From an uncultured Poribacteria bacterium (GTDB lineage: Bacteria; Poribacteria; WGA-4E; WGA-3G), in NCBI GenBank assembly GCA_951813565.1, contig OX638351.1:3808001-3872000 (forward strand): a DNA stretch of 64,000 bases. The letters run 5' to 3'. A model generated the notes under the pieces. It was given only the letters and a program-made list of their open reading frames with translations. It searched no databases and had not been told where the DNA came from. Both the position numbers and the translations under genes were made by a program. Positions 1 to 64,000 of this stretch are shown here, in pieces. The stretch's first letter is position 1, and the number at the start of each line of letters is the position of its first letter.

Positions 1-457
1 GGGTTAGGTTTAAGTTTTCAACACCAACTTTTAATATAATATAGGGTTGGTCGGCGTAGCAGGTAAGGTAGTTGTGTATGCGTACACCGGTTGCATCAGA
101 TGAATCACCTTTTTTAGGTGGAGAATCAGATGACTGTTGTGAACTGTCCGAATCACTTTTTTCTCGATGCTCGTTGGTTGTTTTGGTTTCATAAGAAAAC
201 CGTAGGGTTTGATACGTTCCAAACGCATCTGTTTCTACAGGTTCAGTATGAAACTCCCGTAATCCAGCATCTGAGGTTTTCAACGTAGTTCCATCTTTAA
301 GTTCTATCCATGTGAATGCGTTCTTAATAACTCTTTTGCCTTTTTTATCGCTATAATTCCATGTTCCTTTAGACAAATTAAATTCAATTTGGTACTTTTG
401 ATGGTTTATTACGACGAGTTTTCCACGCCGCGAGATGGCTAAGTCCTCAAGTTTCAT
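1..457 (-). CDS. Hypothetical protein, 5' part only (runs off window start)
   Basis: Manually translated: ATG at 457 preceded by AAAGGA, open frame MKLEDLAISRRGKLVV...VENLNLT with no stop to the window edge; absent from ORF track. Confidence 0.7.
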   Translation of the reverse strand, partial: MKLEDLAISRRGKLVVINHQKYQIEFNLSKGTWNYSDKKGKRVIKNAFTWIELKDGTTLKTSDAGLREFHTEPVETDAFGTYQTLRFSYETKTTNEHREKSDSDSSQQSSDSPPKKGDSSDATGVRIHNYLTCYADQPYIILKVGVENLNLT

Positions 458-584
458 GCACGTTTTCCTTTTCCAAGCAAGTAAACACGACTTTAATGTA
501 GGATATTTATGGTAGATTTTACAATTAATGATACACGGTTGCCCGGCGCGCTTATAAAACTCACCTATAATTAGGAATGCACAC

Positions 585-1145
585 CTACAGATAACGGTAG
601 AAGCTTAAACATATATCCCCATACTGTTTTTGTCTATCGCATGTGAGTAATCCAAAATTCAATGGTAGTAAGGTATGTTTACTATGTTCTACGAGAAGTA
701 TTCCTATAGATTCAAGTATGCATGTGTCTGATATATGTGAAAGGCATTTATTGTAAAGTTCCGCATCGTAAGGTGGATCAAAATAAACAAGTTCAAATGC
801 CTCTGATCGCTTATGTAGCGTATTAATACCTTTTACAACATCCGCTTGAATCAACTGGACCTGTGGATTGCTGGCATCTAAACCACATGCTTGTAGATTC
901 TGTTCAATCAATCGGAGACACTTCAGATTTCGTTCCAAGAAGGTTACCTGTTTTGCACCACGACTAAGTGCCTCAATACCGATATTACCAGTACCAGAAC
1001 ATAAGTCAAGAAATCTGGCATTAATCACTTTTTCTTGTAAAATACTAAAAACAGACTCTTTGACTCTATCTGTTGTCGGCCGAACAGTCAGGTTTTTAGG
1101 TGTAGTTAAGCGTCTACCCTTAAATTTGCCTGCGATAACTCGCAT
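585..1145 (-). CDS. rsmD: 16S rRNA (guanine966-N2) methyltransferase
   Basis: MRVIAGKFKGRRL, RPTTDRVKE, LDLCSGTG, EALSRGA, DPPY motifs. Confidence 0.95.
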   Translation of the reverse strand: MRVIAGKFKGRRLTTPKNLTVRPTTDRVKESVFSILQEKVINARFLDLCSGTGNIGIEALSRGAKQVTFLERNLKCLRLIEQNLQACGLDASNPQVQLIQADVVKGINTLHKRSEAFELVYFDPPYDAELYNKCLSHISDTCILESIGILLVEHSKHTLLPLNFGLLTCDRQKQYGDICLSFYRYL

Positions 1146-1228
1146 TTAGACACCTATGTCAGGTATCTGCCATATTGAATGCTCCGTAAATGAAAATTTA
1201 TCTGACAGACACCTGACGGATGCGATTT

Positions 1229-2536
1229 TTAAACAAACAATTCTTTAATTACTGTGCCTTCATTGACAACCCGTATCGGACGACCAGAACGAGAGTAATT
1301 TTCTTCTTCATAATTGATCCCTAAAGCAAAACAGAGTGAAGCAAACAGGTTCGGCACAGCTATCGGATCAGTGATCACTTTTGTCCCATCTTCATTGGTA
1401 CTTCCAATGACCTGTCCACCACGTGTCCCTCCACCTGCTATCACAGCGGACCAACCGTTTGGATGATGATCGCGTCCATCATTCATATTAATTTGCGGTG
1501 TTCGTCCGAATTCTCCAAGCCATAGAACGACGGTTTCGTCAAGCAAATCACGTTGGCTCAGGTCTTTGATCAGCATAGCGAACGCTGGGTCAACTACATC
1601 AAGGAGTTCTTTAGTTCTTTCAAAGTTATTTTCGTGTGTATCCCAACCATCAAGCGTGATCTCAACGAATTTAACGCCAGATTCAACAAGACGTCTTGCC
1701 ATCAAACAACCTTGCCCGAATTGATTCATGCCGTAAGCTTCGCGTATTTCCTTAGGTTCTTCCTTAAGTTCAAACGCTTTAATGTTGGGTGAGTTAATAA
1801 GTTCGTCGGCTTTCTTGTAGATAGCTTCGTGTGCTTCTGTCCCGTGCCCGGGGCGTTTGGAAATAAAATCTTCTTCAAGGTTCTTAAGCATTTTGAGACG
1901 TTCACGAAAACGGTACTTATCCATTTGTGCTGGATATTCAATATCTTCCACTTTTTCCAGCGGGTTACTCACAACAAACGGGTCGTGAGAAGCACCAAGG
2001 AAACCACCAGAGTATGTTGGCGAATTGATATTCACACAACTTGGCAGCTGAGATTCGTCGTCGTCAAGATAATAAGAGGTCAATGAACCCAAGGTGGGGT
2101 GTCGGACTGCACCGCCGGGTGCGTATCCGGTATGTAGTAAATAACGTGCGCGTTCATGGTTGCCTTCGCGAGATACCATTGATCGAATAACAGACAAGTG
2201 ATGTGCTTGTTCAGCAACAAGTGGGAGATGTTCTGAAAACTGAACACCTTTAACACTTGTCGGAATCGGCATGAAAGGACCGCTATTTTTTACTGACGGG
2301 TCTTTTGGGTCGAAGGTATCTAACTGACTTGGGCCACCGCTCATAAACATTACGATGCAATGTTTCGCACGTGGGATAACCTGTTCTAATTGTGCGTTCC
2401 CTGCAGAACCAAAGTGTTGCATTGCAACGAGCCCAAGAAAACTACTTACGCCATACTTGAAAAAACTGCGTCTGGAAATTTCATTATGCCATAATTCAGG
2501 GGTATCATATTCGGGGATCCACAATCCTGATCTCAT
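1229..2536 (-). CDS. DUF1501 domain protein with Tat-like leader
   Basis: SRRSFF leader; GGPSQLDTFDPK, GWDTH, GEFGRTP, GRDHHP motifs. Confidence 0.9.
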   Translation of the reverse strand: MRSGLWIPEYDTPELWHNEISRRSFFKYGVSSFLGLVAMQHFGSAGNAQLEQVIPRAKHCIVMFMSGGPSQLDTFDPKDPSVKNSGPFMPIPTSVKGVQFSEHLPLVAEQAHHLSVIRSMVSREGNHERARYLLHTGYAPGGAVRHPTLGSLTSYYLDDDESQLPSCVNINSPTYSGGFLGASHDPFVVSNPLEKVEDIEYPAQMDKYRFRERLKMLKNLEEDFISKRPGHGTEAHEAIYKKADELINSPNIKAFELKEEPKEIREAYGMNQFGQGCLMARRLVESGVKFVEITLDGWDTHENNFERTKELLDVVDPAFAMLIKDLSQRDLLDETVVLWLGEFGRTPQINMNDGRDHHPNGWSAVIAGGGTRGGQVIGSTNEDGTKVITDPIAVPNLFASLCFALGINYEEENYSRSGRPIRVVNEGTVIKELFV

Positions 2537-2943
2537 TTATTTTACAGCATTTTGAACGCAGGCATCTATGCCAGCAAATGCTTCTCCTAAATTTACCCGC
2601 TACAAAGGTCAAGTTACATTCACACCTGCGGGATAGGTGTCAATTTCTGACGTTGTTAGTCTAAAAAATATATCTGCTCCAATTGCTTTCTTTTTGCGAC
2701 TATATAACATTTTTTTGGTCAACACGCTTACGTCCTAACCCATCTTGACATAAGCTGCTTCCTCAACGACCTTATAGTGTTTGATGGTGGACATCAATAA
2801 TATAATAACATACTTACATTTCAAAAACAAGTTAAAAATCAGGATAAGGAAGAAACACGTTTAGTCGTAACTCATTACGACTTTTTCTTGTAGGATAGCT
2901 CTTTAAGTCCGATAAAGCGCGTAAGGTTTCGCAAATTCTACTC

Positions 2944-3563
2944 CATAGGTGTAAACTTAAGAAAAAAATGCTGGATTTTCTCTTGTGGGAGGGCTTTGTA
3001 AACCCGATCTCCCTCTTACATTGTGGGAGGGCTTTGTAAGCCCGATTATATATCAGTGTATCGGGGTTGAAAACCCGCAGCATGCCATACGCGCATGCTG
3101 CGTTGATTCGCTCCCACAAGAGGATATATCCTTAAGTTTACACCTATGGGTAGAGCTTGCGAAACCCATAGGCGTCAATTTAAGCACATAATTACCAGAT
3201 TGTCTCTTGTGGGAGGGCTTTGTAAGCCCGATATTGTGAGACTCAAACCGTTATATCGGGGTTGAAAACCCGCCAAATGCCATACGCGCATGCTGCGTTG
3301 ATTCACTCCCACAATAGGATATATCCTAAAATTGACGCCTATGAGTAGAGCGAAGCGAAACCTATAGGCTTCAATTTAGTGTCTGATTTTCTTGTAGGAG
3401 GGCTTTCTAAGCCCGATATTGTGAGACTCAAACCGTTATATCGGGGTTGAAAACCCGCCAAATGCCAAAAAGCGCATTTGGCGTTGATTTGGCAGCATGC
3501 CATACGCGCATGCTGCGTTGATTCGCTCCCACAAGAGGATATATCCTAAAATTGACGCCTATG
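2944..3563. repeat. Three tandem MITE-like units (2944-3148, 3167-3343, ~3363-3563), each carrying a GTGGGAG/GTAGGAG REP doublet
   Basis: Each unit bounded by CATAGG(C/T)GTCAA(T/C)TTA...TAA(A/G)TTGAC(G/A)CCTATG-like inverted ends and separated by ~18-19 nt GGTAGAGC..GCGAAACC; internal TCTTGTGGGAG...CTCCCACAAGA. Confidence 0.85.
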
Positions 3564-3787
3564 GGTAGAGCTTACGACACCCGACATGGTAGCAGGCAGG
3601 CGCCGCGTGCCGTAGCAAGTTTTGACACATTAAATCAACAATGTAAGAGGCACAATGAATTGCGCGACTACGAACGCCGATACGCTTAGAATTCGAGCGA
3701 ATCCGCGATTCAGACATCAAAAATCCATCTTGCGAATTATCCCCTGCTGTGCTAATATATCATAAAAGTTTCAAAGGAGATATAAAT

Positions 3788-4657
3788 ATGTTTAAAATCG
3801 GTGTTATCGGAGACGAGGTTTCACAAGACTTCGCCACCGTAGTCAATTTTGTCCAAGAATTCAACTTGGACTCCATAGAGATTCGTTCGGTATGGGACAA
3901 ACTTCCGCATCAACTCACTGATACCGATATAGACGAAATGAAACGTCTACTTGACGGCACAGACATAGAGATAATCGGTGTTGCATCCCCGTTCTTCAAA
4001 TGCGATATGGACAACACGGAGGAACGCAAAGAACATCTTGACATTCTGAAAGGATGTATCCGTACAGCAAAAGCATTTGACACAAACTTGATTCGCACCT
4101 TTGTTTTTTGGGATACCGGTAAAACAGCGGAACGTTGGGACGAAATCATCGCTTCTTACGATGAACCGCGCAAAATAATTGATGGTGAAGGCGTTGTGCT
4201 CGGTATGGAAAATGAATCTACCACCTCACTCAGTACCGCCAAACTCACCGCACAATTCATTGAAGAAATTGACTCTCCGAACATTCGCGGTATTTGGGAC
4301 CCCGCCAATGAAGCACACGCAAAGGGCGGCGTGACACCATATCCTGATGCATACAATCAGATGAAACCGACAATGGTCCATGCACATCTCAAGGATGCTG
4401 CACCAAATCCGGATACAGGTGAAATGGAATCTGTCCCTGTCGGTGACGGCGTTATTGACTGGCAAGGGCAGCTGCAAGCGTTCGTTGATGATGGTTATGA
4501 AGGACATCTCTGTCTTGAAACACACTGGCGGCCTTCTCTCAAAATTGACGATGACCTTCTCAACAAACCGGGTGGAAAAGCCTTTTCTGAAGCAGGAGAA
4601 GAAGCCTCACGTATCTGTATCGAAAAGTTGCAGGCAATGATCGAAAAATTAAAGTAA
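3788..4657 (+). CDS. Sugar phosphate isomerase/epimerase (xylose isomerase-like TIM barrel)
   Basis: LGMENE, WDPAN, HAHLKD, LETH motifs; AAAGGAG RBS before ATG 3788. Confidence 0.85.
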   Translation: MFKIGVIGDEVSQDFATVVNFVQEFNLDSIEIRSVWDKLPHQLTDTDIDEMKRLLDGTDIEIIGVASPFFKCDMDNTEERKEHLDILKGCIRTAKAFDTNLIRTFVFWDTGKTAERWDEIIASYDEPRKIIDGEGVVLGMENESTTSLSTAKLTAQFIEEIDSPNIRGIWDPANEAHAKGGVTPYPDAYNQMKPTMVHAHLKDAAPNPDTGEMESVPVGDGVIDWQGQLQAFVDDGYEGHLCLETHWRPSLKIDDDLLNKPGGKAFSEAGEEASRICIEKLQAMIEKLK

Positions 4658-4669
4658 TAGGCAAATCCA

Positions 4670-5755
4670 ATGAAAATTAAAGCGGTTCGCACCTCGCTTT
4701 ACGACATTCCACCACAAGTCGAACGCACCGACGCTATTCAGGCATTCGTCTCAATGGAATTTCCGTTTATTGAGATTGAAGATGCAGACGGTGTGATAGG
4801 CACTGGCTTTTCTTATACAATCGGCAAAGGTGGTGAAGCGATTAAACAGATTATAGACGCCTACCTCACACCTATTCTTCTGGAAGAGGATGCTGCCAAC
4901 ATAGACCGAATTTGGAATCGGATGTGGATGGAAACGCATTGGGTAGGCAGAGGTGGTATAGTGGGGTTAGGAATGGCAGCAGTGGATATTGCCTTATGGG
5001 ACCTCATGGCGAAGCGAGCAGAATTACCCCTCTATCAACTACTTGGTGGGGCGAGAAGTGCTGTACCTGTTTACAACACAGATGGTGGTTGGTTACATCT
5101 CACAGAAGATGAACTTGTGAGACAATCCGTAGAATTTGTGGAGCAGGGATTCAAAGGTATAAAGATCAAAGTCGGGCGCGACAGTCTACACGAAGACGTA
5201 GCAAGGATATTCGCTGTCAGAAAAGCAATCGGGCAAGACCCCTACCTTATGATTGATGCCAACATGAAGTGGAATGCACGGGAGGCAATTCAACTTGCAT
5301 GCCGTGTGGAAGAAGCAGACCTTTTCTGGTTTGAAGAACCGATTGAGGCGGATGATGTTGATAGTCATGTCGTATTGCGAGAAAAAACAACTATCCCCAT
5401 TGCTATAGGTGAGACGATTTACAATAAATTTGTGTTTCAGGAATACATCACACAAGGCGCGGCAGACATTTTACAACCCGATGCGGTACGTGTCGGTGGT
5501 ATCACTGAATGGATGAAGGTTGCGCATACGGCTGAATGCTTCGGTCTTTCCGTCTCGCCCCACTTTCTGATGGATTTACACGTGCATCTTTCTGCTGCCG
5601 TTCCACATTCACTCTTTGTGGAATATATCCCTTCACTTGATCCTGTGTTGTGCGATACTTTAACTCTCAAAGATGGGAATTTTTCTCCGCCTGATCGTCC
5701 CGGGCACGGCATACTGTTTGATAAAGAAAAATTGAAACAATATCAAATATCGTAA
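4670..5755 (+). CDS. Mandelate racemase/muconate lactonizing enzyme family protein
   Basis: VDIALWDL, KIKVG, MIDAN, WFEEP, GE, QPD, PGHG motifs. Confidence 0.9.
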   Translation: MKIKAVRTSLYDIPPQVERTDAIQAFVSMEFPFIEIEDADGVIGTGFSYTIGKGGEAIKQIIDAYLTPILLEEDAANIDRIWNRMWMETHWVGRGGIVGLGMAAVDIALWDLMAKRAELPLYQLLGGARSAVPVYNTDGGWLHLTEDELVRQSVEFVEQGFKGIKIKVGRDSLHEDVARIFAVRKAIGQDPYLMIDANMKWNAREAIQLACRVEEADLFWFEEPIEADDVDSHVVLREKTTIPIAIGETIYNKFVFQEYITQGAADILQPDAVRVGGITEWMKVAHTAECFGLSVSPHFLMDLHVHLSAAVPHSLFVEYIPSLDPVLCDTLTLKDGNFSPPDRPGHGILFDKEKLKQYQIS

Positions 5756-5899
5756 ACCTGATTGACAACATGTGGTGCTTTGTAAACCCGATTTGTCTTT
5801 CTTGAGGTGATTGTTAAAACCTAATTCAAACGCTAATCAACGCTGTGAATGTGCCTACGGCATTCGGCGACGTGTGCCTACTACCATGAGGAACAACCA

Positions 5900-6610
5900 T
5901 TGAAACTTGAAAATCGCATCGCAATAATTACAGGCGGCGGACGCGGTATCGGTCGTGCTACTGCTTTGGCATTAGCAAAAGAAGGGGCAGATATTGTTCT
6001 CGCTGCACGGACCGAAAATGAGATCGCTGCCGTTGCCGATGAGGTAAAGCAACTCGGCAGACGCGCGCTCGCCATCACAACCGATGTTCAACGTAAAACC
6101 GATGTTGACAGGATGGTATCCGAAACACTTGACATCTTCGGCAAGGTGGATATTCTCGTCAACAACGCAGGTGTGGCTATCCACAATCCGATACCCAAGA
6201 TACGTGAAGAAGATTGGGATGTGACAATGGCAGTAAATCTCAAAGGTGTTTTTCTCTGCACACAAGCTGTCTTTAGCCACATGTGTGGACAGAAATATGG
6301 GCATATTGTCAATGTTTCGTCGGTATCGGGCAAATATGGTCATGTCAACGGTGGTGCATATTGTGCCTCAAAGTTTGCTGTCATCGGTTTTACTGAAACG
6401 ACAAACAATGAAGGCAGACCGCACGGTGTAAAATCTTCAGTTGTCTGTCCCGGTCCGGTTGATACCAAAATGCGCCGCGATAATCACCCTGACGATGTAA
6501 TCGAGCATCTAACACAACCCGAAGATGTAGCGGATCTTATTCTATTTCTTGTATCGCAATCACCCCGCGCGCATACACTTGAGACTGTAATTCGTACCCC
6601 TTTAATGTAA
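5900..6610 (+). CDS. SDR family oxidoreductase
   Basis: TGGGRGIG, NNAG, YCASK; probable TTG start at 5900 after GAGGA. Confidence 0.9.
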   Translation: MKLENRIAIITGGGRGIGRATALALAKEGADIVLAARTENEIAAVADEVKQLGRRALAITTDVQRKTDVDRMVSETLDIFGKVDILVNNAGVAIHNPIPKIREEDWDVTMAVNLKGVFLCTQAVFSHMCGQKYGHIVNVSSVSGKYGHVNGGAYCASKFAVIGFTETTNNEGRPHGVKSSVVCPGPVDTKMRRDNHPDDVIEHLTQPEDVADLILFLVSQSPRAHTLETVIRTPLM

Positions 6611-6619
6611 GGAAAAGTA

Positions 6620-7219
6620 ATGAAATATACACTCTTCGCACTTCCAATTCTCTATCTATTGCTAAGCGGGTGTTCGGTGCCTTCAAATTCTACTAAATCG
6701 TCTGACGCTGTAAAAGGTTTTCGGATCGCGAGAAAGTTAGCATATTATGATTGGACAATTGATCCGGTTGAACGTTATTTCAGCGCGCAGGAATTAGAGT
6801 GGCTTGAAACCAATAAGGAAGCAATTGCAGATGAAATTGCTCTATTTATCGGTGATTATTCTACTCCAGCAATCCTTGTTGCAGGACACCTAAAATTAGA
6901 ATCCTGTTCTCCTATTCTACGTACAATATTGTTCAGTCTTCGGAGTCCTAATGGTGAATCTGGTGGTGATGGTGCTGATTACACACTGGAAGAAACCTTT
7001 CTCCGAGACACTATGTAACCACACCATGTGATGTACATTAAGGCAATTGAAAACATCACCGAACTTCCAATTCAAAAAGCCATAGTGCCAACTAACACAG
7101 AGATAAAACTGTCGCGTTCCTATGCTGAAAAAGCCTCAATAGATGGTGCAATCGGCGAAGCATGGTGCGCAAAGTGGTTGCTTCTAAAATTAAAACCATT
7201 ACCAAATAATGATAGATGA
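6620..7219 (+). pseudogene. Putative lipoprotein split by an in-frame TAA (7016-7018)
   Basis: LLLSGC lipobox; ORF 7028-7219 is in the same frame as 6620-7018. Confidence 0.6.
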
Positions 7220-7258
7220 GATTCAACAAATATCGGAATATTTCATGATTATAACGAC

Positions 7259-7679
7259 TTGTGCCAGTTAAGTGAAAGTTTTGTTGTTTTTCACAATTGT
7301 TCATATTTTGGAATCAACGCCAAATACGCTTTTGGCATTTGGCCGGAGCGATCTCCGAATCGCGACACGTTGGCAGTCGGGAATCGGAGTTCCCTCCTAC
7401 CTTGAGGACAGCAGCTATCGGAAAAGTTGCGGAATGCAAACCCAAACAAGAGGAACATGTGAGATATAAATATACCAAATGTTAACTGGCACAACGCGTG
7501 ATTATAGTAAAATCTAAAAATACCTGGACATTTTCTTAAGGTTAGCGGTGTTTGTAGTCGCGCAATTCATTGCCAAATCAACGCCAAGCGCACTTATGGC
7601 ACTTGTCGCCTCGGACATTTATGGTGTGTTGAAATCTGCATAAGAACAGAATGTCCAAATAATTATGGGTTTCACTATA
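7259..7679. repeat. Two adjacent MITE-like elements with REP cargo
   Basis: TTGTGCCAGTTAA...TTAACTGGCACAA (7259-7494) and TATAGTAAAATC...GGTTTCACTATA (7503-7679); the latter recurs partially at ~50167-50300. Confidence 0.7.
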
Positions 7680-7728
7680 AATGAAATCACCTGGAATAAT
7701 GGCTAAATCTGTCCACGCCTAAAAGAAA

Positions 7729-8493
7729 ATGTATATTGATTCGCACGCACATATTCAACTTTCCCAATTCAATAGTGATCGTGATGCAGTGCTAAAACGT
7801 GCACACGCAGCTGAAATCTCAACTATCCTTGTTATCGGGTTTGATTTAGAAACCAGTCTCGGTGCGGTTGAACTTGCAGAAAAACATAAAAACCTCTACG
7901 CTACCGTGGGGATGCACCCCCATGATGCAAAAGATTTGACCCCCGATGTGCTAAAAACTTTTCGTGACCTGTTAAGTCATCCGAAGGTGATTGCGCTCGG
8001 TGAAATAGGGTTGGATTACTATCGAAATCTATCTCCCCGTGCCGTGCAAAAAGAAGCGTTTGAAAAGCAATTAAACCTTGCCGAAGAGATGGGGATGCCA
8101 ATAATTGTGCATAACCGCGATGCGTATATGGACATTTTACCTATCTTGGAAACGCGACAGGGAAAAATCCAAGGTGTCCTACACTGCTTTACTGGCGATG
8201 TTGAACTCATGCACAGAAGTGCTGAAATTGGATTCCATATCGGCATCGGAGGGATTGTTACATATCCAAGTGCCAAAGACATGCAAGCTGTGGCGATGGA
8301 AATTCCATCAGAAAGGTTATTGATAGAAACCGATTGTCCATGGTTAGCACCGCAATTCCGACGTGGCAAACGAAACGAACCCGCGTACGTTCGCGCAGTT
8401 GCAGAAAAAATTGCCGAACTCCGTAATATCTCCGTAGAAGCAATTGGCAAAATGACAACACACAATTTCAATTCGCTGTTCATAACAGATTAA
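7729..8493 (+). CDS. tatD: TatD family hydrolase/DNase
   Basis: IDSHAH, GMHP, GEIGLDYY, HNRDA, LHCF, ETDCP, NEP motifs. Confidence 0.93.
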   Translation: MYIDSHAHIQLSQFNSDRDAVLKRAHAAEISTILVIGFDLETSLGAVELAEKHKNLYATVGMHPHDAKDLTPDVLKTFRDLLSHPKVIALGEIGLDYYRNLSPRAVQKEAFEKQLNLAEEMGMPIIVHNRDAYMDILPILETRQGKIQGVLHCFTGDVELMHRSAEIGFHIGIGGIVTYPSAKDMQAVAMEIPSERLLIETDCPWLAPQFRRGKRNEPAYVRAVAEKIAELRNISVEAIGKMTTHNFNSLFITD

Positions 8494-8516
8494 GCAGAAG
8501 GACAAAACTATCAAGT

Positions 8517-9626
8517 ATGAAGCATCTGAATCTTCGCATGTATGCTATGGTTATTGCCCTCATCTGTATTTGGGTGATCTTTACGTTGGCGACTGGCGGA
8601 ACCTTCTTCAAAGGTCGCAACCTATTTAACCTCTCTCGTCAAGCCGCAGTAACTGCTATTCTCGCCATCGGCATGGTGCTTGTCATTATCTCTGCCAACA
8701 TCGACCTGTCTGTCGGCTTCGGGGCAGGATTGCTCGGTGCAATTGCCGCGATTCTACACGTTTGGTGGAAACTACCGATTATCTCAACACTTTTCATAGT
8801 TATTTGTATCGGAATCTTGATAGGACTGATACATGGTTTTCTCGTGGCGTATCAGCGTATTCCAGCGTTTATTGTCACGCTCGGCGGATTTTTAGTATAT
8901 CGTGGTCTGATGTTAGCATTTACAAAAGGCGAGACAATCGCGCTCCCTGACAACTGGCTGAAAGCAATTGGTACTGCTCACTTGCCACCGACAGTTGGAT
9001 GGATTCTCATGCTTGTTGGTATCAGTATCAGTGGATATGTGTTTTTCCGACAACTTGCTTCCTTGCAGTTTAGCCGCAATTTTAAAACTTACATATCTCC
9101 GACTTTAAAATTGATTGGTACGTGCGGGTGCATTGTTGCATTTGTCATCGTAATGAATTCTTACAAAGGTATCCCGATTCAGGCGTGCATCCTACTCGGA
9201 TTGGCATTTGTATTTCACTTCATAGCGAACCATACCCGTTTCGGACGTTACGTGTATGCCGTTGGCGGTAATGCGGAGGCAGCCTATCTCTCTGGGATTA
9301 ACGTGCGGAGCGTAACGTTGCGGGTGTTTGCAATCATGGGAGCATTAATGGCGATCGCTGGTATTGTTATGACAGCACGCTTGGGTAGTGCTGGTCCTGA
9401 AGCCGGACGTCTGCTTGAGTTAGATGCTATTGCAGCTTGTGTTATCGGCGGTGCCAGCTTAATGGGTGGGCGCGGTAGCATTTTCGGTGCTATCTTAGGC
9501 GCACTCGTCATGGCAAGCCTGAGCAACGGAATGAGTATGGTAAATATGGGCACCGCATGGCAGGATGTTGTAAAAGGCGTTGTACTCGCTGCAGCTGTTG
9601 GCTTTGACATAGCATCGCGAAAGTGA
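8517..9626 (+). CDS. Sugar ABC transporter permease (XylH/GguB-like)
   Basis: NIDLSVG, PAFIVTLG, GRYVYAVGGN, ELDAIAACVIGG; multiple TM segments. Confidence 0.9.
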   Translation: MKHLNLRMYAMVIALICIWVIFTLATGGTFFKGRNLFNLSRQAAVTAILAIGMVLVIISANIDLSVGFGAGLLGAIAAILHVWWKLPIISTLFIVICIGILIGLIHGFLVAYQRIPAFIVTLGGFLVYRGLMLAFTKGETIALPDNWLKAIGTAHLPPTVGWILMLVGISISGYVFFRQLASLQFSRNFKTYISPTLKLIGTCGCIVAFVIVMNSYKGIPIQACILLGLAFVFHFIANHTRFGRYVYAVGGNAEAAYLSGINVRSVTLRVFAIMGALMAIAGIVMTARLGSAGPEAGRLLELDAIAACVIGGASLMGGRGSIFGAILGALVMASLSNGMSMVNMGTAWQDVVKGVVLAAAVGFDIASRK

Positions 9627-9640
9627 TTTTATGCATGTTG

Positions 9641-9940
9641 GGTTTCGCACGCTCTACCCATAGATGTCAATTTAAAAAAACATGACACACCTATTCCGAC
9701 TCGGTAGGAGCGTTTCTAACCACTCCGTATTATCTCAAAGGGTCTTGTGGGAGGCGTTTTCAACGCCGATATATCGCGCGGACAAAGCGCTCCACAAAGA
9801 GGTCTTGCCAAGAGTGACAACCAGATAAAGTAAGTCCGATTTATTACCCAAAGGTAGGCGCGTTTACAAAACGCGCCTACCAGGGTGGTGTGCCGCTAAA
9901 TTGACAGTTATGGGTTTCGCACGCTGCCACCCAACCTACG
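9641..9940. repeat. CATA...TATG-ended MITE (9659-9912) inside a REP hairpin, with REP cargo
   Basis: CATAGATGTCAATTTA / TAAATTGACAGTTATG ends; flanking direct repeats GGTTTCGCACGCT(CT/GCC)ACC. Confidence 0.8.
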
Positions 9941-10110
9941 AGATAATGTAATATAATCACTTAGAAATGGTATAGGCTGTGGGTACTATGACTCAAACGT
10001 TTTTAAACTACTGCCCAAATTCCTCAATTAAAATCTTTTTCGCATTTTTTTAAACCGTTTTCCTAAATTCTCCCCTCTTTATAACCGAAATCTAATTGGG
10101 AATTCTGTTT

Positions 10111-13100
10111 ATGCACTACAATTTTATCACTCCAAACAACTTAACAGATGCAGAACTGGTTCGGCTTGTTCAAGCTCGCGATGAATCAGCATTCACGGAA
10201 TTGGTGTCTCGTTATAGCCCACGAATTTGGAATATCGTTGTCGAAAATTCGAGGCAAAGACGGGATGCGGAAGAAATTCTCATGGACATCTGGCTGGCTG
10301 TTTGGGAAAACATCATCGGTCTACGAAAAGCGGAAAGTTTTGGCGGCTGGTTACGCAGAATTGCTTACACCGCCTGCAACAGATACTACGCCTCCAACTT
10401 ACATCGGCAAAACGAAATTGTGCTTAGTTATGAAGATTTAGCTTTGCAGATTGATAGAGAAGCAGAACAGCGTTTTCATGATGCAAGCCTCAGAGCAGAT
10501 GCAAGAGAGGCTGTCCATCACCTTCCACAGAAGGTGCGGTCTGTTGGAATATTGTACTACCTCGAATTGTGGAGTATCAAAGAGATTGCAGATGAACTCA
10601 ACTTAGCAATCGGCACAGTCAAGACGAAGCTAAGCGAAGTCCGACAACTGCTCCGCAAGGAATTTGAGGTAGAGATAGAACCTATAAGGAGGGGAACTAT
10701 GACTCTTGAACAGAAAAAATCTGATAATTTGCAAACCAAGATAAAAGTTATAGGAGTCGGCGGAGCAGGTTGCAATGCTATAAAACGAATGATTGAAGAA
10801 GACTTCGTAGGCATTGAATTCTGTGCTGTTGATACCGATAAGGACACACTTAGCACATGCAACGGTGCAACACAAGTGCAAATAGGTGTTAACACTACTC
10901 AAGGCAGTAGCGCAGATGGAAATTTGGAAATCGGGAAAAGAGCGGCTGCGGAAAACATGGATGAACTCCGATCTATTGTTTCAGACGCAAAAATGGTTTT
11001 CATTACCGCAGGCATGGGCGGTGGAACCGGCACAGCCACTGCACCTCTAATAGCGTCGCTTGCACGAGAGCAAGGGGCATTAACAGCCTGCTTTGTAACA
11101 CGCCCGTTCGATTCTGAAGGCGAACACCGTGCTGAAAAAGCGGCGTATGGATTACGAGAATTGCAAAATAGTTCACGTGTCTGTGCGGATGCTGTTGTCG
11201 TTGTGCCGAACCAACGAGTTCTTGATATGATTGACCAAGAATTGCCGATACAGGAAGCGTTCCAAAAAAGCGATGAAATCCTGGTCCAAGGCGTTAGATG
11301 CATTGCAGATATGCTTGTAGAAACTGGCGAAATTTCTCTTGACTTTGATGATATTCAAAGTGTGCTGCGTGACCAAGGGTCTATTCTCATGGGTATTGGA
11401 AAAGCAAAAGGTGAAAATCGCGCGAAAATCGCTGCAGAAAACGCAATTTCCTCTCCTTTACTTGAAGAAAACAGTATTGCGGGAGACGGTGTGTGGATTG
11501 TTAACATTGCCTCGCCGCCAAATTTCACAATGCAGGAATTGGATCAAGCCATGAAAATCATTGTAGAAACATGTGAAAATGCCCAACCTATCTTCGGATT
11601 AGTCTACAAGGATGAATTAGAACTTAACGATGAAGTTCTTGTAACTGTCCTTGCTAATGGACTTGATTCACAAAAAGAACAGGTTTCTCCAATTTCTTCC
11701 AGCGAACGTAGTGCATCTACTGGCCAAGGCAATGTTATTTCGCCTTCAAGCGGTTCAGAATTTGTTCATCTACACAATCACAGTGAATATAGCTTGTTAG
11801 ACGGTGCGTGTCGAATCCCAGATATGGTGCAGTGGGCAATTGAGAACAGTTCGCCTGCTGTTGCACTTACAGACCACGGTAACATGTTCGGTGCGTGGGA
11901 ATTTTACAACACTGCTAAAGCAGCAGGTGTTAATCCCATTGTCGGATGTGAGGTATATGTTGAAACGGAAAAAGAAAAATCAGATAGCAATTCCCAATGT
12001 TCACCGTCCCATCTCACCTTACTTGCAGAAGACACTGTAGGATATCATAATCTTTTAGAATTGACATCACTGGGATATACAGAAGGTTTCCATAGAAAAC
12101 CGCGCATCAACCTGGAAATGCTGCGTGAACATCACGGTGGCATTATTGCACTGACAGGATGCATTAATGGAATAGTGCCGAAGCTAATTTGTTCTAATCA
12201 AAGAGACGAAGCAGTCCGAAACTTGTTAGAATTGAAAGACATCATGGGAGAGGATAACCTCTTTGTAGAAGTTCAAAACCACTATACTGATGAGGAGTTA
12301 ACGACATATCCAGTGATGGTTGAGTTCGCAAATGAATTCAATCTTCCTATCGTGGGGTCAAACGATTGCCACTACCTCCGAAAATCCGACCACCGCATGC
12401 ACGAGGTCCTTCTCTGTATCCAGACAAAGAAGACCGTCAACGACCCAGAACGGATGCGATTTAACAATCATTTTTACTTTAAAAATGTTGACGAAATGCG
12501 GGAAGCACTTAAGGATTATCCACCCGAAGCAATTATCAATACAGTTGAAATTGCTGATCGGTGTAATCTGAAACTGGATTACGACAAAAGTGTGATGCCA
12601 ATATTTGAGATTCCTGATGGACATACACATAACAGTTATCTGAAAGAACAGTGCTACAAAGGTTTGCAAGAAAAATATGGAGGACATATCTCTGAACCGA
12701 TTCATAGGCGGTTGGATTATGAACTGGATGTTATTCAACAAACTGGTTATGCAAATTATTTTCTGATTGTCGCAGATTACGTCGGCTACGCCAACGAACA
12801 AGGTTATTTACTCTCTGCTCGCGGTTCTGCTGCAAGTAGCCTCGTGCTTTATGCGCTCGGTGTAATCAATTTCAATCCGATGGATCATGGGTGTTTGTTT
12901 GAAAGGTTTTTAAATCTTAATAGAATAAATCCGCCGGACATTGATATAGATTTTGCTGCCCATGCCCGTGACGATGTGATTGATTACCTCGTGAGGAAAT
13001 ACGGTCATGATTCTGTCGGTAAAGTTGCTACCTTTGCTAAGTTGGGGGCAAAAACTGCTATCAAAGATGTCGGACGTGCACTTGAAATCCCTCTTGATAA

Positions 13101-14403
13101 CATAGATACCTTGACAAAACTAATTCCAAACCAGCCGGGGATTGCGCTTGATGATGCTTTGGAACAAGTGTCTGAATTTCAGACGCTTGCTGAACTCCCT
13201 GAAAATAGAGAGTTAATTGAAATTAGCAGAGCAGTAGAAGGTATGAAACGGCATGTCTCATGTCATTCATCTGCAATTGTGGTTTCAAACGGACCACTTA
13301 GCAATTACGCCCCACTTTTCAAGGATAGACATGGACAAATCGCAACGCAATTTGAGGGAAAAACGGTTGAAGATGTTGGCATTATTAAACTTGATACACT
13401 TGGTGTCCGAAGTCTTTCAGAGGTTGCTGATTGTCTCAATATGATTCTGGAAAACCGTGGTCGCAGGATTGCACTTGAAGATATTCCATTTGACGATAAA
13501 CCGACTTATTCACTCATTAGTGAAGGATTGATTGCTGGGTTGTTCCAACTCGAAACCTCTTTCGGTATGTATAATGTGGTTACCGAACTTAAGCCAGAAA
13601 ATTTTGAGGTATTTTCCGCAATTCCTGCGCTTTATCGTCCAGGTCCGTTAGAAAGCGGCATGATGCAGCAGTTTATCAACCGAAAAAATGGATTAGAATC
13701 GGTGAGTTATCTGCATGCGTCGTTTGAGGATGCCCTTAAAAACACTTACGGTGTCTGTATCTATCAGGAACAGGTGATGCAAATTGCGTGTGATATTGCC
13801 GGGTTCACGCTTGGTGAGGCAGATATCCTCCGTGATGCGATAGGAAAAAGGAAAGTAGACGTCCTTGAAGAACAACGTCCGAAATTCATCAATAGGGCAG
13901 TTCAAAAGGGTATTTCCACTAAAGAAGCAGAGGAGATATACGACCACCTTGAACAACTTGGCAAATATGCTTTCAACAAATCGCACTCCGTAGCTTATGC
14001 GCTATTAGCCTACCGAATGGCGTATCTAAAAACGCATTATCCACATGAATTTATGGCAGCAATGATGACGGGAGAGGCAGCAAACAAAGAAAAGATAAAG
14101 CGTTACCAAGCTGAATGTGCGAAACTCGCTGACTTTTTGGATGTAGAAATTAATCTGTTACCGCTTGATATCAACACCAGCGAAAAGAATTGCACTGTGG
14201 ATGGAAACGATATCCGTTTCGGGTTTGTTGCTCTCAAAGGCGTGAGTGATGAAGTGAAAGATTTACTTCTTGTGAAAAGAAATCAGGACGGTTTATTCAC
14301 ATCGATTCAAGATTTCCGTGATCGTTTTGATTCAACAGAGATGGACAAAGAAGTGATTGAAAGTCTCGTCGCCTCAGGTGCATTTAACGCTCTTCCCGCA
14401 TAA
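10111..14403 (+). CDS. Fusion protein: ECF sigma factor + FtsZ GTPase core + DNA polymerase III alpha (DnaE) PHP/polymerase core
   Basis: Sigma ~10140-10670 (DAELV..AFTELV..DAEEI..F.GWL.RIA; SIKEIADEL..GTVKTKL); FtsZ ~10735-11660 (KIKVIGVGGAGCNA, AGMGGGTGT, PF..EG, LDFDD, A..AISSPLL); DnaE 11761-14400 (FVHLHNHSEYSLLDG, RGSAA, PPDIDIDF, ALYRPGP, YQEQVM, YAFNKSH). ORF track start is TTG 10096. Confidence 0.9.
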   Translation: MHYNFITPNNLTDAELVRLVQARDESAFTELVSRYSPRIWNIVVENSRQRRDAEEILMDIWLAVWENIIGLRKAESFGGWLRRIAYTACNRYYASNLHRQNEIVLSYEDLALQIDREAEQRFHDASLRADAREAVHHLPQKVRSVGILYYLELWSIKEIADELNLAIGTVKTKLSEVRQLLRKEFEVEIEPIRRGTMTLEQKKSDNLQTKIKVIGVGGAGCNAIKRMIEEDFVGIEFCAVDTDKDTLSTCNGATQVQIGVNTTQGSSADGNLEIGKRAAAENMDELRSIVSDAKMVFITAGMGGGTGTATAPLIASLAREQGALTACFVTRPFDSEGEHRAEKAAYGLRELQNSSRVCADAVVVVPNQRVLDMIDQELPIQEAFQKSDEILVQGVRCIADMLVETGEISLDFDDIQSVLRDQGSILMGIGKAKGENRAKIAAENAISSPLLEENSIAGDGVWIVNIASPPNFTMQELDQAMKIIVETCENAQPIFGLVYKDELELNDEVLVTVLANGLDSQKEQVSPISSSERSASTGQGNVISPSSGSEFVHLHNHSEYSLLDGACRIPDMVQWAIENSSPAVALTDHGNMFGAWEFYNTAKAAGVNPIVGCEVYVETEKEKSDSNSQCSPSHLTLLAEDTVGYHNLLELTSLGYTEGFHRKPRINLEMLREHHGGIIALTGCINGIVPKLICSNQRDEAVRNLLELKDIMGEDNLFVEVQNHYTDEELTTYPVMVEFANEFNLPIVGSNDCHYLRKSDHRMHEVLLCIQTKKTVNDPERMRFNNHFYFKNVDEMREALKDYPPEAIINTVEIADRCNLKLDYDKSVMPIFEIPDGHTHNSYLKEQCYKGLQEKYGGHISEPIHRRLDYELDVIQQTGYANYFLIVADYVGYANEQGYLLSARGSAASSLVLYALGVINFNPMDHGCLFERFLNLNRINPPDIDIDFAAHARDDVIDYLVRKYGHDSVGKVATFAKLGAKTAIKDVGRALEIPLDNIDTLTKLIPNQPGIALDDALEQVSEFQTLAELPENRELIEISRAVEGMKRHVSCHSSAIVVSNGPLSNYAPLFKDRHGQIATQFEGKTVEDVGIIKLDTLGVRSLSEVADCLNMILENRGRRIALEDIPFDDKPTYSLISEGLIAGLFQLETSFGMYNVVTELKPENFEVFSAIPALYRPGPLESGMMQQFINRKNGLESVSYLHASFEDALKNTYGVCIYQEQVMQIACDIAGFTLGEADILRDAIGKRKVDVLEEQRPKFINRAVQKGISTKEAEEIYDHLEQLGKYAFNKSHSVAYALLAYRMAYLKTHYPHEFMAAMMTGEAANKEKIKRYQAECAKLADFLDVEINLLPLDINTSEKNCTVDGNDIRFGFVALKGVSDEVKDLLLVKRNQDGLFTSIQDFRDRFDSTEMDKEVIESLVASGAFNALPA

Positions 14404-14421
14404 TACATCTTTCCTACCATC

Positions 14422-14452
14422 ATGGGCAGGTCATTGTGTCTGCCCATCTTTA
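14422..14452 (+). terminator. Probable intrinsic terminator after the fusion gene
   Basis: ATGGGCAG-10nt-CTGCCCAT followed by CTTTA. Confidence 0.55.
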
Positions 14453-14588
14453 TGTGCCGATTCCATCCCCTCTTACAAATGGATTGACTTTCCATAAAAT
14501 ATCTGATATACTTACAGAAACAGGCGCAGTTGATTGTAGGGTTCAAATTTATCCTTCACATTACCTTTATACTTCAGGAGATGGCGCG

Positions 14589-15260
14589 ATGCAACCCAAA
14601 ATACACTCAGCCCCAGCAATCGTCTATCCCGAATCGGACGGTAAACCTATGGCAGAGACTGACTTACATCGAAATCTGATGTTTGATTATATTAAAATGC
14701 TAACACACCATTTTGAAAACAGGAATGACGTTTATGTATCGGGCAATTTGCTGATATACTATGAAGAAGGCAACCCCAAAAAGTCGGTTGCGCCTGATGT
14801 GTTTGTCGTCTTCGGCGTATCAGAAAAATCCCGTCGTACCTTTTTGACATGGGAAGAGGGGCAAACCCCAGACTTTGTGTTAGAGGTAGCAAGTGCCAGC
14901 ACACATCAAAACGACATCGGACATAAGAAAGATCTTTATGCGTCAGTACTTGAAGTTGAAGAGTATTATATCTACGATCCGTATGGCGAGATAAGTCCGA
15001 ACTTCATAGGTTACCGTTTAGTAGAAGGGGCATATCAAGAAATTGAGTTTGTTGATGAACGACTCCCTTCGCGTGTGCTTGGTTTAGAACTCGGTGAACG
15101 TGATGGTGTATTTGGTCTATACAACCCAGATACTGGAGAATGGTTGCAACCGCCTGAACAGCGTGCCGAACAAGAATCCGCTGCTCGGAAAGACGCTGAA
15201 GCTGAACTTGCAAAAGCCTTAGCTGAACTTGAACGTCTTCGTGCAACCATCAACGATTGA
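14589..15260 (+). CDS. Uma2 (DUF820) family endonuclease
   Basis: YPESDGKPMAE, APDVFVV, PDFVLEVAS, D..KK.LY, EEYYIYDP; C-terminal coiled tail; CAGGAG RBS before ATG 14589. Confidence 0.9.
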   Translation: MQPKIHSAPAIVYPESDGKPMAETDLHRNLMFDYIKMLTHHFENRNDVYVSGNLLIYYEEGNPKKSVAPDVFVVFGVSEKSRRTFLTWEEGQTPDFVLEVASASTHQNDIGHKKDLYASVLEVEEYYIYDPYGEISPNFIGYRLVEGAYQEIEFVDERLPSRVLGLELGERDGVFGLYNPDTGEWLQPPEQRAEQESAARKDAEAELAKALAELERLRATIND

Positions 15261-15302
15261 TTTACATGTGAAATTTCAGACAGATATTCGTAAAGAGGTA
15301 AG

Positions 15303-16205
15303 ATGAATAGTACCGAACGTTTCCACAACTTTACCCAAGTCGAACTACCGCAAGGTTTTAAGGAAAGACTCAATAGAAAGCAGGTAGCCGAGATTACGTT
15401 TTCACCGAACGGTTCACGACTTGCAGCAGGCGGTGCCGAACGAATCTGGGTATACGATTTAGCCAGTGGTGAACAGTCTACTGTGCTTTCAGGGCATACA
15501 GATAAAATCCGTGCGATAGCATTCGCGCTAGACAATCGCACCCTCGCCAGTGCAAGTGAGGACAGTACCCTCCGATTATGGGACGCAGACACTGCTAACG
15601 AAATAGCAACGCTCGCAGGCGAATCTTCAAGTTTAGTCAGTGCGTTAGCATCATCTCCAGACGGTGTGCCACTGACCGCGTGGAATGAGGAGACCGCGCT
15701 TATGTTAAGCGGTTCAACTGCTGACCCCGCCAGAATTAGAGCGTTAGCCTTCTCATCAGATGGAAATACGCTTGTGAGCGGCGGTGTGGACGGTAAAATT
15801 CGAGTCTGGGAATTAGAAACTGGTCGTCAGTTGTCATCTATTGCAGCACATGATGGATTAGTATTGGCACTTGCATTTTCCCCTGACGGCAAACTGCTTG
15901 CCAGTGGTGGATCAGATGCTACAGTGCGGTTATGGGAATTAGACAGTAAACATCTTCTTTCAACCTTTACCGCACATTCGGATTCGGTAAATGCCTTAGC
16001 GTTTTCCCTTGATGGGAAAATACTTGCGAGTGGCGGGAGAGATCCAGAAATCCGGTTATGGAATGTAGGAGCGATGGGTCTGATGTCCACTATCCCTGCG
16101 CAAGCAGGTTTTGTGTGGGAATTGGCATTTTGGGGCAGCGATCAAGACGATAAACAACAACTTATCAGTGTAAGCAGAGATGGTGTGCTTTTTGTGAGAG
16201 AATAG
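15303..16205 (+). CDS. WD40 repeat protein
   Basis: Repeated GH/AH...AFSPDG..LASG..D..VRLW(D/E) units. Confidence 0.92.
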   Translation: MNSTERFHNFTQVELPQGFKERLNRKQVAEITFSPNGSRLAAGGAERIWVYDLASGEQSTVLSGHTDKIRAIAFALDNRTLASASEDSTLRLWDADTANEIATLAGESSSLVSALASSPDGVPLTAWNEETALMLSGSTADPARIRALAFSSDGNTLVSGGVDGKIRVWELETGRQLSSIAAHDGLVLALAFSPDGKLLASGGSDATVRLWELDSKHLLSTFTAHSDSVNALAFSLDGKILASGGRDPEIRLWNVGAMGLMSTIPAQAGFVWELAFWGSDQDDKQQLISVSRDGVLFVRE

Positions 16206-16331
16206 ATATGACATTTTAATATAATCGAGATGCAGATATTTTGTATATAAATGAGGGGTGTGCATAATTGAATTTAGTCAGGATATAGGTTATACTCTTA
16301 TCTTAAAGTATAAAAGAAAGGGGTATTAACC

Positions 16332-17700
16332 ATGTGTTATCCTGACCAAAAGTATTATATCATGTTTTTCTTTCAACGCTACAAAGATTTTGAGGTGTCT
16401 ATCAAATACAATCAAACTAAAGGTAAAGGGAGACCTAAAATACATTCTGATAGTTCACTTGTTGTCTTCTTCGCCTTTATGGAACTTAGAGGTATAAATC
16501 GGTTCAAAGCACAGCATCTATTTCTTCTCACACATGCAGACTGGTTGAAGCGGTTCAAGTTCAAAAGTGTCCCTGATCGAACGACCTTATCCCGTCGCTA
16601 TAAACAACTAATACCAAATTAACGAGAATTGCATTGTTTTCATTGCCGATGGTAAGGGCGGGCACAGAGACCCGCTCCTACGATTTAGGGTAATTTGGTA
16701 TTACTTCCTTCTTCCTGTAGGAGCGAGCTCCAGCTCGCGACATCTTATACCAAATTAACGAGAATTGTATTGTTTTCACTGCCGATGGTAAGGGCGGGCA
16801 CAGAGACCCGCCCCTACGATTTAGGGTAATTTGGTATTACTTCCCTCTTCTTGTAGGAGCGAGCTCCAGCTCGCGACATCTTATACCAAATTAACGAGAA
16901 TTGCATTGTTTTCACTGCCGATGGTAAGGGCGGGCACAGAGACCCGCCCCTACGATTTAGGGTAATTTGGTATAACACTGCGTATTGAGCAGTTTGTTGA
17001 GTATCTCGGTGATTTGGGTGTATCTTTAGACACTCAGACCCCCCGAGATATTGTCTATGAAGACAAAAGTCTCTATAAAGCACAAGGCAGTGTATGGCAT
17101 CAAAAGCACCGAAAAGCGAACCACATCCTTGAAGGATTACGCGCCCTGGATACAGATGCGAGTTGGTCAACAAGCAAGTATCGCGGATGGGTTTATGGGT
17201 ATGGACTTCATCTCACAACTACTGCCAACGGATTTCCACGGTTCGCCGATGTTTATACTGCTTCTGTGAGTGAAAAAACGGGACTTGACCAAAAGATTGA
17301 TGCGCTGCTTGATCGGAATATTAGGTATATCGTAGCAGATGCTGGCTATACTGACTTTGCGCGTATCCAGACACACGCAAAAAACGGATTATTCCTTTTG
17401 ACACCCATAACGGTTGCTAAAAACAACAAAAAGTTAGCTTATCTTGAGGCGATTGAAACATCACCACACCTACAAGCATATCAGCAAAAACGCAAAACAA
17501 CCATTGAACCGATCTTTAGTCTGCTATGCGAACTGACAGGAACAGATAATAATCAGAAACAACTTCCGGTGAGCCGTATTGAAAATGTCAAACCCTTTTT
17601 ATTATTGTCAATCGTCCTGCTACAAATAGCAATGTTAGTCAACCTAATTTGGAACTTACCAAGTAGAGAAGTTTCACGGATGATCGCTTTATTTCAATAA
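16332..17700 (+). pseudogene. DDE transposase disrupted by a 364-bp MITE array
   Basis: PDRTTLSRR N-terminal part; GWVYGYGLH, ADAGY, R..IEPIF in C-terminal part; deleting 16612-16975 gives one 334-aa ORF. Confidence 0.85.
16609..16975. repeat. Three 89-bp TACCAAATT...AATTTGGTA MITE copies at 136-bp period
   Basis: Copies with TAA/TTA flanks at 16609-16703, 16745-16839, 16881-16975; spacers contain GTAGGAGCGAGCTCCAGCTCGCG. Confidence 0.92.
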
Positions 17701-17806
17701 TAAACTCCGTGTGAAAATATACTATTTTGTTATGAGTATTTATGCACACCCCCTCAATTATATAAGAGTGGAGGACGACTAAGGAAGTATATCAAGTTGG
17801 TGAAAA

Positions 17807-20800
17807 CTATTCATCAAGGGCGAAACGTAGCACACCCCGTCTGAATGTGCCAACATAGAGCGTATTCCCATCAACATCAAGACAAGAAACAGGATACGGA
17901 ATTTCTGGAGTGACTTGATGCCAAGTGTCTGAACCCTCCTGCAGTTGATATACTTTTCGCCTTGCAGTGCTGTAAACCGTTGTGCCATCCACAGCAAACC
18001 TAACCACGACAAGAGGAATTCCCTCTGCGTCAGTAAGCGTCTGCCAGTCAGTGCCATTTCTTGACCGAATAACACCTTTGTCGGTTGCCACATAAACAGA
18101 GTTTCCAACGAAAGTTATTGCATTGAAACGTCCAACAGAAAATGGTAGATTTTCGGTAACATCGTTCCAAGTGTCGCCTTCATCAAACGATTGCATGAGG
18201 CGTCCATCCCGTTTGCCGACGTAAACAGTTTTTCCTGAAACGGCAAACCATAAATTCTTGGCAATGACAAATTTGGAATTTAAGTCTATATGAATAGGTT
18301 TATCTATATCCGATATTCCTGTGTTGTACCAATTCAGGGATCCAATACGCCATCTGAAGAGTTCGTTTTGATATTCTAAGTAGTAAGCTGTGTCTGTAAC
18401 CGAGAAATTTCCAAGATGTGCCACAATTAGAAATTGGTTTTCGTTTTGACTAAGCTCAATCCACTCATGCGAAAATTGGCTCTTTGTCAAACCGAGTACA
18501 TTTTTCAAAACGGGTACTCTTGGAATATCTGTGAAGCTATTTCCTTCGGAAGACAATCGCAAAAAACGAGATGTACCTTTTCTACCTATACTGGCATAGA
18601 GTTCTCCATTGAATACTTCAATGTGTGTGAAGTCACTCGTATCGTTGGAAAAGGGTATCCATGATTCTCCATCATCAATAGAATACACAAGTCCAGTTTC
18701 TGTGTTCGCGTAAAGAGTCCCGTTAAGAACAATTAATTGTTGGACATTCGTATTCACAAGTCCGGTATTAAATTGATGCCACGACTTACCACTATCAGTT
18801 GAGCGATGAATCCCGTGAGTACCGCTTCTAAAGATAGTAGTTGCATTCAACATTACTGCCCCGGTAGCACTACTAATTTTGTCAGCCCCAACTTCAACTG
18901 TCGCCTTTTTTCCAGCATCAATTGAGTAGAATTCGCCTGCAGCTAAAGATGTCCACTCCTCACCAGCATCAATTGAGTAGAAGTGATCCTCACCGTCCAT
19001 CACCATCACTTTTACTCCGGATGCGGTAATCTTGGGAATTGAATTTTCCGCATTTGCCCATTGTATTTCTGATATTGCATAAGTGCTGTCTGGTAATTTA
19101 TTCACCTGTGGTTCTCTCTTTGGAGAACGACGGTTTTGAAGCTGTTTCTTGTCAGGAGAATCATACCTCGGAGTTATAGATTTCCACGAATTACCACGGT
19201 CGGTTGAGTGAAAAAGGGACCAAGCGATTCTTAGGGCTTCATTTCCCCTTAATTCTATCCAGCCTGGCAATTGTTTATCAGAAGGTGGAATAACAGTTGT
19301 GATGATACTTTCTGAACCGACTTTATATAATAGACCATCAGAAAATATCACTCCTTCCATTATTGCTGCAACATAGAGATGATTTTCTGTAACTACTAAC
19401 GCTACGATATCAAGTGTCTCATCTTGTGCATCCTCAGGATTGATAGATACTTGCTCCCACGTATCAGAATTAAGACGAAAGAGTCCTTTATCGGTACCCG
19501 CAAAGACAGTATTCTCAATCGCGGCGATTGCTTTAATTTTCTTGTCTTTTAGACCTTCGGGTAGTAGGGTCCACGATTTACCTGCATTATCCGTACGGAA
19601 TACTACGTTAGTATACGCAAGGTAGATAGTCATGTCGCTTAGTGCACCTGGAATTCCATCTGTTATTACCATATCAACAAGTGGTCCTTCTATAGACTCA
19701 CAGAGTGTCTCCCATGTTTCTCCTCTATCTGTAGAAGCCAGTATCTCATTCATGGTCGCGAGGTAGAGCGTATCCTGACGTTCTACTACGGGCCACCACA
19801 TTGGACTGGGTGTCAGTAAAGTGTGTGAAGGTCCCTTAGTGTTATTAATAAGTTTCCACGCAGTACCATCATCTGTGAGTCTGTATAAACCGTGTCGTGT
19901 GCCTGCGAACACGTCCCCACGGGTTGTTGTGAAGAGCCCAGACACTAAACCGCCTTCCGGTCCTTTCGTTTGTACCCACTGTTGTTTTGCGTTTGAAACC
20001 TCAGTTTCATCTGCGTTCGCTGCAGCGAATAGTGGATCATCAGGTTTCTGTCCTACCCCATTGCTCTTACCTGTTAAATCCACATGTCCAACTTGATTTC
20101 TCACTGCAGGTTTTGCTGGAGAATCAATGACAAGTTGTGCTTCTGATATTTCAATTGTTCGTTCTGATTGTGCGTTTAAGTTATACGGCTTTTGAAAATC
20201 ACTAAGACGTTGTGTGCCAATTCCCATCAGCAATAGCACTAAGACTGCAGAGGCAGCAGACATTGCTAACGGCACAAGTGGCTTACTGCCTGAAGGTGCG
20301 ACCGGATTAAGTCGTGAAATTTCTTTCATAATGTTTTCTGTCATTTGTGTTGGCAGTTGGAAACTACTAAGGTTTTCTTTAATCATTGTTTCCTCTTTCT
20401 TTAATCGGTTGCGGGCGCGGCTAAGACGGCTCCTAACAGTATTTGGGGATACACCGAGAAACTCGCTAATAGATTCACACTTCATTTCTCCAAGATAGTG
20501 AAGCGTCATCACTGTTCGTTCGCTTTCTGGCAATTTTTTGAGCAAATCTCTAACCAGTTCACGCCGAATTTCGTTAGCATCTGCCTCTCGCTGTTCTTCC
20601 ACGTATTGTGTATATGCCACTTGGTCCACCTCTTTGCTATCAACGGTTTCTAAGGATTGTATCGGCAGGCGTTTCTTTCGGAGCCATTCATTACACAGGT
20701 TAGTGGCAATAACATAGAGCCACCCACAAAATAGGTTGTGATTTTTCAAAGTTCCGAGTTTTTGATATGCCCTAAGAAAAACGTCCTGTGTAATTTCCTG

Positions 20801-20935
20801 TGCGATATGAAAATCACCAATTTTCTGCCATGCCAGCGCGTGTACGCCCTTTTGATATTTTTCTACTAAGGCGGTGAACGCTGATTGATCACCGTCTAAT
20901 GTACGCTGAATCAGTTCAGCATCCTTCTTTTTCAT
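17807..20935 (-). CDS. ECF sigma factor fused via a hydrophobic segment to a BNR/Asp-box beta-propeller domain
   Basis: DAELIQRTL.GDQSAF, AQEITQDVFL, GWLYVIA, SPNTVRSRLSRAR; hydrophobic LAMSAASAVLVLLLMGIG; repeated S.D.G.(T/S)W boxes; GGAGG RBS before ATG 20935. Confidence 0.9.
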   Translation of the reverse strand: MKKKDAELIQRTLDGDQSAFTALVEKYQKGVHALAWQKIGDFHIAQEITQDVFLRAYQKLGTLKNHNLFCGWLYVIATNLCNEWLRKKRLPIQSLETVDSKEVDQVAYTQYVEEQREADANEIRRELVRDLLKKLPESERTVMTLHYLGEMKCESISEFLGVSPNTVRSRLSRARNRLKKEETMIKENLSSFQLPTQMTENIMKEISRLNPVAPSGSKPLVPLAMSAASAVLVLLLMGIGTQRLSDFQKPYNLNAQSERTIEISEAQLVIDSPAKPAVRNQVGHVDLTGKSNGVGQKPDDPLFAAANADETEVSNAKQQWVQTKGPEGGLVSGLFTTTRGDVFAGTRHGLYRLTDDGTAWKLINNTKGPSHTLLTPSPMWWPVVERQDTLYLATMNEILASTDRGETWETLCESIEGPLVDMVITDGIPGALSDMTIYLAYTNVVFRTDNAGKSWTLLPEGLKDKKIKAIAAIENTVFAGTDKGLFRLNSDTWEQVSINPEDAQDETLDIVALVVTENHLYVAAIMEGVIFSDGLLYKVGSESIITTVIPPSDKQLPGWIELRGNEALRIAWSLFHSTDRGNSWKSITPRYDSPDKKQLQNRRSPKREPQVNKLPDSTYAISEIQWANAENSIPKITASGVKVMVMDGEDHFYSIDAGEEWTSLAAGEFYSIDAGKKATVEVGADKISSATGAVMLNATTIFRSGTHGIHRSTDSGKSWHQFNTGLVNTNVQQLIVLNGTLYANTETGLVYSIDDGESWIPFSNDTSDFTHIEVFNGELYASIGRKGTSRFLRLSSEGNSFTDIPRVPVLKNVLGLTKSQFSHEWIELSQNENQFLIVAHLGNFSVTDTAYYLEYQNELFRWRIGSLNWYNTGISDIDKPIHIDLNSKFVIAKNLWFAVSGKTVYVGKRDGRLMQSFDEGDTWNDVTENLPFSVGRFNAITFVGNSVYVATDKGVIRSRNGTDWQTLTDAEGIPLVVVRFAVDGTTVYSTARRKVYQLQEGSDTWHQVTPEIPYPVSCLDVDGNTLYVGTFRRGVLRFALDE

Positions 20936-21143
20936 GGGAATCCTCCGGAGTTTTAGCATCCCTTGATTAATTAGACGCATCTTAGATCGTAAAATGTTGC
21001 ATTTTTTTTATGGTGAGCAGAAAATTAAATAATTTTCAATTTGTTGGCAATTATGTTATACTTTCATGCTATACTTTAATAGAAGCACACTGTAATGAAA
21101 AGGATTTTATAACCTTATATATTCACTTGGGTGGAGGAAAGGA

Positions 21144-21944
21144 ATGGAACAACTGATAACAGATGAGCAGTGGGAACATTTTACGGAACACGGTTATGTT
21201 CGCATAGGGCAAGTTGCCACTGATGACGAATTAGCACAGTTGCAACAACGGATGGACGACATCATGCTCGGCAAGGCACCACTTGATTATAACCAAATCA
21301 TGATGCAACTTGACAGAGCACCGGGAACAAACGCACCCGGTCCGCAGTCGGCAGGACATAAGGGCGCAACGCTATTGTATCGGAAAATACAGAATCTCGA
21401 ATTTGATCCATACTTTTTAACGTATCTCCAGAATCCTATATTCAAGGAAGTTTGTGCGAAAATCTATGGGGATGGCGTCCCAATACTATGTTTTCGTGCG
21501 ATGTTTATGAACAAACCTGCACGCGAAGGCACTTATCTTGTTTGGCATCAGGACAGATGGACAGACCTTGACCGGGACCCGCAAATTACCATCTATACCG
21601 CCTTGGATCCAGCAACGATCGAAAACGGTTGTGTGCACATTATTCCCGGCTCACACAGCGCTCTTATTAATCCCGGCCACGGTTCCGGATTTCTGACACA
21701 AGAACAAATTGACGACATCGTTGAGAACGCCACACCTCTGCCATTAGAATTGAAGGCAGGTGAGGTGGTCTTACTACATAATTGGATGCTTCACAGTTCC
21801 GGCACAAATCAGACTGATATCCCTCGACGCGCTTTTAGTGTGTGCTACATGCATGGCGACACGCGTTCGCATCGCGGTGGATCTTTTAGACGTGTTTTTG
21901 GTGAAGGTGCGTTGAGTGTGGAAGATTTAGCGAAAACTGCTTAG
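21144..21944 (+). CDS. Phytanoyl-CoA dioxygenase (PhyH) family protein
   Basis: WHQD, ENGC..IPGSH, H.S..N, RRA motifs. Confidence 0.92.
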   Translation: MEQLITDEQWEHFTEHGYVRIGQVATDDELAQLQQRMDDIMLGKAPLDYNQIMMQLDRAPGTNAPGPQSAGHKGATLLYRKIQNLEFDPYFLTYLQNPIFKEVCAKIYGDGVPILCFRAMFMNKPAREGTYLVWHQDRWTDLDRDPQITIYTALDPATIENGCVHIIPGSHSALINPGHGSGFLTQEQIDDIVENATPLPLELKAGEVVLLHNWMLHSSGTNQTDIPRRAFSVCYMHGDTRSHRGGSFRRVFGEGALSVEDLAKTA

Positions 21945-21999
21945 GGCAATTTCACATTTTACTTTTCGGACTAATACATTATAACAATTAGGAGTAATT

Positions 22000-23004
22000 A
22001 TGTCAAAAATTCGGCTCGCCATGATTGGATGTGGCGGCAACTCTTCAGGACACGCGCGGCGAATGAACGGAAATCTTGATGTGCAGATTGTCGGCACATG
22101 CGATGTCCATACTGACATTGCCGACGGTTATATTGATCGCAATTTGTCTGACCTTACCCCGCGTCCCGGTGCTTATGATGATATAGCGAAGATGCTTAAA
22201 GAAACAAAGCCGGATGCAGTGGTAATTTCTACGCCGCATACGTTACACTTTGAACAGGGCATGCAAGCACTTGAAGCGGGATGCCACGTTTTAATGGAAA
22301 AACCGATGGTCACCTCTTCCGAAGATGCGTATACACTTGCTGAAAAGGTTGAAGAGACAGGGCTTATATTGACAATTGGTTACAATACACCATGTTCGGC
22401 TAACTTTCATTATATTCGCGAGATTGTCCGCAACGGTGAATTTGGTAAACTGGAGTTGGTAATCGGTTATATTACACAAAATTGGAAAAGCGCGACAATA
22501 GGTGCATGGCGGCAGAAACTGGCACTTTCTGGTGGCGGACAGGCTTACGATAGTGGTGCACACCTCCTTAATAGTCTCTGCTGGACAGTGGAAGCGAAGG
22601 TTGAAGAAGTTTATGCTTATACCGACAATATGGATACGGAAGTAGACATTAATTCGTCGATTAACATCAAATTTGAAAACGGTGTGCTTGCGTCAATGGT
22701 GATAAGCGGGAATTGTCCGAGTCCTGGTGGCACACACATGGCACTCATTTTTGACAACGGCAGAATTGAAGTTGATGGCTGGGGTGGCGGCTGGATTCGT
22801 GTTTGGAAAGGTGGTGAGGCATTAGATCCGCCTCCGATTACACCTGAAATGTCTGCGGGGAATCCGGATGACAATTTTATTGATGCTATCTTGGGGAGGG
22901 TGGAACCGCGCACCAATCCAATGAACGGTATTATTCAATCTGAACTGATGGATCTGATTTACGAATCTGCGGAAACGAAGATACCTGCGCGTCCGAAACG
23001 GTAA
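22000..23004 (+). CDS. Gfo/Idh/MocA oxidoreductase
   Basis: IGCGG, TPH..H, MEKP, GGG...D.G.H. Confidence 0.9.
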   Translation: MSKIRLAMIGCGGNSSGHARRMNGNLDVQIVGTCDVHTDIADGYIDRNLSDLTPRPGAYDDIAKMLKETKPDAVVISTPHTLHFEQGMQALEAGCHVLMEKPMVTSSEDAYTLAEKVEETGLILTIGYNTPCSANFHYIREIVRNGEFGKLELVIGYITQNWKSATIGAWRQKLALSGGGQAYDSGAHLLNSLCWTVEAKVEEVYAYTDNMDTEVDINSSINIKFENGVLASMVISGNCPSPGGTHMALIFDNGRIEVDGWGGGWIRVWKGGEALDPPPITPEMSAGNPDDNFIDAILGRVEPRTNPMNGIIQSELMDLIYESAETKIPARPKR

Positions 23005-23063
23005 AATGATTATCAGGAAACCAGGCAATTAGGATATTGCTGGATACATTTTGGGAGGGAGTA

Positions 23064-23306
23064 ATGGGTTTGTTCTACATTTTTCTAATGCCTTTTCCAG
23101 TAATAATTGGAATTTTCGTGTATATGTTCCTTTTTTCTGAATTAGATATATGGAGCTTAAGTTACACAGAAACCGATAGATTCGGACGTAGATACCGTAG
23201 GAAATTGTTTTATCCTGGACGATTCTGCATAGGGTGTGGGAGAAGGATAATAACAAATATTCCTAAGTGTCCTTCGTGTAATCGCTATTTTTCAAAAGAC
23301 AGTTAG
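23064..23306 (+). CDS. Small membrane protein with C-terminal zinc ribbon
   Basis: GGGAGG RBS; N-terminal hydrophobic helix; CIGC...CPSC. Confidence 0.6.
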   Translation: MGLFYIFLMPFPVIIGIFVYMFLFSELDIWSLSYTETDRFGRRYRRKLFYPGRFCIGCGRRIITNIPKCPSCNRYFSKDS

Positions 23307-23392
23307 GGGAAGAAGATTCATCAGAGAAATTATTTTAAAATCCCATTTTCACATTTTTGTTTCACACTAAATCATTCCCATTGGAAAACAAT

Positions 23393-24346
23393 ATGTCAAA
23401 AACCTCAAATCAAGGTTCAGAACAGGTATCTGAAGATCAAAACTTTAGGTCCGGATATGTAAGTATCATCGGTGCGCCGAACGTTGGTAAATCTACACTG
23501 CTTAACACCATCTTAGGTCAGAAGTTAGCGATAGTCACGCCAAAACCGCAAACAACCCGAAATCAGATTCGCGGGATTGTTACGGCCGACACACATCAGA
23601 TGGTTTTCGTTGATACTCCGGGACTGATGGATCCGAAGTATCGTTTGCAATCAGAAATGGTTCGGACTGCTTATGGGGCTTTACGGGATGCGGATATAGT
23701 TCTGTTCGTCATTGATGTCGCACACCCAAATGATGAGATTGAAGACACGATTATAGAACGTCTCCCTCGCGCCAAAGTTGCCAAAACTATTCTTGTTCTT
23801 AATAAGGTAGATATGGTCGATAAACTGACACTTCTACCTATTTTTGAGAATTTCAGTGAGAAGTTTGAATTTGATGATATGATACCGATCTCCGCTAAAA
23901 CCGGTGATGGGGTGCCGATCCTCCTTGAACAGGTTGGTTCATATTTGCCGCCGGGACCTCTTTTTTTTCCGGAAGATCAACTCAGCGACCTCCCCGAACG
24001 TTTTTTCATCTCCGAAACAGTCAGAGAGAAAATTATGCTTATCACGCAACGGGAGGTACCCTATGCGTCTGCGGTTGTCGTTGAGGAATTTGAAAAAAGA
24101 CAACGCCGCAACGCAGAAGAGATCATTTACATTAGAGCAATCGTTTATGCTGAAAAGCAAACACAAAAGCAAATAATTATTGGTAAAGGTGGAAAGTTGA
24201 TTAAACGAATTGGTGAATTAGCACGTCTTGATATAGAGAAGTTCTTGGATGCTTCAGTCTATTTGGAATTATATGTAACTGTTAAAGCGGATTGGCGTAG
24301 AGACGTACAAAAACTCAGAGAGTTAGGCGGTTTTTTAGAACTATAG
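23393..24346 (+). CDS. era: GTPase Era
   Basis: GAPNVGKST, PQTTR, DTPG, NKVD, EVPY, IIIGKGG KH domain. Confidence 0.96.
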   Translation: MSKTSNQGSEQVSEDQNFRSGYVSIIGAPNVGKSTLLNTILGQKLAIVTPKPQTTRNQIRGIVTADTHQMVFVDTPGLMDPKYRLQSEMVRTAYGALRDADIVLFVIDVAHPNDEIEDTIIERLPRAKVAKTILVLNKVDMVDKLTLLPIFENFSEKFEFDDMIPISAKTGDGVPILLEQVGSYLPPGPLFFPEDQLSDLPERFFISETVREKIMLITQREVPYASAVVVEEFEKRQRRNAEEIIYIRAIVYAEKQTQKQIIIGKGGKLIKRIGELARLDIEKFLDASVYLELYVTVKADWRRDVQKLRELGGFLEL

Positions 24347-24485
24347 TAAAAGAAAATTATATAATTTACTAAAGTAAGTTCCTACCATAAGTTAGGGATA
24401 GCAGTCGGTAATCGGAACCCGTCAGCAAAAGGTTTCCAATACCAATCCGAAGTCCGGCAGCTAAAAAGAAGAGGGAAATAATGCT

Positions 24486-27400
24486 ATGGCAGACGCGTCA
24501 ATTGACATCCACGGCGCACGAGAACATAACCTTAAAAATATTGATATTCAACTCCCAAAAGATAAACTGATAGTTTTCACTGGCGTTAGCGGTTCAGGTA
24601 AATCCTCACTTGCAATTGATACGCTATATGCCGAAGGACAAAGACGATATATAGAATCACTTTCTGCTTATGCACGGCAATTTTTAGGACAACTCGGTAA
24701 AGCAGAAGTTGACAAGATTATCGGTTTGTCACCCTCTATCGCTATCAATCAAGGTTCCACTGGACATAATCCCCGTTCAACGGTTGCGACTGTAACCGAA
24801 ATTTACGATTATCTTCGTGTTCTTTTTGCCCGCGCAGGAGAATTTCACTGTCTTGAATGTGGACAACAGGTCGGTTCACAAACAATTGCAGATATCGTTT
24901 CGCGGATCCTGAGTTTCCCACCACGCACGCGTCTCATGATTTTAGCACCTATCGTCAGAGGTAGACGCGGCGAATATCGAAAAGAGTTGTCAGACGCACG
25001 TAAGATGGGCTTCGTTCGCGCCCGAATTGATGGGGAAGTACACGAAATTAGTTCCAACATTGCTCTCAATCCGAATCAAACCCATAACATTGATATTGTC
25101 GTTGATAGGATTATCATTAAAGAAAATATCCATAGTCGCGTTGCTGATGCAGTTGAAACAGCGCTTTCCCTCGGAGATGATAGTTTAATTGTGAATGTTG
25201 TGTCTTCAGAAAGCAACACCTCTCGCAAGGCATCAGAAGGTGAAGATTTGCTGTTTAGTAGACAGTATGCCTGTGCAAACTGTCAAATTAGTTACGATGT
25301 ACCTGAGCCTCGCCATTTTTCTTACAACAGTCCTTACGGGATGTGTGAACAGTGCCGAGGATTGGGTGTGCAAATGGCAATTTCACCTAAACTAATTATA
25401 GCAGATGAAACACTTCCTATTTTGGAAGGGGCGATAATCTTATGGAAAAAACCCGGTCATGAAGAAAGGATGGTAGCTCAGTCCCTTGCATCACATTTAA
25501 AGTTTAAACTAAAAACGCCTTGGAAGGATCTGAAACCGGAGCAGCAGCATGCTGTCCTTTATGGGACAGGTGATAACGTGCTTACTTTTCGTCAACCTGC
25601 AAAGGATAGTAGGCGGCGTGGAAGACGTTTTCGCGGTAGATTTCAAGGACTGATCCCAGCGCATGAACAACGATTTCTCTCGTTAGACGTAGACGAAGAA
25701 GGGGATTCTCACCTTCCTGATTACTTTGTTAAGATGGAGTGCAGAGAGTGTAGTGGAACTCGCTTGCAGCAAGGGGTTAAAGCCATCACCATAGCAAACA
25801 TCAACATCACGGATGTACTGAATATGTCAATTCAAGACGCCACGTCCTTCTTTAATACCCTTGAACTCCCAGATCGCGAGGCTTTCATCGCTTCAGAACT
25901 GTTAAAAGAAATTCGCTCACGTTTAGGATTTCTGATGGACGTAGGTTTAGGATATCTAACACTGTCTCGTTCTGCCCCGACATTATCCGGTGGTGAGGCA
26001 CAACGGATCCGACTTGCCAGTCAAGTTGGAGCGGGTTTACGCGATGTGACTTATGTCCTTGATGAACCCAGTATTGGATTACACCCTCGTGACCATGCTG
26101 GTTTGCTGAAAACCCTGATGAATCTCCGTAATCAGGGTAATACCGTTATTGTCGTTGAACATGATGAAGCGACTATGTTGGTGGCAGATTGGATAGTCGA
26201 CTTCGGTCCTGGTGCTGGTATTAGAGGCGGTGAAATAACTGGTATGGGAACGCCGCAACAATTGATAGAAGGGAACGACTCACTTACAGCACAATATTTG
26301 CGCGGTGAAAAAGAGATTGTGCATCCCGAAGTGAGGCGTGCAACAGGTGAAAAGTGGGTGCAAATCTGCAATGCACGCCAAAACAACCTTAAAGAGATTA
26401 GCCCCAAAATCCCTGTGGGCACCCTCTGCTGTGTAACAGGTGTAAGCGGTTCCGGTAAAAGTTCGCTCATCCACGATATTCTCTACAGTGCACTTGCACG
26501 CGACCTCATGAAAGCAAAGACCGTGCCGGGTGACTACGACAACATTCAGGGTATTATTGAAGACGAAACTGTACCGGTATCTGATGTTATTGATAAAATT
26601 ATTAATATTGACATGGCGCCTATTGGACGGACGCCGCGTTCTAATCCAGCTACCTATACAAAGGTATTTGATGCAATCCGGGCCTTCTATACGAATTTAC
26701 CTGATGCTAAACTACGTGGATATAAAGCTGGGCGATTTAGTTTCAACGTTCCTGGGGGAAGATGTGAGGCATGCAGCGGCAATGGAGCAAAAAAAGTTGA
26801 CATGGGATTGCTGGCTGATGTTTGGGTGGAGTGTGACGTATGTAACGGCAAACGTTATAATAATGAAACACTCACTATTAAATATAAAGAGAAAAATATC
26901 TCTGATGTCCTTGAAATGGATGTTGAGGCTGCACTCACCCATTTTGCAGACCTGCCCAAAATAGCAAGAGGATTACAATTACTTCACGATGTTGGTTTGG
27001 ACTACCTCAAACTTGGACAACCTGCGCCTACGCTTTCAGGTGGCGAAGCACAACGGATTAAACTCTCAAAAGAACTTTCCAAACGCAGCACTGGCAAAAC
27101 ACTCTACATTCTTGATGAACCCACTACTGGCTTGCATTTCGACGATGTGAACAAACTGTTGACTATTCTCCATAGGTTAGTTGACGAAGGGAACACTGTG
27201 GTGGTGGTAGAACACAACCTTGAAGTCATCAATTCAGCAGATTATCTAATTGATTTAGGTCCGGAAGGAGGTGTCGGTGGCGGCACGGTCGTTGCAGTAG
27301 GCACCCCCGAAGAAGTTGCTGATATGCCGGAATCTTATACAGGGAAAGCGCTTTGCGGGGAATACGAACTCTGGAAAACTAAGGACACAGAACAGAAAAT

Positions 27401-30239
27401 AGTTGAAAATGGTTCCATGTTTGCATACGATCTTGATAGTCCAGGTTCCGAATTTTCCAAATCTATTATGGTTCGCGGTGCAGAAGAGAATAATCTTAAA
27501 AGCATTGATATTGAAATTCCGCATCAGAGATTAACTGCCTTTACTGGTGTTAGCGGGTCTGGCAAAACATCGCTTGCGCTTGACACAATTTACGCTGAAG
27601 GGCAACGTCGTTATATTGAAACACTTAGCACTTACGCACGCCAATTTATAGGCACGATGGAGAAACCGAAAGTCTCAAAGATTGAGGGATTGTCTCCAGC
27701 AATCGCTATTTCGCACTCCAGTCCCAGTCAAAACCCGCGTTCTACAGTGGCAACAATTACCGAAATCCACGACGGTTTACGCACACTTTATGCAAGATGG
27801 GGACAGCCACATTGTCCCGAATGCAAAACAGAGGTCCGCCCACAGACCGCGCAGGAAATAGTGGAACATGTTTTCCAACTTGTATCGGAAAAAAGAGTGG
27901 ATATCTTGTCTCCACTTACAAACTTTCGTATTCGAAACATCCAGAAAATCGCTGATAACGTTTCTCGAATGACTGAATCTGAAGTGGTAATAGGAGCTGA
28001 ACGCACACCCGGCTTGAAAGGAAACGAGGACTACGCTGACGCGTTTCGTAGGTTGCAAAGAACAGGTTTCGCGCGCGTGCAAATTGATGGTGAGATTTAC
28101 CGACTCGATGAAGCACCGGAAATTCATAAACGTCGCCGCCATGAAGTTTTCCTCGTCATAGATCGTATTCAGCTTGCTGATGATGAAAAGAGTCGTTTTA
28201 CGGAAGCGGTTGAATTAGCACTCATAGAGAGCGAAGGCTTTGTTATTGTAGAGGAGAAGAAAGACCAAGAAGATACTCACAGATACTTCTTTAGTGAGCA
28301 TGCTATGTGTTCAAAATGTGGTCGGAATTTCCCGCAGCTAACGCCTCGGCACTTCTCCTTTAATAATAGATTGGGAGCATGCAGTTCATGTGAAGGGATC
28401 GGTAGGTCACTTTCGGGCACCCAGGAAATCTGTGAAACCTGTAATGGGACACGGTTAGACGAATTTCCTCGTAACGTCAAGTTCTCTGAAGCAACTATTG
28501 CTGAGTTGATGGCAATGCCGATTTCGGAGATTATCAAATTTTTTACTATACGGGTGGAAGCGATTGAGAAACACCTTTCAACAACTGCTGGTGCGCAAGC
28601 AGCAAAAGCAGCCAGAGATCAGGTGAAAGACGTATCAACCTCAAGGGCAACACACACGACGCTTCACACACATACTTCACCTGAGTTTGAGGCACAACTG
28701 CTCCGGCAAATTCAGATACGCCTCAAGTTTTTGGAGGACATCGGGCTCGGTTATCTTGGTTTGGACCGACCTGCACCAACACTTTCTGGTGGAGAAATCC
28801 GTAGAATCCGCCTTGCGAGTCAGCTTGGTACCGGTCTAACTGGCGTAACTTATATCCTTGATGAACCGAGTATTGGACTACACCCTCGCGACCAAGAACG
28901 GTTGATTTTAGCGATGAAGGATTTACGCGATATTGGCAATAGTGTCCTTGTTGTTGAGCATGATAGAGATACGATTTTATCTGCAGACCATATCATTGAT
29001 TTTGGTCCGAAAGCGGGTAAGCAAGGGGGCGAAATAGTCGCCACTGGTTCACCTATAGCCTTTACAGATTCGGAACCTATTACCCTCTCTTCTGCAACAC
29101 CAGCAAACACTAATGGTGATTCAGGTGGAGCAGCGTCTGCACTTCAGGGTAAAGGATTGACACAAGCGTATCTCTCCGATGAAATGCAAATTCGCGTTCC
29201 AGCTGTGCGGCGTAAAGGGTCAGGGAAATGGCTGAAGTTGATTGGTGCTAAGACAAACAATCTTAAAAATATTGACATAAAAATTCCGTATGGAACGTTT
29301 ACCTGTGTTACAGGTGTTTCAGGATGTGGTAAGAGTTCACTTATTGAAGGCACGTTACGTCCCGCTTTGGATGCCCGACGTTCTATCAGAAAGGGAAACG
29401 AACAAGCAGAAACTCCTTATGGAACCGCAGTGTACGATAGCATTCAAGGAACGAGTGCAATCGAACGGCTTATCCACATTGATCAGAAACCGATTGGTGA
29501 AACACCCCGATCCAACCCTGCGACTTATACCGATCTGTTCACCAAAATCCGCGAAATGTTTGCTGAGCTGCCGGATGCCAAACTCCGCGGATTTAACCGA
29601 GGGAGATTTAGTTTTAATCTCTCCTACGGACAGTGCGAAGTGTGTGATGGACAACGTTTTAATCGTGTAGAAATGCACTTCCTTCCTGACGTATGGATAC
29701 CGTGCGAAAACTGTAACAGCACAGGTTATAATGCTGAAACGCTTGAAGTGCGTTACAAGGGCAAAAACATTGCAGAGGTATTACAGATGACCGTGCAGGA
29801 AGCACTTGAGTTATTTAGTAACATCAATCGGATTAAACGACCACTCCAAACTTTAGCAGATGTTGGTTTAGATTATATCCAATTGGGACAAGCTGCGACC
29901 ACATTATCTGGAGGTGAAGCGCAGCGCGTTAAACTTGCGAAGGAGCTTGCCCGCCGCCAATCCGGTACAACCCTCTATATTATGGACGAGCCGACAACAG
30001 GCTTGCACTTTGATGATGTCCAAAAACTACTCAATGTGCTGAATAAACTCGTTGATGCAGGCAATACAATTGTCGCTATAGAACACAATATAGATGTTAT
30101 TAAATCTGCTGATTGGGTTATTGATTTAGGTCCTGAGGGCAGTGAAGGTGGCGGCAATCTTGTTGCGATGGGCACCCCCGAAGAAGTTGCTGAAGTAGAG
30201 GAATCGCATACTGCGCGTTTTCTACGTCAAGTGTTGTAA
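24486..30239 (+). CDS. uvrA: Excinuclease ABC subunit A, double-length (two tandem UvrA units)
   Basis: Four Walker A (GVSGSGKS, GVSGSGKS, GVSGSGKT, GVSGCGKS), four LSGGE and DEP motifs, zinc fingers; 1917 aa. Confidence 0.95.
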   Translation: MADASIDIHGAREHNLKNIDIQLPKDKLIVFTGVSGSGKSSLAIDTLYAEGQRRYIESLSAYARQFLGQLGKAEVDKIIGLSPSIAINQGSTGHNPRSTVATVTEIYDYLRVLFARAGEFHCLECGQQVGSQTIADIVSRILSFPPRTRLMILAPIVRGRRGEYRKELSDARKMGFVRARIDGEVHEISSNIALNPNQTHNIDIVVDRIIIKENIHSRVADAVETALSLGDDSLIVNVVSSESNTSRKASEGEDLLFSRQYACANCQISYDVPEPRHFSYNSPYGMCEQCRGLGVQMAISPKLIIADETLPILEGAIILWKKPGHEERMVAQSLASHLKFKLKTPWKDLKPEQQHAVLYGTGDNVLTFRQPAKDSRRRGRRFRGRFQGLIPAHEQRFLSLDVDEEGDSHLPDYFVKMECRECSGTRLQQGVKAITIANINITDVLNMSIQDATSFFNTLELPDREAFIASELLKEIRSRLGFLMDVGLGYLTLSRSAPTLSGGEAQRIRLASQVGAGLRDVTYVLDEPSIGLHPRDHAGLLKTLMNLRNQGNTVIVVEHDEATMLVADWIVDFGPGAGIRGGEITGMGTPQQLIEGNDSLTAQYLRGEKEIVHPEVRRATGEKWVQICNARQNNLKEISPKIPVGTLCCVTGVSGSGKSSLIHDILYSALARDLMKAKTVPGDYDNIQGIIEDETVPVSDVIDKIINIDMAPIGRTPRSNPATYTKVFDAIRAFYTNLPDAKLRGYKAGRFSFNVPGGRCEACSGNGAKKVDMGLLADVWVECDVCNGKRYNNETLTIKYKEKNISDVLEMDVEAALTHFADLPKIARGLQLLHDVGLDYLKLGQPAPTLSGGEAQRIKLSKELSKRSTGKTLYILDEPTTGLHFDDVNKLLTILHRLVDEGNTVVVVEHNLEVINSADYLIDLGPEGGVGGGTVVAVGTPEEVADMPESYTGKALCGEYELWKTKDTEQKIVENGSMFAYDLDSPGSEFSKSIMVRGAEENNLKSIDIEIPHQRLTAFTGVSGSGKTSLALDTIYAEGQRRYIETLSTYARQFIGTMEKPKVSKIEGLSPAIAISHSSPSQNPRSTVATITEIHDGLRTLYARWGQPHCPECKTEVRPQTAQEIVEHVFQLVSEKRVDILSPLTNFRIRNIQKIADNVSRMTESEVVIGAERTPGLKGNEDYADAFRRLQRTGFARVQIDGEIYRLDEAPEIHKRRRHEVFLVIDRIQLADDEKSRFTEAVELALIESEGFVIVEEKKDQEDTHRYFFSEHAMCSKCGRNFPQLTPRHFSFNNRLGACSSCEGIGRSLSGTQEICETCNGTRLDEFPRNVKFSEATIAELMAMPISEIIKFFTIRVEAIEKHLSTTAGAQAAKAARDQVKDVSTSRATHTTLHTHTSPEFEAQLLRQIQIRLKFLEDIGLGYLGLDRPAPTLSGGEIRRIRLASQLGTGLTGVTYILDEPSIGLHPRDQERLILAMKDLRDIGNSVLVVEHDRDTILSADHIIDFGPKAGKQGGEIVATGSPIAFTDSEPITLSSATPANTNGDSGGAASALQGKGLTQAYLSDEMQIRVPAVRRKGSGKWLKLIGAKTNNLKNIDIKIPYGTFTCVTGVSGCGKSSLIEGTLRPALDARRSIRKGNEQAETPYGTAVYDSIQGTSAIERLIHIDQKPIGETPRSNPATYTDLFTKIREMFAELPDAKLRGFNRGRFSFNLSYGQCEVCDGQRFNRVEMHFLPDVWIPCENCNSTGYNAETLEVRYKGKNIAEVLQMTVQEALELFSNINRIKRPLQTLADVGLDYIQLGQAATTLSGGEAQRVKLAKELARRQSGTTLYIMDEPTTGLHFDDVQKLLNVLNKLVDAGNTIVAIEHNIDVIKSADWVIDLGPEGSEGGGNLVAMGTPEEVAEVEESHTARFLRQVL

Positions 30240-30463
30240 TGTAGTCTAAATCAATTGCCTCTCCGCATTTTTTTATAACCATTCAATTTGTTCCCAATTT
30301 CACTAAACATAGACGCGAATGTTCTCGCGCATTGACTTTGTCCGCTTTATTTTTCCTAAATTCATTAGAACCGAAAACTTCGCAGCCTTCCAAATTTCCA
30401 CTTGACAAATCCTACAATACATGGAATTATAATACTATATCTATCTGAGAACATAGTATCCAC

Positions 30464-31351
30464 ATGCAAATTCCAAACTATTATCAGATCTTAGAGATTG
30501 GTCGAAATGCGACTGCGTCCGAAATAAAACAAGCATTCCGCAAACTTGCCAAAAGATACCACCCCGATAAACTTCATATTAACTTTGGACCGGATGAGGT
30601 GGCACATGCCAAACAGATGTTCCGTGAAGTTTGTAACGCTTACGATGTGCTACAGGACCAAAAACGCAAATCTGACTATGACCGTATATTACAGAACATT
30701 GAACGCAAGCAGCTATCATATAGATCGTATTTTGACAGACTCAATAGACTCAATCACGACTCCGCAAAATTGGAATTGCTGTTTCAAGCACTGCTGCATC
30801 AAAATTACGAAACAGGTATTTCCATTTATGAACAACTGTGTCAAAGGTGTGAAAAGAAGGGAACAAAATGGTGTATTGACGATTTTTTCAACTATGAGGA
30901 CAGTCGGGATTGCGAATTTCTTATTGCCGAAGCGTATCAGAATCTCGGATTTTCCAACGGCGATGTTTCTGTTTCAGAGAGACACCGAAAAATAGAATTG
31001 GCAATGCAAATTTATGAGTCTCTATTATCCGCAGAAGGACAACGGCCCTGTTTCAAGCACTTTATTAAAGAGGTAAAAGAACGTCTCAAAAGAATCTATC
31101 TTTATCACTTTAGTGTTGAAGGATACGAGCAGATGACCCAGATTTCATTAACGAAAATCCAGGCATTAAAACTTCCGAAGCGGGAAACGGCATGGATGTA
31201 TAAAAAGATAGCAGAATTCTACGTTGAAATTAATCTATTTCCTGAAGCACGAAAGGTTTTACTTATGGCGTTTGAACTGCAACCAAATCTTGCTGGTGCT
31301 AAGAAGATATGTAGGACTTTAAATATGGGAAACGAGAAGATGATTTCTTAG
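30464..31351 (+). CDS. J-domain protein with helical/TPR-like C terminus
   Basis: NYYQIL, IKQAFRKLAKRYHPDK, AYDVL.D..RK..YD. Confidence 0.85.
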   Translation: MQIPNYYQILEIGRNATASEIKQAFRKLAKRYHPDKLHINFGPDEVAHAKQMFREVCNAYDVLQDQKRKSDYDRILQNIERKQLSYRSYFDRLNRLNHDSAKLELLFQALLHQNYETGISIYEQLCQRCEKKGTKWCIDDFFNYEDSRDCEFLIAEAYQNLGFSNGDVSVSERHRKIELAMQIYESLLSAEGQRPCFKHFIKEVKERLKRIYLYHFSVEGYEQMTQISLTKIQALKLPKRETAWMYKKIAEFYVEINLFPEARKVLLMAFELQPNLAGAKKICRTLNMGNEKMIS

Positions 31352-31379
31352 ATTGAAAGTTGCACTGACAGGGAAAACT

Positions 31380-31577
31380 ATGCCTAATCTTTTTATAGAA
31401 TACCTTCTGGTACCAACACTAATTTTTGCTCTGGGCATTGTTTCATCAATCGTAATTTGGATTTATGCCTACCGTATAGGCGTTAGATGGTCTTGTCCGA
31501 ATTGTGCGCAAAGACAAACGGGATGGTCAACGCAGTGTCCGAGGTGCGGTGTTGTTTTCAAGGAATGGGAAGAATAG
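31380..31577 (+). CDS. Small membrane protein with C-terminal zinc ribbon
   Basis: One TM helix, CPNC...CPRC. Confidence 0.6.
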   Translation: MPNLFIEYLLVPTLIFALGIVSSIVIWIYAYRIGVRWSCPNCAQRQTGWSTQCPRCGVVFKEWEE

Positions 31578-31616
31578 AATAGCAATCTGAATCGTCCACA
31601 TATTAAGGAAATCCTA

Positions 31617-32504
31617 ATGCGAAAAGAGGTACGTTGGGAACGGATGTTCCCTGATGAATTAGAAGCTGCTTTTGCGGCATGTCCCAGCGTTTATTTTACT
31701 TATGGGTTGTGCGAACCGCACGGCCCACAGAATACCGTTGGGTTAGATTCACTCAAAGCACATGCAATCGCCTGTCGTGCAGCACAAAAGCACGGCGGCA
31801 TTGTCGCGCCTCCCGATTATTGGCATATCCATGAACACGGGATGTATGCCAACTGGGCACAACAGAATGTCGGTGAAGTGCGGAGTTGGCTTACCGCTAT
31901 GCCCGCATGGCAGCATTTCAAAAATGTGTGCTATCACGTCCGTGCTGCTGATGCGCTCGGATTCCACGCTGCTATCTTCCTCACGGGTCATTACGGACCT
32001 AATTGGCAAGACCTCAAAACACTTTTGGAGTTAATTCAACCTCACTTCGCTATGCGCGTATATGGACTGCCGGATTTCGAGGCAAATCACATCGGATTCA
32101 GCAAACAAGGTGATGGTGCAGACCATGCTGGTAGAGTTGAAACATCGTTGTTATGGGCGTTAGAACCAGACTGCGTTGATATGTCTCGGATGCCAGCAAA
32201 AGATGAACCAGGACCCCACTTCGCAATGGGCGGAAATGCTTATGACTCAGACCGGCGTATCGGTGAGCGCATGGTGGACGATGAAGTCACTTGGCTTGGC
32301 AACAAGATGCAGGAATTGCTTGATGCTTACGCACAACAGAATATCTCCGAACGCCAACCGGTAACCTTTGCGGAAGTTGAAAAGATTTGGACAGAACAGG
32401 TGACACCTGCTTTAAAAACCTTTAAGACGATGCAAAGGACAGGTGAATCGCCACCGGAAGATTCACAATGGTTCCGACAATGGAAACTACCAGAACTTTC
32501 ATAA
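31617..32504 (+). CDS. Creatininase family protein
   Basis: G..EPHGP...G.D, GH, DHAG..ETS motifs. Confidence 0.88.
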   Translation: MRKEVRWERMFPDELEAAFAACPSVYFTYGLCEPHGPQNTVGLDSLKAHAIACRAAQKHGGIVAPPDYWHIHEHGMYANWAQQNVGEVRSWLTAMPAWQHFKNVCYHVRAADALGFHAAIFLTGHYGPNWQDLKTLLELIQPHFAMRVYGLPDFEANHIGFSKQGDGADHAGRVETSLLWALEPDCVDMSRMPAKDEPGPHFAMGGNAYDSDRRIGERMVDDEVTWLGNKMQELLDAYAQQNISERQPVTFAEVEKIWTEQVTPALKTFKTMQRTGESPPEDSQWFRQWKLPELS

Positions 32505-32556
32505 AAGAGGGCATCACACAAGTTGAAGAGGTATTGATGTGTAGGAGACAATAACC

Positions 32557-34042
32557 ATGAAACAATATCTTCACACCACACTTCTTGGGCTTGCTATTTC
32601 GCTGACACTCACTGCTTTTGTAGTGAATGCGGATACCGCCAAAACAATGCCTTCTGAGGTCAGTTATAGCTACTACTACTCCTTAGGTGATCTTGAAAGG
32701 TCTCACCGTCTTTTAGCTTCCCCCGTACCCGAAGGGCTCACTTACCATGGTAGGATGATAGCCACTGCAAACATTGATGACACACCCGAAAAAGAAAACA
32801 TTGTTTTAATCGTTGTTGATACAGAACCTCGCACATTCTCCAGCAGTCCGGTGGACTTTGGCAACTGGCACCAAGCGTTTCTCCTCATTACGGACACCAA
32901 ATCATACTGGCATCCGAAACAAAAAGAGTTGTTCAAACTTTTTGATACGGGCACGCATCCGTTGGAGGTTCCAGCGAAAGTCATTGAACTTCATGATCCA
33001 CCCTCTGGTTTCAAGCAACCCACCGATGTCTCTTTTAGACTTGTGGATGTCACCGGCGATGGCATTTTAGATGTTTGGGTGGAATCTGCCCACGGGGTCG
33101 CACTCATCTCTTTTGAGAAGGATGAATTTAGGGAAGTCTTCAGCCGCCACACCGTGACCAGAGAGAAACTTGCAGAAGCTTTTGATGTCGAGTATTACTG
33201 GTACGATGTCCAGTTTGAGCCTGAGGGTCAAAAGTATCACCGCTTTTTGGCGACCCCTGCACCGGAAAAATCTTCTTACTGCACCCGGATGAGAGCCATC
33301 GCAAATATTGATGACACACCCGAAAAAGAGAACATTGTTCTGATGGTGCTTCAGGCGGGAGGAGAATGGCGCGAATGGGTTCAAGCGTTTCTCCTTATTA
33401 CGGACACCCAAACAAACGGGGTTCCTAAGAAAAAAGAGTTGTTCAAACTTTTTGATGCTGGCACGCATCATATCGATGTCCCGGGGATGGACGAAGAGAG
33501 GTTCACCTTGGGCTTTCAAGGGTGTCTCCTTTGAACTCGTTGATTTGACGGGCGATGGCATTTTAGACATCTGGGTTGACCATGCCGAGGGTGTCGCTGT
33601 GATTTCTTTTCAAAACGGTGAGTTCAAAGAGGTCTGCAGTGCCTATACTTCTCACAAAGCGGATCTCCCAGAATATATTGACTTGAATAATGATGGCATC
33701 TACGAGATCAAAATTCCCGACAGCATATCTATCGATGGTCCTACAGCAGCATATCTGCCATGGATGAGCCTCTACGAGTGGGATGGAAACACTTATGTCT
33801 TGAACAACGAAAGATTTTACACCGAGAATGACGATTTCTTCATTCAATTATTGGAGCAGTATATTTTTTGGCGCCATTTTACAAAAAACGAGGTATACCA
33901 TTTTCACATGGGGTTGGTCTATTACTATCGCGGCAATGTTCCAATGGCGCGAGAACTTTTACAATGGGTCGTCGGAGATACTGAGAAGCAAGATTACATT
34001 CAAGCGGCTGAATCTATTTTGGATAAATTGCCTCCCCAGTGA
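32557..34042 (+). pseudogene. Secreted protein with two internal repeats (D.TGDG.LD loops) and C-terminal TPR-like helix pair, frameshifted near 33487
   Basis: Second ANIDDTPEKENIV...ELFKLFD.GTH repeat ends in ORF 32557-33534 and resumes (VSFELVDLTGDGILDIWV) in ORF 33452-34042. Confidence 0.75.
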
Positions 34043-34147
34043 AGATAAAATAAAGAAAATGGAAGGTAGGTTTTGACTGAGATTGTTGCCCACCACACAC
34101 CCAATACGAAGGTAGATTTTATATCTACTTGACAGAGAGGACACCGT

Positions 34148-34909
34148 ATGGAAAATACAAGCGCACAACTCGCTGAAAATTATCAAAAAGACGGATTCCT
34201 GACTGGCATCCACGTCGCTGAAAATGCTGAAGCCTCACACTTTCGTAAAGAATATGATGCGTTAGAAGCAGAAGTCGGCGCAGAAAAATGTGAAATTGGA
34301 CTGATAGATTGGCATTTTGATTATAAATTTATTTGGGACATCGCAATACACCCCAAAATTGTTGATGTTATTGAAGCACTCATCGGACCAGATGTGATGT
34401 TGTTAGCTACACACTTTTTCTGCAAATATGGACCGCGTGAGAAATTTGTTGCATGGCATCAAGACGTAACGTATTGGGGACTTGAACCACCGGACGCGGT
34501 TACCGCTTGGTATGCCATTGATGACAGCGACACAGGAAACGGATGTATGCGGGTGATTCCCAGAAGCCACCACCAAGGTGTTCAAGAGCATGGTAAATCG
34601 GAACAGGAAGGCAATCTACTGAGCATCAATCAGGAAGTTCCGGTCACCGAAGCGGCAGCAGAGACTGCAGTTGATCTTATCTTAAAGGCTGGTGAGATGT
34701 CTATTCATCACGGACAGATAATTCACGGTAGTCTACCGAACCATTCTACGCGGCGGCGATGCGGCTTGACAATTCGCTATATCCCACCATCAGTGAGGCA
34801 AGCAGAGGATAATTCGCTGAAACGCCCGTGGAAACCGATTCTCTTACGTGGTGAAGATCGGTACCGGAATTTTACTACCGTGCCAAGCCCGTTCCCGTTT
34901 CATAGATAA
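34148..34909 (+). CDS. Phytanoyl-CoA dioxygenase (PhyH) family protein
   Basis: WHQD.TYW, NGCM.VIP.SH, HGS.PN.S..RR. Confidence 0.92.
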   Translation: MENTSAQLAENYQKDGFLTGIHVAENAEASHFRKEYDALEAEVGAEKCEIGLIDWHFDYKFIWDIAIHPKIVDVIEALIGPDVMLLATHFFCKYGPREKFVAWHQDVTYWGLEPPDAVTAWYAIDDSDTGNGCMRVIPRSHHQGVQEHGKSEQEGNLLSINQEVPVTEAAAETAVDLILKAGEMSIHHGQIIHGSLPNHSTRRRCGLTIRYIPPSVRQAEDNSLKRPWKPILLRGEDRYRNFTTVPSPFPFHR

Positions 34910-34980
34910 TTTAGTCTGCTGTAGGCGCGCATTGTAAGTGCGCCACTAATAGTGTTCAAAGTAATTTATGTTCTACTATA

Positions 34981-35138
34981 TAAACCTAAGTTGCTACGGA
35001 CAAGATTTCAAGTTAGCAAACACTGCTTTTTACTGAAAAAACAAGGCTTTTTCGCTGATTCTTATGTTTTTTGTTCTAAATCGGGGTTAGAAACCCCTCC
35101 TACAAGAGCATTTGCGAAATAGGTGGCAACTTGGGTTA
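34981..35138. repeat. ~157-bp MITE, copy 1
   Basis: ACCTAAGTTGC...GCAACTTGGGT ends; inverted homolog at 56941-57097. Confidence 0.85.
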
Positions 35139-35206
35139 TATAAACGAACTTTGGGTAAGACCTGTTGAGAAGGGTCAATTCTAATTTGAAAAACAAAGGA
35201 ATTAAA

Positions 35207-36166
35207 ATGAAAATTGCTTTTATTGGTGTTGGTGGAATTGCAGGTAATTACCGACGCAGCCTAAAACAACTGCAACGTCCAGTTGCATCCGTGTGTGATA
35301 TAAACGCAGATCGCGCGGCAGCTATTGCCGCCGAAGAAAATGCTACTGCATACACAGCTCATCAAGAAATGCTGCAGACAGAAAATCCAGATGTGGTGTT
35401 TATCTGTATTCCTCCAGGCGCACACGCGACGCAGGTCGCTGATGCTGCAAAGTCTGACGCTGCAGTTTTTGTTGCCAAACCTGTGGCACAGGATTTGAAA
35501 ACTGCACAAAATGCTTGTGATGCCATTCAAGGCGCAGGAGTCATCAATCAAGTTGGCTATATGGCGCGGTATAGCGACATCACTGACAAAGCGAAGGAGT
35601 TAGTTGGTAATCAGAAACTAACCATGGCTATCGGACGGTTTCTCGCAAGAATGGGGGCAAGCCATCCGTGGTGGGGTAAATTTGAAGTATCTCGTGGGCA
35701 AATGGTTGAGCAGACTACCCACGTCTTTGACCTAATCCGTTACTTTCTCGGCGATGTTGAAAGCGTTCATGCTTACGGTATCAAAGGCGTTTCCGACGGT
35801 ATTGCAGATTTTGAGGAGTGCACCGTCTGTAATCTTAAGTTTAAGGACGGTGCTGTAGCAAGCATTACCAGTACCTGTGTTGCTCGCGCGCATGACAATT
35901 TTGCTACCGAATTGGTAGGTGATGACATCTATATCAAACTTACGCACGATCTCGGTTTACGCGGCCAAATCGGAGGCGAAGGGGTTGAATTTACTGGTGC
36001 AGAAGCCGGTTATTTCCGACAGGTTGAGCAGTTTATTAAAGCGGTTGAAGCGAATGACCAAAGTTTAGTGCGTTCTTCCTACGAAGATGCATTCAAAACA
36101 CTTGCAGTTACACTTGCTGCGAATCGCTCGTTAGAGACTGGACAAGTTGAACCGGTTGTGGAGTGA
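35207..36166 (+). CDS. Gfo/Idh/MocA oxidoreductase
   Basis: IGVGGI, PP..H, AKP (usual EKP), EQ.TH..D; AAAGGA RBS. Confidence 0.88.
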   Translation: MKIAFIGVGGIAGNYRRSLKQLQRPVASVCDINADRAAAIAAEENATAYTAHQEMLQTENPDVVFICIPPGAHATQVADAAKSDAAVFVAKPVAQDLKTAQNACDAIQGAGVINQVGYMARYSDITDKAKELVGNQKLTMAIGRFLARMGASHPWWGKFEVSRGQMVEQTTHVFDLIRYFLGDVESVHAYGIKGVSDGIADFEECTVCNLKFKDGAVASITSTCVARAHDNFATELVGDDIYIKLTHDLGLRGQIGGEGVEFTGAEAGYFRQVEQFIKAVEANDQSLVRSSYEDAFKTLAVTLAANRSLETGQVEPVVE

Positions 36167-36227
36167 AAAGGGGAATCGATTTTATCAAATAGTGCTTCGT
36201 TCATTTTCAATTTCGGGTCTAAAGAAT

Positions 36228-36730
36228 TCAACGCTTAGTTGATTTTGCCAAAGCGAGTGCAAGGTTCTCTTTTTTACCGCATCGCGTTGTATTGATTGGA
36301 AATTCCTCTCCTCGAAATTTAATTCTGGCAGTTCTAAGCTTGTTTCGTTGGGTAGTGTGCATCCTTCGCCCATGAATTAGGACTGGTATAAGGTTAATTT
36401 CAGTACCCTTTGGAGTGCAATTGTCGGCAATACGCGCCCCTTCTTGCAGTTGGGCAACTGCCTCTGATGCATTAACATGCCACTTTTGAGTTCCATAGGA
36501 ACCCCGATCAGACAATTCTGCTCATCGTCAATGTGAAAAAGAATAAAGTCACATTGGCTTGTCTTCGCTTTATCTGTTGAAAATGCAACGTCTACATCCA
36601 ACACCACACGGTTTGCAGGTTTCGATTTTAGCTTAGCCAAAGAGACCTTACATCCTTGTCGTGTATATGATTTAGCTTTTCTGTCACCTACCCATTGACG
36701 AATCTCATCCAAAGTTTCATACAGATTCAC
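36228..36730 (-). pseudogene. Putative PD-(D/E)xK-type nuclease, frameshifted near 36478
   Basis: CDFILF...MELKSG in one frame continues as VNASEAVAQLQEGA in another; GTG 36730 overlaps ATPase end. Confidence 0.6.
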
Positions 36731-38174
36731 GGTTGCGTCTACCTTTCTGTTTCTCATACTTTTGTTGCAGATTCACCGAACGGTTGTAAAGTCCTTCAGC
36801 AACGTCTTCGTAATCCTCTGGAGAGATACCTGCTCTTGAATGGAACGGGATTTCTGCCACAGGGACATCCTTTTGAAAATTCCAAATACCCACTTCCTCT
36901 GGTAACAACCAACTTCCCGATTCCTCGGTTTCATTTTCAATTAGCCCTTCAAGAATTAGGTTTCCTATTTCCTGAAGCAACCAATCACTGTGTGTGGTAA
37001 TTATTACCTTCACACCTGCACGCGCTAAACGCGCGAGAATGACCGCCATGTCCGCTTGGGCGCCAGGGTGAAGGTGTGCTTCTGGTTCCTCAATGATGAG
37101 TGTATCACCCGGTTGAACGAGACCTCGGAGATATAGCACCAAGGGGGCAAGTTCAGATACCATTGATGAAGATTGACTAAGACGAAATTCTTCATTAGTA
37201 ACATGCGGAATATAGCGGAAGTCAGGATAACCACTGCCTGAAGGCTGCACACGGATCTGCCCAGAAAGAACTTCGTTTTCCAATGTTTCTGCTATATGTG
37301 CCATATTGTCTTTTGGAACTATCTCGTCCTGAAAAAGAATAATCCTTTCCATAAAGTCTGCTATCACTCCTGACATAGTGGGAACCTCAGGAAAACGCTC
37401 CAAGCCTACTCTGGTTGATCGCTTTACAAGTGAACTTGCTATGACACGGTGACTTTGCATGATGCCGCTTCGAGCGGCAGGAAGGTAATACATGCTCCGG
37501 CTTTTAGGACTACTTAGACTTTTTATGTGAATACTATTATCATCTATGCATGATTCTGCGTCAACTGACCAGTTCTTCGGAATTATGACCATATCCTGCT
37601 CATTGGAGGTATCTATGTTTACCTCAGATTCAGTAATACAGATTTTATAATTCCAGTATTCCTGATTCTGTCTACTAGCCTTCAGCAAGATTGTATGTTC
37701 ATCCTGTTCACCATTTAAACGCATTACTTCAGAAAAGGAATTAAGGTTGAAGCAATTTTTGAGTTCGTCTTCTAATTCTGCTTTAAAATATACATGTTCT
37801 TTTATGATAGAATGAAATCTGTTACGCATTTCTACGGGTAAATCGGAGAATTTGAAGGATTCTTCTGAATTTTTTAATTGTCTTAGAATATTGTGTAATT
37901 CTGTTTCAGGAATTGCTTGTCCTTTGAATATCTCGCTCAATAGAAGGAAAATCATCGCAGATTGGAAAGGAAATAGTGGTTCTGAACTTGAAATACTGTT
38001 ATACATTCTGTGCAAAGCATACACAAGCGTAGCAAAATATGTCTTACCAGTGTTGCTGGGGCCAACAAACACCGTCAATGGACGCAAATCAATGTTAGCT
38101 TCCGCAATAGGTCCAAAATTTTTGACTTCAATTTCAATCTTTAGCTGCTCTTGTGTGTCTTTGACTTCACTCAT
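36717..38174 (-). CDS. ABC-type/AAA_15-AAA_21-like ATPase
   Basis: VKNFGPI, GPSNTGKT, PAARSG, SSSMV, IIEEPEAHLHP, ITTHSD. Confidence 0.9.
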   Translation of the reverse strand: MSEVKDTQEQLKIEIEVKNFGPIAEANIDLRPLTVFVGPSNTGKTYFATLVYALHRMYNSISSSEPLFPFQSAMIFLLLSEIFKGQAIPETELHNILRQLKNSEESFKFSDLPVEMRNRFHSIIKEHVYFKAELEDELKNCFNLNSFSEVMRLNGEQDEHTILLKASRQNQEYWNYKICITESEVNIDTSNEQDMVIIPKNWSVDAESCIDDNSIHIKSLSSPKSRSMYYLPAARSGIMQSHRVIASSLVKRSTRVGLERFPEVPTMSGVIADFMERIILFQDEIVPKDNMAHIAETLENEVLSGQIRVQPSGSGYPDFRYIPHVTNEEFRLSQSSSMVSELAPLVLYLRGLVQPGDTLIIEEPEAHLHPGAQADMAVILARLARAGVKVIITTHSDWLLQEIGNLILEGLIENETEESGSWLLPEEVGIWNFQKDVPVAEIPFHSRAGISPEDYEDVAEGLYNRSVNLQQKYEKQKGRRNRESV

Positions 38175-38208
38175 CGTTATATCCTCAAATATAAATTGCT
38201 TATGTAGA

Positions 38209-39579
38209 TTAGAAAAACATCAAATATGGTTTGTCAACAATCTCCCGCCACAACAGGACCGCGAGTTCACGTGCGTGATAATCACCCCACATAGATGCCT
38301 CTCCACACGGAATCTTCCTGCCTTCAGGCACATAATCCCATCCATTCGGACGGTGATACACAGAGTGCAATATCAACCCTTGATGTGTGTCAGAAGTAGA
38401 AAGGTACGGTTCAGCAAAAAGTGTCTTGGCTACCGTCAGACCTGCTTGGTAATAAGAATTGCCTGCATCTTGTTCCCCGTGTTTTTTGAGGTAGTTGCCA
38501 AGGCGAATGAGTCCTTGTGCAGCAATCGCGGCTGCGGAACTATCTACGGGTTCAATATCGTTATATGGGTCAGCGGGGGATGCCAAGTAATCACCGAGTT
38601 CTGCTAAACCGGGAGCACCTGTATCCCAATACGGAATGCCATCTTGTGCTGTGTTTTCAATGTAGAAATTGGCAGTGGCTTCAGCTGCTTTTCGCATGTG
38701 CGCTGTCGCCTCTGCATAGCCACCGTAAGGTTCAAGGTCATCTTCAGTTAGCGTATCAAAAAATTCAAGTTGTTCAGCGTAACCTGTGATAATCCATGCC
38801 AATCCACGCGTCCATGTAGAAAATGGCGAATAACCTTGCTGTGTGCTTGGACAACGATAGTTTCCATCGTTTGTATTGAAGATAGACTCATGCACAACCC
38901 GTCCACGCACGTCGAAAGCGTCACGACCTTCACCATAGTACACGTTGTATTTCGCTGTTGTCCGAGAATGCTGAATTAGCCGTTCTAATAGATTGATAGC
39001 AACATCGCCTTCACTCATCAGCACAGCACCGAGTGTGTGTCCGACTGCTAACACCCGCAATGAACGGATAGTATCTGAAAAAAGCGAATGCGGTCCGTTG
39101 AAAGAAGCGATATACCCAGTACCATCTTTAATCCGCGTCCAGCGACTCGCTTGTACTGCAGCGGAAGCTTTGAGTGCAAGTTCGTAGAAATGCATCTCGC
39201 TGTCGTTCCATGGAATTACACCCTCGTGCATCAGTCGGCGCAAGTTGCCATAAGTGGAGCCGTTGTTAAATCCGTGGTCATGCACACCGATATGTGTGAC
39301 ATGCGGTGCCATCTTCTCAATCGTGTTCTGTCTGCCGATTTCAAGAAACTGCTCATCACCCGTAGCATCGAATTGAAGGATAGCGGAGCCGAATTGGAAT
39401 CCTTGTGTCCACTCTGTCCAACCTCGCGTCGTGTAAGTGCCAGCAACGGTGAAAACAGGTGTGCCTTTTTCTGACGGCCATGTGTCTTCTATAGCCATAA
39501 TCTTTTGTCCTGAGTATTCAAAAAGCCTTTCTATTTGCGGCTTTAGGTCTTGAATTTGCAATGAATTATTTATCTGCAT
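38209..39579 (-). CDS. Glycoside hydrolase family 88-like (unsaturated glucuronyl hydrolase)
   Basis: WT.GF, HDHGF, QQGY..STWTRG.AW, PYWD, DSSAAAI, WGDY. Confidence 0.85.
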   Translation of the reverse strand: MQINNSLQIQDLKPQIERLFEYSGQKIMAIEDTWPSEKGTPVFTVAGTYTTRGWTEWTQGFQFGSAILQFDATGDEQFLEIGRQNTIEKMAPHVTHIGVHDHGFNNGSTYGNLRRLMHEGVIPWNDSEMHFYELALKASAAVQASRWTRIKDGTGYIASFNGPHSLFSDTIRSLRVLAVGHTLGAVLMSEGDVAINLLERLIQHSRTTAKYNVYYGEGRDAFDVRGRVVHESIFNTNDGNYRCPSTQQGYSPFSTWTRGLAWIITGYAEQLEFFDTLTEDDLEPYGGYAEATAHMRKAAEATANFYIENTAQDGIPYWDTGAPGLAELGDYLASPADPYNDIEPVDSSAAAIAAQGLIRLGNYLKKHGEQDAGNSYYQAGLTVAKTLFAEPYLSTSDTHQGLILHSVYHRPNGWDYVPEGRKIPCGEASMWGDYHARELAVLLWREIVDKPYLMFF

Positions 39580-39642
39580 ATATCCTCAATTTCTGTTCAA
39601 GGAGTTCAGTATATCGTTTACAACCTGCATACTATTTCACGA

Positions 39643-40125
39643 TTATCTATATCGTTCACATATTACTTCTATAAGGTTTGTTGTGGATTTACCCGGGACG
39701 TTTAGTCCAACGATGACCTTACCACCGTTTTCCTCAACGACCTCCCTTTCGATCAACTGCTCTAATTTATAGTCGCCACCTTTAACGTGAATACTCGGTT
39801 TGAGTTCAGAAAGCAATTCAATCGGTGTTAACTCTGGAAAAATCACCACATAATCAACACATTCCAACCCAGCGAGCATTTCAGCGCGTTCATTTTCGGG
39901 AACGAGCGGACGATTTTCACCTTTCAATTCCCGTACGGAACTATCGCTGTTGACCGCCACTACAAGCATATCTCCCAGTTGTCGTGCTGCTTGAAGATAT
40001 CTTAGATGCCCTAAATGTAGTACATCAAAACAACCGTTGGTAGTGACAACAACGTTTCCACCTGCTTTTGCTTGCTGAAGGCGGGATGCAAGTTCGCTGC
40101 GCTGATAGATTTTTTGATTTACCAT
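39643..40125 (-). CDS. rfaE2: D-glycero-beta-D-manno-heptose 1-phosphate adenylyltransferase
   Basis: TNGCFDVLHLGH, NSDSSV..LKG..RP, KGGDY, STT. Confidence 0.9.
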   Translation of the reverse strand: MVNQKIYQRSELASRLQQAKAGGNVVVTTNGCFDVLHLGHLRYLQAARQLGDMLVVAVNSDSSVRELKGENRPLVPENERAEMLAGLECVDYVVIFPELTPIELLSELKPSIHVKGGDYKLEQLIEREVVEENGGKVIVGLNVPGKSTTNLIEVICERYR

Positions 40126-40152
40126 ATTCTATTTCCAAAGTTTTGAACAATC

Positions 40153-41955
40153 CTATTCCAATTCACGAAGTGCTTTTTCAACGTCGGCTTTAAGATCGGA
40201 AGGCAGGTCTAATTTGACCCACAAATTTAAGTTATCTGTTTCTGCAATAGCTGATTTTGAGATGTCGTGTTCTTGATTCAAGAGTTTCAAGGCAGTTTTA
40301 AAGTCTGTCTCAGCCTCCGAAGTACGTCTCAAAGCAGCGTTAGCAACGCCTCGGTTGTAATAGAACTCAGCATGATTCGGTTCTAACTGAATAGCCTTAT
40401 TGTAGTCTATGATGCCATTGATATTGTCACCTTGAGCAGATTTTGTTTTGCCTCGTATGTTATAAGCTTCAGCGAGAATAGCATCTGCTGCTCCTAAATT
40501 AATCGCCGTACTATAGTCTTCAATTGCCTCTTTCTTGTTACCTAAATTAGATTTTGCCAATCCACGATTCACGTAAGCCAATGCCAGTAGACCATCCTCT
40601 GGTTTTAAGCGGATCACTGTATCATAATCTTCAATTGCGTCTTTTTTATTTCCTAAACCAGATTTCGCAGAACCACGGTTGATATATGCAGCAGCCAAGA
40701 GATCATCCTCTGGTTTTAGACTAACCGCCGTACTATAGTCTTCAATTGCCTCTTTCTTGTTACCTAAATTAGATTTTGCCAATCCACGATTGAGGTGAGC
40801 CAAAGCCAGTAGATCATCCTCTGGTTTTAAGCGGATCACTGTATCATAATCTTCAATTGCGTCTTTTTTATTTCCTAAATCAGACTTCGCACTTGCACGA
40901 GAACCGTAGGCATCAACATACGCTGGGTCGAGACGGATCGCTTTGTCATAATCTTTTATGGCGCCTTTCTTATCTCCTATCTCAGACTTCACATCGCCAC
41001 GATAGACATAGACATAGGCGTAATCTGCTCCTTTACGTATCGCCGTATCATAGTCTTTAATAGCACCTTTAAAATCGCCTAACTTTTTCTTGACATATCC
41101 ACGACGACGGTAGGCATCAGCATAATTTGGTGCGAGTTGAATAACTAAATCACAGTTTTTGATGGCATTCGCGAGTTTCTCAGGTCCCTCTGCATCCACG
41201 ACACTGTAATGGCGGATGAGGGGTTCTTCACGCCATTTTTCTAAAGATTTCTCTTGTGTTGGCATTTCCTTGAGCAGTGCACGGAGATAGTTTGACGGAA
41301 TCGCGTACCCGCCTCCAACTCTGTGTCCCTGGTACATAATTCCTACTACCTTTCCGTGAACGTTTAAGACGGGTCCACCACTATATCCTTTTCGATTATT
41401 TCGCGCCCTAATGTCAAGGAAATTGGGAGTGCGTCGACTAATTACCCCTGTCGAGACATCACCTTGCACAATTTTATCTCCTTCTCTTGGGTTACCAATA
41501 GTTACAATGCTATCACCTTTTTTTATAGTATCACTATCGCCAAGCGGAAGAATGTGCGGATCTTCGCCTCCTAACTTCACAACCTTCAAGATAACAAGGT
41601 CTCGTATTGGATCACTTGCCATAACACCTTTTATGGTGAACCACGTTGGCTTGTTAACCAACCTTACCATGCTGACAGCTCCTTCAAAGGATTTCTGATT
41701 GACAACGTGAATATTAGTGGCTATTAGATCATGTCCAATAAAAAATCCACTCCCGAATTCCGGAGGTCCTTCAACGTTTAAACTCCCTATCTGTACAGTA
41801 CCAGCTTTCCCGATTTCCGCAATTTGCTCAAGAATTGGTAGGTCGGAGGCTTTTTTGATTTGAGCTGTTTGTTGTTCAATCCTTGAAGCGCATGACAAGA
41901 AAATCCCTAATGCAAGGCAGCCTATGAGTGCTATTACTTTCTTTGCAATCTTCAT
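40153..41955 (-). CDS. Trypsin-like serine protease with C-terminal TPR repeats (probable lipoprotein)
   Basis: GSGF, TNIHV, DLVIL, GYSGGP triad motifs; repeated NRG.AK..LG....AIEDY TPRs; FLSC lipobox-like. Confidence 0.9.
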   Translation of the reverse strand: MKIAKKVIALIGCLALGIFLSCASRIEQQTAQIKKASDLPILEQIAEIGKAGTVQIGSLNVEGPPEFGSGFFIGHDLIATNIHVVNQKSFEGAVSMVRLVNKPTWFTIKGVMASDPIRDLVILKVVKLGGEDPHILPLGDSDTIKKGDSIVTIGNPREGDKIVQGDVSTGVISRRTPNFLDIRARNNRKGYSGGPVLNVHGKVVGIMYQGHRVGGGYAIPSNYLRALLKEMPTQEKSLEKWREEPLIRHYSVVDAEGPEKLANAIKNCDLVIQLAPNYADAYRRRGYVKKKLGDFKGAIKDYDTAIRKGADYAYVYVYRGDVKSEIGDKKGAIKDYDKAIRLDPAYVDAYGSRASAKSDLGNKKDAIEDYDTVIRLKPEDDLLALAHLNRGLAKSNLGNKKEAIEDYSTAVSLKPEDDLLAAAYINRGSAKSGLGNKKDAIEDYDTVIRLKPEDGLLALAYVNRGLAKSNLGNKKEAIEDYSTAINLGAADAILAEAYNIRGKTKSAQGDNINGIIDYNKAIQLEPNHAEFYYNRGVANAALRRTSEAETDFKTALKLLNQEHDISKSAIAETDNLNLWVKLDLPSDLKADVEKALRELE

Positions 41956-42101
41956 CTGATATCCTCTTGTTTATTGTAAGTAGATCAGTTTTAAGCGTTA
42001 ATAGTTTAGCACGCGTTAGACTGTTTGACAAGTTTTCCTTTCATCAAAACTTTTGTATCAAACATTGATATATTTTAGATTTTGGAGTATACTCAATTAG
42101 T

Positions 42102-42755
42102 ATGAAATCAGAAGCAAACCGAGAACGCGGCATTATCGTGGGCATAACAGGCGGCATAGCGTGCGGGAAAACGACCGTCTCTAAGTCACTCGCTGAAAAG
42201 GGAGCGATTCCGATTAATGCAGATGAAATTGGACATCAACTGCTCAAAGCGGATAGTCCCGTGAGAGATGATCTCGTTAACGCATTTGGACAGGGAATTC
42301 TTGAAGAATCTGGCGATGTTAGCAGAAAAAAACTGGGGGCAATCGTCTTTGAAGATAAATCTGCCCGTGAACGGCTGAACGCTATTTTACACCCGTTGAT
42401 TATCCAACGTTCCCGTTCTCGTGCGCGTCAACTTGTTATGGAAGACCCATCATGCATTGTCTTGCTTGACGCGCCCCTTCTCATAGAAGCTGGTGCTTAC
42501 GATTCTGTTGATCTAATAGTTGTTGTAACTGCCTTGCCTGAGATACAATTGCAACGGACATTAGAACGGAGCCGCGCACAGAACCGTCCTCTCACTGAAA
42601 GTGAAGCACAAGCGCGAATAGACTCGCAGATGCTGGTGTCTGAAAAAGTTAAATATGCGGATGTTGTTATAGAGAATAGTGGGACAATTGAAGAACTACA
42701 TAAACAAGTGGATCAACTTTGGGATAAACTTATGAATCGTGCCAAAGCAGATTGA
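42102..42755 (+). CDS. coaE: Dephospho-CoA kinase
   Basis: GITGGIACGKT, L.A.VF, LN.I.HP, PLLIE, RI.SQ. Confidence 0.95.
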   Translation: MKSEANRERGIIVGITGGIACGKTTVSKSLAEKGAIPINADEIGHQLLKADSPVRDDLVNAFGQGILEESGDVSRKKLGAIVFEDKSARERLNAILHPLIIQRSRSRARQLVMEDPSCIVLLDAPLLIEAGAYDSVDLIVVVTALPEIQLQRTLERSRAQNRPLTESEAQARIDSQMLVSEKVKYADVVIENSGTIEELHKQVDQLWDKLMNRAKAD

Positions 42756-43815
42756 TAGCGTTTGCCTTAATAACGCAGAAAACTTCCTTTCCCTTACACA
42801 GTTGAAGTTGTTCACGCGCTTCATGTGTAATTTTTACCGAAAGATGATACCCTTCAACGTCGATAGACAGCAGCGTTTGGTTATCAACTGCATCAATTGT
42901 CCCCCGCAATATATTCCTTGCACTAATTGGCAGATTGGGCTCAAGCGAAATGATTATATCTTCTGCCCGAATGGCGACTGGCACTTCTTTTCCGATTTCC
43001 GTATCTACATAAGGAATAACAAGACGCTGAGATCCAATTTCTAATTCTGTTATGCCTCTATGCTTATCTGAATTTGCTACGGGTAAAGACAAGATATTTT
43101 CTACACCTGTCAAATTTGCAATCGGCAACGCGGAAGGAGCAGTTAGCAGTTGATGCGGTTCACCGCTTGCGGTAATCTTTCCGTCAGAGAGGAGAAAAGC
43201 CTCATCAGCGAGTGCCATTGCTTCTGATATGGCATGGGTAACATAGAGGATTGGTATCTCAAATGCGTTTTTAATGTGATGAAGATATGGAATAATGCGG
43301 TTTTTCAATCCACTGTCAAGTGAAGCAAGCGGTTCATCCATCAGTAGCAGACGCGGTTCCATCGCGAGTGCGCGTGCAATTGCCACCCGTTGACGTTGTC
43401 CTCCAGAGAGTTGGTTTGGATAGCGCTGAAGTAACTCAGAGATTTCGAGGATTTCGAGTAATTGGGAAATGCTGTCGGGATTGTTGCGCAAATTTCGTGG
43501 CTGTCCATAGCGGATGTTCTGTGCAACGGTAAGGTGTGGAAAGAGATATCCTTCTTGAAAAACATATCCAAAACGGCGCTTTTCTGGTAGCACATTGACT
43601 CTTGAATCGGAAGCGTAAAGTGCCTGATCTCCGAACACAATCTCACCTTCGTCTGGAGAAAGTATCCCAATAATACAGTTGAGCAGCGTGCTTTTCCCAC
43701 TGCCAGACGCACCCAAAAAAGCAGTAACTTTCTTTTCCAGTGTGCAATTGAGTTCTAACGTAAAATTACCAAGGGTTTTACGAAAGTCAAGTGTGATTTT
43801 GGTATAATCTGCCAC
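42730..43815 (-). CDS. modC: Molybdate ABC transporter ATP-binding protein
   Basis: GASGSGKST, VFQE..LFPH, LSGGQRQR, SARN TOBE; downstream of modAB. Confidence 0.9.
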   Translation of the reverse strand: MADYTKITLDFRKTLGNFTLELNCTLEKKVTAFLGASGSGKSTLLNCIIGILSPDEGEIVFGDQALYASDSRVNVLPEKRRFGYVFQEGYLFPHLTVAQNIRYGQPRNLRNNPDSISQLLEILEISELLQRYPNQLSGGQRQRVAIARALAMEPRLLLMDEPLASLDSGLKNRIIPYLHHIKNAFEIPILYVTHAISEAMALADEAFLLSDGKITASGEPHQLLTAPSALPIANLTGVENILSLPVANSDKHRGITELEIGSQRLVIPYVDTEIGKEVPVAIRAEDIIISLEPNLPISARNILRGTIDAVDNQTLLSIDVEGYHLSVKITHEAREQLQLCKGKEVFCVIKANAINLLWHDS

Positions 43816-43858
43816 TGTGTTTCCAATACTCTGTTGAGCCGTTTAGACAAATACCGTC

Positions 43859-44190
43859 GGTTGGATAGAACAACGTGAAACCCATAACTGTCAATTTAAG
43901 GATATATCCTCTTGTGGGAGTGAATCAACGCAGCATGCGCGTGTGGCATTCATCGGGGTTGGAAACTCCTCCCACAAGAAGGTGTATCCTAAAGTTGACA
44001 CCTATGGGTAAAGCGAAGCGAAACCCAACAATTCAACCGTCTTGAGAGTCCTAAAGAGTTGGGTTTCACTTATTTTTCAGAAAGTAGACCTCAAATGGGC
44101 CAACAACCTCTCTTTAGAGGCTGTTTTTTATTGCCCATTTTCGTTCTACCCCACCGAATGCCATAGGCGCATTCGGTGTTGATTCCCTAC
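43859..44190. repeat. REP/MITE cluster between modB and modC
   Basis: CATAACTGTCAATTTA...AAGTTGACACCTATG element 43883-44006 within a REP; hairpin-TTGATT units at 43923 and 44152. Confidence 0.8.
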
Positions 44191-44244
44191 GGGATTTATC
44201 AAACTCACGTTTTATTAGGTAAATTCAGTATTGATAACCGAGAA

Positions 44245-44916
44245 CTAATCCTGTCTAAGGGTGATACGTTCCGTTAACCAGATAGAAATAAATGCGACAA
44301 TTGTTGAAATAAACACCAACCGATAAACCGTGATATCTTGTCCAAGTTGGACTGCATGATAAATACTCAATGCCAATGTCTGTGTTTCACCAGGGATATT
44401 ACCTGCAACCATGAAGGTTGCCCCAAACTCGCCAAGGCTTTTCGAAAAACCGAGAATTGTTCCACCAATAATACCGCGTGATGCAAGCGGCAATGTTATC
44501 GTCCAGAACACTTTGATTGGTGATGCGCCAAGCGTACGTGCTGTGTTTTCAAGTTCGGACGGTACAGACTCCATTCCTGTTATAATACCGCGTACTAATA
44601 AAGGAAAGGAGATAATAGAAACAGCAATTACAACAGCAAATGGTGAAAAAACAAGTTCTAAATTGAAAACGTCAAATAAAAATCCTCCAACAAGTCCATG
44701 TTTACTCAAGAGAATTAAGAGCAAATACCCACTTACCACAGGTGGCAGAACCAACGGTAACATGACGAATGTATTCAGGAGAGATTTCCCCGGAAAATCC
44801 CGTTTTGCCAGAAGCCAACCCACCAGCAGTCCCGGTGGAAACATCACAATGAGACTCAACAACGCTACTTTTATAGATAAAATGAGAGCGGTAATTTCTG
44901 CTGGGGTTATCCTCAT
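44245..44916 (-). CDS. modB: Molybdate ABC transporter permease
   Basis: LPLVLPPVV.G, ARTLGAS, SLGEFGAT..VAGNIPG.T. Confidence 0.95.
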   Translation of the reverse strand: MRITPAEITALILSIKVALLSLIVMFPPGLLVGWLLAKRDFPGKSLLNTFVMLPLVLPPVVSGYLLLILLSKHGLVGGFLFDVFNLELVFSPFAVVIAVSIISFPLLVRGIITGMESVPSELENTARTLGASPIKVFWTITLPLASRGIIGGTILGFSKSLGEFGATFMVAGNIPGETQTLALSIYHAVQLGQDITVYRLVFISTIVAFISIWLTERITLRQD

Positions 44917-44937
44917 TGCAATGTCGCAGGCACATTT

Positions 44938-45729
44938 CTACTGTGTTGAATCAGATGTTAAACAGGTAAATCCATGTTTTTCGAAAATTTCAGTGGCACG
45001 CGGGGTTTTCAGATATGGAATAAATTGTTGTGCTAACTGTTTTCGGTTGCTACCTTTTAAAACAACAGCAGGATAGACTATTAGAGTATGGGTTTTATCA
45101 GGAAATTCATAAAGTATTTTGACATTTTTACTCAGTTTTACGTCTGTTTGATAGACAATCGCAACGTCAACATTTCCAGCACTGACATAAGCAAGTGTCG
45201 CTCGGACATCTGTCCCGAAGACTAACTTAGGGAGGACCTTCCCCCATAAACCGAGATGTGTCAAAGCCTCTTTTGCGTAAGTGCCAGCGGGCACAATTTC
45301 GGGCTGTCCAATAGCAATTCTTGAAACAGCGCCATCGGCAAGCTTATCAACAGTTTCCACAGATATAACGGAGTTTTTATGAGAAACAAGGACTAACCGA
45401 TTTGATAGCACATCGTAGCGACTACCAGTTTCAATCATATCGTGGGTTTCAAGGGCAGTAACCTGTTGCGGACTTGCTGAAATGAAAACATCTACCGATG
45501 CCCCTTTTTCTATTTGACGTTGCAATGTTGAAGAAGCCGCAAAATTATAGCTAACCTTAATACCGTGCTTTACAGTAAACTGGTCACCAATTTCAGTCAA
45601 AGCATCTGTCAAACTCATCGCACCAAAAACTCTTAGTTCAGGATGTTTTTGCGTATTTCCACACCCTATAAGTGCAGCAAATATCAGCATAGACGCAATA
45701 AAAGTGAAAATTTTCACGTTTTGGTGCAT
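44938..45729 (-). CDS. modA: Molybdate ABC transporter substrate-binding lipoprotein
   Basis: A.SL, AASSTL..QI..GA, VPAG.YA, VY.TD, I.YP; LIGC lipobox. Confidence 0.93.
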   Translation of the reverse strand: MHQNVKIFTFIASMLIFAALIGCGNTQKHPELRVFGAMSLTDALTEIGDQFTVKHGIKVSYNFAASSTLQRQIEKGASVDVFISASPQQVTALETHDMIETGSRYDVLSNRLVLVSHKNSVISVETVDKLADGAVSRIAIGQPEIVPAGTYAKEALTHLGLWGKVLPKLVFGTDVRATLAYVSAGNVDVAIVYQTDVKLSKNVKILYEFPDKTHTLIVYPAVVLKGSNRKQLAQQFIPYLKTPRATEIFEKHGFTCLTSDSTQ

Positions 45730-45884
45730 AGTAATTCATCATAAATCGTGGTTAAGGCGAAAAGATTATAACAAACATTTCAAGTAATGTCAATTCCTTG
45801 AAAACAACAAGGGTGTGTAAATATTTCAAAAAATTGTCCGATTTTCTCAAAATTCCACTAAAATACATTTTTTTCAATTTGTAC

Positions 45885-45913
45885 TTGACTTTTTTAGCAG
45901 TTTTTTGTATAAT
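45885..45913 (+). promoter_or_regulatory. Sigma70-type promoter
   Basis: TTGACT-17 nt-TATAAT. Confidence 0.75.
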
Positions 45914-45920
45914 ACTTATA

Positions 45921-46015
45921 ACGTCCAAAACGGTATTAACAGCATGGGTATCCTTCATCTAATATTATATTAGTTGATACTGGTTTGGACGCCGGGGGAT
46001 GCCCTAACCTTTTTT
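45921..46015 (+). ncRNA. Candidate structured leader/small RNA (possible pseudoknot)
   Basis: 19-nt stem 45922-45940/45973-45991 starting at predicted TSS; loop GGGTATCCTTC complementary to downstream GGGGGATGCCC; followed by T6. Confidence 0.4.
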
Positions 46016-46118
46016 AAACAGACAGAGGGATCACCGGCGCACCAGCCAACACACAGAGGAAACCCATAAACAAGTAAAACGCCACGCGAGCGTGTGGCAC
46101 AACAACAGGAGGTATAAA

Positions 46119-46865
46119 ATGACTATAGGATTTTATACCAAATGGATTATCGGTGGCTTCCTGCTACTGATAATAATTGCTGGTGCGTGTTATCTATGGT
46201 ATCAACATGACACGGCACCATATAAACAAGAGGCAGCCGAAACTGCCGAAGTTGCCCGCGAATGGGAAGCAACCCAAAAAGCGGACACCAGCAAGGTGGA
46301 ACAGGCAGCCGATGTCTCTGCGGAAAGCAAAATGCCAACCGCAGATAAACTTGTAAACCCAATAACTGGTGCAGCGCCAGAAACAGATACGCGCACGAAA
46401 AACCCTCAAGATGTTCCGATGTCCACAGAGGAAACAGAAAAAGTATCACCTCACGACTTCTTACCATATCCAAAAGTGCCTGACGATTATCCGCTAAATC
46501 CACCGATTTGGATAAGAAATCCTGATATGATCGGGGTGCCAGCTCATGCAGCAGGACCCCTTGAACTCTTAGATATGGTGTTAGTAAAGTTGTGGGTGCA
46601 AGGGCATAAGAACATAACAGGGGCAAGCACTGCCTACGGAAAAATTTATCCCCATTACAGAGATGTTATCTATGTGAAATATGAGGATGTTACGTTTCCA
46701 AATGGCACAGTGAAACGAAAAATTAGAAGGGTTTTAAGTGGTCCGGACTTAGAATACGGATCACGAGATATAATGACAGGCAAAGTGCCTGCACACATAA
46801 AAATTGTGGAATTTGATGATGCGGGAATTGACCCGTACACATTTTTAAAGGAGGATTCAAAATGA
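46119..46865 (+). CDS. Hypothetical membrane-anchored protein
   Basis: AGGAGG RBS; N-terminal TM; low-complexity linker; C-terminal domain resembling that in 62168-63624. Confidence 0.8.
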   Translation: MTIGFYTKWIIGGFLLLIIIAGACYLWYQHDTAPYKQEAAETAEVAREWEATQKADTSKVEQAADVSAESKMPTADKLVNPITGAAPETDTRTKNPQDVPMSTEETEKVSPHDFLPYPKVPDDYPLNPPIWIRNPDMIGVPAHAAGPLELLDMVLVKLWVQGHKNITGASTAYGKIYPHYRDVIYVKYEDVTFPNGTVKRKIRRVLSGPDLEYGSRDIMTGKVPAHIKIVEFDDAGIDPYTFLKEDSK

Positions 46866-47410
46866 TCCGGAATATGTTGTGTCTTTTTATTTTAACTTTC
46901 TGCTTATTCGCCCTAACGTTTTCCACGGAGCCTTCCAACAGCGAAGGTGGATTGTCCGCAAGAGCAGAATTTGATGGATGGGTAACGTTATTCAATAACT
47001 TTCAAGAGTTCTATGATGGACATGATGTAAAAGTTGTCTTTAGGGCGACAGATGAATACGGAGGGTGGTACGATAGTTCTATCAGCGTTAGCATGAATGT
47101 AAATGGAACTAAGCTTACAGATAGTAATGGTTCCAATGATTATTATTCAAACGGTGTCGTAGTAATGGTAGATGCAGATGTTGATGCTGACTCTGTAGAC
47201 AACCCTCCTCCCAATATAGATTTACCTGGTAGCGGCTCTGTATGGGGAAGAATTTTTGGGTCTACGATCGAAGATCCGAATTCCAAAGAAGTATATGTTG
47301 ACGAAACGAAATGGCTTCAAGACAGCTCAGATATAACACCTAACTGTGGCGCATGCACAGATGCAAATGCAAATTGTGTCAATGCGAATAATAGGCATTT
47401 TGGTCCCTAA
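46862..47410 (+). CDS. Hypothetical secreted protein with Cys-rich tail
   Basis: ATGA overlap, GGAGG RBS, signal peptide, CGAC...C. Confidence 0.75.
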   Translation: MIRNMLCLFILTFCLFALTFSTEPSNSEGGLSARAEFDGWVTLFNNFQEFYDGHDVKVVFRATDEYGGWYDSSISVSMNVNGTKLTDSNGSNDYYSNGVVVMVDADVDADSVDNPPPNIDLPGSGSVWGRIFGSTIEDPNSKEVYVDETKWLQDSSDITPNCGACTDANANCVNANNRHFGP

Positions 47411-47434
47411 ATAACTTTAGAAGTTTCTCACTAC

Positions 47435-47471
47435 ACAGGCAGGTATCTTTTTGGATATCTGCCTGTTTTTT
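47435..47471 (+). terminator. Intrinsic terminator
   Basis: ACAGGCAGGTATC-loop-GATATCTGCCTGT followed by T run. Confidence 0.8.
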
Positions 47472-47662
47472 ACATACCTTTTGTAAAGACCATCAGATTC
47501 CCCGTAGGTGTGTTCTTGTGATGCCCTATAAACCCTCACTTGCATGCAACACAATTTTAGACAAACCACTGTCAGACCAATAAAGATATATCAGGGTTGG
47601 AATCTTTCCTACAACAGAAGCCGGTTAATAACAAGGTTTTACACACCCACAATCAACTTTCC

Positions 47663-47691
47663 TTGCAATCTGACATTAATTATGGTATCCT
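47663..47691 (+). promoter_or_regulatory. Putative sigma70 promoter
   Basis: TTGCAA-17 nt-TATCCT with TG extension. Confidence 0.45.
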
Positions 47692-47724
47692 ATCTATATA
47701 AAATACACAAATGGGGATAAAACA

Positions 47725-48531
47725 ATGAAATTAGGTTTATGCTCCATCGCTTTTCAAGATAAACCGTTGGAAGAGGTCATTGATATCGCAGCAGATTACG
47801 GGTTTGATGGCGTTGAAGTTTGGGGCAAGCCGCCGCACATGCCAGCGGAATACGATGAAACACATGTTAAAAACATTCGGAATTTGGCACAACAAAAAAG
47901 ATTGGAGATTTCTGCTTTTGGGTCCTACGTTGATCCTTTGATGCATTTTCACCAAAAATATTTAGAGGAAGCGTTTAAAATTGCGCATGCACTCGGCACC
48001 GATCTGATTAGAATCTGGTCAGGTGGAGGCCCCTCAAAATCCATTGCTCCCGCTGATAAACGGCTTATCCTTTTTCGGTTGGTCACTTTAGCGCAGTGGG
48101 CAAATTTCCGAAGTATTAAATTGGGCATGGAGATGCACAATAACCATCTGACTGACACTGTTGATAGTATCTTAGAGATAATTGAGAGTACCAATCAACC
48201 CTCTCTAAAAACTTACTATCAGCCACTTGCTCGGTTTGATGCTGATGAACCTCATACTGCTGCACAAAAGCTTGCGCCTCATGTTGTCAACGTGCATGCA
48301 CAGAATTTCGATGAAAATGGAAAAGCATGTGCAATCGCGGAGGGTGTTGTTGACTATAGTAGGGTAGTTGAGACTCTGAATGGTGCTGGTTATGATGGCT
48401 ACATTCAGGTAGAATTTGTACACGGCGACAACAAATTAGAGGCATTACAACGTGACAGAGACTACCTCGCAAGTTTGACGACTCCTTTAGCCGAGAGTTC
48501 CTTGAAAGATTTAGAGACTGAATCTGTTTAG
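47725..48531 (+). CDS. Sugar phosphate isomerase/epimerase (TIM barrel)
   Basis: GFDGVEVWG, IRIW.G, EMH, NVH, VEF. Confidence 0.85.
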   Translation: MKLGLCSIAFQDKPLEEVIDIAADYGFDGVEVWGKPPHMPAEYDETHVKNIRNLAQQKRLEISAFGSYVDPLMHFHQKYLEEAFKIAHALGTDLIRIWSGGGPSKSIAPADKRLILFRLVTLAQWANFRSIKLGMEMHNNHLTDTVDSILEIIESTNQPSLKTYYQPLARFDADEPHTAAQKLAPHVVNVHAQNFDENGKACAIAEGVVDYSRVVETLNGAGYDGYIQVEFVHGDNKLEALQRDRDYLASLTTPLAESSLKDLETESV

Positions 48532-48552
48532 ATAGATTCGGTTATTACGTGT

Positions 48553-49164
48553 ATGCGGTTAGAAGTCGGTATTATCGCACTTGTGGAAGAGGCTTTGGGG
48601 GCTACAGCAGAAAAGCGCGCGCAGTTTGAATGGCTTCGTAACAAACCGTGTCGAGAGCATTTTGGCGATTATTACGACATTCTAATGGAACTCTACAATG
48701 AACTTGGGGGAGATTGGGAGGGAACATCAGCAAAAACAGATGGATTCCTGACACCAGATGCCTATTTTCCAGAACCCTACCACTTTATTTTTGAGTTTGA
48801 TGAGCTGCAGCACTTTACCCGGTTCCGAGAACAGACACTTAGGTTTTATCCTGAGGACATACCACTTGCTTATGCACCAGAGAAATACCTAAAGTTTTGT
48901 CACCAATATCACGCTGCAGCACTTGCAAAGGGTCCTGAGCGATTTCGGCGGCGGACTGCTGATTTTCCTTATGTCAACGGACGCGCAGCGCAACGCGCTT
49001 TTTTTGATACTTTTCGGGATTGGCTACCACCACAACATGGACTTAATCCAACAGTGAGACTCGCGGAATTTGAGGTTACACCTATCTTGAATGGAGAATT
49101 AACAGGAGACGCCGCGAAAACCTACATCAAACGACTAATTTCTGAACGACTCGTAACTTCCTGA
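48553..49164 (+). CDS. Hypothetical protein, possible restriction-endonuclease-like fold
   Basis: PD......EFDE.QHF and QRAFFD..RD motifs. Confidence 0.6.
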   Translation: MRLEVGIIALVEEALGATAEKRAQFEWLRNKPCREHFGDYYDILMELYNELGGDWEGTSAKTDGFLTPDAYFPEPYHFIFEFDELQHFTRFREQTLRFYPEDIPLAYAPEKYLKFCHQYHAAALAKGPERFRRRTADFPYVNGRAAQRAFFDTFRDWLPPQHGLNPTVRLAEFEVTPILNGELTGDAAKTYIKRLISERLVTS

Positions 49165-49207
49165 TAGCGAGTTGGAAGAATGGAAAAGGTAGGGCACATA
49201 ACGCTAC

Positions 49208-50137
49208 ATGAGCAACCGAACCGGTTCAACAGTGGATTTATCAGACTATCCGCTACTTCAACTGATTGGACAAACCCCCCTCGCCAAAATTGATATTTTT
49301 GCTGATGAATTGCCGAATGTAGAGATCTACGCGAAAATGGAGACTTACAACCCCGGTGGTTCTATTAAAGACCGGCCTGTTTTACGCATGCTGACTGAGG
49401 CAATTGCTTCGGGAGAACTGACACGCGAAAAAGTTATATTAGATTCCAGTTCAGGCAATGCGGGGATCGCTTACGCAATGATTGGCGCTACTCTCGGATA
49501 TAAAGTTGAACTCGTGATCCCGGACAATGCCACCGAAGAACGGAAAAAACGTATCAGTTCACACGGCGCTCAGATTATCTATACCGATGCAATCCTTGGC
49601 TATGATGAAGCGTTACGAGAAGTTGATCGAAGATATGAAGCAAAACCGGATAAGTATTTTTTCAAATCCCAATACGAAAATGAAAATAATTGGCGTGCAC
49701 ATTATGATACGACAGGTGTGGAAATCTGGGAGCAGATAGATGGAAAACTAACGCATTTTGTTGCAGGTGTAGGAACAGGCGGCACTATCACAGGCGTAGG
49801 GCGACGGCTCAAAGATTACAATCCTGATGTCCAAGTATGTTCTATTGCGCCAGAGAGGTTCCCCGGAATTGAAGGGTTAAAACCGCTCGGTGATCCTGAT
49901 GATATTGTCCCGGAAATTCTTGATGAGACTGTGATTGATTACCGAATTCCTACCTCAATTGAAAACGCACACGAAATGTGCAGCCGTCTTGCACGACAAG
50001 GTTGGTTTGTTGGAACATCATCTGGCGGATACCTATACGGCGCATACAAACTTGCACAACAGATACAAGAAGGCGTTATCGTCACAGTGTTTAATGACCT
50101 CGGCGAAAGGTACTTTAGTATGAGGTTGTGGGATTGA
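49208..50137 (+). CDS. Cysteine synthase (PLP-dependent, CysK/CysM family)
   Basis: NPGGSIKDR, SSGNAG, GTGGTITG, D.GERY. Confidence 0.92.
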   Translation: MSNRTGSTVDLSDYPLLQLIGQTPLAKIDIFADELPNVEIYAKMETYNPGGSIKDRPVLRMLTEAIASGELTREKVILDSSSGNAGIAYAMIGATLGYKVELVIPDNATEERKKRISSHGAQIIYTDAILGYDEALREVDRRYEAKPDKYFFKSQYENENNWRAHYDTTGVEIWEQIDGKLTHFVAGVGTGGTITGVGRRLKDYNPDVQVCSIAPERFPGIEGLKPLGDPDDIVPEILDETVIDYRIPTSIENAHEMCSRLARQGWFVGTSSGGYLYGAYKLAQQIQEGVIVTVFNDLGERYFSMRLWD

Positions 50138-50328
50138 CGAATCTTTAGATCAAAGATCCTAAACCATATAGTGAAACTAAAATTACTTGGACAGTTTTCT
50201 ATAGGTTTGATGTGTTTGTAGTCGCGCAATTCATTGCGCCTCTTACATGTACTGGTAGGCGTGCTTTGTAAGCGGGCAGTCAACAGTGTCCAAGTAATTA
50301 AATGCCTTAATATCAAAATAGGAGTTCT

Positions 50329-51591
50329 ATGGATACGACAGTTATTCCGTTTAGCGGCTTACGCTACAATTTAGGTAAGGTCGGAGAAATCGCTGATGTT
50401 ATCGCACCACCTTACGATGTTATCAAACCTACAGAACGAATTGATTTGGAAAAGCGGCATCCCGCCAATATCATCCACTTAATTTTGAGCCAACCACGAG
50501 ACGATGACACTGAAAACGATAATCAATACACACGTGCAGCCGCACTGATGAACCAATGGATTTCTGACCAAACTCTCGTCCGAGATACAACTCCCCGTTA
50601 TTATATCTACGACCAATCATTTCATGCTCCCGATGGAAAGCACTATACACGCCGCGCTTTAATTGCCCTTGTCAAACTTGAACCCTTTGAAAATAAGGTT
50701 ATCCTACCCCACGAAAAGACACATGCAGGACCAAAGATTGACCGCCTCAATCTTATGCGGACATGTCATGCCAATCTCAGTCCGATATTTCTGCTGTATC
50801 AAGATCAAAAAGGTGATATTGAACAGGTTATGCAGGGTTTCACTGATGAAAACGTGCCTCAGATAGATTGCGCGGAAATTTTTGGCAGTACGCATCAATT
50901 GTGGTGTTTAGATAATCCTGAATCCAATCGCGAAATTCAGAAACATTTTTCATCAAAACCGCTTCTGATTGCGGATGGACATCATAGATATGAAACTGCT
51001 CTTGCGTTTCAAAATGAAATGTCTCGGCAAAGAGGTATAAACACATCACTTGGATACGACTATATGATGGTAAACCTTGTTCGGATGGAATCACCCGGAT
51101 TAGCAGTTTTAGCAATTCACCGCTTACTTAGCAATCTCACGACTGAACAGATAAATCATGCTATTGCTGGATTGCCTGAAGTGTTTGCGGTACACGAAAT
51201 TGATTCGCATTCAAATCTTATGGCAAAGTTGGAGACATTTAAGGGAAAATCTCATGCGGTTGGCATGTCCACGCCTGACAATAAATATCGTTTGTTAATT
51301 CCGCATTCACCATCTGCCGGACAATTAGATGTTACCCTTGTTCAAGAGACTATTATCAATAAGTTGTTTAAGGTTGAAACATTAGCAGACCATATCAGTT
51401 ATACCGCTTACGCCGATGATGCTGTTGCTCATGTGAAAGAGGGCTCCGATCGCGTTGCATTATTGATGAATCCTACACCCGTTGAGCAGGTTTTGGATGT
51501 GGCAATGGCAGGATCGGTGATGCCACAGAAATCAACTTATTTCTATCCGAAAATGGCGACGGGATTTGTTTTGAATTTGTTGAACAGATAA
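50329..51591 (+). CDS. DUF1015 family protein
   Basis: PPYDVI, PHEKT, IADGHHRYET, MPQKSTYFYPK. Confidence 0.93.
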   Translation: MDTTVIPFSGLRYNLGKVGEIADVIAPPYDVIKPTERIDLEKRHPANIIHLILSQPRDDDTENDNQYTRAAALMNQWISDQTLVRDTTPRYYIYDQSFHAPDGKHYTRRALIALVKLEPFENKVILPHEKTHAGPKIDRLNLMRTCHANLSPIFLLYQDQKGDIEQVMQGFTDENVPQIDCAEIFGSTHQLWCLDNPESNREIQKHFSSKPLLIADGHHRYETALAFQNEMSRQRGINTSLGYDYMMVNLVRMESPGLAVLAIHRLLSNLTTEQINHAIAGLPEVFAVHEIDSHSNLMAKLETFKGKSHAVGMSTPDNKYRLLIPHSPSAGQLDVTLVQETIINKLFKVETLADHISYTAYADDAVAHVKEGSDRVALLMNPTPVEQVLDVAMAGSVMPQKSTYFYPKMATGFVLNLLNR

Positions 51592-51652
51592 TCAGAACAA
51601 TATTGTGGTAAGTGCATTTTGTTAGCATGCTGTTTAAATAATTCATGAATAC

Positions 51653-52205
51653 TTATACCATTTCTAAAAAATGAGACTTCATTATGAGATTATTGGTTCA
51701 AGCTGAGTTGAAGAATGTCCGAGGCGCCAAATGCCAAACGCGCATTTGGCGTTGATTTGGCAATGAATTGCGCTTGGTGAATGTGCGTCCGACATTCACA
51801 TTAAACGTGTTTTTTGTAAATGAAAGGCAATCAATTAGAAATGGTATTATATTAAGCGTAGGTTGGGTAGAACGCAGTAAACCCATAACTGTCAATTTAG
51901 TGTTTCATTACCCCCGGTAGGCGCGTTTTCTAAACGCGCCATCTATGCCGTCTTAGCTATGAGCTCAGCGCGTTTACATGAAGATTAATTTATTAATTCG
52001 GTAATTTTGGAGAAAGATCCAGTGCGGTTGGGAAACCGCACCTACCGGGCTTGGGAAAAATTAGAATTACCGAAATATTTTCTTAATCTTCATCAAAACG
52101 CGCCTACATTGTGGGTAGGATCGTTGGTTGTGCTTAATTGTGTAAAACCTTGAAATATATCCTTAAGTTGACACCTATGGGTAGAACGCAGTGAAACCCA
52201 ACTTT
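51653..52205. repeat. Nested REP/MITE cluster
   Basis: TTA-TACCATTTCTAA...TTAGAAATGGTA-TTA (51656-51846); CATA...TATG element 51884-52179 containing ATGAAGATTAA...TTAATCTTCAT element (~51978-52093). Confidence 0.85.
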
Positions 52206-52255
52206 GATAGCTAATGTAATATAATGCATATAGAAATAGGATAAAAAGTGAAAAA

Positions 52256-53296
52256 ATGCACAACGAACAACATTTTGACACCTTAACTTTTTCACATCAG
52301 TTATACGATGAAATACCGCGCGAATTGGAATTCCGAGCAACGACTGCCGCTGAAGCGGAAGCATGGCAAGAAGTTCTGCGCGAAAAACTTATTGAATTGA
52401 TAGGCGGTTTTCCGCCAACGCAGTGCGACCTACAACCAGAGACCTTAGAGATACGTGAATTCGAGACGTATATTCGTGAAACAGTGCTGTTTCAGAGTCG
52501 TCCAAATATGACGACCTACGGATATTTCCTTACACCAACACACGCAGGCATTTCAACACCGAACGCGACGATTCTCTGTTTAGCGGGACACGGGCGCGGC
52601 GTAGATGACATTGTTGGCATTGAAGAAGACGGCACGATGCGTGAGGAATTTGGTGGGTATCAGAACGATTTTGCCCTCCAATGTTTAGCCCACGGCTATA
52701 CTGTGCTTGCCATAGAACAATTCGGGTTCGGTCATAGGAGAGATGCGGTTTCACGTGAGAGAGGCGGAGGTAGTTCATCGTGTCAACCGAGTGCAGGGGC
52801 AGCTTTGCTCCTTGGACAGACGATGGTCGGATGGCGAGTTTATGATGCCATGCGTGCGTATGATTATTTAGCTACGCGCTCTGAAGTTGATATGAATCGA
52901 CTCGGTATAATGGGGATTTCTGGTGGTGGAACAACTTCATTTTTTACTACGGCAATTGACCAACGTGTGAGGGCTGCGGTTATAAGCGGATATTTCAATA
53001 CATTTAAGGATAGCATTTTGAGCATTAGTCATTGTATAGACAATTATATACCAAATGTGCTACAATATGCTGAGATGTACGATATTGCCGGATTAATCGC
53101 GCCGCGCGCACTCTTTGTAGAGTCTGGTACGGAAGATACCATTTTTCCAATTGCGGCTACCCGTGCATCGGTAGAACGTGCAAAAACAATCTTTAAGCAC
53201 TTCAATGCAGAAGATAAATTGGGCTTTGAAGTATTTGAAGCGGGACATAGTTTTTACGGTGTCGGAGCGTTTGAGTTTCTCAAACAGGTTTTGTAA
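52256..53296 (+). CDS. Alpha/beta hydrolase (dienelactone hydrolase-like)
   Basis: GHG, GFG.R, GISGGG nucleophile elbow, LIAPR.L, D..FP, GH.F. Confidence 0.88.
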   Translation: MHNEQHFDTLTFSHQLYDEIPRELEFRATTAAEAEAWQEVLREKLIELIGGFPPTQCDLQPETLEIREFETYIRETVLFQSRPNMTTYGYFLTPTHAGISTPNATILCLAGHGRGVDDIVGIEEDGTMREEFGGYQNDFALQCLAHGYTVLAIEQFGFGHRRDAVSRERGGGSSSCQPSAGAALLLGQTMVGWRVYDAMRAYDYLATRSEVDMNRLGIMGISGGGTTSFFTTAIDQRVRAAVISGYFNTFKDSILSISHCIDNYIPNVLQYAEMYDIAGLIAPRALFVESGTEDTIFPIAATRASVERAKTIFKHFNAEDKLGFEVFEAGHSFYGVGAFEFLKQVL

Positions 53297-53308
53297 AAGG
53301 AGAATTAG

Positions 53309-54103
53309 GTGGCGATAGAACTGTTTTCAATCGGAACTGAGTTAGTGCTTGGGCAAATTCAGGATACGAATGCCCATTGGATTGCACAGCAAATACTCCA
53401 ACTCGGTGGGGAATTACGGCGTGTAACGATGCTCCGTGATGATTTTGATGAGATGACTGAAGCATTGGATACTGCAATTCAACGTGAAACAGCGCTCATT
53501 CTAATGACAGGCGGCCTTGGACCGACACCGGACGATATGACGGTAGCTGTTGTGGCATCGCTCATAGGAACAAAACCTGTTGTAAACGAAGAGACCCTTG
53601 CAGAATATCGTAAACGCCGCGAGATGTCAGAAAACGATCCATTGAATGACGCTCTAACCAAAATGGCAACTGTGCCAGAAACAGCAGAAGTCCTCCAGAA
53701 TCCAGCAGGATGGGCACCGTGTATCAGTGTATCTCATAAGCAATCGACGCTCATGATGATGCCCGGTCCACCGCGTGAAATGAAAGCGGTTTTTGAAACA
53801 CATATCCAACCACTTATTGTTGAACGTTACCGTTCTGAGATTAGCACCGCACGGGTATTTGTAAATATGTTTGAAGCTGAAGTTTCACCACTGATGCAAA
53901 AGGTGATGGAACGTCATCCAGATGTGTATCTAAAGGCTTATGTCGCCTTGCGTGAAGTTGGCGGCAACATGATGCCTGTTGATCTTGTTTCAACAAGCAG
54001 CAAAAAAGAGGAGTCTGAAAATCAACTCCAATTAGCAATAAATTATTTTCAAGAACTTGTTCTTGAAGCAGGCAAATCCTTCAGTTATGAAGATCAATCT
54101 TAA
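53309..54103 (+). CDS. CinA-like molybdopterin-binding domain protein
   Basis: IGTEL..G...DTN, TGGLGPT.DD.T, NP.G.AP, PGPP.EM. Confidence 0.88.
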   Translation: MAIELFSIGTELVLGQIQDTNAHWIAQQILQLGGELRRVTMLRDDFDEMTEALDTAIQRETALILMTGGLGPTPDDMTVAVVASLIGTKPVVNEETLAEYRKRREMSENDPLNDALTKMATVPETAEVLQNPAGWAPCISVSHKQSTLMMMPGPPREMKAVFETHIQPLIVERYRSEISTARVFVNMFEAEVSPLMQKVMERHPDVYLKAYVALREVGGNMMPVDLVSTSSKKEESENQLQLAINYFQELVLEAGKSFSYEDQS

Positions 54104-54179
54104 TTTGTAGGTACATAAGTTGTTTCCTACAAGTTGATTTACAATTTCTATTACTTTCAAAAGAAAGGAGAACTATATT

Positions 54180-54542
54180 TTGAATCGTAAACCTTCAGGA
54201 AATAAGAGAAGACCGCAGGCAAGGTTTTCAAACCAAAGAGGTCCGAAACGGAAGCAAAAACCGAAAAAACGAAAAGATGATTCTGTAGATGTTGATGTTG
54301 AAAATAAAGATGTTGAACGAACCCCTTCTCAAAGCGATAAAATCGAGGTAGAAGGTGTTGTTGTTGAACCTTTACCAAACGCAATGTTTCGTGTGGAGTT
54401 GGAAAATAAGCACCGAATACTTGCGCATATCTCTGGTAGAATGCGGAAATTCTTTATCAAAATTTTGCCGGGTGATAAGGTGACGGTAGAATTGTCTCCG
54501 TATGATTTGACGCGAGGCCGTATCACCTATCGGAAAAAGTAG
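54180..54542 (+). CDS. infA: Translation initiation factor IF-1 with long N-terminal extension
   Basis: [19 protein letters not shown]...LAHISG.MR...[26 protein letters not shown] start after AAGGAG. Confidence 0.92.
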
Positions 54543-54564
54543 TTTTTTGCTGGTTATTATTTTA

Positions 54565-55972
54565 CGCAATAAGTAGTTTTGGACTTGCAACAAAATTTTA
54601 AAAATCGCTCTAAATCCTTGTGTAGACTACATTTTTCGCTTGTTTTAATTGTGAAAATATGATACAATTTAGATAAGAAATTAGAGGGCTGTTAACCCCC
54701 TAATTGAACACAAAAAAGCGAGTTGCTTTTCTGGCATTCTGTCTTATCTAGTTATTGTATCAGAAACCTGTCAGAAAAAGCAACTCCTAAAAAGGAGTTT
54801 TCTGATGGATTTGTTGAAAGTGATGGAACGATTCCCTGATCAAGAGAGTTGTATTGAACATTTAGAGAGTATTCGGTGGAAGGGTAAACCGAAGTGTCCA
54901 CATTGTGATTGCCCAAACGTTGCAAGACGAACAGAAACGGAATTGGGACGCATCGGACGCTTGCAATGCCACGATTGCACTGCTACTTTCAAGGTTACTT
55001 GTGGCACGGTGTTTCACGGGACAAAGATAGCACTTCAGAAGTGGTTTTTGGCTATCTCGTTGATGACGAATGCTAAAAAGAGCCTTTCAAGTCATCAGTT
55101 GGCAAGAGATTTGGACTTGGATCAAAAGACTGCGTGGCGTATGGGAACATGTATCCGTGCTGAAATGGCTAAAGATAATATCCTCTTACAAGGTATCATA
55201 GAGGCTGACGAAACTTATGTCGGGGGTAAACCTCGCAAAGCGAACAAAAAAGAGGACAGGGATCCTGCTAAGCGTGGGCGTGGCACTGATAAAGATGCTA
55301 TCATCGGAGCGATTGAACGCGGTGGGAAAGTTGTGGCAAGACTCGCAAAAGATTTGACGGGACGGACTATCTTAAATTTTATTCGCGAAGTTGTTAAAGT
55401 AGATAAATCGCAGTTGATGACTGATGAGTATAAGGCTTATCTCACACTCGGTAAAGAGATGAAGCACCATATCATTGATCATCAAGAACAATTTGTTGAC
55501 GGTGATGTCCATACCAATACGATTGAAGGCTTCTGGTCACTTCTCAAACGTGCTTGGTATGGAAGTCATCACCACTATTGGACTGAATACACGCCCCTAT
55601 ATGTCGCAGAGGCGTGCTATAAATACAACTATAGGAGCATTGAGAGCATTTTTGATAAGTTTGTCAATGAGAGTATGAGATGAAGACTCACTCAACGATG
55701 GCAGAAGAACTTAAAGAATAAGGTCTTGACAAGCTGGACCACACTAATATCACAACGGCAAAACGATTAGAAGAATTGTCTGCCGTTGCAAAGTATCTAT
55801 CAAGCGCGCTCAACTTTTATACCGATGTGAGTTGGAGGGGCAGAAGTTCTCGCAGATTAGAGTTAGAAATTAGTCTTCGCCGTTTAGTGCTTTTCCGAAT
55901 TCTCATACCCTATTAAGTATAAATTTCCATAACGCTTAAGGGCTTTTTGCAAGTCCAAAACTACTTATTGCG
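54565..55972 (+). mobile_element. IS1595-family insertion sequence (1408 bp)
   Basis: Perfect 26-bp TIR CGCAATAAGTAGTTTTGGACTTGCAA; 8-bp TSD TTATTTTA at 54557-54564 and 55973-55980. Confidence 0.95.
54805..55683 (+). CDS. IS1595-family transposase
   Basis: CPHC...CHDC zinc finger, EADETYVGG, TDE...Y, HTNTIEGFWSLLKR. Confidence 0.95.
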   Translation: MDLLKVMERFPDQESCIEHLESIRWKGKPKCPHCDCPNVARRTETELGRIGRLQCHDCTATFKVTCGTVFHGTKIALQKWFLAISLMTNAKKSLSSHQLARDLDLDQKTAWRMGTCIRAEMAKDNILLQGIIEADETYVGGKPRKANKKEDRDPAKRGRGTDKDAIIGAIERGGKVVARLAKDLTGRTILNFIREVVKVDKSQLMTDEYKAYLTLGKEMKHHIIDHQEQFVDGDVHTNTIEGFWSLLKRAWYGSHHHYWTEYTPLYVAEACYKYNYRSIESIFDKFVNESMR

Positions 55973-56075
55973 TTATTTTATTGCAAGAGGCGACTCTTTA
56001 GACTGCTGCACATTTAGGTAATCCTGAAACTTCAGGTAGATAATTCAATAAACTTCTGTTCTGTAGGGAAGAATC

Positions 56076-56900
56076 ATGAAACCTGCTACCTTAGTTTATA
56101 TCAATAGCAACGATGAAAAGGAAATTCACAAACTGCTTCAGGCTATTGAAGAAAAACGTGAACAGGTAGAAGAACTTACGGTATCTGTGGAGAACCTTAA
56201 AGCAGAAGTTGACCTGTTTCAGCATCGGTATAATGCACACATTGGACGTTATTACCTTGAGCTTGATAAGGTTGAGCTTGAAGCGAAGGAATATCGTCTC
56301 CGTCTACAATTACGCCGAGAGGATGTGAGTGAGGAAGAGATAGAGGCACGGGTAGAATCCTGCTTCCGAGAAAACCGCACGCGAATTGATGCATGTGAAG
56401 CACAGAAAGAGGATGCACAAGAATCTCAAAAAAACGAACTTCCAGACAAGGAAGTGAAGTTCCTGCAAAATCTCTACCGTAAACTTGCCAAAAGATTTCA
56501 TCCAGACAAAGCGGAGCATCCTGATGAGCAAAACCGTCGAGAACAGTTAATGCCGCTTATCAACCGCGCATATCACGAGCAAGATGTTGAAATTTTGAAA
56601 CGTCTAAGTATTGGTGAGACAGACATAGAAATTGATTCTGAGCATACAACGGCAGAAAAAAGAGAACGGTTGCAGTCAGAATTGCGAAGCCTAAACCGAG
56701 TAACAGCAGAATTACGTTCAGAGATAAATCGGGTTAAGGCAGGACGCACCTATCGGTTGAAAGAGCAAGTAGAAACTGCCGAAAAAAATGGGAACGACCT
56801 TCTAACCACTCTCGCCGCTGATTTGAAACGTAAAGTCCAGTCAGGTCACGCGCAATTGACCCGTCTAATTAATATGTGGAGGCGTTCAAAAAACTCTTAA
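56076..56900 (+). CDS. Coiled-coil protein with central J-like domain
   Basis: LYRKLAKRFHPDK...INRAY flanked by heptad-rich helices. Confidence 0.8.
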   Translation: MKPATLVYINSNDEKEIHKLLQAIEEKREQVEELTVSVENLKAEVDLFQHRYNAHIGRYYLELDKVELEAKEYRLRLQLRREDVSEEEIEARVESCFRENRTRIDACEAQKEDAQESQKNELPDKEVKFLQNLYRKLAKRFHPDKAEHPDEQNRREQLMPLINRAYHEQDVEILKRLSIGETDIEIDSEHTTAEKRERLQSELRSLNRVTAELRSEINRVKAGRTYRLKEQVETAEKNGNDLLTTLAADLKRKVQSGHAQLTRLINMWRRSKNS

Positions 56901-56940
56901 CTATTTCATAAACTATATCCAATAATTGATTTTACGTAAA

Positions 56941-57097
56941 TAACCCAAGTTGCTACCTATATCGCGAATGCTCTTGTAGGAGGGGTTTCTAACCCCGATT
57001 TAGAAAAGAAAGCATAAGAATTAGCTGGAAATCCTTGTTTTTCAGTAAAAAGCAATGTCTGCAAGCTTGAAATCTTGTCCGTAGCAACTTAGGTGTA
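56941..57097. repeat. ~157-bp MITE, copy 2 (inverted relative to 34981-35138)
   Basis: ACCCAAGTTGC...GCAACTTAGGT ends; internal GTAGGAGGGGTTTCTAACCCCG REP. Confidence 0.85.
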
Positions 57098-57116
57098 AAT
57101 ACAGAAGGAATCATTT

Positions 57117-57851
57117 ATGCAACTAACCAACAAAGTCGCCATTGTCACTGGTGCTGGACGAGGAATCGGTAGAGCAATTGCCATTGCTTACGCTGCAGAA
57201 GGTGCTAATGTTGTGATCGCAGCACGAAGCGAGGATCAACTTAATGAGGTGGCAGATGAGATTTCAGCAAATGGTGGAAATGTTCTGGTAGTGCCAACTG
57301 ATTTACGTAACCGCACTGAGGTGGAAAATCTTGTCCAAAAGACAATGGAAAGTTTCCAACAAATAGACATCCTTGTCAATAATGCTGGTATCAATCCAAG
57401 GGGTTTGTTTTTAGACACAACAGATAAAGAATGGGATGAAGTATGGAAGATCAACGTTATGGGTGTTGTCCACTGTTGCCGCGCAGTATTACCTATAATG
57501 AAACAGCAGAAAAGTGGCAATATCATCAACATTGGCTCTGGGATGGGGCAAGTTGGTCATGCTAACCTTAGCATCTATTGTGCCTCTAAAGCTGCTTTGC
57601 ACGGGTTGACGCAAGCAATTGCTGAAGAGGTGTGGCAGGACGGCATTATCGCTAATGTCCTGATACCCGGTCCAGTCAAAACAGAACTCTCAAAACCTGT
57701 TTGGAAAGATGAAAAAATCTTCAGGGCACAAAGCGATCCATGGAAGGAGCCGGAGCTGGTTGTTCCATCCGCGCTTTTCCTTGCAACGCAGCCCACTGAC
57801 AGCGGCATGACAGGACAGATTATGAGCATCATGCGCCGGAATAGTCCGTAA
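57117..57851 (+). CDS. SDR family oxidoreductase
   Basis: TGAGRGIG, NNAG, YCASK. Confidence 0.92.
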   Translation: MQLTNKVAIVTGAGRGIGRAIAIAYAAEGANVVIAARSEDQLNEVADEISANGGNVLVVPTDLRNRTEVENLVQKTMESFQQIDILVNNAGINPRGLFLDTTDKEWDEVWKINVMGVVHCCRAVLPIMKQQKSGNIINIGSGMGQVGHANLSIYCASKAALHGLTQAIAEEVWQDGIIANVLIPGPVKTELSKPVWKDEKIFRAQSDPWKEPELVVPSALFLATQPTDSGMTGQIMSIMRRNSP

Positions 57852-57887
57852 ACGTGTGCTTGCGAGTGAATGTAGGAGTTATTTTTT

Positions 57888-58940
57888 TTATAACGGAAAC
57901 GAAATTCGTCGCCCTTCTTGTGCCGAACGATACGCTCCCAAAACCATCTCCACAGAAACCCGACCGGCTTCAACAGACACATCCGGTTCAGTATCATTCT
58001 TAAGGCAGTTAATAAATGGACGCGGAACACCTGCAATCCGTTCACCATGGCTATTCGGGATTGCGATCCCAAGGTCTTTCCATGTGGGTTCATCTCGTGT
58101 ATACAGTTTTAATGCCACTGCATTTTCAGGACGCGGCATATTACACGAAGGTCCATCACCATAGTTCTGAATGACAACACCCTCATCACCATAAATTTCA
58201 GTCGTATTTTCGCCAGCGAGTGTCACAGAAGTGTTAATCAGGATAGCCATCGTGCCACCCGAAAACCGATAGACTGCAACGCCTGTGTCATCAGGCGCGA
58301 CGTCTGTCAGAACATTATCAATTTCGGCAATGACACTGGTCGGTTTTCCCAGCATCCAGTAAATGAAATCGGTCGCATGAGAGGCATCGTCCATGAACAT
58401 GCCCATATTCTTCTCTGGGTCAATGTGCCAACGACTTGGTCCCGTTACAAAAGCCTCACTAAAGAGGACATTGATGCAGTGCCGCCGTCGCAGCATCCCT
58501 ATTTTACCTAATACGCCACTCTCAATAAGTTTTTTCATTGCGATATTAGCAGGATCACGGCGCATCTGGTGCGCCATCATGAACTTAACACCTGATTTTT
58601 GCACCGCCTCGGCAATTTTATCACAATCTTCCAATGTGAGTGCCATCGGTTTTTGACAAAGAATGTTTTTACCTTCCGATGCTGCTGCCGCTACCATCTC
58701 CGCATGCCGATTTGTTTCGCACGTCACGATAACGGCATCTATTTCTGGATGATTAACAATATCCTCAAGGTGAGGTGAGAAGTTCATCCCAAATTGTGAA
58801 GCGGCGTTTTCGCCACGTTCAACGTTATCATCCCAACATGCAATGAGTTTAACATCATCAAACGTTTGCATCCTGTTGCAGTATGCGTTCGCGTGTCCAT
58901 GCGCAAAACTTATTATTCCAATACCAATCTTTGTATTCAT
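57888..58940 (-). CDS. Gfo/Idh/MocA oxidoreductase
   Basis: QKPMA, D...H..D; probable ATG 58940 overlapping upstream stop. Confidence 0.88.
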   Translation of the reverse strand: MNTKIGIGIISFAHGHANAYCNRMQTFDDVKLIACWDDNVERGENAASQFGMNFSPHLEDIVNHPEIDAVIVTCETNRHAEMVAAAASEGKNILCQKPMALTLEDCDKIAEAVQKSGVKFMMAHQMRRDPANIAMKKLIESGVLGKIGMLRRRHCINVLFSEAFVTGPSRWHIDPEKNMGMFMDDASHATDFIYWMLGKPTSVIAEIDNVLTDVAPDDTGVAVYRFSGGTMAILINTSVTLAGENTTEIYGDEGVVIQNYGDGPSCNMPRPENAVALKLYTRDEPTWKDLGIAIPNSHGERIAGVPRPFINCLKNDTEPDVSVEAGRVSVEMVLGAYRSAQEGRRISFPL

Positions 58941-59440
58941 ATATGTGTAATCCAATCTGTAAGAGGCTGTTGCGAATCAACTTCTGGGTTAAAGACAAGC
59001 AGTCCTTCAGTCTGCGCAGCTCTGAGGAGACGTTGATCAGAAGCAACGAGTACTAACTTATTACCAGTATTGCGAAGTTCTGTTGCAATGTCCAACGCGG
59101 AACGAAGCACCATTGCATCAACGCTATTGAGCGAGTGTGTTTCAATCAAACACATTGAGTTTAAAACAAGCGTATCTGGAATGGAAATCGTTTTGAATTC
59201 TGATTGTCTATTGATCACTTCACTTTTTAAATGGGTGACAGCGCGGGCAAACTCATTCTTTGTGATGCGACTATCGTTTCCTTTACGGACACAAATCCAA
59301 AGGACTTCCACAACTCCGAGCATCAAACACTGCATACGCCCTAAAGAAGTATTGGCAAAAAGGAAATTGACACTATCACTTCCGACTTCCCTTGTATACC
59401 GTTTAACTAATGCACTTGCATCGAAATAGTAAATACTTAT
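58937..59440 (-). CDS. PIN-domain (VapC-like) toxin without canonical start codon
   Basis: Frame extends upstream of track ORF: ISIYYFDASALVKRY..E.GS; also E, DA and SD..L..AA..EG motifs. Confidence 0.8.
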   Translation of the reverse strand: MSIYYFDASALVKRYTREVGSDSVNFLFANTSLGRMQCLMLGVVEVLWICVRKGNDSRITKNEFARAVTHLKSEVINRQSEFKTISIPDTLVLNSMCLIETHSLNSVDAMVLRSALDIATELRNTGNKLVLVASDQRLLRAAQTEGLLVFNPEVDSQQPLTDWITHI

Positions 59441-59787
59441 TTCTCCCGTTCTTCAATAATTGCACGGCTAAACTCGTTATCCTCAGCACGAATGCCGTGT
59501 TGCTTCATACTTTCATGAAGTTCTTCAATGGGCCTAAGTTCAAAGTCAGGTGAAATACCCATTTTTTCATATATTTCGGCAAAGATTTTCTTGGCAATGT
59601 GAGCATCACTCTTGTCACTGTACAAACTACTCTTCGACTCTTCCTCACTTGTTTTGGATTTCTCAGCAGAATCTGCCACTAATTCCTTGACCAATAAGGA
59701 AAGCTGCATATTTATATTCGTAACTACTTTTTCCAATCTATCTAAACGTTCAACAACACCTTCAAGTGTAACATTTTCCATCATCAA
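59437..59787 (-). CDS. Putative antitoxin
   Basis: Directly upstream of PIN gene; C-terminal SRAIIEERE; AGGAGG RBS. Confidence 0.65.
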   Translation of the reverse strand: MMMENVTLEGVVERLDRLEKVVTNINMQLSLLVKELVADSAEKSKTSEEESKSSLYSDKSDAHIAKKIFAEIYEKMGISPDFELRPIEELHESMKQHGIRAEDNEFSRAIIEEREK

Positions 59788-59795
59788 ATCCTCCT

Positions 59796-61436
59796 TTATT
59801 TCTCGTGTAATGCTTTATTTTCTAAAACAATCCCCACCTCTGCAACCACTCCATCCTCACCAGTGTGGACATCAGCCGTAATCGGACCGAGGGACTCCAA
59901 CGGAAATAGGTTATTTTTGATATGCTGCATTAAAACGGCATCCAATTTTTGTCCCGAAAGAGAAGCAAGCAATGTTGCTAACGGTATAAGACGTTTTATT
60001 TCCGGCACGAGCAGATTTGGTTGAATGAATGTCTGCGTACCTTTGCCAGCAAAGGTTACGTCACTTAATGTTGGCGTGTCATCTGAATACGTATCAAGCA
60101 CAGATTTTAAACCTGATAGAGTCGTGCTAAAGAAAAAATCGTTATTCACAACAGCATGCGCGCCGGTAAATGCCAATAAAATGTTGAGACGTAACCGAAC
60201 TGGTTGCACAGTTATTCCATTATAGTCTTGCGTTTCAAGGAATTCAAATGGTGTGTCAGCCACGGAAATTTTCGTGCTTTTCAACTTTGCGATATTTTCA
60301 GCAAATGCAAGCTTGTTTTGTATTGGGGCCTGCAAAACTAATGAGGGAAATTTTGATACCTCTCCTTCGTTGTGCGTAATCAATGCGATGGTCATTTCCT
60401 GTTTTAAATGTTGAGACAAATTGAATGTAGCTGAATCAATTTCAATCGCCAAGTTTTCTTTTAACATTTTCCACGTTTTAGCCCAATCGTGGTGTGGGTT
60501 GAATGTAGCTAACGCTGTTTGCTCGGGAAGAAATGAAGGTTTGCGTTGTGCTCCTGATTGAGATGAAACAGGTTTATTGGGATTTCCAAAACGATACCTT
60601 GAAATAATTGCACCGTCTTCATACCGATTGCCTAAGGTACAATATTCTGCTTTTCCAGACCATGCAGATAACAGTTCAACAAGGGAATTCTCTTCTAATC
60701 CTTTCAATACAGATGTGAGACGTGGCACATCTAAATATCCCGTATTTGTATCGTTGTCGTAACTCTTTTGTATATTCTCCTTTATGGGATGTCGGACAAG
60801 GAAACCGTCCTTTTTTTTAGCATAGATGTCAATTACTTCAGCTAAAAGCAACGGATTCAGACTTAAAACACCTATTTTTCCGATGAACGTATAACTAAAA
60901 TCAAGCGGATATCCGGTAATGGTATTGATGGTTAGTCCGTTGTATTCGGTCTGGATTCGTTTGTATTTGGGGTTAATTGCATCAGTAGCGGTAATTGCCT
61001 CAATGGCAAGTTTTTCTGGCCCGCCCACTTCTGTGATTAGTAGGAACGAGAGTTCGCCTTCACGTTGGTAAAGTGCAAGAATCGCTTCTGTGCCGAAATG
61101 TCCTTTGACCGCTCCCATGTCAAGTCTGCCGCCCATTTCGGATTCCCACACCCACTTTTGATATACGAGTTGTCTCCACCAGAGTTGCTTTTTGATGTGG
61201 CTGAGGATCGGCATTTGCGCAGCTTGTTTTCCCAGTTCGCTGCGGTTAAACGTCTTAACAAGTCCTTCTAATTCCTTAAGTGTTAGGTAACAAATTGGGG
61301 ATTCAGGGAGTAGCGTGATAAGACTCTGTTCAGGTTTCCAAAGAGAGGTTTGTCGGTAAATAAGCGTGGACAATACAATGATACCTATTAGGATGATTAG
61401 AATTATGAAGATGAGTTTTTTTCTTGAAATTCGCAT
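59796..61436 (-). CDS. Hypothetical membrane-anchored protein
   Basis: 546-aa ORF with N-terminal TM anchor. Confidence 0.8.
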   Translation of the reverse strand: MRISRKKLIFIILIILIGIIVLSTLIYRQTSLWKPEQSLITLLPESPICYLTLKELEGLVKTFNRSELGKQAAQMPILSHIKKQLWWRQLVYQKWVWESEMGGRLDMGAVKGHFGTEAILALYQREGELSFLLITEVGGPEKLAIEAITATDAINPKYKRIQTEYNGLTINTITGYPLDFSYTFIGKIGVLSLNPLLLAEVIDIYAKKKDGFLVRHPIKENIQKSYDNDTNTGYLDVPRLTSVLKGLEENSLVELLSAWSGKAEYCTLGNRYEDGAIISRYRFGNPNKPVSSQSGAQRKPSFLPEQTALATFNPHHDWAKTWKMLKENLAIEIDSATFNLSQHLKQEMTIALITHNEGEVSKFPSLVLQAPIQNKLAFAENIAKLKSTKISVADTPFEFLETQDYNGITVQPVRLRLNILLAFTGAHAVVNNDFFFSTTLSGLKSVLDTYSDDTPTLSDVTFAGKGTQTFIQPNLLVPEIKRLIPLATLLASLSGQKLDAVLMQHIKNNLFPLESLGPITADVHTGEDGVVAEVGIVLENKALHEK

Positions 61437-62167
61437 GACGGTTGAAACCGCTCTTATACTTCAAGTTTATTATTATTGATTATAGCACACCACGTGCGTA
61501 GTAGACAATTCAAAAAAGAGTGTAAAAATTTTGGCGAAAGTTTACCCGCCGATTTTTTGGTCTGAATTACCGTTGGCACTTCAAGCATTTGGAGGCACGC
61601 AATTCATTGCGCCTCTTATTTCTTCTAAGTTGTGGTAAACGCATGGCACCAAATACTTCGCTTTTATGCCTAATTTGTCAAAAACTTGACATATCCAAAT
61701 TTTTCGTGTGTAATTGCTGTCAAAAGTGCTAAAGTTAATATTTTTGCAATTTTCTTATAAAAAATTGACATCGTTCGCAAATCATGATATACCACATATC
61801 AGATGGATTTATTTTTTTATTATGGGAATGAAAATGAGAAGCAGGTTGTTATTAAAAAATAGACGTACAAGGTGTTTATCATCTAAGCAGATTATCACAC
61901 TACTACACATAAACATGTTTTTTCATTCGTTGTGCCCCCCCGAAAATCCGCTAACTTTTTCATATTACAAATCTATATTTGGAGTCTTCACCATCGCGCT
62001 GCCTTTTTGCGTGCGCTTCGTTTGGGCTCTTTTTTGTTGCAGGTGGGGTTTTGTATCCAGAAACACAAGCCATAGAAAAACTGTTTATCTTAAATCAAAG
62101 GCGTGTTAACATGTGGCTTATACATTAGCGTTCTAACCTGAGGAATCTTAAACAAGGAGATAACAAA

Positions 62168-63624
62168 ATGAAACACAATATATTTTCTAACAAACTTTTT
62201 ATTGGTGGACTAATAATAGGGGGTTGATTCTTACACTTGGTGTTTTCCTTATTCTCAATGCGATTATAACCCCTAATTTTAATAAAAGCAAGTTCCGAGA
62301 AGATACTGCCGTGATATCAACAAAAGGGAATAAGGCTATATATAACCCCCTAAAGAACAAGACTGCAACTAAAACCGAAAAGAATTCTACCAAACCTGAT
62401 GCTGCTGGGACCTACTTTGAAGGTACTGCAATTCCTAAATTAACAGAACAGGAATTGTGGGTTGCAATGATGACATGGCATAAAGGCCCGCAAACCGTTC
62501 AGGCACTCATGGAATCTTATCATGTAGCGTATCTTCAGCTTAAAATGCATAGAGAAATAGACAAGGTAGTCCCCCCTGAACAGTGGCTGCAAAGTTTGCT
62601 TGATAAAGGATACACTATCCTCAATTATGTTGAATATGTTCAGTATATGGATGCCCGAGTAATAACGGATAGCCTTGATAATCCCAGAGTGCGAGAGATG
62701 GAGGCGGAGGCTTTAGGAATTCCTGAATCGGATATAGAAAAACTCAAAGAAAGATATCTTGCGGAACACCTTTTTTCTCTAAAGCGCAAACACGCTTTTG
62801 AGCGCACAACGGATGAACCTATTTCGGGAGGAGTTTATATTGGAGACAAGATTCTTCCTTTTTTTCAGAACCGAGATATTGTCTACGTGCAACGTGATGT
62901 AGATAAGCTTTCTGCACAGTACCACGGTGCAATTCTTAACCACGAACAACGATTTAACCTTATCTTCAGAGGTGTTGAGCCAGAAGGAATTGAGGTCATC
63001 TACATTGATAAAATGGGCAATCAACTTGCTGAGGAACCCGCACCTGTAAGCCGCGAAGCGGTCCGAAAAATGATGGCAGAAGGTGAAGCACCACCTCCTG
63101 AAGAATGGTGGGATCCAAACGCACCCATACCAGACTCTGAGGACTTTAAAGAGTTCCTACCACCAGAAAATACAGATACTGAATTGGATTCCCGAAAACA
63201 ACGCACAAGAGAAGAATTCGAACGCACAAGAGAAGAATTCGAACGGCACGCAAAAGAAGTTGCACGACAACCCGAATTTGAACAGTTCATGCGGGAAGTC
63301 CGACAACTTGAGAAATTTGCAACTATGTCCGATGCAGAAATTGCTGCCGAACTTGAAAAACAGCTGCGTCAACAATTACTACCCGGACTTCCAACTGAGG
63401 AAAGTCTTGAAGACGCACTCCATGAAAAAGTCACCCCAAAACCGCTAACTCCAGAGCGGTTCAACAAGGCAAAGCAAATTTTGCAGAACCACGGACCAAA
63501 AGAGGGATTGCGTAGACTCGCAAAGGCTGATCCGGAACTCGCTGAGTATTTCCGTAGAAATCCGCAAAAGGTGCCGCCAAAACGCTCACAACCTTCAAAC
63601 ACTAATGACTCACAGAAGGAATAA
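62168..63624 (+). CDS. Hypothetical membrane-anchored protein; 5' end frameshifted at a G5 run
   Basis: AAGGAGA RBS + ATG 62168 is out of frame with the 466-aa ORF from 62224; 21-bp tandem duplication (RTREEFE x2) near 63202. Confidence 0.7.
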
Positions 63625-63628
63625 CTTT

Positions 63629-63925
63629 ATGAAAAACATGTCCATCCTATACGGTATCGCCATCATTGCAGTTGTAGGAATCCTTGTATACTGTGTCAGT
63701 TACACAAGCGGTACAGCATCGACGGACACGCCCCAACAATTAGTAAACACGGCGAAACAAAAACAAGCGTTAAAGAAGAAATCCTGTGCGTGTTGTGATG
63801 AGAAAGGGAAGCGCGTAAAAAAAATGATGCGTGAATGGCTCAACGAAAACCCACAGGAGAATTCTTCAAACAAAGCGGTTTCTGCGACTGTAGCAGAAAA
63901 CGAACGAGCACAAATCGTTCGGTAA
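63629..63925 (+). CDS. Small secreted/membrane protein with CxCC motif
   Basis: AAGGA RBS, hydrophobic N terminus, KKKSCACC. Confidence 0.7.
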   Translation: MKNMSILYGIAIIAVVGILVYCVSYTSGTASTDTPQQLVNTAKQKQALKKKSCACCDEKGKRVKKMMREWLNENPQENSSNKAVSATVAENERAQIVR

Positions 63926-64000
63926 ATGTAAGAGAACAGTTCTCTCTCAAATCGAATCTGATCCAATTGTATTATAGGGTAAACTGTTGTAAAATTTATG

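Follow-up and report, generated by a model that had tools for sequence, protein, structure and literature searches.

The window analyzed here, 64,000 nucleotides of DNA from an uncultured Poribacteria bacterium, carries at positions 10111-14403 a genuine single gene of one Candidatus Poribacteria family, in which an ECF sigma factor, an FtsZ paralog, and the core of a DnaE paralog form one polypeptide. This sigma-FtsZ-DnaE design has no earlier description in the literature searched and is conserved in a family of sponge symbionts. Our best reading, held with slightly less than even confidence, is that the product is an ECF sigma factor without an anti-sigma factor, gated by its C-terminal cargo, a mechanism that we infer.

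A single frame encodes three modules

The features of the gene are listed in Table 1. The frame runs without interruption from 10096 to 14403 on the forward strand, and its first ATG, at 10111, is also the start used by the gene callers of public records (P0002, 1430 aa). In residues of P0001, whose first codon lies at 10096, Pfam placed Sigma70_r2 at 36-100, Sigma70_r4_2 at 136-185, Tubulin at 215-379 (E 2e-39), FtsZ_C at 428-524, PHP at 558-729, DNA_pol3_alpha at 847-1103, DNA_pol3_finger at 1108-1272, and HHH_6 at 1352-1433; the sigma module matches PF04542, PF08281, and PF04545. Three NCBIfam models scored above their cut-offs: TIGR00065 for FtsZ (306.6 bits versus 295.2), NF004226 for DnaE (1031 versus 1002), and TIGR02937 for ECF sigma factors (63.5 versus 42.9). 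ORF, Pfam, and NCBIfam thus bear out an earlier note on this DNA, made from the letters alone, which had described a single ORF with sigma regions 2 and 4, an FtsZ core, a Ser-rich linker, and a DnaE core from PHP to HhH. It was also right that the FtsZ-DnaE linker (about P0001 residues 525-555) contains no Met and, at the level of a consensus match, that a terminator hairpin follows the stop (14422-14447; 10 pairs, 5 of them G-C, and a T tail).

Table 1 Features of the fusion gene and its flanks, in positions of the window
Feature	Position	Strand	Details
ECF-type promoter motif TTTTTTTAAACC	10048..10081	+	TAAACC 10051-10056, 18-nt spacer, CTCTTTA 10075-10081
sigma-FtsZ-DnaE(core) fusion gene, whole	10111..14403	+	1430 codons and TAA stop
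ECF sigma factor module	10201..10659	+	region 2 10201-10395, region 4 10501-10659; Pfam, TIGR02937
SD-like AAGGAGG 10686-10692 and ATG 10699-10701 at the sigma/FtsZ junction, in frame	10686..10701	+	
FtsZ paralog: GTPase and C-terminal domain	10738..11667	+	Pfam Tubulin, FtsZ_C; TIGR00065 above cut-off
Ser/Pro/Thr-rich linker, FtsZ to DnaE residue 2	11668..11760	+	no Met
DnaE (Pol III alpha) paralog: PHP, palm/thumb, fingers, HhH	11761..14400	+	Pfam, NCBIfam
Terminator-like hairpin ATGGGCAG..CTGCCCAT and T-rich tail	14422..14457	+	consensus match only

The source genome is one contig of 5.43 Mb. Moreover, an independent contig (X8, record 13) covers 10075-12388 with 13 substitutions and no indels, crossing both junctions, near 10690 and 11700, whose continuity the earlier note had proposed to check.

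The fusion occurs in one bacterial family and is under purifying selection

A search for the architecture in other genomes found the FtsZ-DnaE junction in one Poribacteria family, where 63 of 112 genomes have it, and in none of 64 genomes from ten other families. Ten further genomes from the genus contain full-length uninterrupted orthologs (61-86% identity), and the fusion architecture is common to all 120 of the best-listed database matches. The genes adjoining the fusion are not conserved and differ between species. Literature searches and the main texts of ECF classification papers yielded no account of a sigma-FtsZ-DnaE fusion, in keeping with the claim that none had been described.

The source genome also contains a canonical ftsZ, which adjoins ftsA, and a canonical dnaE, as the earlier note had suggested confirming. 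The fused FtsZ and DnaE are lineage-specific duplicates of these host genes. The gene formed by head-to-tail fusion of the duplicates downstream of an ECF sigma gene, with loss of stop codons, and its first junction now holds, in frame, what used to be the ribosome-binding site and start codon of FtsZ. The canonical DnaE begins MSSEFVHLHNH, and the corresponding stretch of the fusion reads ..SGSEFVHLHNH; the N-terminus of canonical FtsZ is MIDFEQEEF versus MTLEQKK in the fused copy.

Per-domain dN/dS values were 0.07-0.13 for sigma, 0.19-0.36 for FtsZ, and 0.13-0.16 for DnaE, compared with 0.06-0.07 for canonical ftsZ and 0.04-0.07 for canonical dnaE. All fusion domains are thus under purifying selection, relaxed two- to threefold relative to canonical ftsZ and dnaE. 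This contradicts the neutral evolution that the earlier note had named as a possible refutation. The FtsZ-DnaE linker is variable (dN/dS 0.12-0.94) and has an AF2 pLDDT below 50.

A probable second start site lies at the sigma-FtsZ junction

The sigma module (AF2 pLDDT 80-89) has a region-2 motif, DAEEI..D.W..VW.N, that is completely or almost completely invariant across 120 homologs. The module contains a single invariant Cys. In the AF2 model of sigma plus FtsZ (pTM 0.58), the modules reach a pLDDT of 80-94 and residues 188-207 fall below 50, so that the tether of about 20 residues is predicted to be flexible. The model contains no confident sigma-FtsZ contact, and cis-inhibition by docking as in ECF41 is therefore unsupported.

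The absence of Met from the FtsZ-DnaE linker had been noticed before, but the Met at the sigma/FtsZ junction, behind AAGGAGG, had been overlooked. This residue, Met202, is invariant in 69 aligned homologs and is the original FtsZ start. At 25 family junctions, the anti-SD duplex energy averaged -9.3 kcal/mol, with 22 of the 25 at or below -6; for 405 other internal ATGs the average was -2.3, and for 27 crude gene starts it was -4.8. The residues translated from the SD stretch differ between members (RRG, RGK, KGE, RSG), whereas the purines of the stretch are kept. Together, SD and ATG probably yield an additional sigma-less FtsZ-DnaE protein. Genes that make a long and a short product from an in-frame internal start likewise have a strong, conserved SD and ATG at a domain boundary; in contrast to these, the signal in the Poribacteria fusion may also be a fusion relic or a translational pause site.

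The cargo modules keep active-site residues and lack C-terminal parts

In the fused FtsZ, 115-120 of 120 homologs keep GGGTGT, and 114 and 118 keep the two T7 Asp residues. In 81 of 120 homologs, though not in the fusion of the window, Asp replaces a Gly in the T1 phosphate loop and the T3 loop is degenerate; these changes may impair GTP binding. Canonical FtsZ ends in DIPAFLRVQ, the FtsA-binding peptide through which FtsZ reaches the membrane, but the fused copies lack it.

In DnaE, the catalytic Asp triad and the PHP ligands are kept in 112-120 of 120 homologs. The module ends just past the HhH domain, before the clamp-binding motif. Since its profile match runs out at position 884 of 1146, it lacks the internal clamp-binding motif, OB fold, and tau-binding end; in canonical DnaE, the clamp motif QMNLF lies about 90 residues past the point where the fusion stops. 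The earlier note had thus identified the PHP/palm/fingers/HhH core correctly but missed this truncation. The next ORF was considered as the remainder of DnaE and ruled out, as it encodes a Uma2 nuclease, and a profile search of the source genome gave only two DnaE matches, the fusion and the full-length canonical protein, with no separate DnaE-C. Cyanobacterial split DnaE (DnaE-N/DnaE-C, split intein) likewise ends well before the normal C-terminus; unlike it, the fusion has no intein and no DnaE-C elsewhere, and its break point differs. The cyanobacterial DnaE-N model NF007079 scored 598 bits, below its cut-off of 1525.

Cargo varies within a sigma subfamily marked by a promoter motif

Members of the sigma subfamily, which are about 60% identical and share the junction motif, carry FtsZ-DnaE, FtsZ, half-FtsZ, DnaE, or WD40 as cargo. 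A second ECF subfamily within this bacterial family has full DnaN clamps as fusion partners. Sigma-FtsZ forms of about 590 aa have at least four origins, and sigma-DnaE or sigma-PHP forms have at least three; FtsZ was removed through in-frame deletions that retained the DnaE frame. The repeated loss of the DnaE part indicates that a DnaE input is dispensable. In no family member seen does a stop codon separate sigma from cargo; the tether itself is therefore selected. Overall, the earlier interpretation stands as regards a real, finished, and conserved gene, and it had overlooked the DnaE truncation, the internal ribosome-binding site, and this modular family; the checkpoint-like regulator and the decoy sensor that it proposed are candidate functions.

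Of 12 aligned upstream regions of orthologs, 11 keep an ECF-type motif, TTTAAACC-N18-CTCT, which lies about 30 nt before the fusion ATG; the twelfth (L014) was mis-anchored. The source genome has only four sites of this type, in front of the three sigma paralogs and a MacB-type permease. In 10 related genomes, the exact motif gave 26 matches against 0 for a reversed control, 19 of them just upstream of sigma-subfamily genes. Because the motif is conserved upstream and most exact matches precede subfamily genes, with none for the control, autoregulation of the sigma factor appears likely. Outside the sigma subfamily, the genes behind the motif are the permease (MacB_PCD plus FtsX, in two genomes and split into two frames in the source genome), an exported WD40-like protein, and one other ECF gene; four matches have no ORF behind them. 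With the motif almost only before sigma paralogs, no division or replication gene was found behind it in the source genome and 10 related genomes.

Discussion

We propose that the availability of sigma to RNA polymerase would be set by the C-terminal cargo across the flexible tether. The FtsZ module, with GTP-binding and T7 loops but no membrane-tethering peptide, would co-assemble with the filaments of the cell's FtsZ and so hold sigma, while the DnaE module, a polymerase core that is intact but makes no clamp or tau contacts, would add primed-DNA binding or some other input related to replication. The sigma factor would be switched when its cargo is released or captured, and it would drive its own and its paralogs' promoters in positive feedback and a few others, such as that of the MacB-type ABC permease. 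Sigma-less FtsZ-DnaE from the internal ribosome-binding site would compete or partner with the tethered cargo.

The modules look competent for these roles, given the ECF profile match, the conserved region 2, and the FtsZ and DnaE catalytic residues. No anti-sigma gene is found among the neighboring genes, which are themselves unconserved, and the cargo takes its place. In the sections of PMC8999054 that treat extensions, ECF sigma factors without an anti-sigma factor sense and regulate through N- or C-terminal extensions, some of which originated by fusion with an anti-sigma factor. Against gating count the strict conservation of polymerase and PHP catalytic residues, which seems to exceed what a mere tether or sensor needs; the motif, which has no division or replication genes behind it; the repeated loss of DnaE; and the possible GTP-binding impairment from the T1 and T3 changes in homologs.

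Two alternatives would deny that the fusion protein exists. Relatives in which the gene is interrupted (one TAA in G019, one TAG in G024, two frames in G020), the sigma-FtsZ forms with a stop in G021 and G007, and the several lengths of C-terminal truncation might suggest a decaying pseudogene, a misassembly, or stop codons erased by sequencing error. This explanation is already contradicted, and its probability is negligible: the architecture recurs in those 63 genomes, across many assemblies, and in 120 of 120 best-listed protein clusters, the independent contig crosses both junctions, the protein end point is conserved, and every domain is constrained. It is very improbable, too, that a programmed frameshift at the SD-like stretch ends sigma, giving two or three separate proteins and no covalent fusion. 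SD-like elements can stimulate frameshifting, as in dnaX and prfB, and in the 64-kb window both alternative frames meet a stop near the junction. However, these stops are not conserved (for example, L007, the ortholog in G006, has none nearby in its +1 frame), no slippery heptamer lies at the junction, and in-frame deletions elsewhere in the family keep the downstream frame, which means that read-through is under selection.

Two others accept the protein and differ on its function; we regard each as unlikely, though far less so than the preceding pair. In one, sigma is only a self-activating switch for the products that matter, an alternative FtsZ together with a DNA polymerase that works without the clamp. 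Both would be made as fusion and as free FtsZ-DnaE and would serve a special kind of division, repair, or gap filling when the promoter is induced. The motif's position mostly before sigma-cargo genes, by which the main output of sigma appears to be more of itself and its cargo, an internal SD stronger than at typical genes of the source genome, conserved polymerase, PHP, and FtsZ catalytic residues, and free extra DnaE paralogs in relatives fit this account, and DnaE is truncated close to the end, near residue 917, of an E. coli alpha fragment reportedly crystallized as the catalytic core. It sits poorly with the missing sigma/cargo stop codon in every member seen, with the repeated DnaE loss, with an FtsZ that cannot reach the membrane through FtsA, and with a polymerase expected to be poorly processive without clamp contact. 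In the other, FtsZ, DnaE, and the sister DnaN would be bait for phage proteins, toxins, or natural-product antibiotics, and an inhibitor on the bait would alter assembly or conformation and free sigma to induce protection, for example an efflux-type ABC transporter. The family's cargo does comprise paralogs of FtsZ, Pol III alpha, and the beta clamp beside intact canonical copies, and the cargo has intact active sites, which bait for ligands of these sites would require; the MacB_PCD plus FtsX permease is the only conserved gene behind the motif that is not a sigma gene; and a sponge symbiont lives amid many bioactive compounds. Spare target copies also have precedent in passages of PMC8922275, where a dnaE homologue beside the nargenicin cluster is proposed as a self-resistance "decoy" and DnaN is the griselimycin target. 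Against the bait account, PADLOC gave no match for the fusion, no defence island or conserved biosynthetic cluster lies among the species-variable neighbors, evolution is purifying rather than diversifying and gives no hint of an arms race, the WD40 repeats carried in the same sigma subfamily make no obvious drug target, and the source genome has the permease in two frames.

Cargo gating would have an analogy in Bacillus subtilis, where SpoIIE and FtsZ couple sigma-F activation to septation through a separate phosphatase and a partner-switching cascade. There, as proposed for the fusion, alternative sigma activity is tied to the FtsZ assembly state; the Poribacteria sigma, however, is joined covalently to its FtsZ paralog, and the systems are not homologous. 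Griselimycin producers carry an extra dnaN, and the sister Poribacteria genes likewise keep a diverged DnaN beside the essential one. NarR/NgnU, the dnaE homologue of the nargenicin clusters proposed as a "decoy" in the relevant part of PMC8922275, is similarly a second, diverged DnaE beside the essential copy. Those free proteins adjoin biosynthetic genes, whereas the Poribacteria DnaE copy is truncated, fused to FtsZ and sigma, and adjoined by no conserved gene cluster.

The closest relatives in design are ECF41 (SnoaL-like), ECF42 (TPR), ECF238 (CorE Cys-rich), and ECF57 (WD40-like). Like the fusion, they have a sigma2-sigma4 core and an ECF-type promoter that is apparently autoregulated, lack an adjacent anti-sigma gene, and carry a long C-terminal extension, used for sensing and regulation in the groups as PMC8999054 outlines them. 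Term look-ups in the main texts of ECF classification papers found neither FtsZ/tubulin nor DNA polymerase. ECF57 has two conserved Cys in the portion of PMC8999054 devoted to it, versus one invariant Cys in the sigma part of the fusion, and its WD40 repeats recur on sister paralogs of the fusion. Unlike in these groups, the AF2 model predicts no docking of the extension on sigma, and the extension, of about 1230 residues, consists of paralogs of two essential enzymes with their active sites intact.

A single frame for an ECF sigma factor, FtsZ and a DNA polymerase III core

The frame is open without interruption over positions 10096 to 14403 of the window's forward strand, and its first ATG, at 10111, is the start in public gene calls (P0002, the public copy of 1430 aa). 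The earlier note had read one ORF with sigma regions 2 and 4, then an FtsZ core, a Ser-rich FtsZ-DnaE linker without Met and a hairpin behind the stop codon. The frame, the Pfam and NCBIfam matches, the Met-free linker and the hairpin, which has a T tail, were all found as it described. Each of the three parts scored above its curated NCBIfam cut-off: 63.5 bits for the sigma part (TIGR02937, cut-off 42.9), 306.6 bits for the FtsZ part (TIGR00065, cut-off 295.2) and 1031 bits for the DnaE part (NF004226, cut-off 1002).

Table. Location of the domains of the fusion protein and of genes and elements discussed in the text. P0001 is the protein numbered from the frame start at 10096; C1 is the contig of the source genome unless a G number precedes it; L numbers are loci cut from genomes and G numbers are related Poribacteria genomes.
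Feature	Location	Strand	Remark
Sigma70_r2	P0001 residues 36-100		Pfam
Sigma70_r4_2	P0001 residues 136-185		Pfam
Tubulin	P0001 residues 215-379		Pfam
FtsZ_C	P0001 residues 428-524		Pfam
PHP	P0001 residues 558-729		Pfam
DNA_pol3_alpha	P0001 residues 847-1103		Pfam
DNA_pol3_finger	P0001 residues 1108-1272		Pfam
HHH_6	P0001 residues 1352-1433		Pfam
Sigma + FtsZ GTPase-half, 406 aa	C1:1599376-1600569	+	widespread length-conserved class; putative promoter and predicted junction signal shared with the fusion gene
Sigma + second sigma region-2-like fragment, 315 aa	C1:3454023-3454967	-	putative promoter and predicted junction signal shared with the fusion gene
MacB_PCD + FtsX ABC permease	C1:2184969-2186359	+	motif ~100 nt upstream
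MacB_PCD + FtsX ABC permease	L077:1637-2905		motif ~100 nt upstream
ECF fusion from another subfamily (N-terminus MKNDD..)	L096 (G142:C1:4410107-4413139)		motif 107 nt upstream
Two tandem dnaN genes	C1:2262529-2264917	-
Triple fusion with extra C-terminal region	P0115; also G137:C1 ~2600000		1743 aa
Intergenic region before the promoter	window 9639-9925
15-nt direct repeat	window 9639 and 9911		TGGGTTTCGCACGCT
19-nt inverted arms	window 9656-9674 and 9897-9915
Uma2-family nuclease	window 14436-15260	+
WD40 protein	window 15303-16205	+	300 aa
DDE transposase fragment	window 17014-17700	+
ECF fusion with long extension	window 17807-20980	-	1057 aa
Protein with two UvrA-like units	window 24486-30239	+	1917 aa

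The sigma part has the composition of an ECF (group 4) sigma-70 factor, with Pfam r2 and r4_2/r4 and neither r3 nor r1. The fused FtsZ matches the equivalog profile and has the GGGTGT signature and the T7 loop Asp residues; the fused DnaE has the PHP, palm, fingers and HhH regions of Pol III alpha, the PHP metal ligands and the catalytic Asp triad. The earlier note had listed these four DnaE regions correctly but had missed where the polymerase ends: the profile match breaks off at position 884 of 1146, and the protein stops directly behind the HhH, about 90 residues short of the QMNLF clamp motif in canonical DnaE. As judged from the profile match and from comparison with the canonical copy, the fused DnaE lacks an internal clamp-binding motif, the OB fold and the tau-binding C-terminus. 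The next ORF, a Uma2 nuclease, was ruled out as the missing DnaE end, and a split-intein DnaE was rejected on the basis of NCBIfam profile matches and the DnaE matches in the same genome. One variant of the triple fusion, P0115, carries about 340 additional C-terminal residues with no Pfam match; this tail is not DnaE and was ruled out as the missing C-terminus.

The C-terminal conserved peptide of FtsZ binds FtsA/ZipA. The C-terminal peptide DIPAFLRVQ of the canonical FtsZ copies is absent from the fused ones, and the fusion gene lies outside the division gene cluster; the canonical ftsZ (448 aa), by contrast, is found directly downstream of ftsA. On sequence grounds, the protein appears to combine a competent-looking ECF sigma factor with an FtsZ that would be unable to reach FtsA and a Pol III core predicted to be clamp-independent.

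The catalytic residues of this cargo (the parts behind the sigma factor) are widely conserved. Among 120 aligned homologs, the PHP ligands are kept in 112-120, including the window copy, the polymerase Asp triad in 112, 118 and 117, the FtsZ GGGTGT in 115-120 (present in the window copy) and the two T7 Asp residues in 114 and 118. The window T7 loop reads SLDFDD, with Ser replacing the Asn of 91/120 homologs, and the T1 loop Gly, which the window copy retains, is Asp in 81/120. The T3 loop of the fused FtsZ is degenerate (GSSADGNLE in the window versus GLGAGANPE in canonical copies).

An AF2 model of residues 1-550, based on an alignment of 67 sigma-FtsZ and sigma-half-FtsZ proteins, gave a pLDDT of 80-94 for sigma2, sigma4 and FtsZ and below 50 at the junction (residues 188-207) and the linker (520-550), with a pTM of 0.58. 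The model contained no inter-domain contact and no sign of the extension docking on sigma, a result that, judged without PAE, neither shows nor excludes docking. It would loosely fit modules held on a flexible tether.

Support in sequencing data and distribution

The source genome is a single 5.43-Mb contig. For the stretch 9900-14500, 0.93-1.00 of sampled words were present in nine sequencing runs from four studies, and a contig from run X8 covers 10075-12388, and hence both junctions that the earlier note had singled out for read mapping, with 13 substitutions and no indels. A contig from run X2 covers everything, but may itself be the source. In the polyA RNA library X18, a contig of 247 nt matches 10242-10488 identically and a piece of 40 nt is also present, which is not proof of transcription; uncovered parts of the gene in X9 and X18 carry no meaning.

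Uninterrupted full-length orthologs (61-86% identity, frames of 1412-1454 aa) were found in 10 of 24 other genomes of the genus; in the same set, the form in G019 is shorter and that in G024, at the end of a contig, is partial. No ortholog was found in 16 genomes of three other families. With a 181-residue query spanning the FtsZ-DnaE junction, matches were obtained in 63 of the 112 genomes of the Poribacteria family that holds the fusion (18 in genus g1, 1 in g12 and 44 in g13), plus two truncated forms, and in none of 64 genomes from ten other families of the phylum. The combination of sigma, FtsZ and PHP was present in all 120 best-listed clusters of a collection of 5.8 billion proteins, mostly with the rest of DnaE. 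The few clusters with names are labelled 'DNA polymerase III subunit alpha' or 'cell division protein FtsZ' of Candidatus Poribacteria, so automatic naming hides these genes in public records.

Selection and origin of the cargo

We estimated Nei-Gojobori dN/dS between the window gene and nine orthologs and, for each of these genome pairs, between the canonical genes as well; in some domains of the most distant ortholog, dS had reached saturation. Values were 0.07-0.13 for sigma, 0.17-0.35 for the fused FtsZ (0.17-0.36 with marginally different domain limits) and 0.13-0.16 for the whole DnaE part (PHP, 0.05-0.16; palm, 0.06-0.17; fingers, 0.11-0.22; HhH tail, 0.12-0.18), compared with 0.06-0.07 for canonical ftsZ and 0.04-0.07 for canonical dnaE. 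Every domain is under constraint, and the cargo is therefore constrained, yet it evolves two to three times more freely than the essential copies.

The canonical dnaE of the source genome is a 1195-aa frame with a full profile match, so that both ordinary genes exist beside the fusion. In quick maximum-likelihood trees (LG+G4, SH-aLRT support only), the fused FtsZ copies and the fused DnaE copies each form one clade (SH-aLRT 100 in both) within the clade of same-genus canonical copies, apart from the copies of other families (SH-aLRT 99-100). By this placement, the cargo derives from duplications of the host's own ftsZ and dnaE. An extra clade of free DnaE paralogs (L042-L047 and L053; 992-1185 aa), separate from both canonical and fused copies, occurs in some genomes of the genus. 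The fusion retains the N-termini of the two genes in full (MTLEQKK.. versus MIDFEQEEF.. in canonical FtsZ; ..SGSEFVHLHNH versus MSSEFVHLHNH at the start of canonical DnaE); it is a head-to-tail joining of genes that lost their stops.

Shorter derivatives are also present. Sigma-FtsZ genes of about 590-670 aa keep the first 30-50 PHP residues, partly degenerate; sigma-DnaE genes come from in-frame deletion of the FtsZ core (three examples); and the C-terminus falls into two length classes, about 1350 aa without and about 1425 aa with the HhH. In the sigma-domain tree, secondary forms emerge several times within triple-fusion lineages, and WD40-cargo and half-FtsZ paralogs nest among FtsZ-bearing forms. 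The order of cargo swaps suggested by this tree is tentative because its root lies on a very long branch.

Other cargos of related sigma factors

The source genome has three close sigma paralogs at 62% identity, namely the fusion gene and the 406-aa and 315-aa genes of the table; the 315-aa double-sigma form has orthologs in G006, G017 and G023. In a sigma-domain search, the best 120 of 489 matches contained only FtsZ-DnaE, FtsZ, half-FtsZ, DnaE, PHP alone and WD40 as cargo, with many half-FtsZ genes (395-409 aa) and WD40-repeat genes of 850-874 aa, and all cargo types shared the junction '..LLRKEF.VEP...GxM'. A DnaN search of the family returned about 35 matches in open frames of 576-616 aa, and the three frames checked (G023, G142, G021) consist of an ECF sigma factor, a Met and a full beta clamp; their sigma belongs to another subfamily, 24-26% identical to that of the fusion gene. 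The fusion partners of sigma factors in this family thus include paralogs of FtsZ, of Pol III alpha and of the sliding clamp. Sigma-DnaN fusions at L104, L105 and L106 measure 581-594 aa, and the one in G142 adjoins a sigma-half-FtsZ gene. The source genome has two tandem dnaN genes and no sigma-clamp fusion.

Promoter motif and junction signal

Of the upstream regions of 12 orthologs, 11 have kept TTTTTTTAAACC-N18-CTCTTTA and the twelfth was mis-anchored; the motif TTTAAACC-N18-CTCTTTA is a putative promoter. Its conserved TAAACC-N18-CTCT may correspond to the AAC-type -35 and conserved -10 expected of an autoregulated ECF promoter. The motif was also present in all nine other family genes with a located start (5 further loci were left out), so that a putative ECF-type promoter is shared by the fusion gene and its paralogs.

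Across ten related genomes, the exact motif gave 26 hits and its reversed control none. Nineteen hits lie 13-49 nt before genes of the sigma subfamily, one before an intact MacB_PCD + FtsX permease of G006, one before an exported WD40-like protein and one before another ECF fusion, and four have no ORF. In the source genome, where relaxed patterns would be swamped by chance hits, four sites of the motif type were found: beyond the three sigma paralogs, only that of the MacB-type permease, whose gene is broken into two frames (253 + 206 aa). One further site of similar sequence, at C1:1746550 (-), was set aside, with no ORF within 760 nt. The motif before the ECF fusion at L096 hints at a sigma cascade.

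At the sigma/FtsZ junction we found a feature missing from the earlier note: AAGGAGG and, after six bases, an ATG, both in frame. In 25 family genes, the 20 nt preceding this ATG had a mean anti-SD duplex energy of -9.3 kcal/mol; 22 genes were at or below -6, and the other three were measured at an earlier Met. The mean was -2.3 kcal/mol at 405 other in-frame ATGs of the orthologs and -4.8 kcal/mol at 27 gene starts placed approximately in the window; canonical ftsZ and dnaE gave -4.3 and -7.4 kcal/mol. The junction purines stay across orthologs and the amino acids encoded there vary; the 15 junction codons, a small sample, have low dS and a dN/dS near 1. The fusion gene thus carries a strong predicted internal ribosome-binding site.

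Novelty and possible functions

By textbook accounts, FtsZ and DnaE are separate, unfused proteins. Here, a whole bacterial family retains copies with intact active sites as fusions to a transcription factor, and sister genes join sigma factors to half an FtsZ or to a sliding clamp. The fusion is of high interest because it is, whatever its function, a natural covalent link of transcription initiation, division filament and replicative polymerase, and it opens to direct testing the question of how a cell might signal the condition of its division and replication machinery or an attack on it. As the earlier note had supposed, no description of a sigma-FtsZ or sigma-DnaE fusion came up in a full-text literature search. 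The main texts of the ECF classification papers PMC7826278 and PMC7671368 contain no FtsZ/tubulin or DNA polymerase; their supplements with domain architectures could hold entries. PMC8999054 describes ECF sigma factors with a fused regulatory extension, including ECF57, in which two conserved Cys link sigma2 and sigma4 and the extension is WD40-like, whereas the sigma part of the fusion has one invariant Cys (C94), its extension is FtsZ-DnaE and WD40 occurs only in sister paralogs. The kind is therefore known and the content of the extension appears to be new, widening the range of possible ECF extensions.

No cognate anti-sigma gene lies next to the fusion; its neighbours, an ABC permease on the upstream side and the Uma2 nuclease, are not conserved, and nothing is conserved around the orthologs beyond these two (5/12 and 4/12 loci). 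The reading we find likeliest, at slightly less than an even chance, is that the cargo has taken the place of an anti-sigma factor and would gate the sigma factor, most plausibly by anchoring it on FtsZ filaments and on DNA or replication intermediates, while sigma would feed back positively on its own promoter. Intact active sites, repeated DnaE loss and a tiny visible regulon do not decide between such gating and two unlikely alternatives: an integrated-decoy sensor of FtsZ, DnaE and DnaN inhibitors and, at a similarly low probability, a self-activating switch for expressing an alternative FtsZ and polymerase. A programmed frameshift at the sigma/FtsZ junction was rejected because off-frame stops are not conserved, which leaves frameshift-separated products very improbable. 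The fusion is a real, selected gene, and we give practically no credence to an artefact or pseudogene.

FtsZ, Pol III alpha and the beta clamp are the three proteins that inhibitors of replication and division classically target. A more speculative and unlikely proposal is that the family has coupled its sigma factors to 'integrated decoys', copies of FtsZ and Pol III alpha in the gene studied and of the beta clamp in its sisters, so that a phage protein, toxin or sponge-community natural product attacking the bait would be read out directly as transcription; if true, the arrangement would parallel, in bacteria, the integrated-decoy immune receptors of plants. In an even bolder variant, the sigma part would bring the tethered clamp-free polymerase to its own promoter, where the transcript would prime local DNA synthesis.

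Neighbouring genes and elements

The intergenic region before the promoter has a direct repeat and inverted arms that are absent from orthologous upstream regions, and may be a small inserted element. PADLOC models (2023 library) matched the fusion protein with no family; the Uma2 nuclease gave weak matches to PDC-S03. It is followed by the WD40 protein and the DDE transposase fragment. In the 1057-aa ECF fusion, sigma regions 2 and 4 precede a long extension that weakly matches Sortilin-Vps10/DUF6242 (beta-propeller-like); the sigma part, no more than a distant relative of the one studied, served as the outgroup. Further downstream, the protein with two UvrA-like ABC ATPase units had strong PADLOC matches within the MADS defence system, to mad3 at 588 bits and to mad8 at 236 bits.
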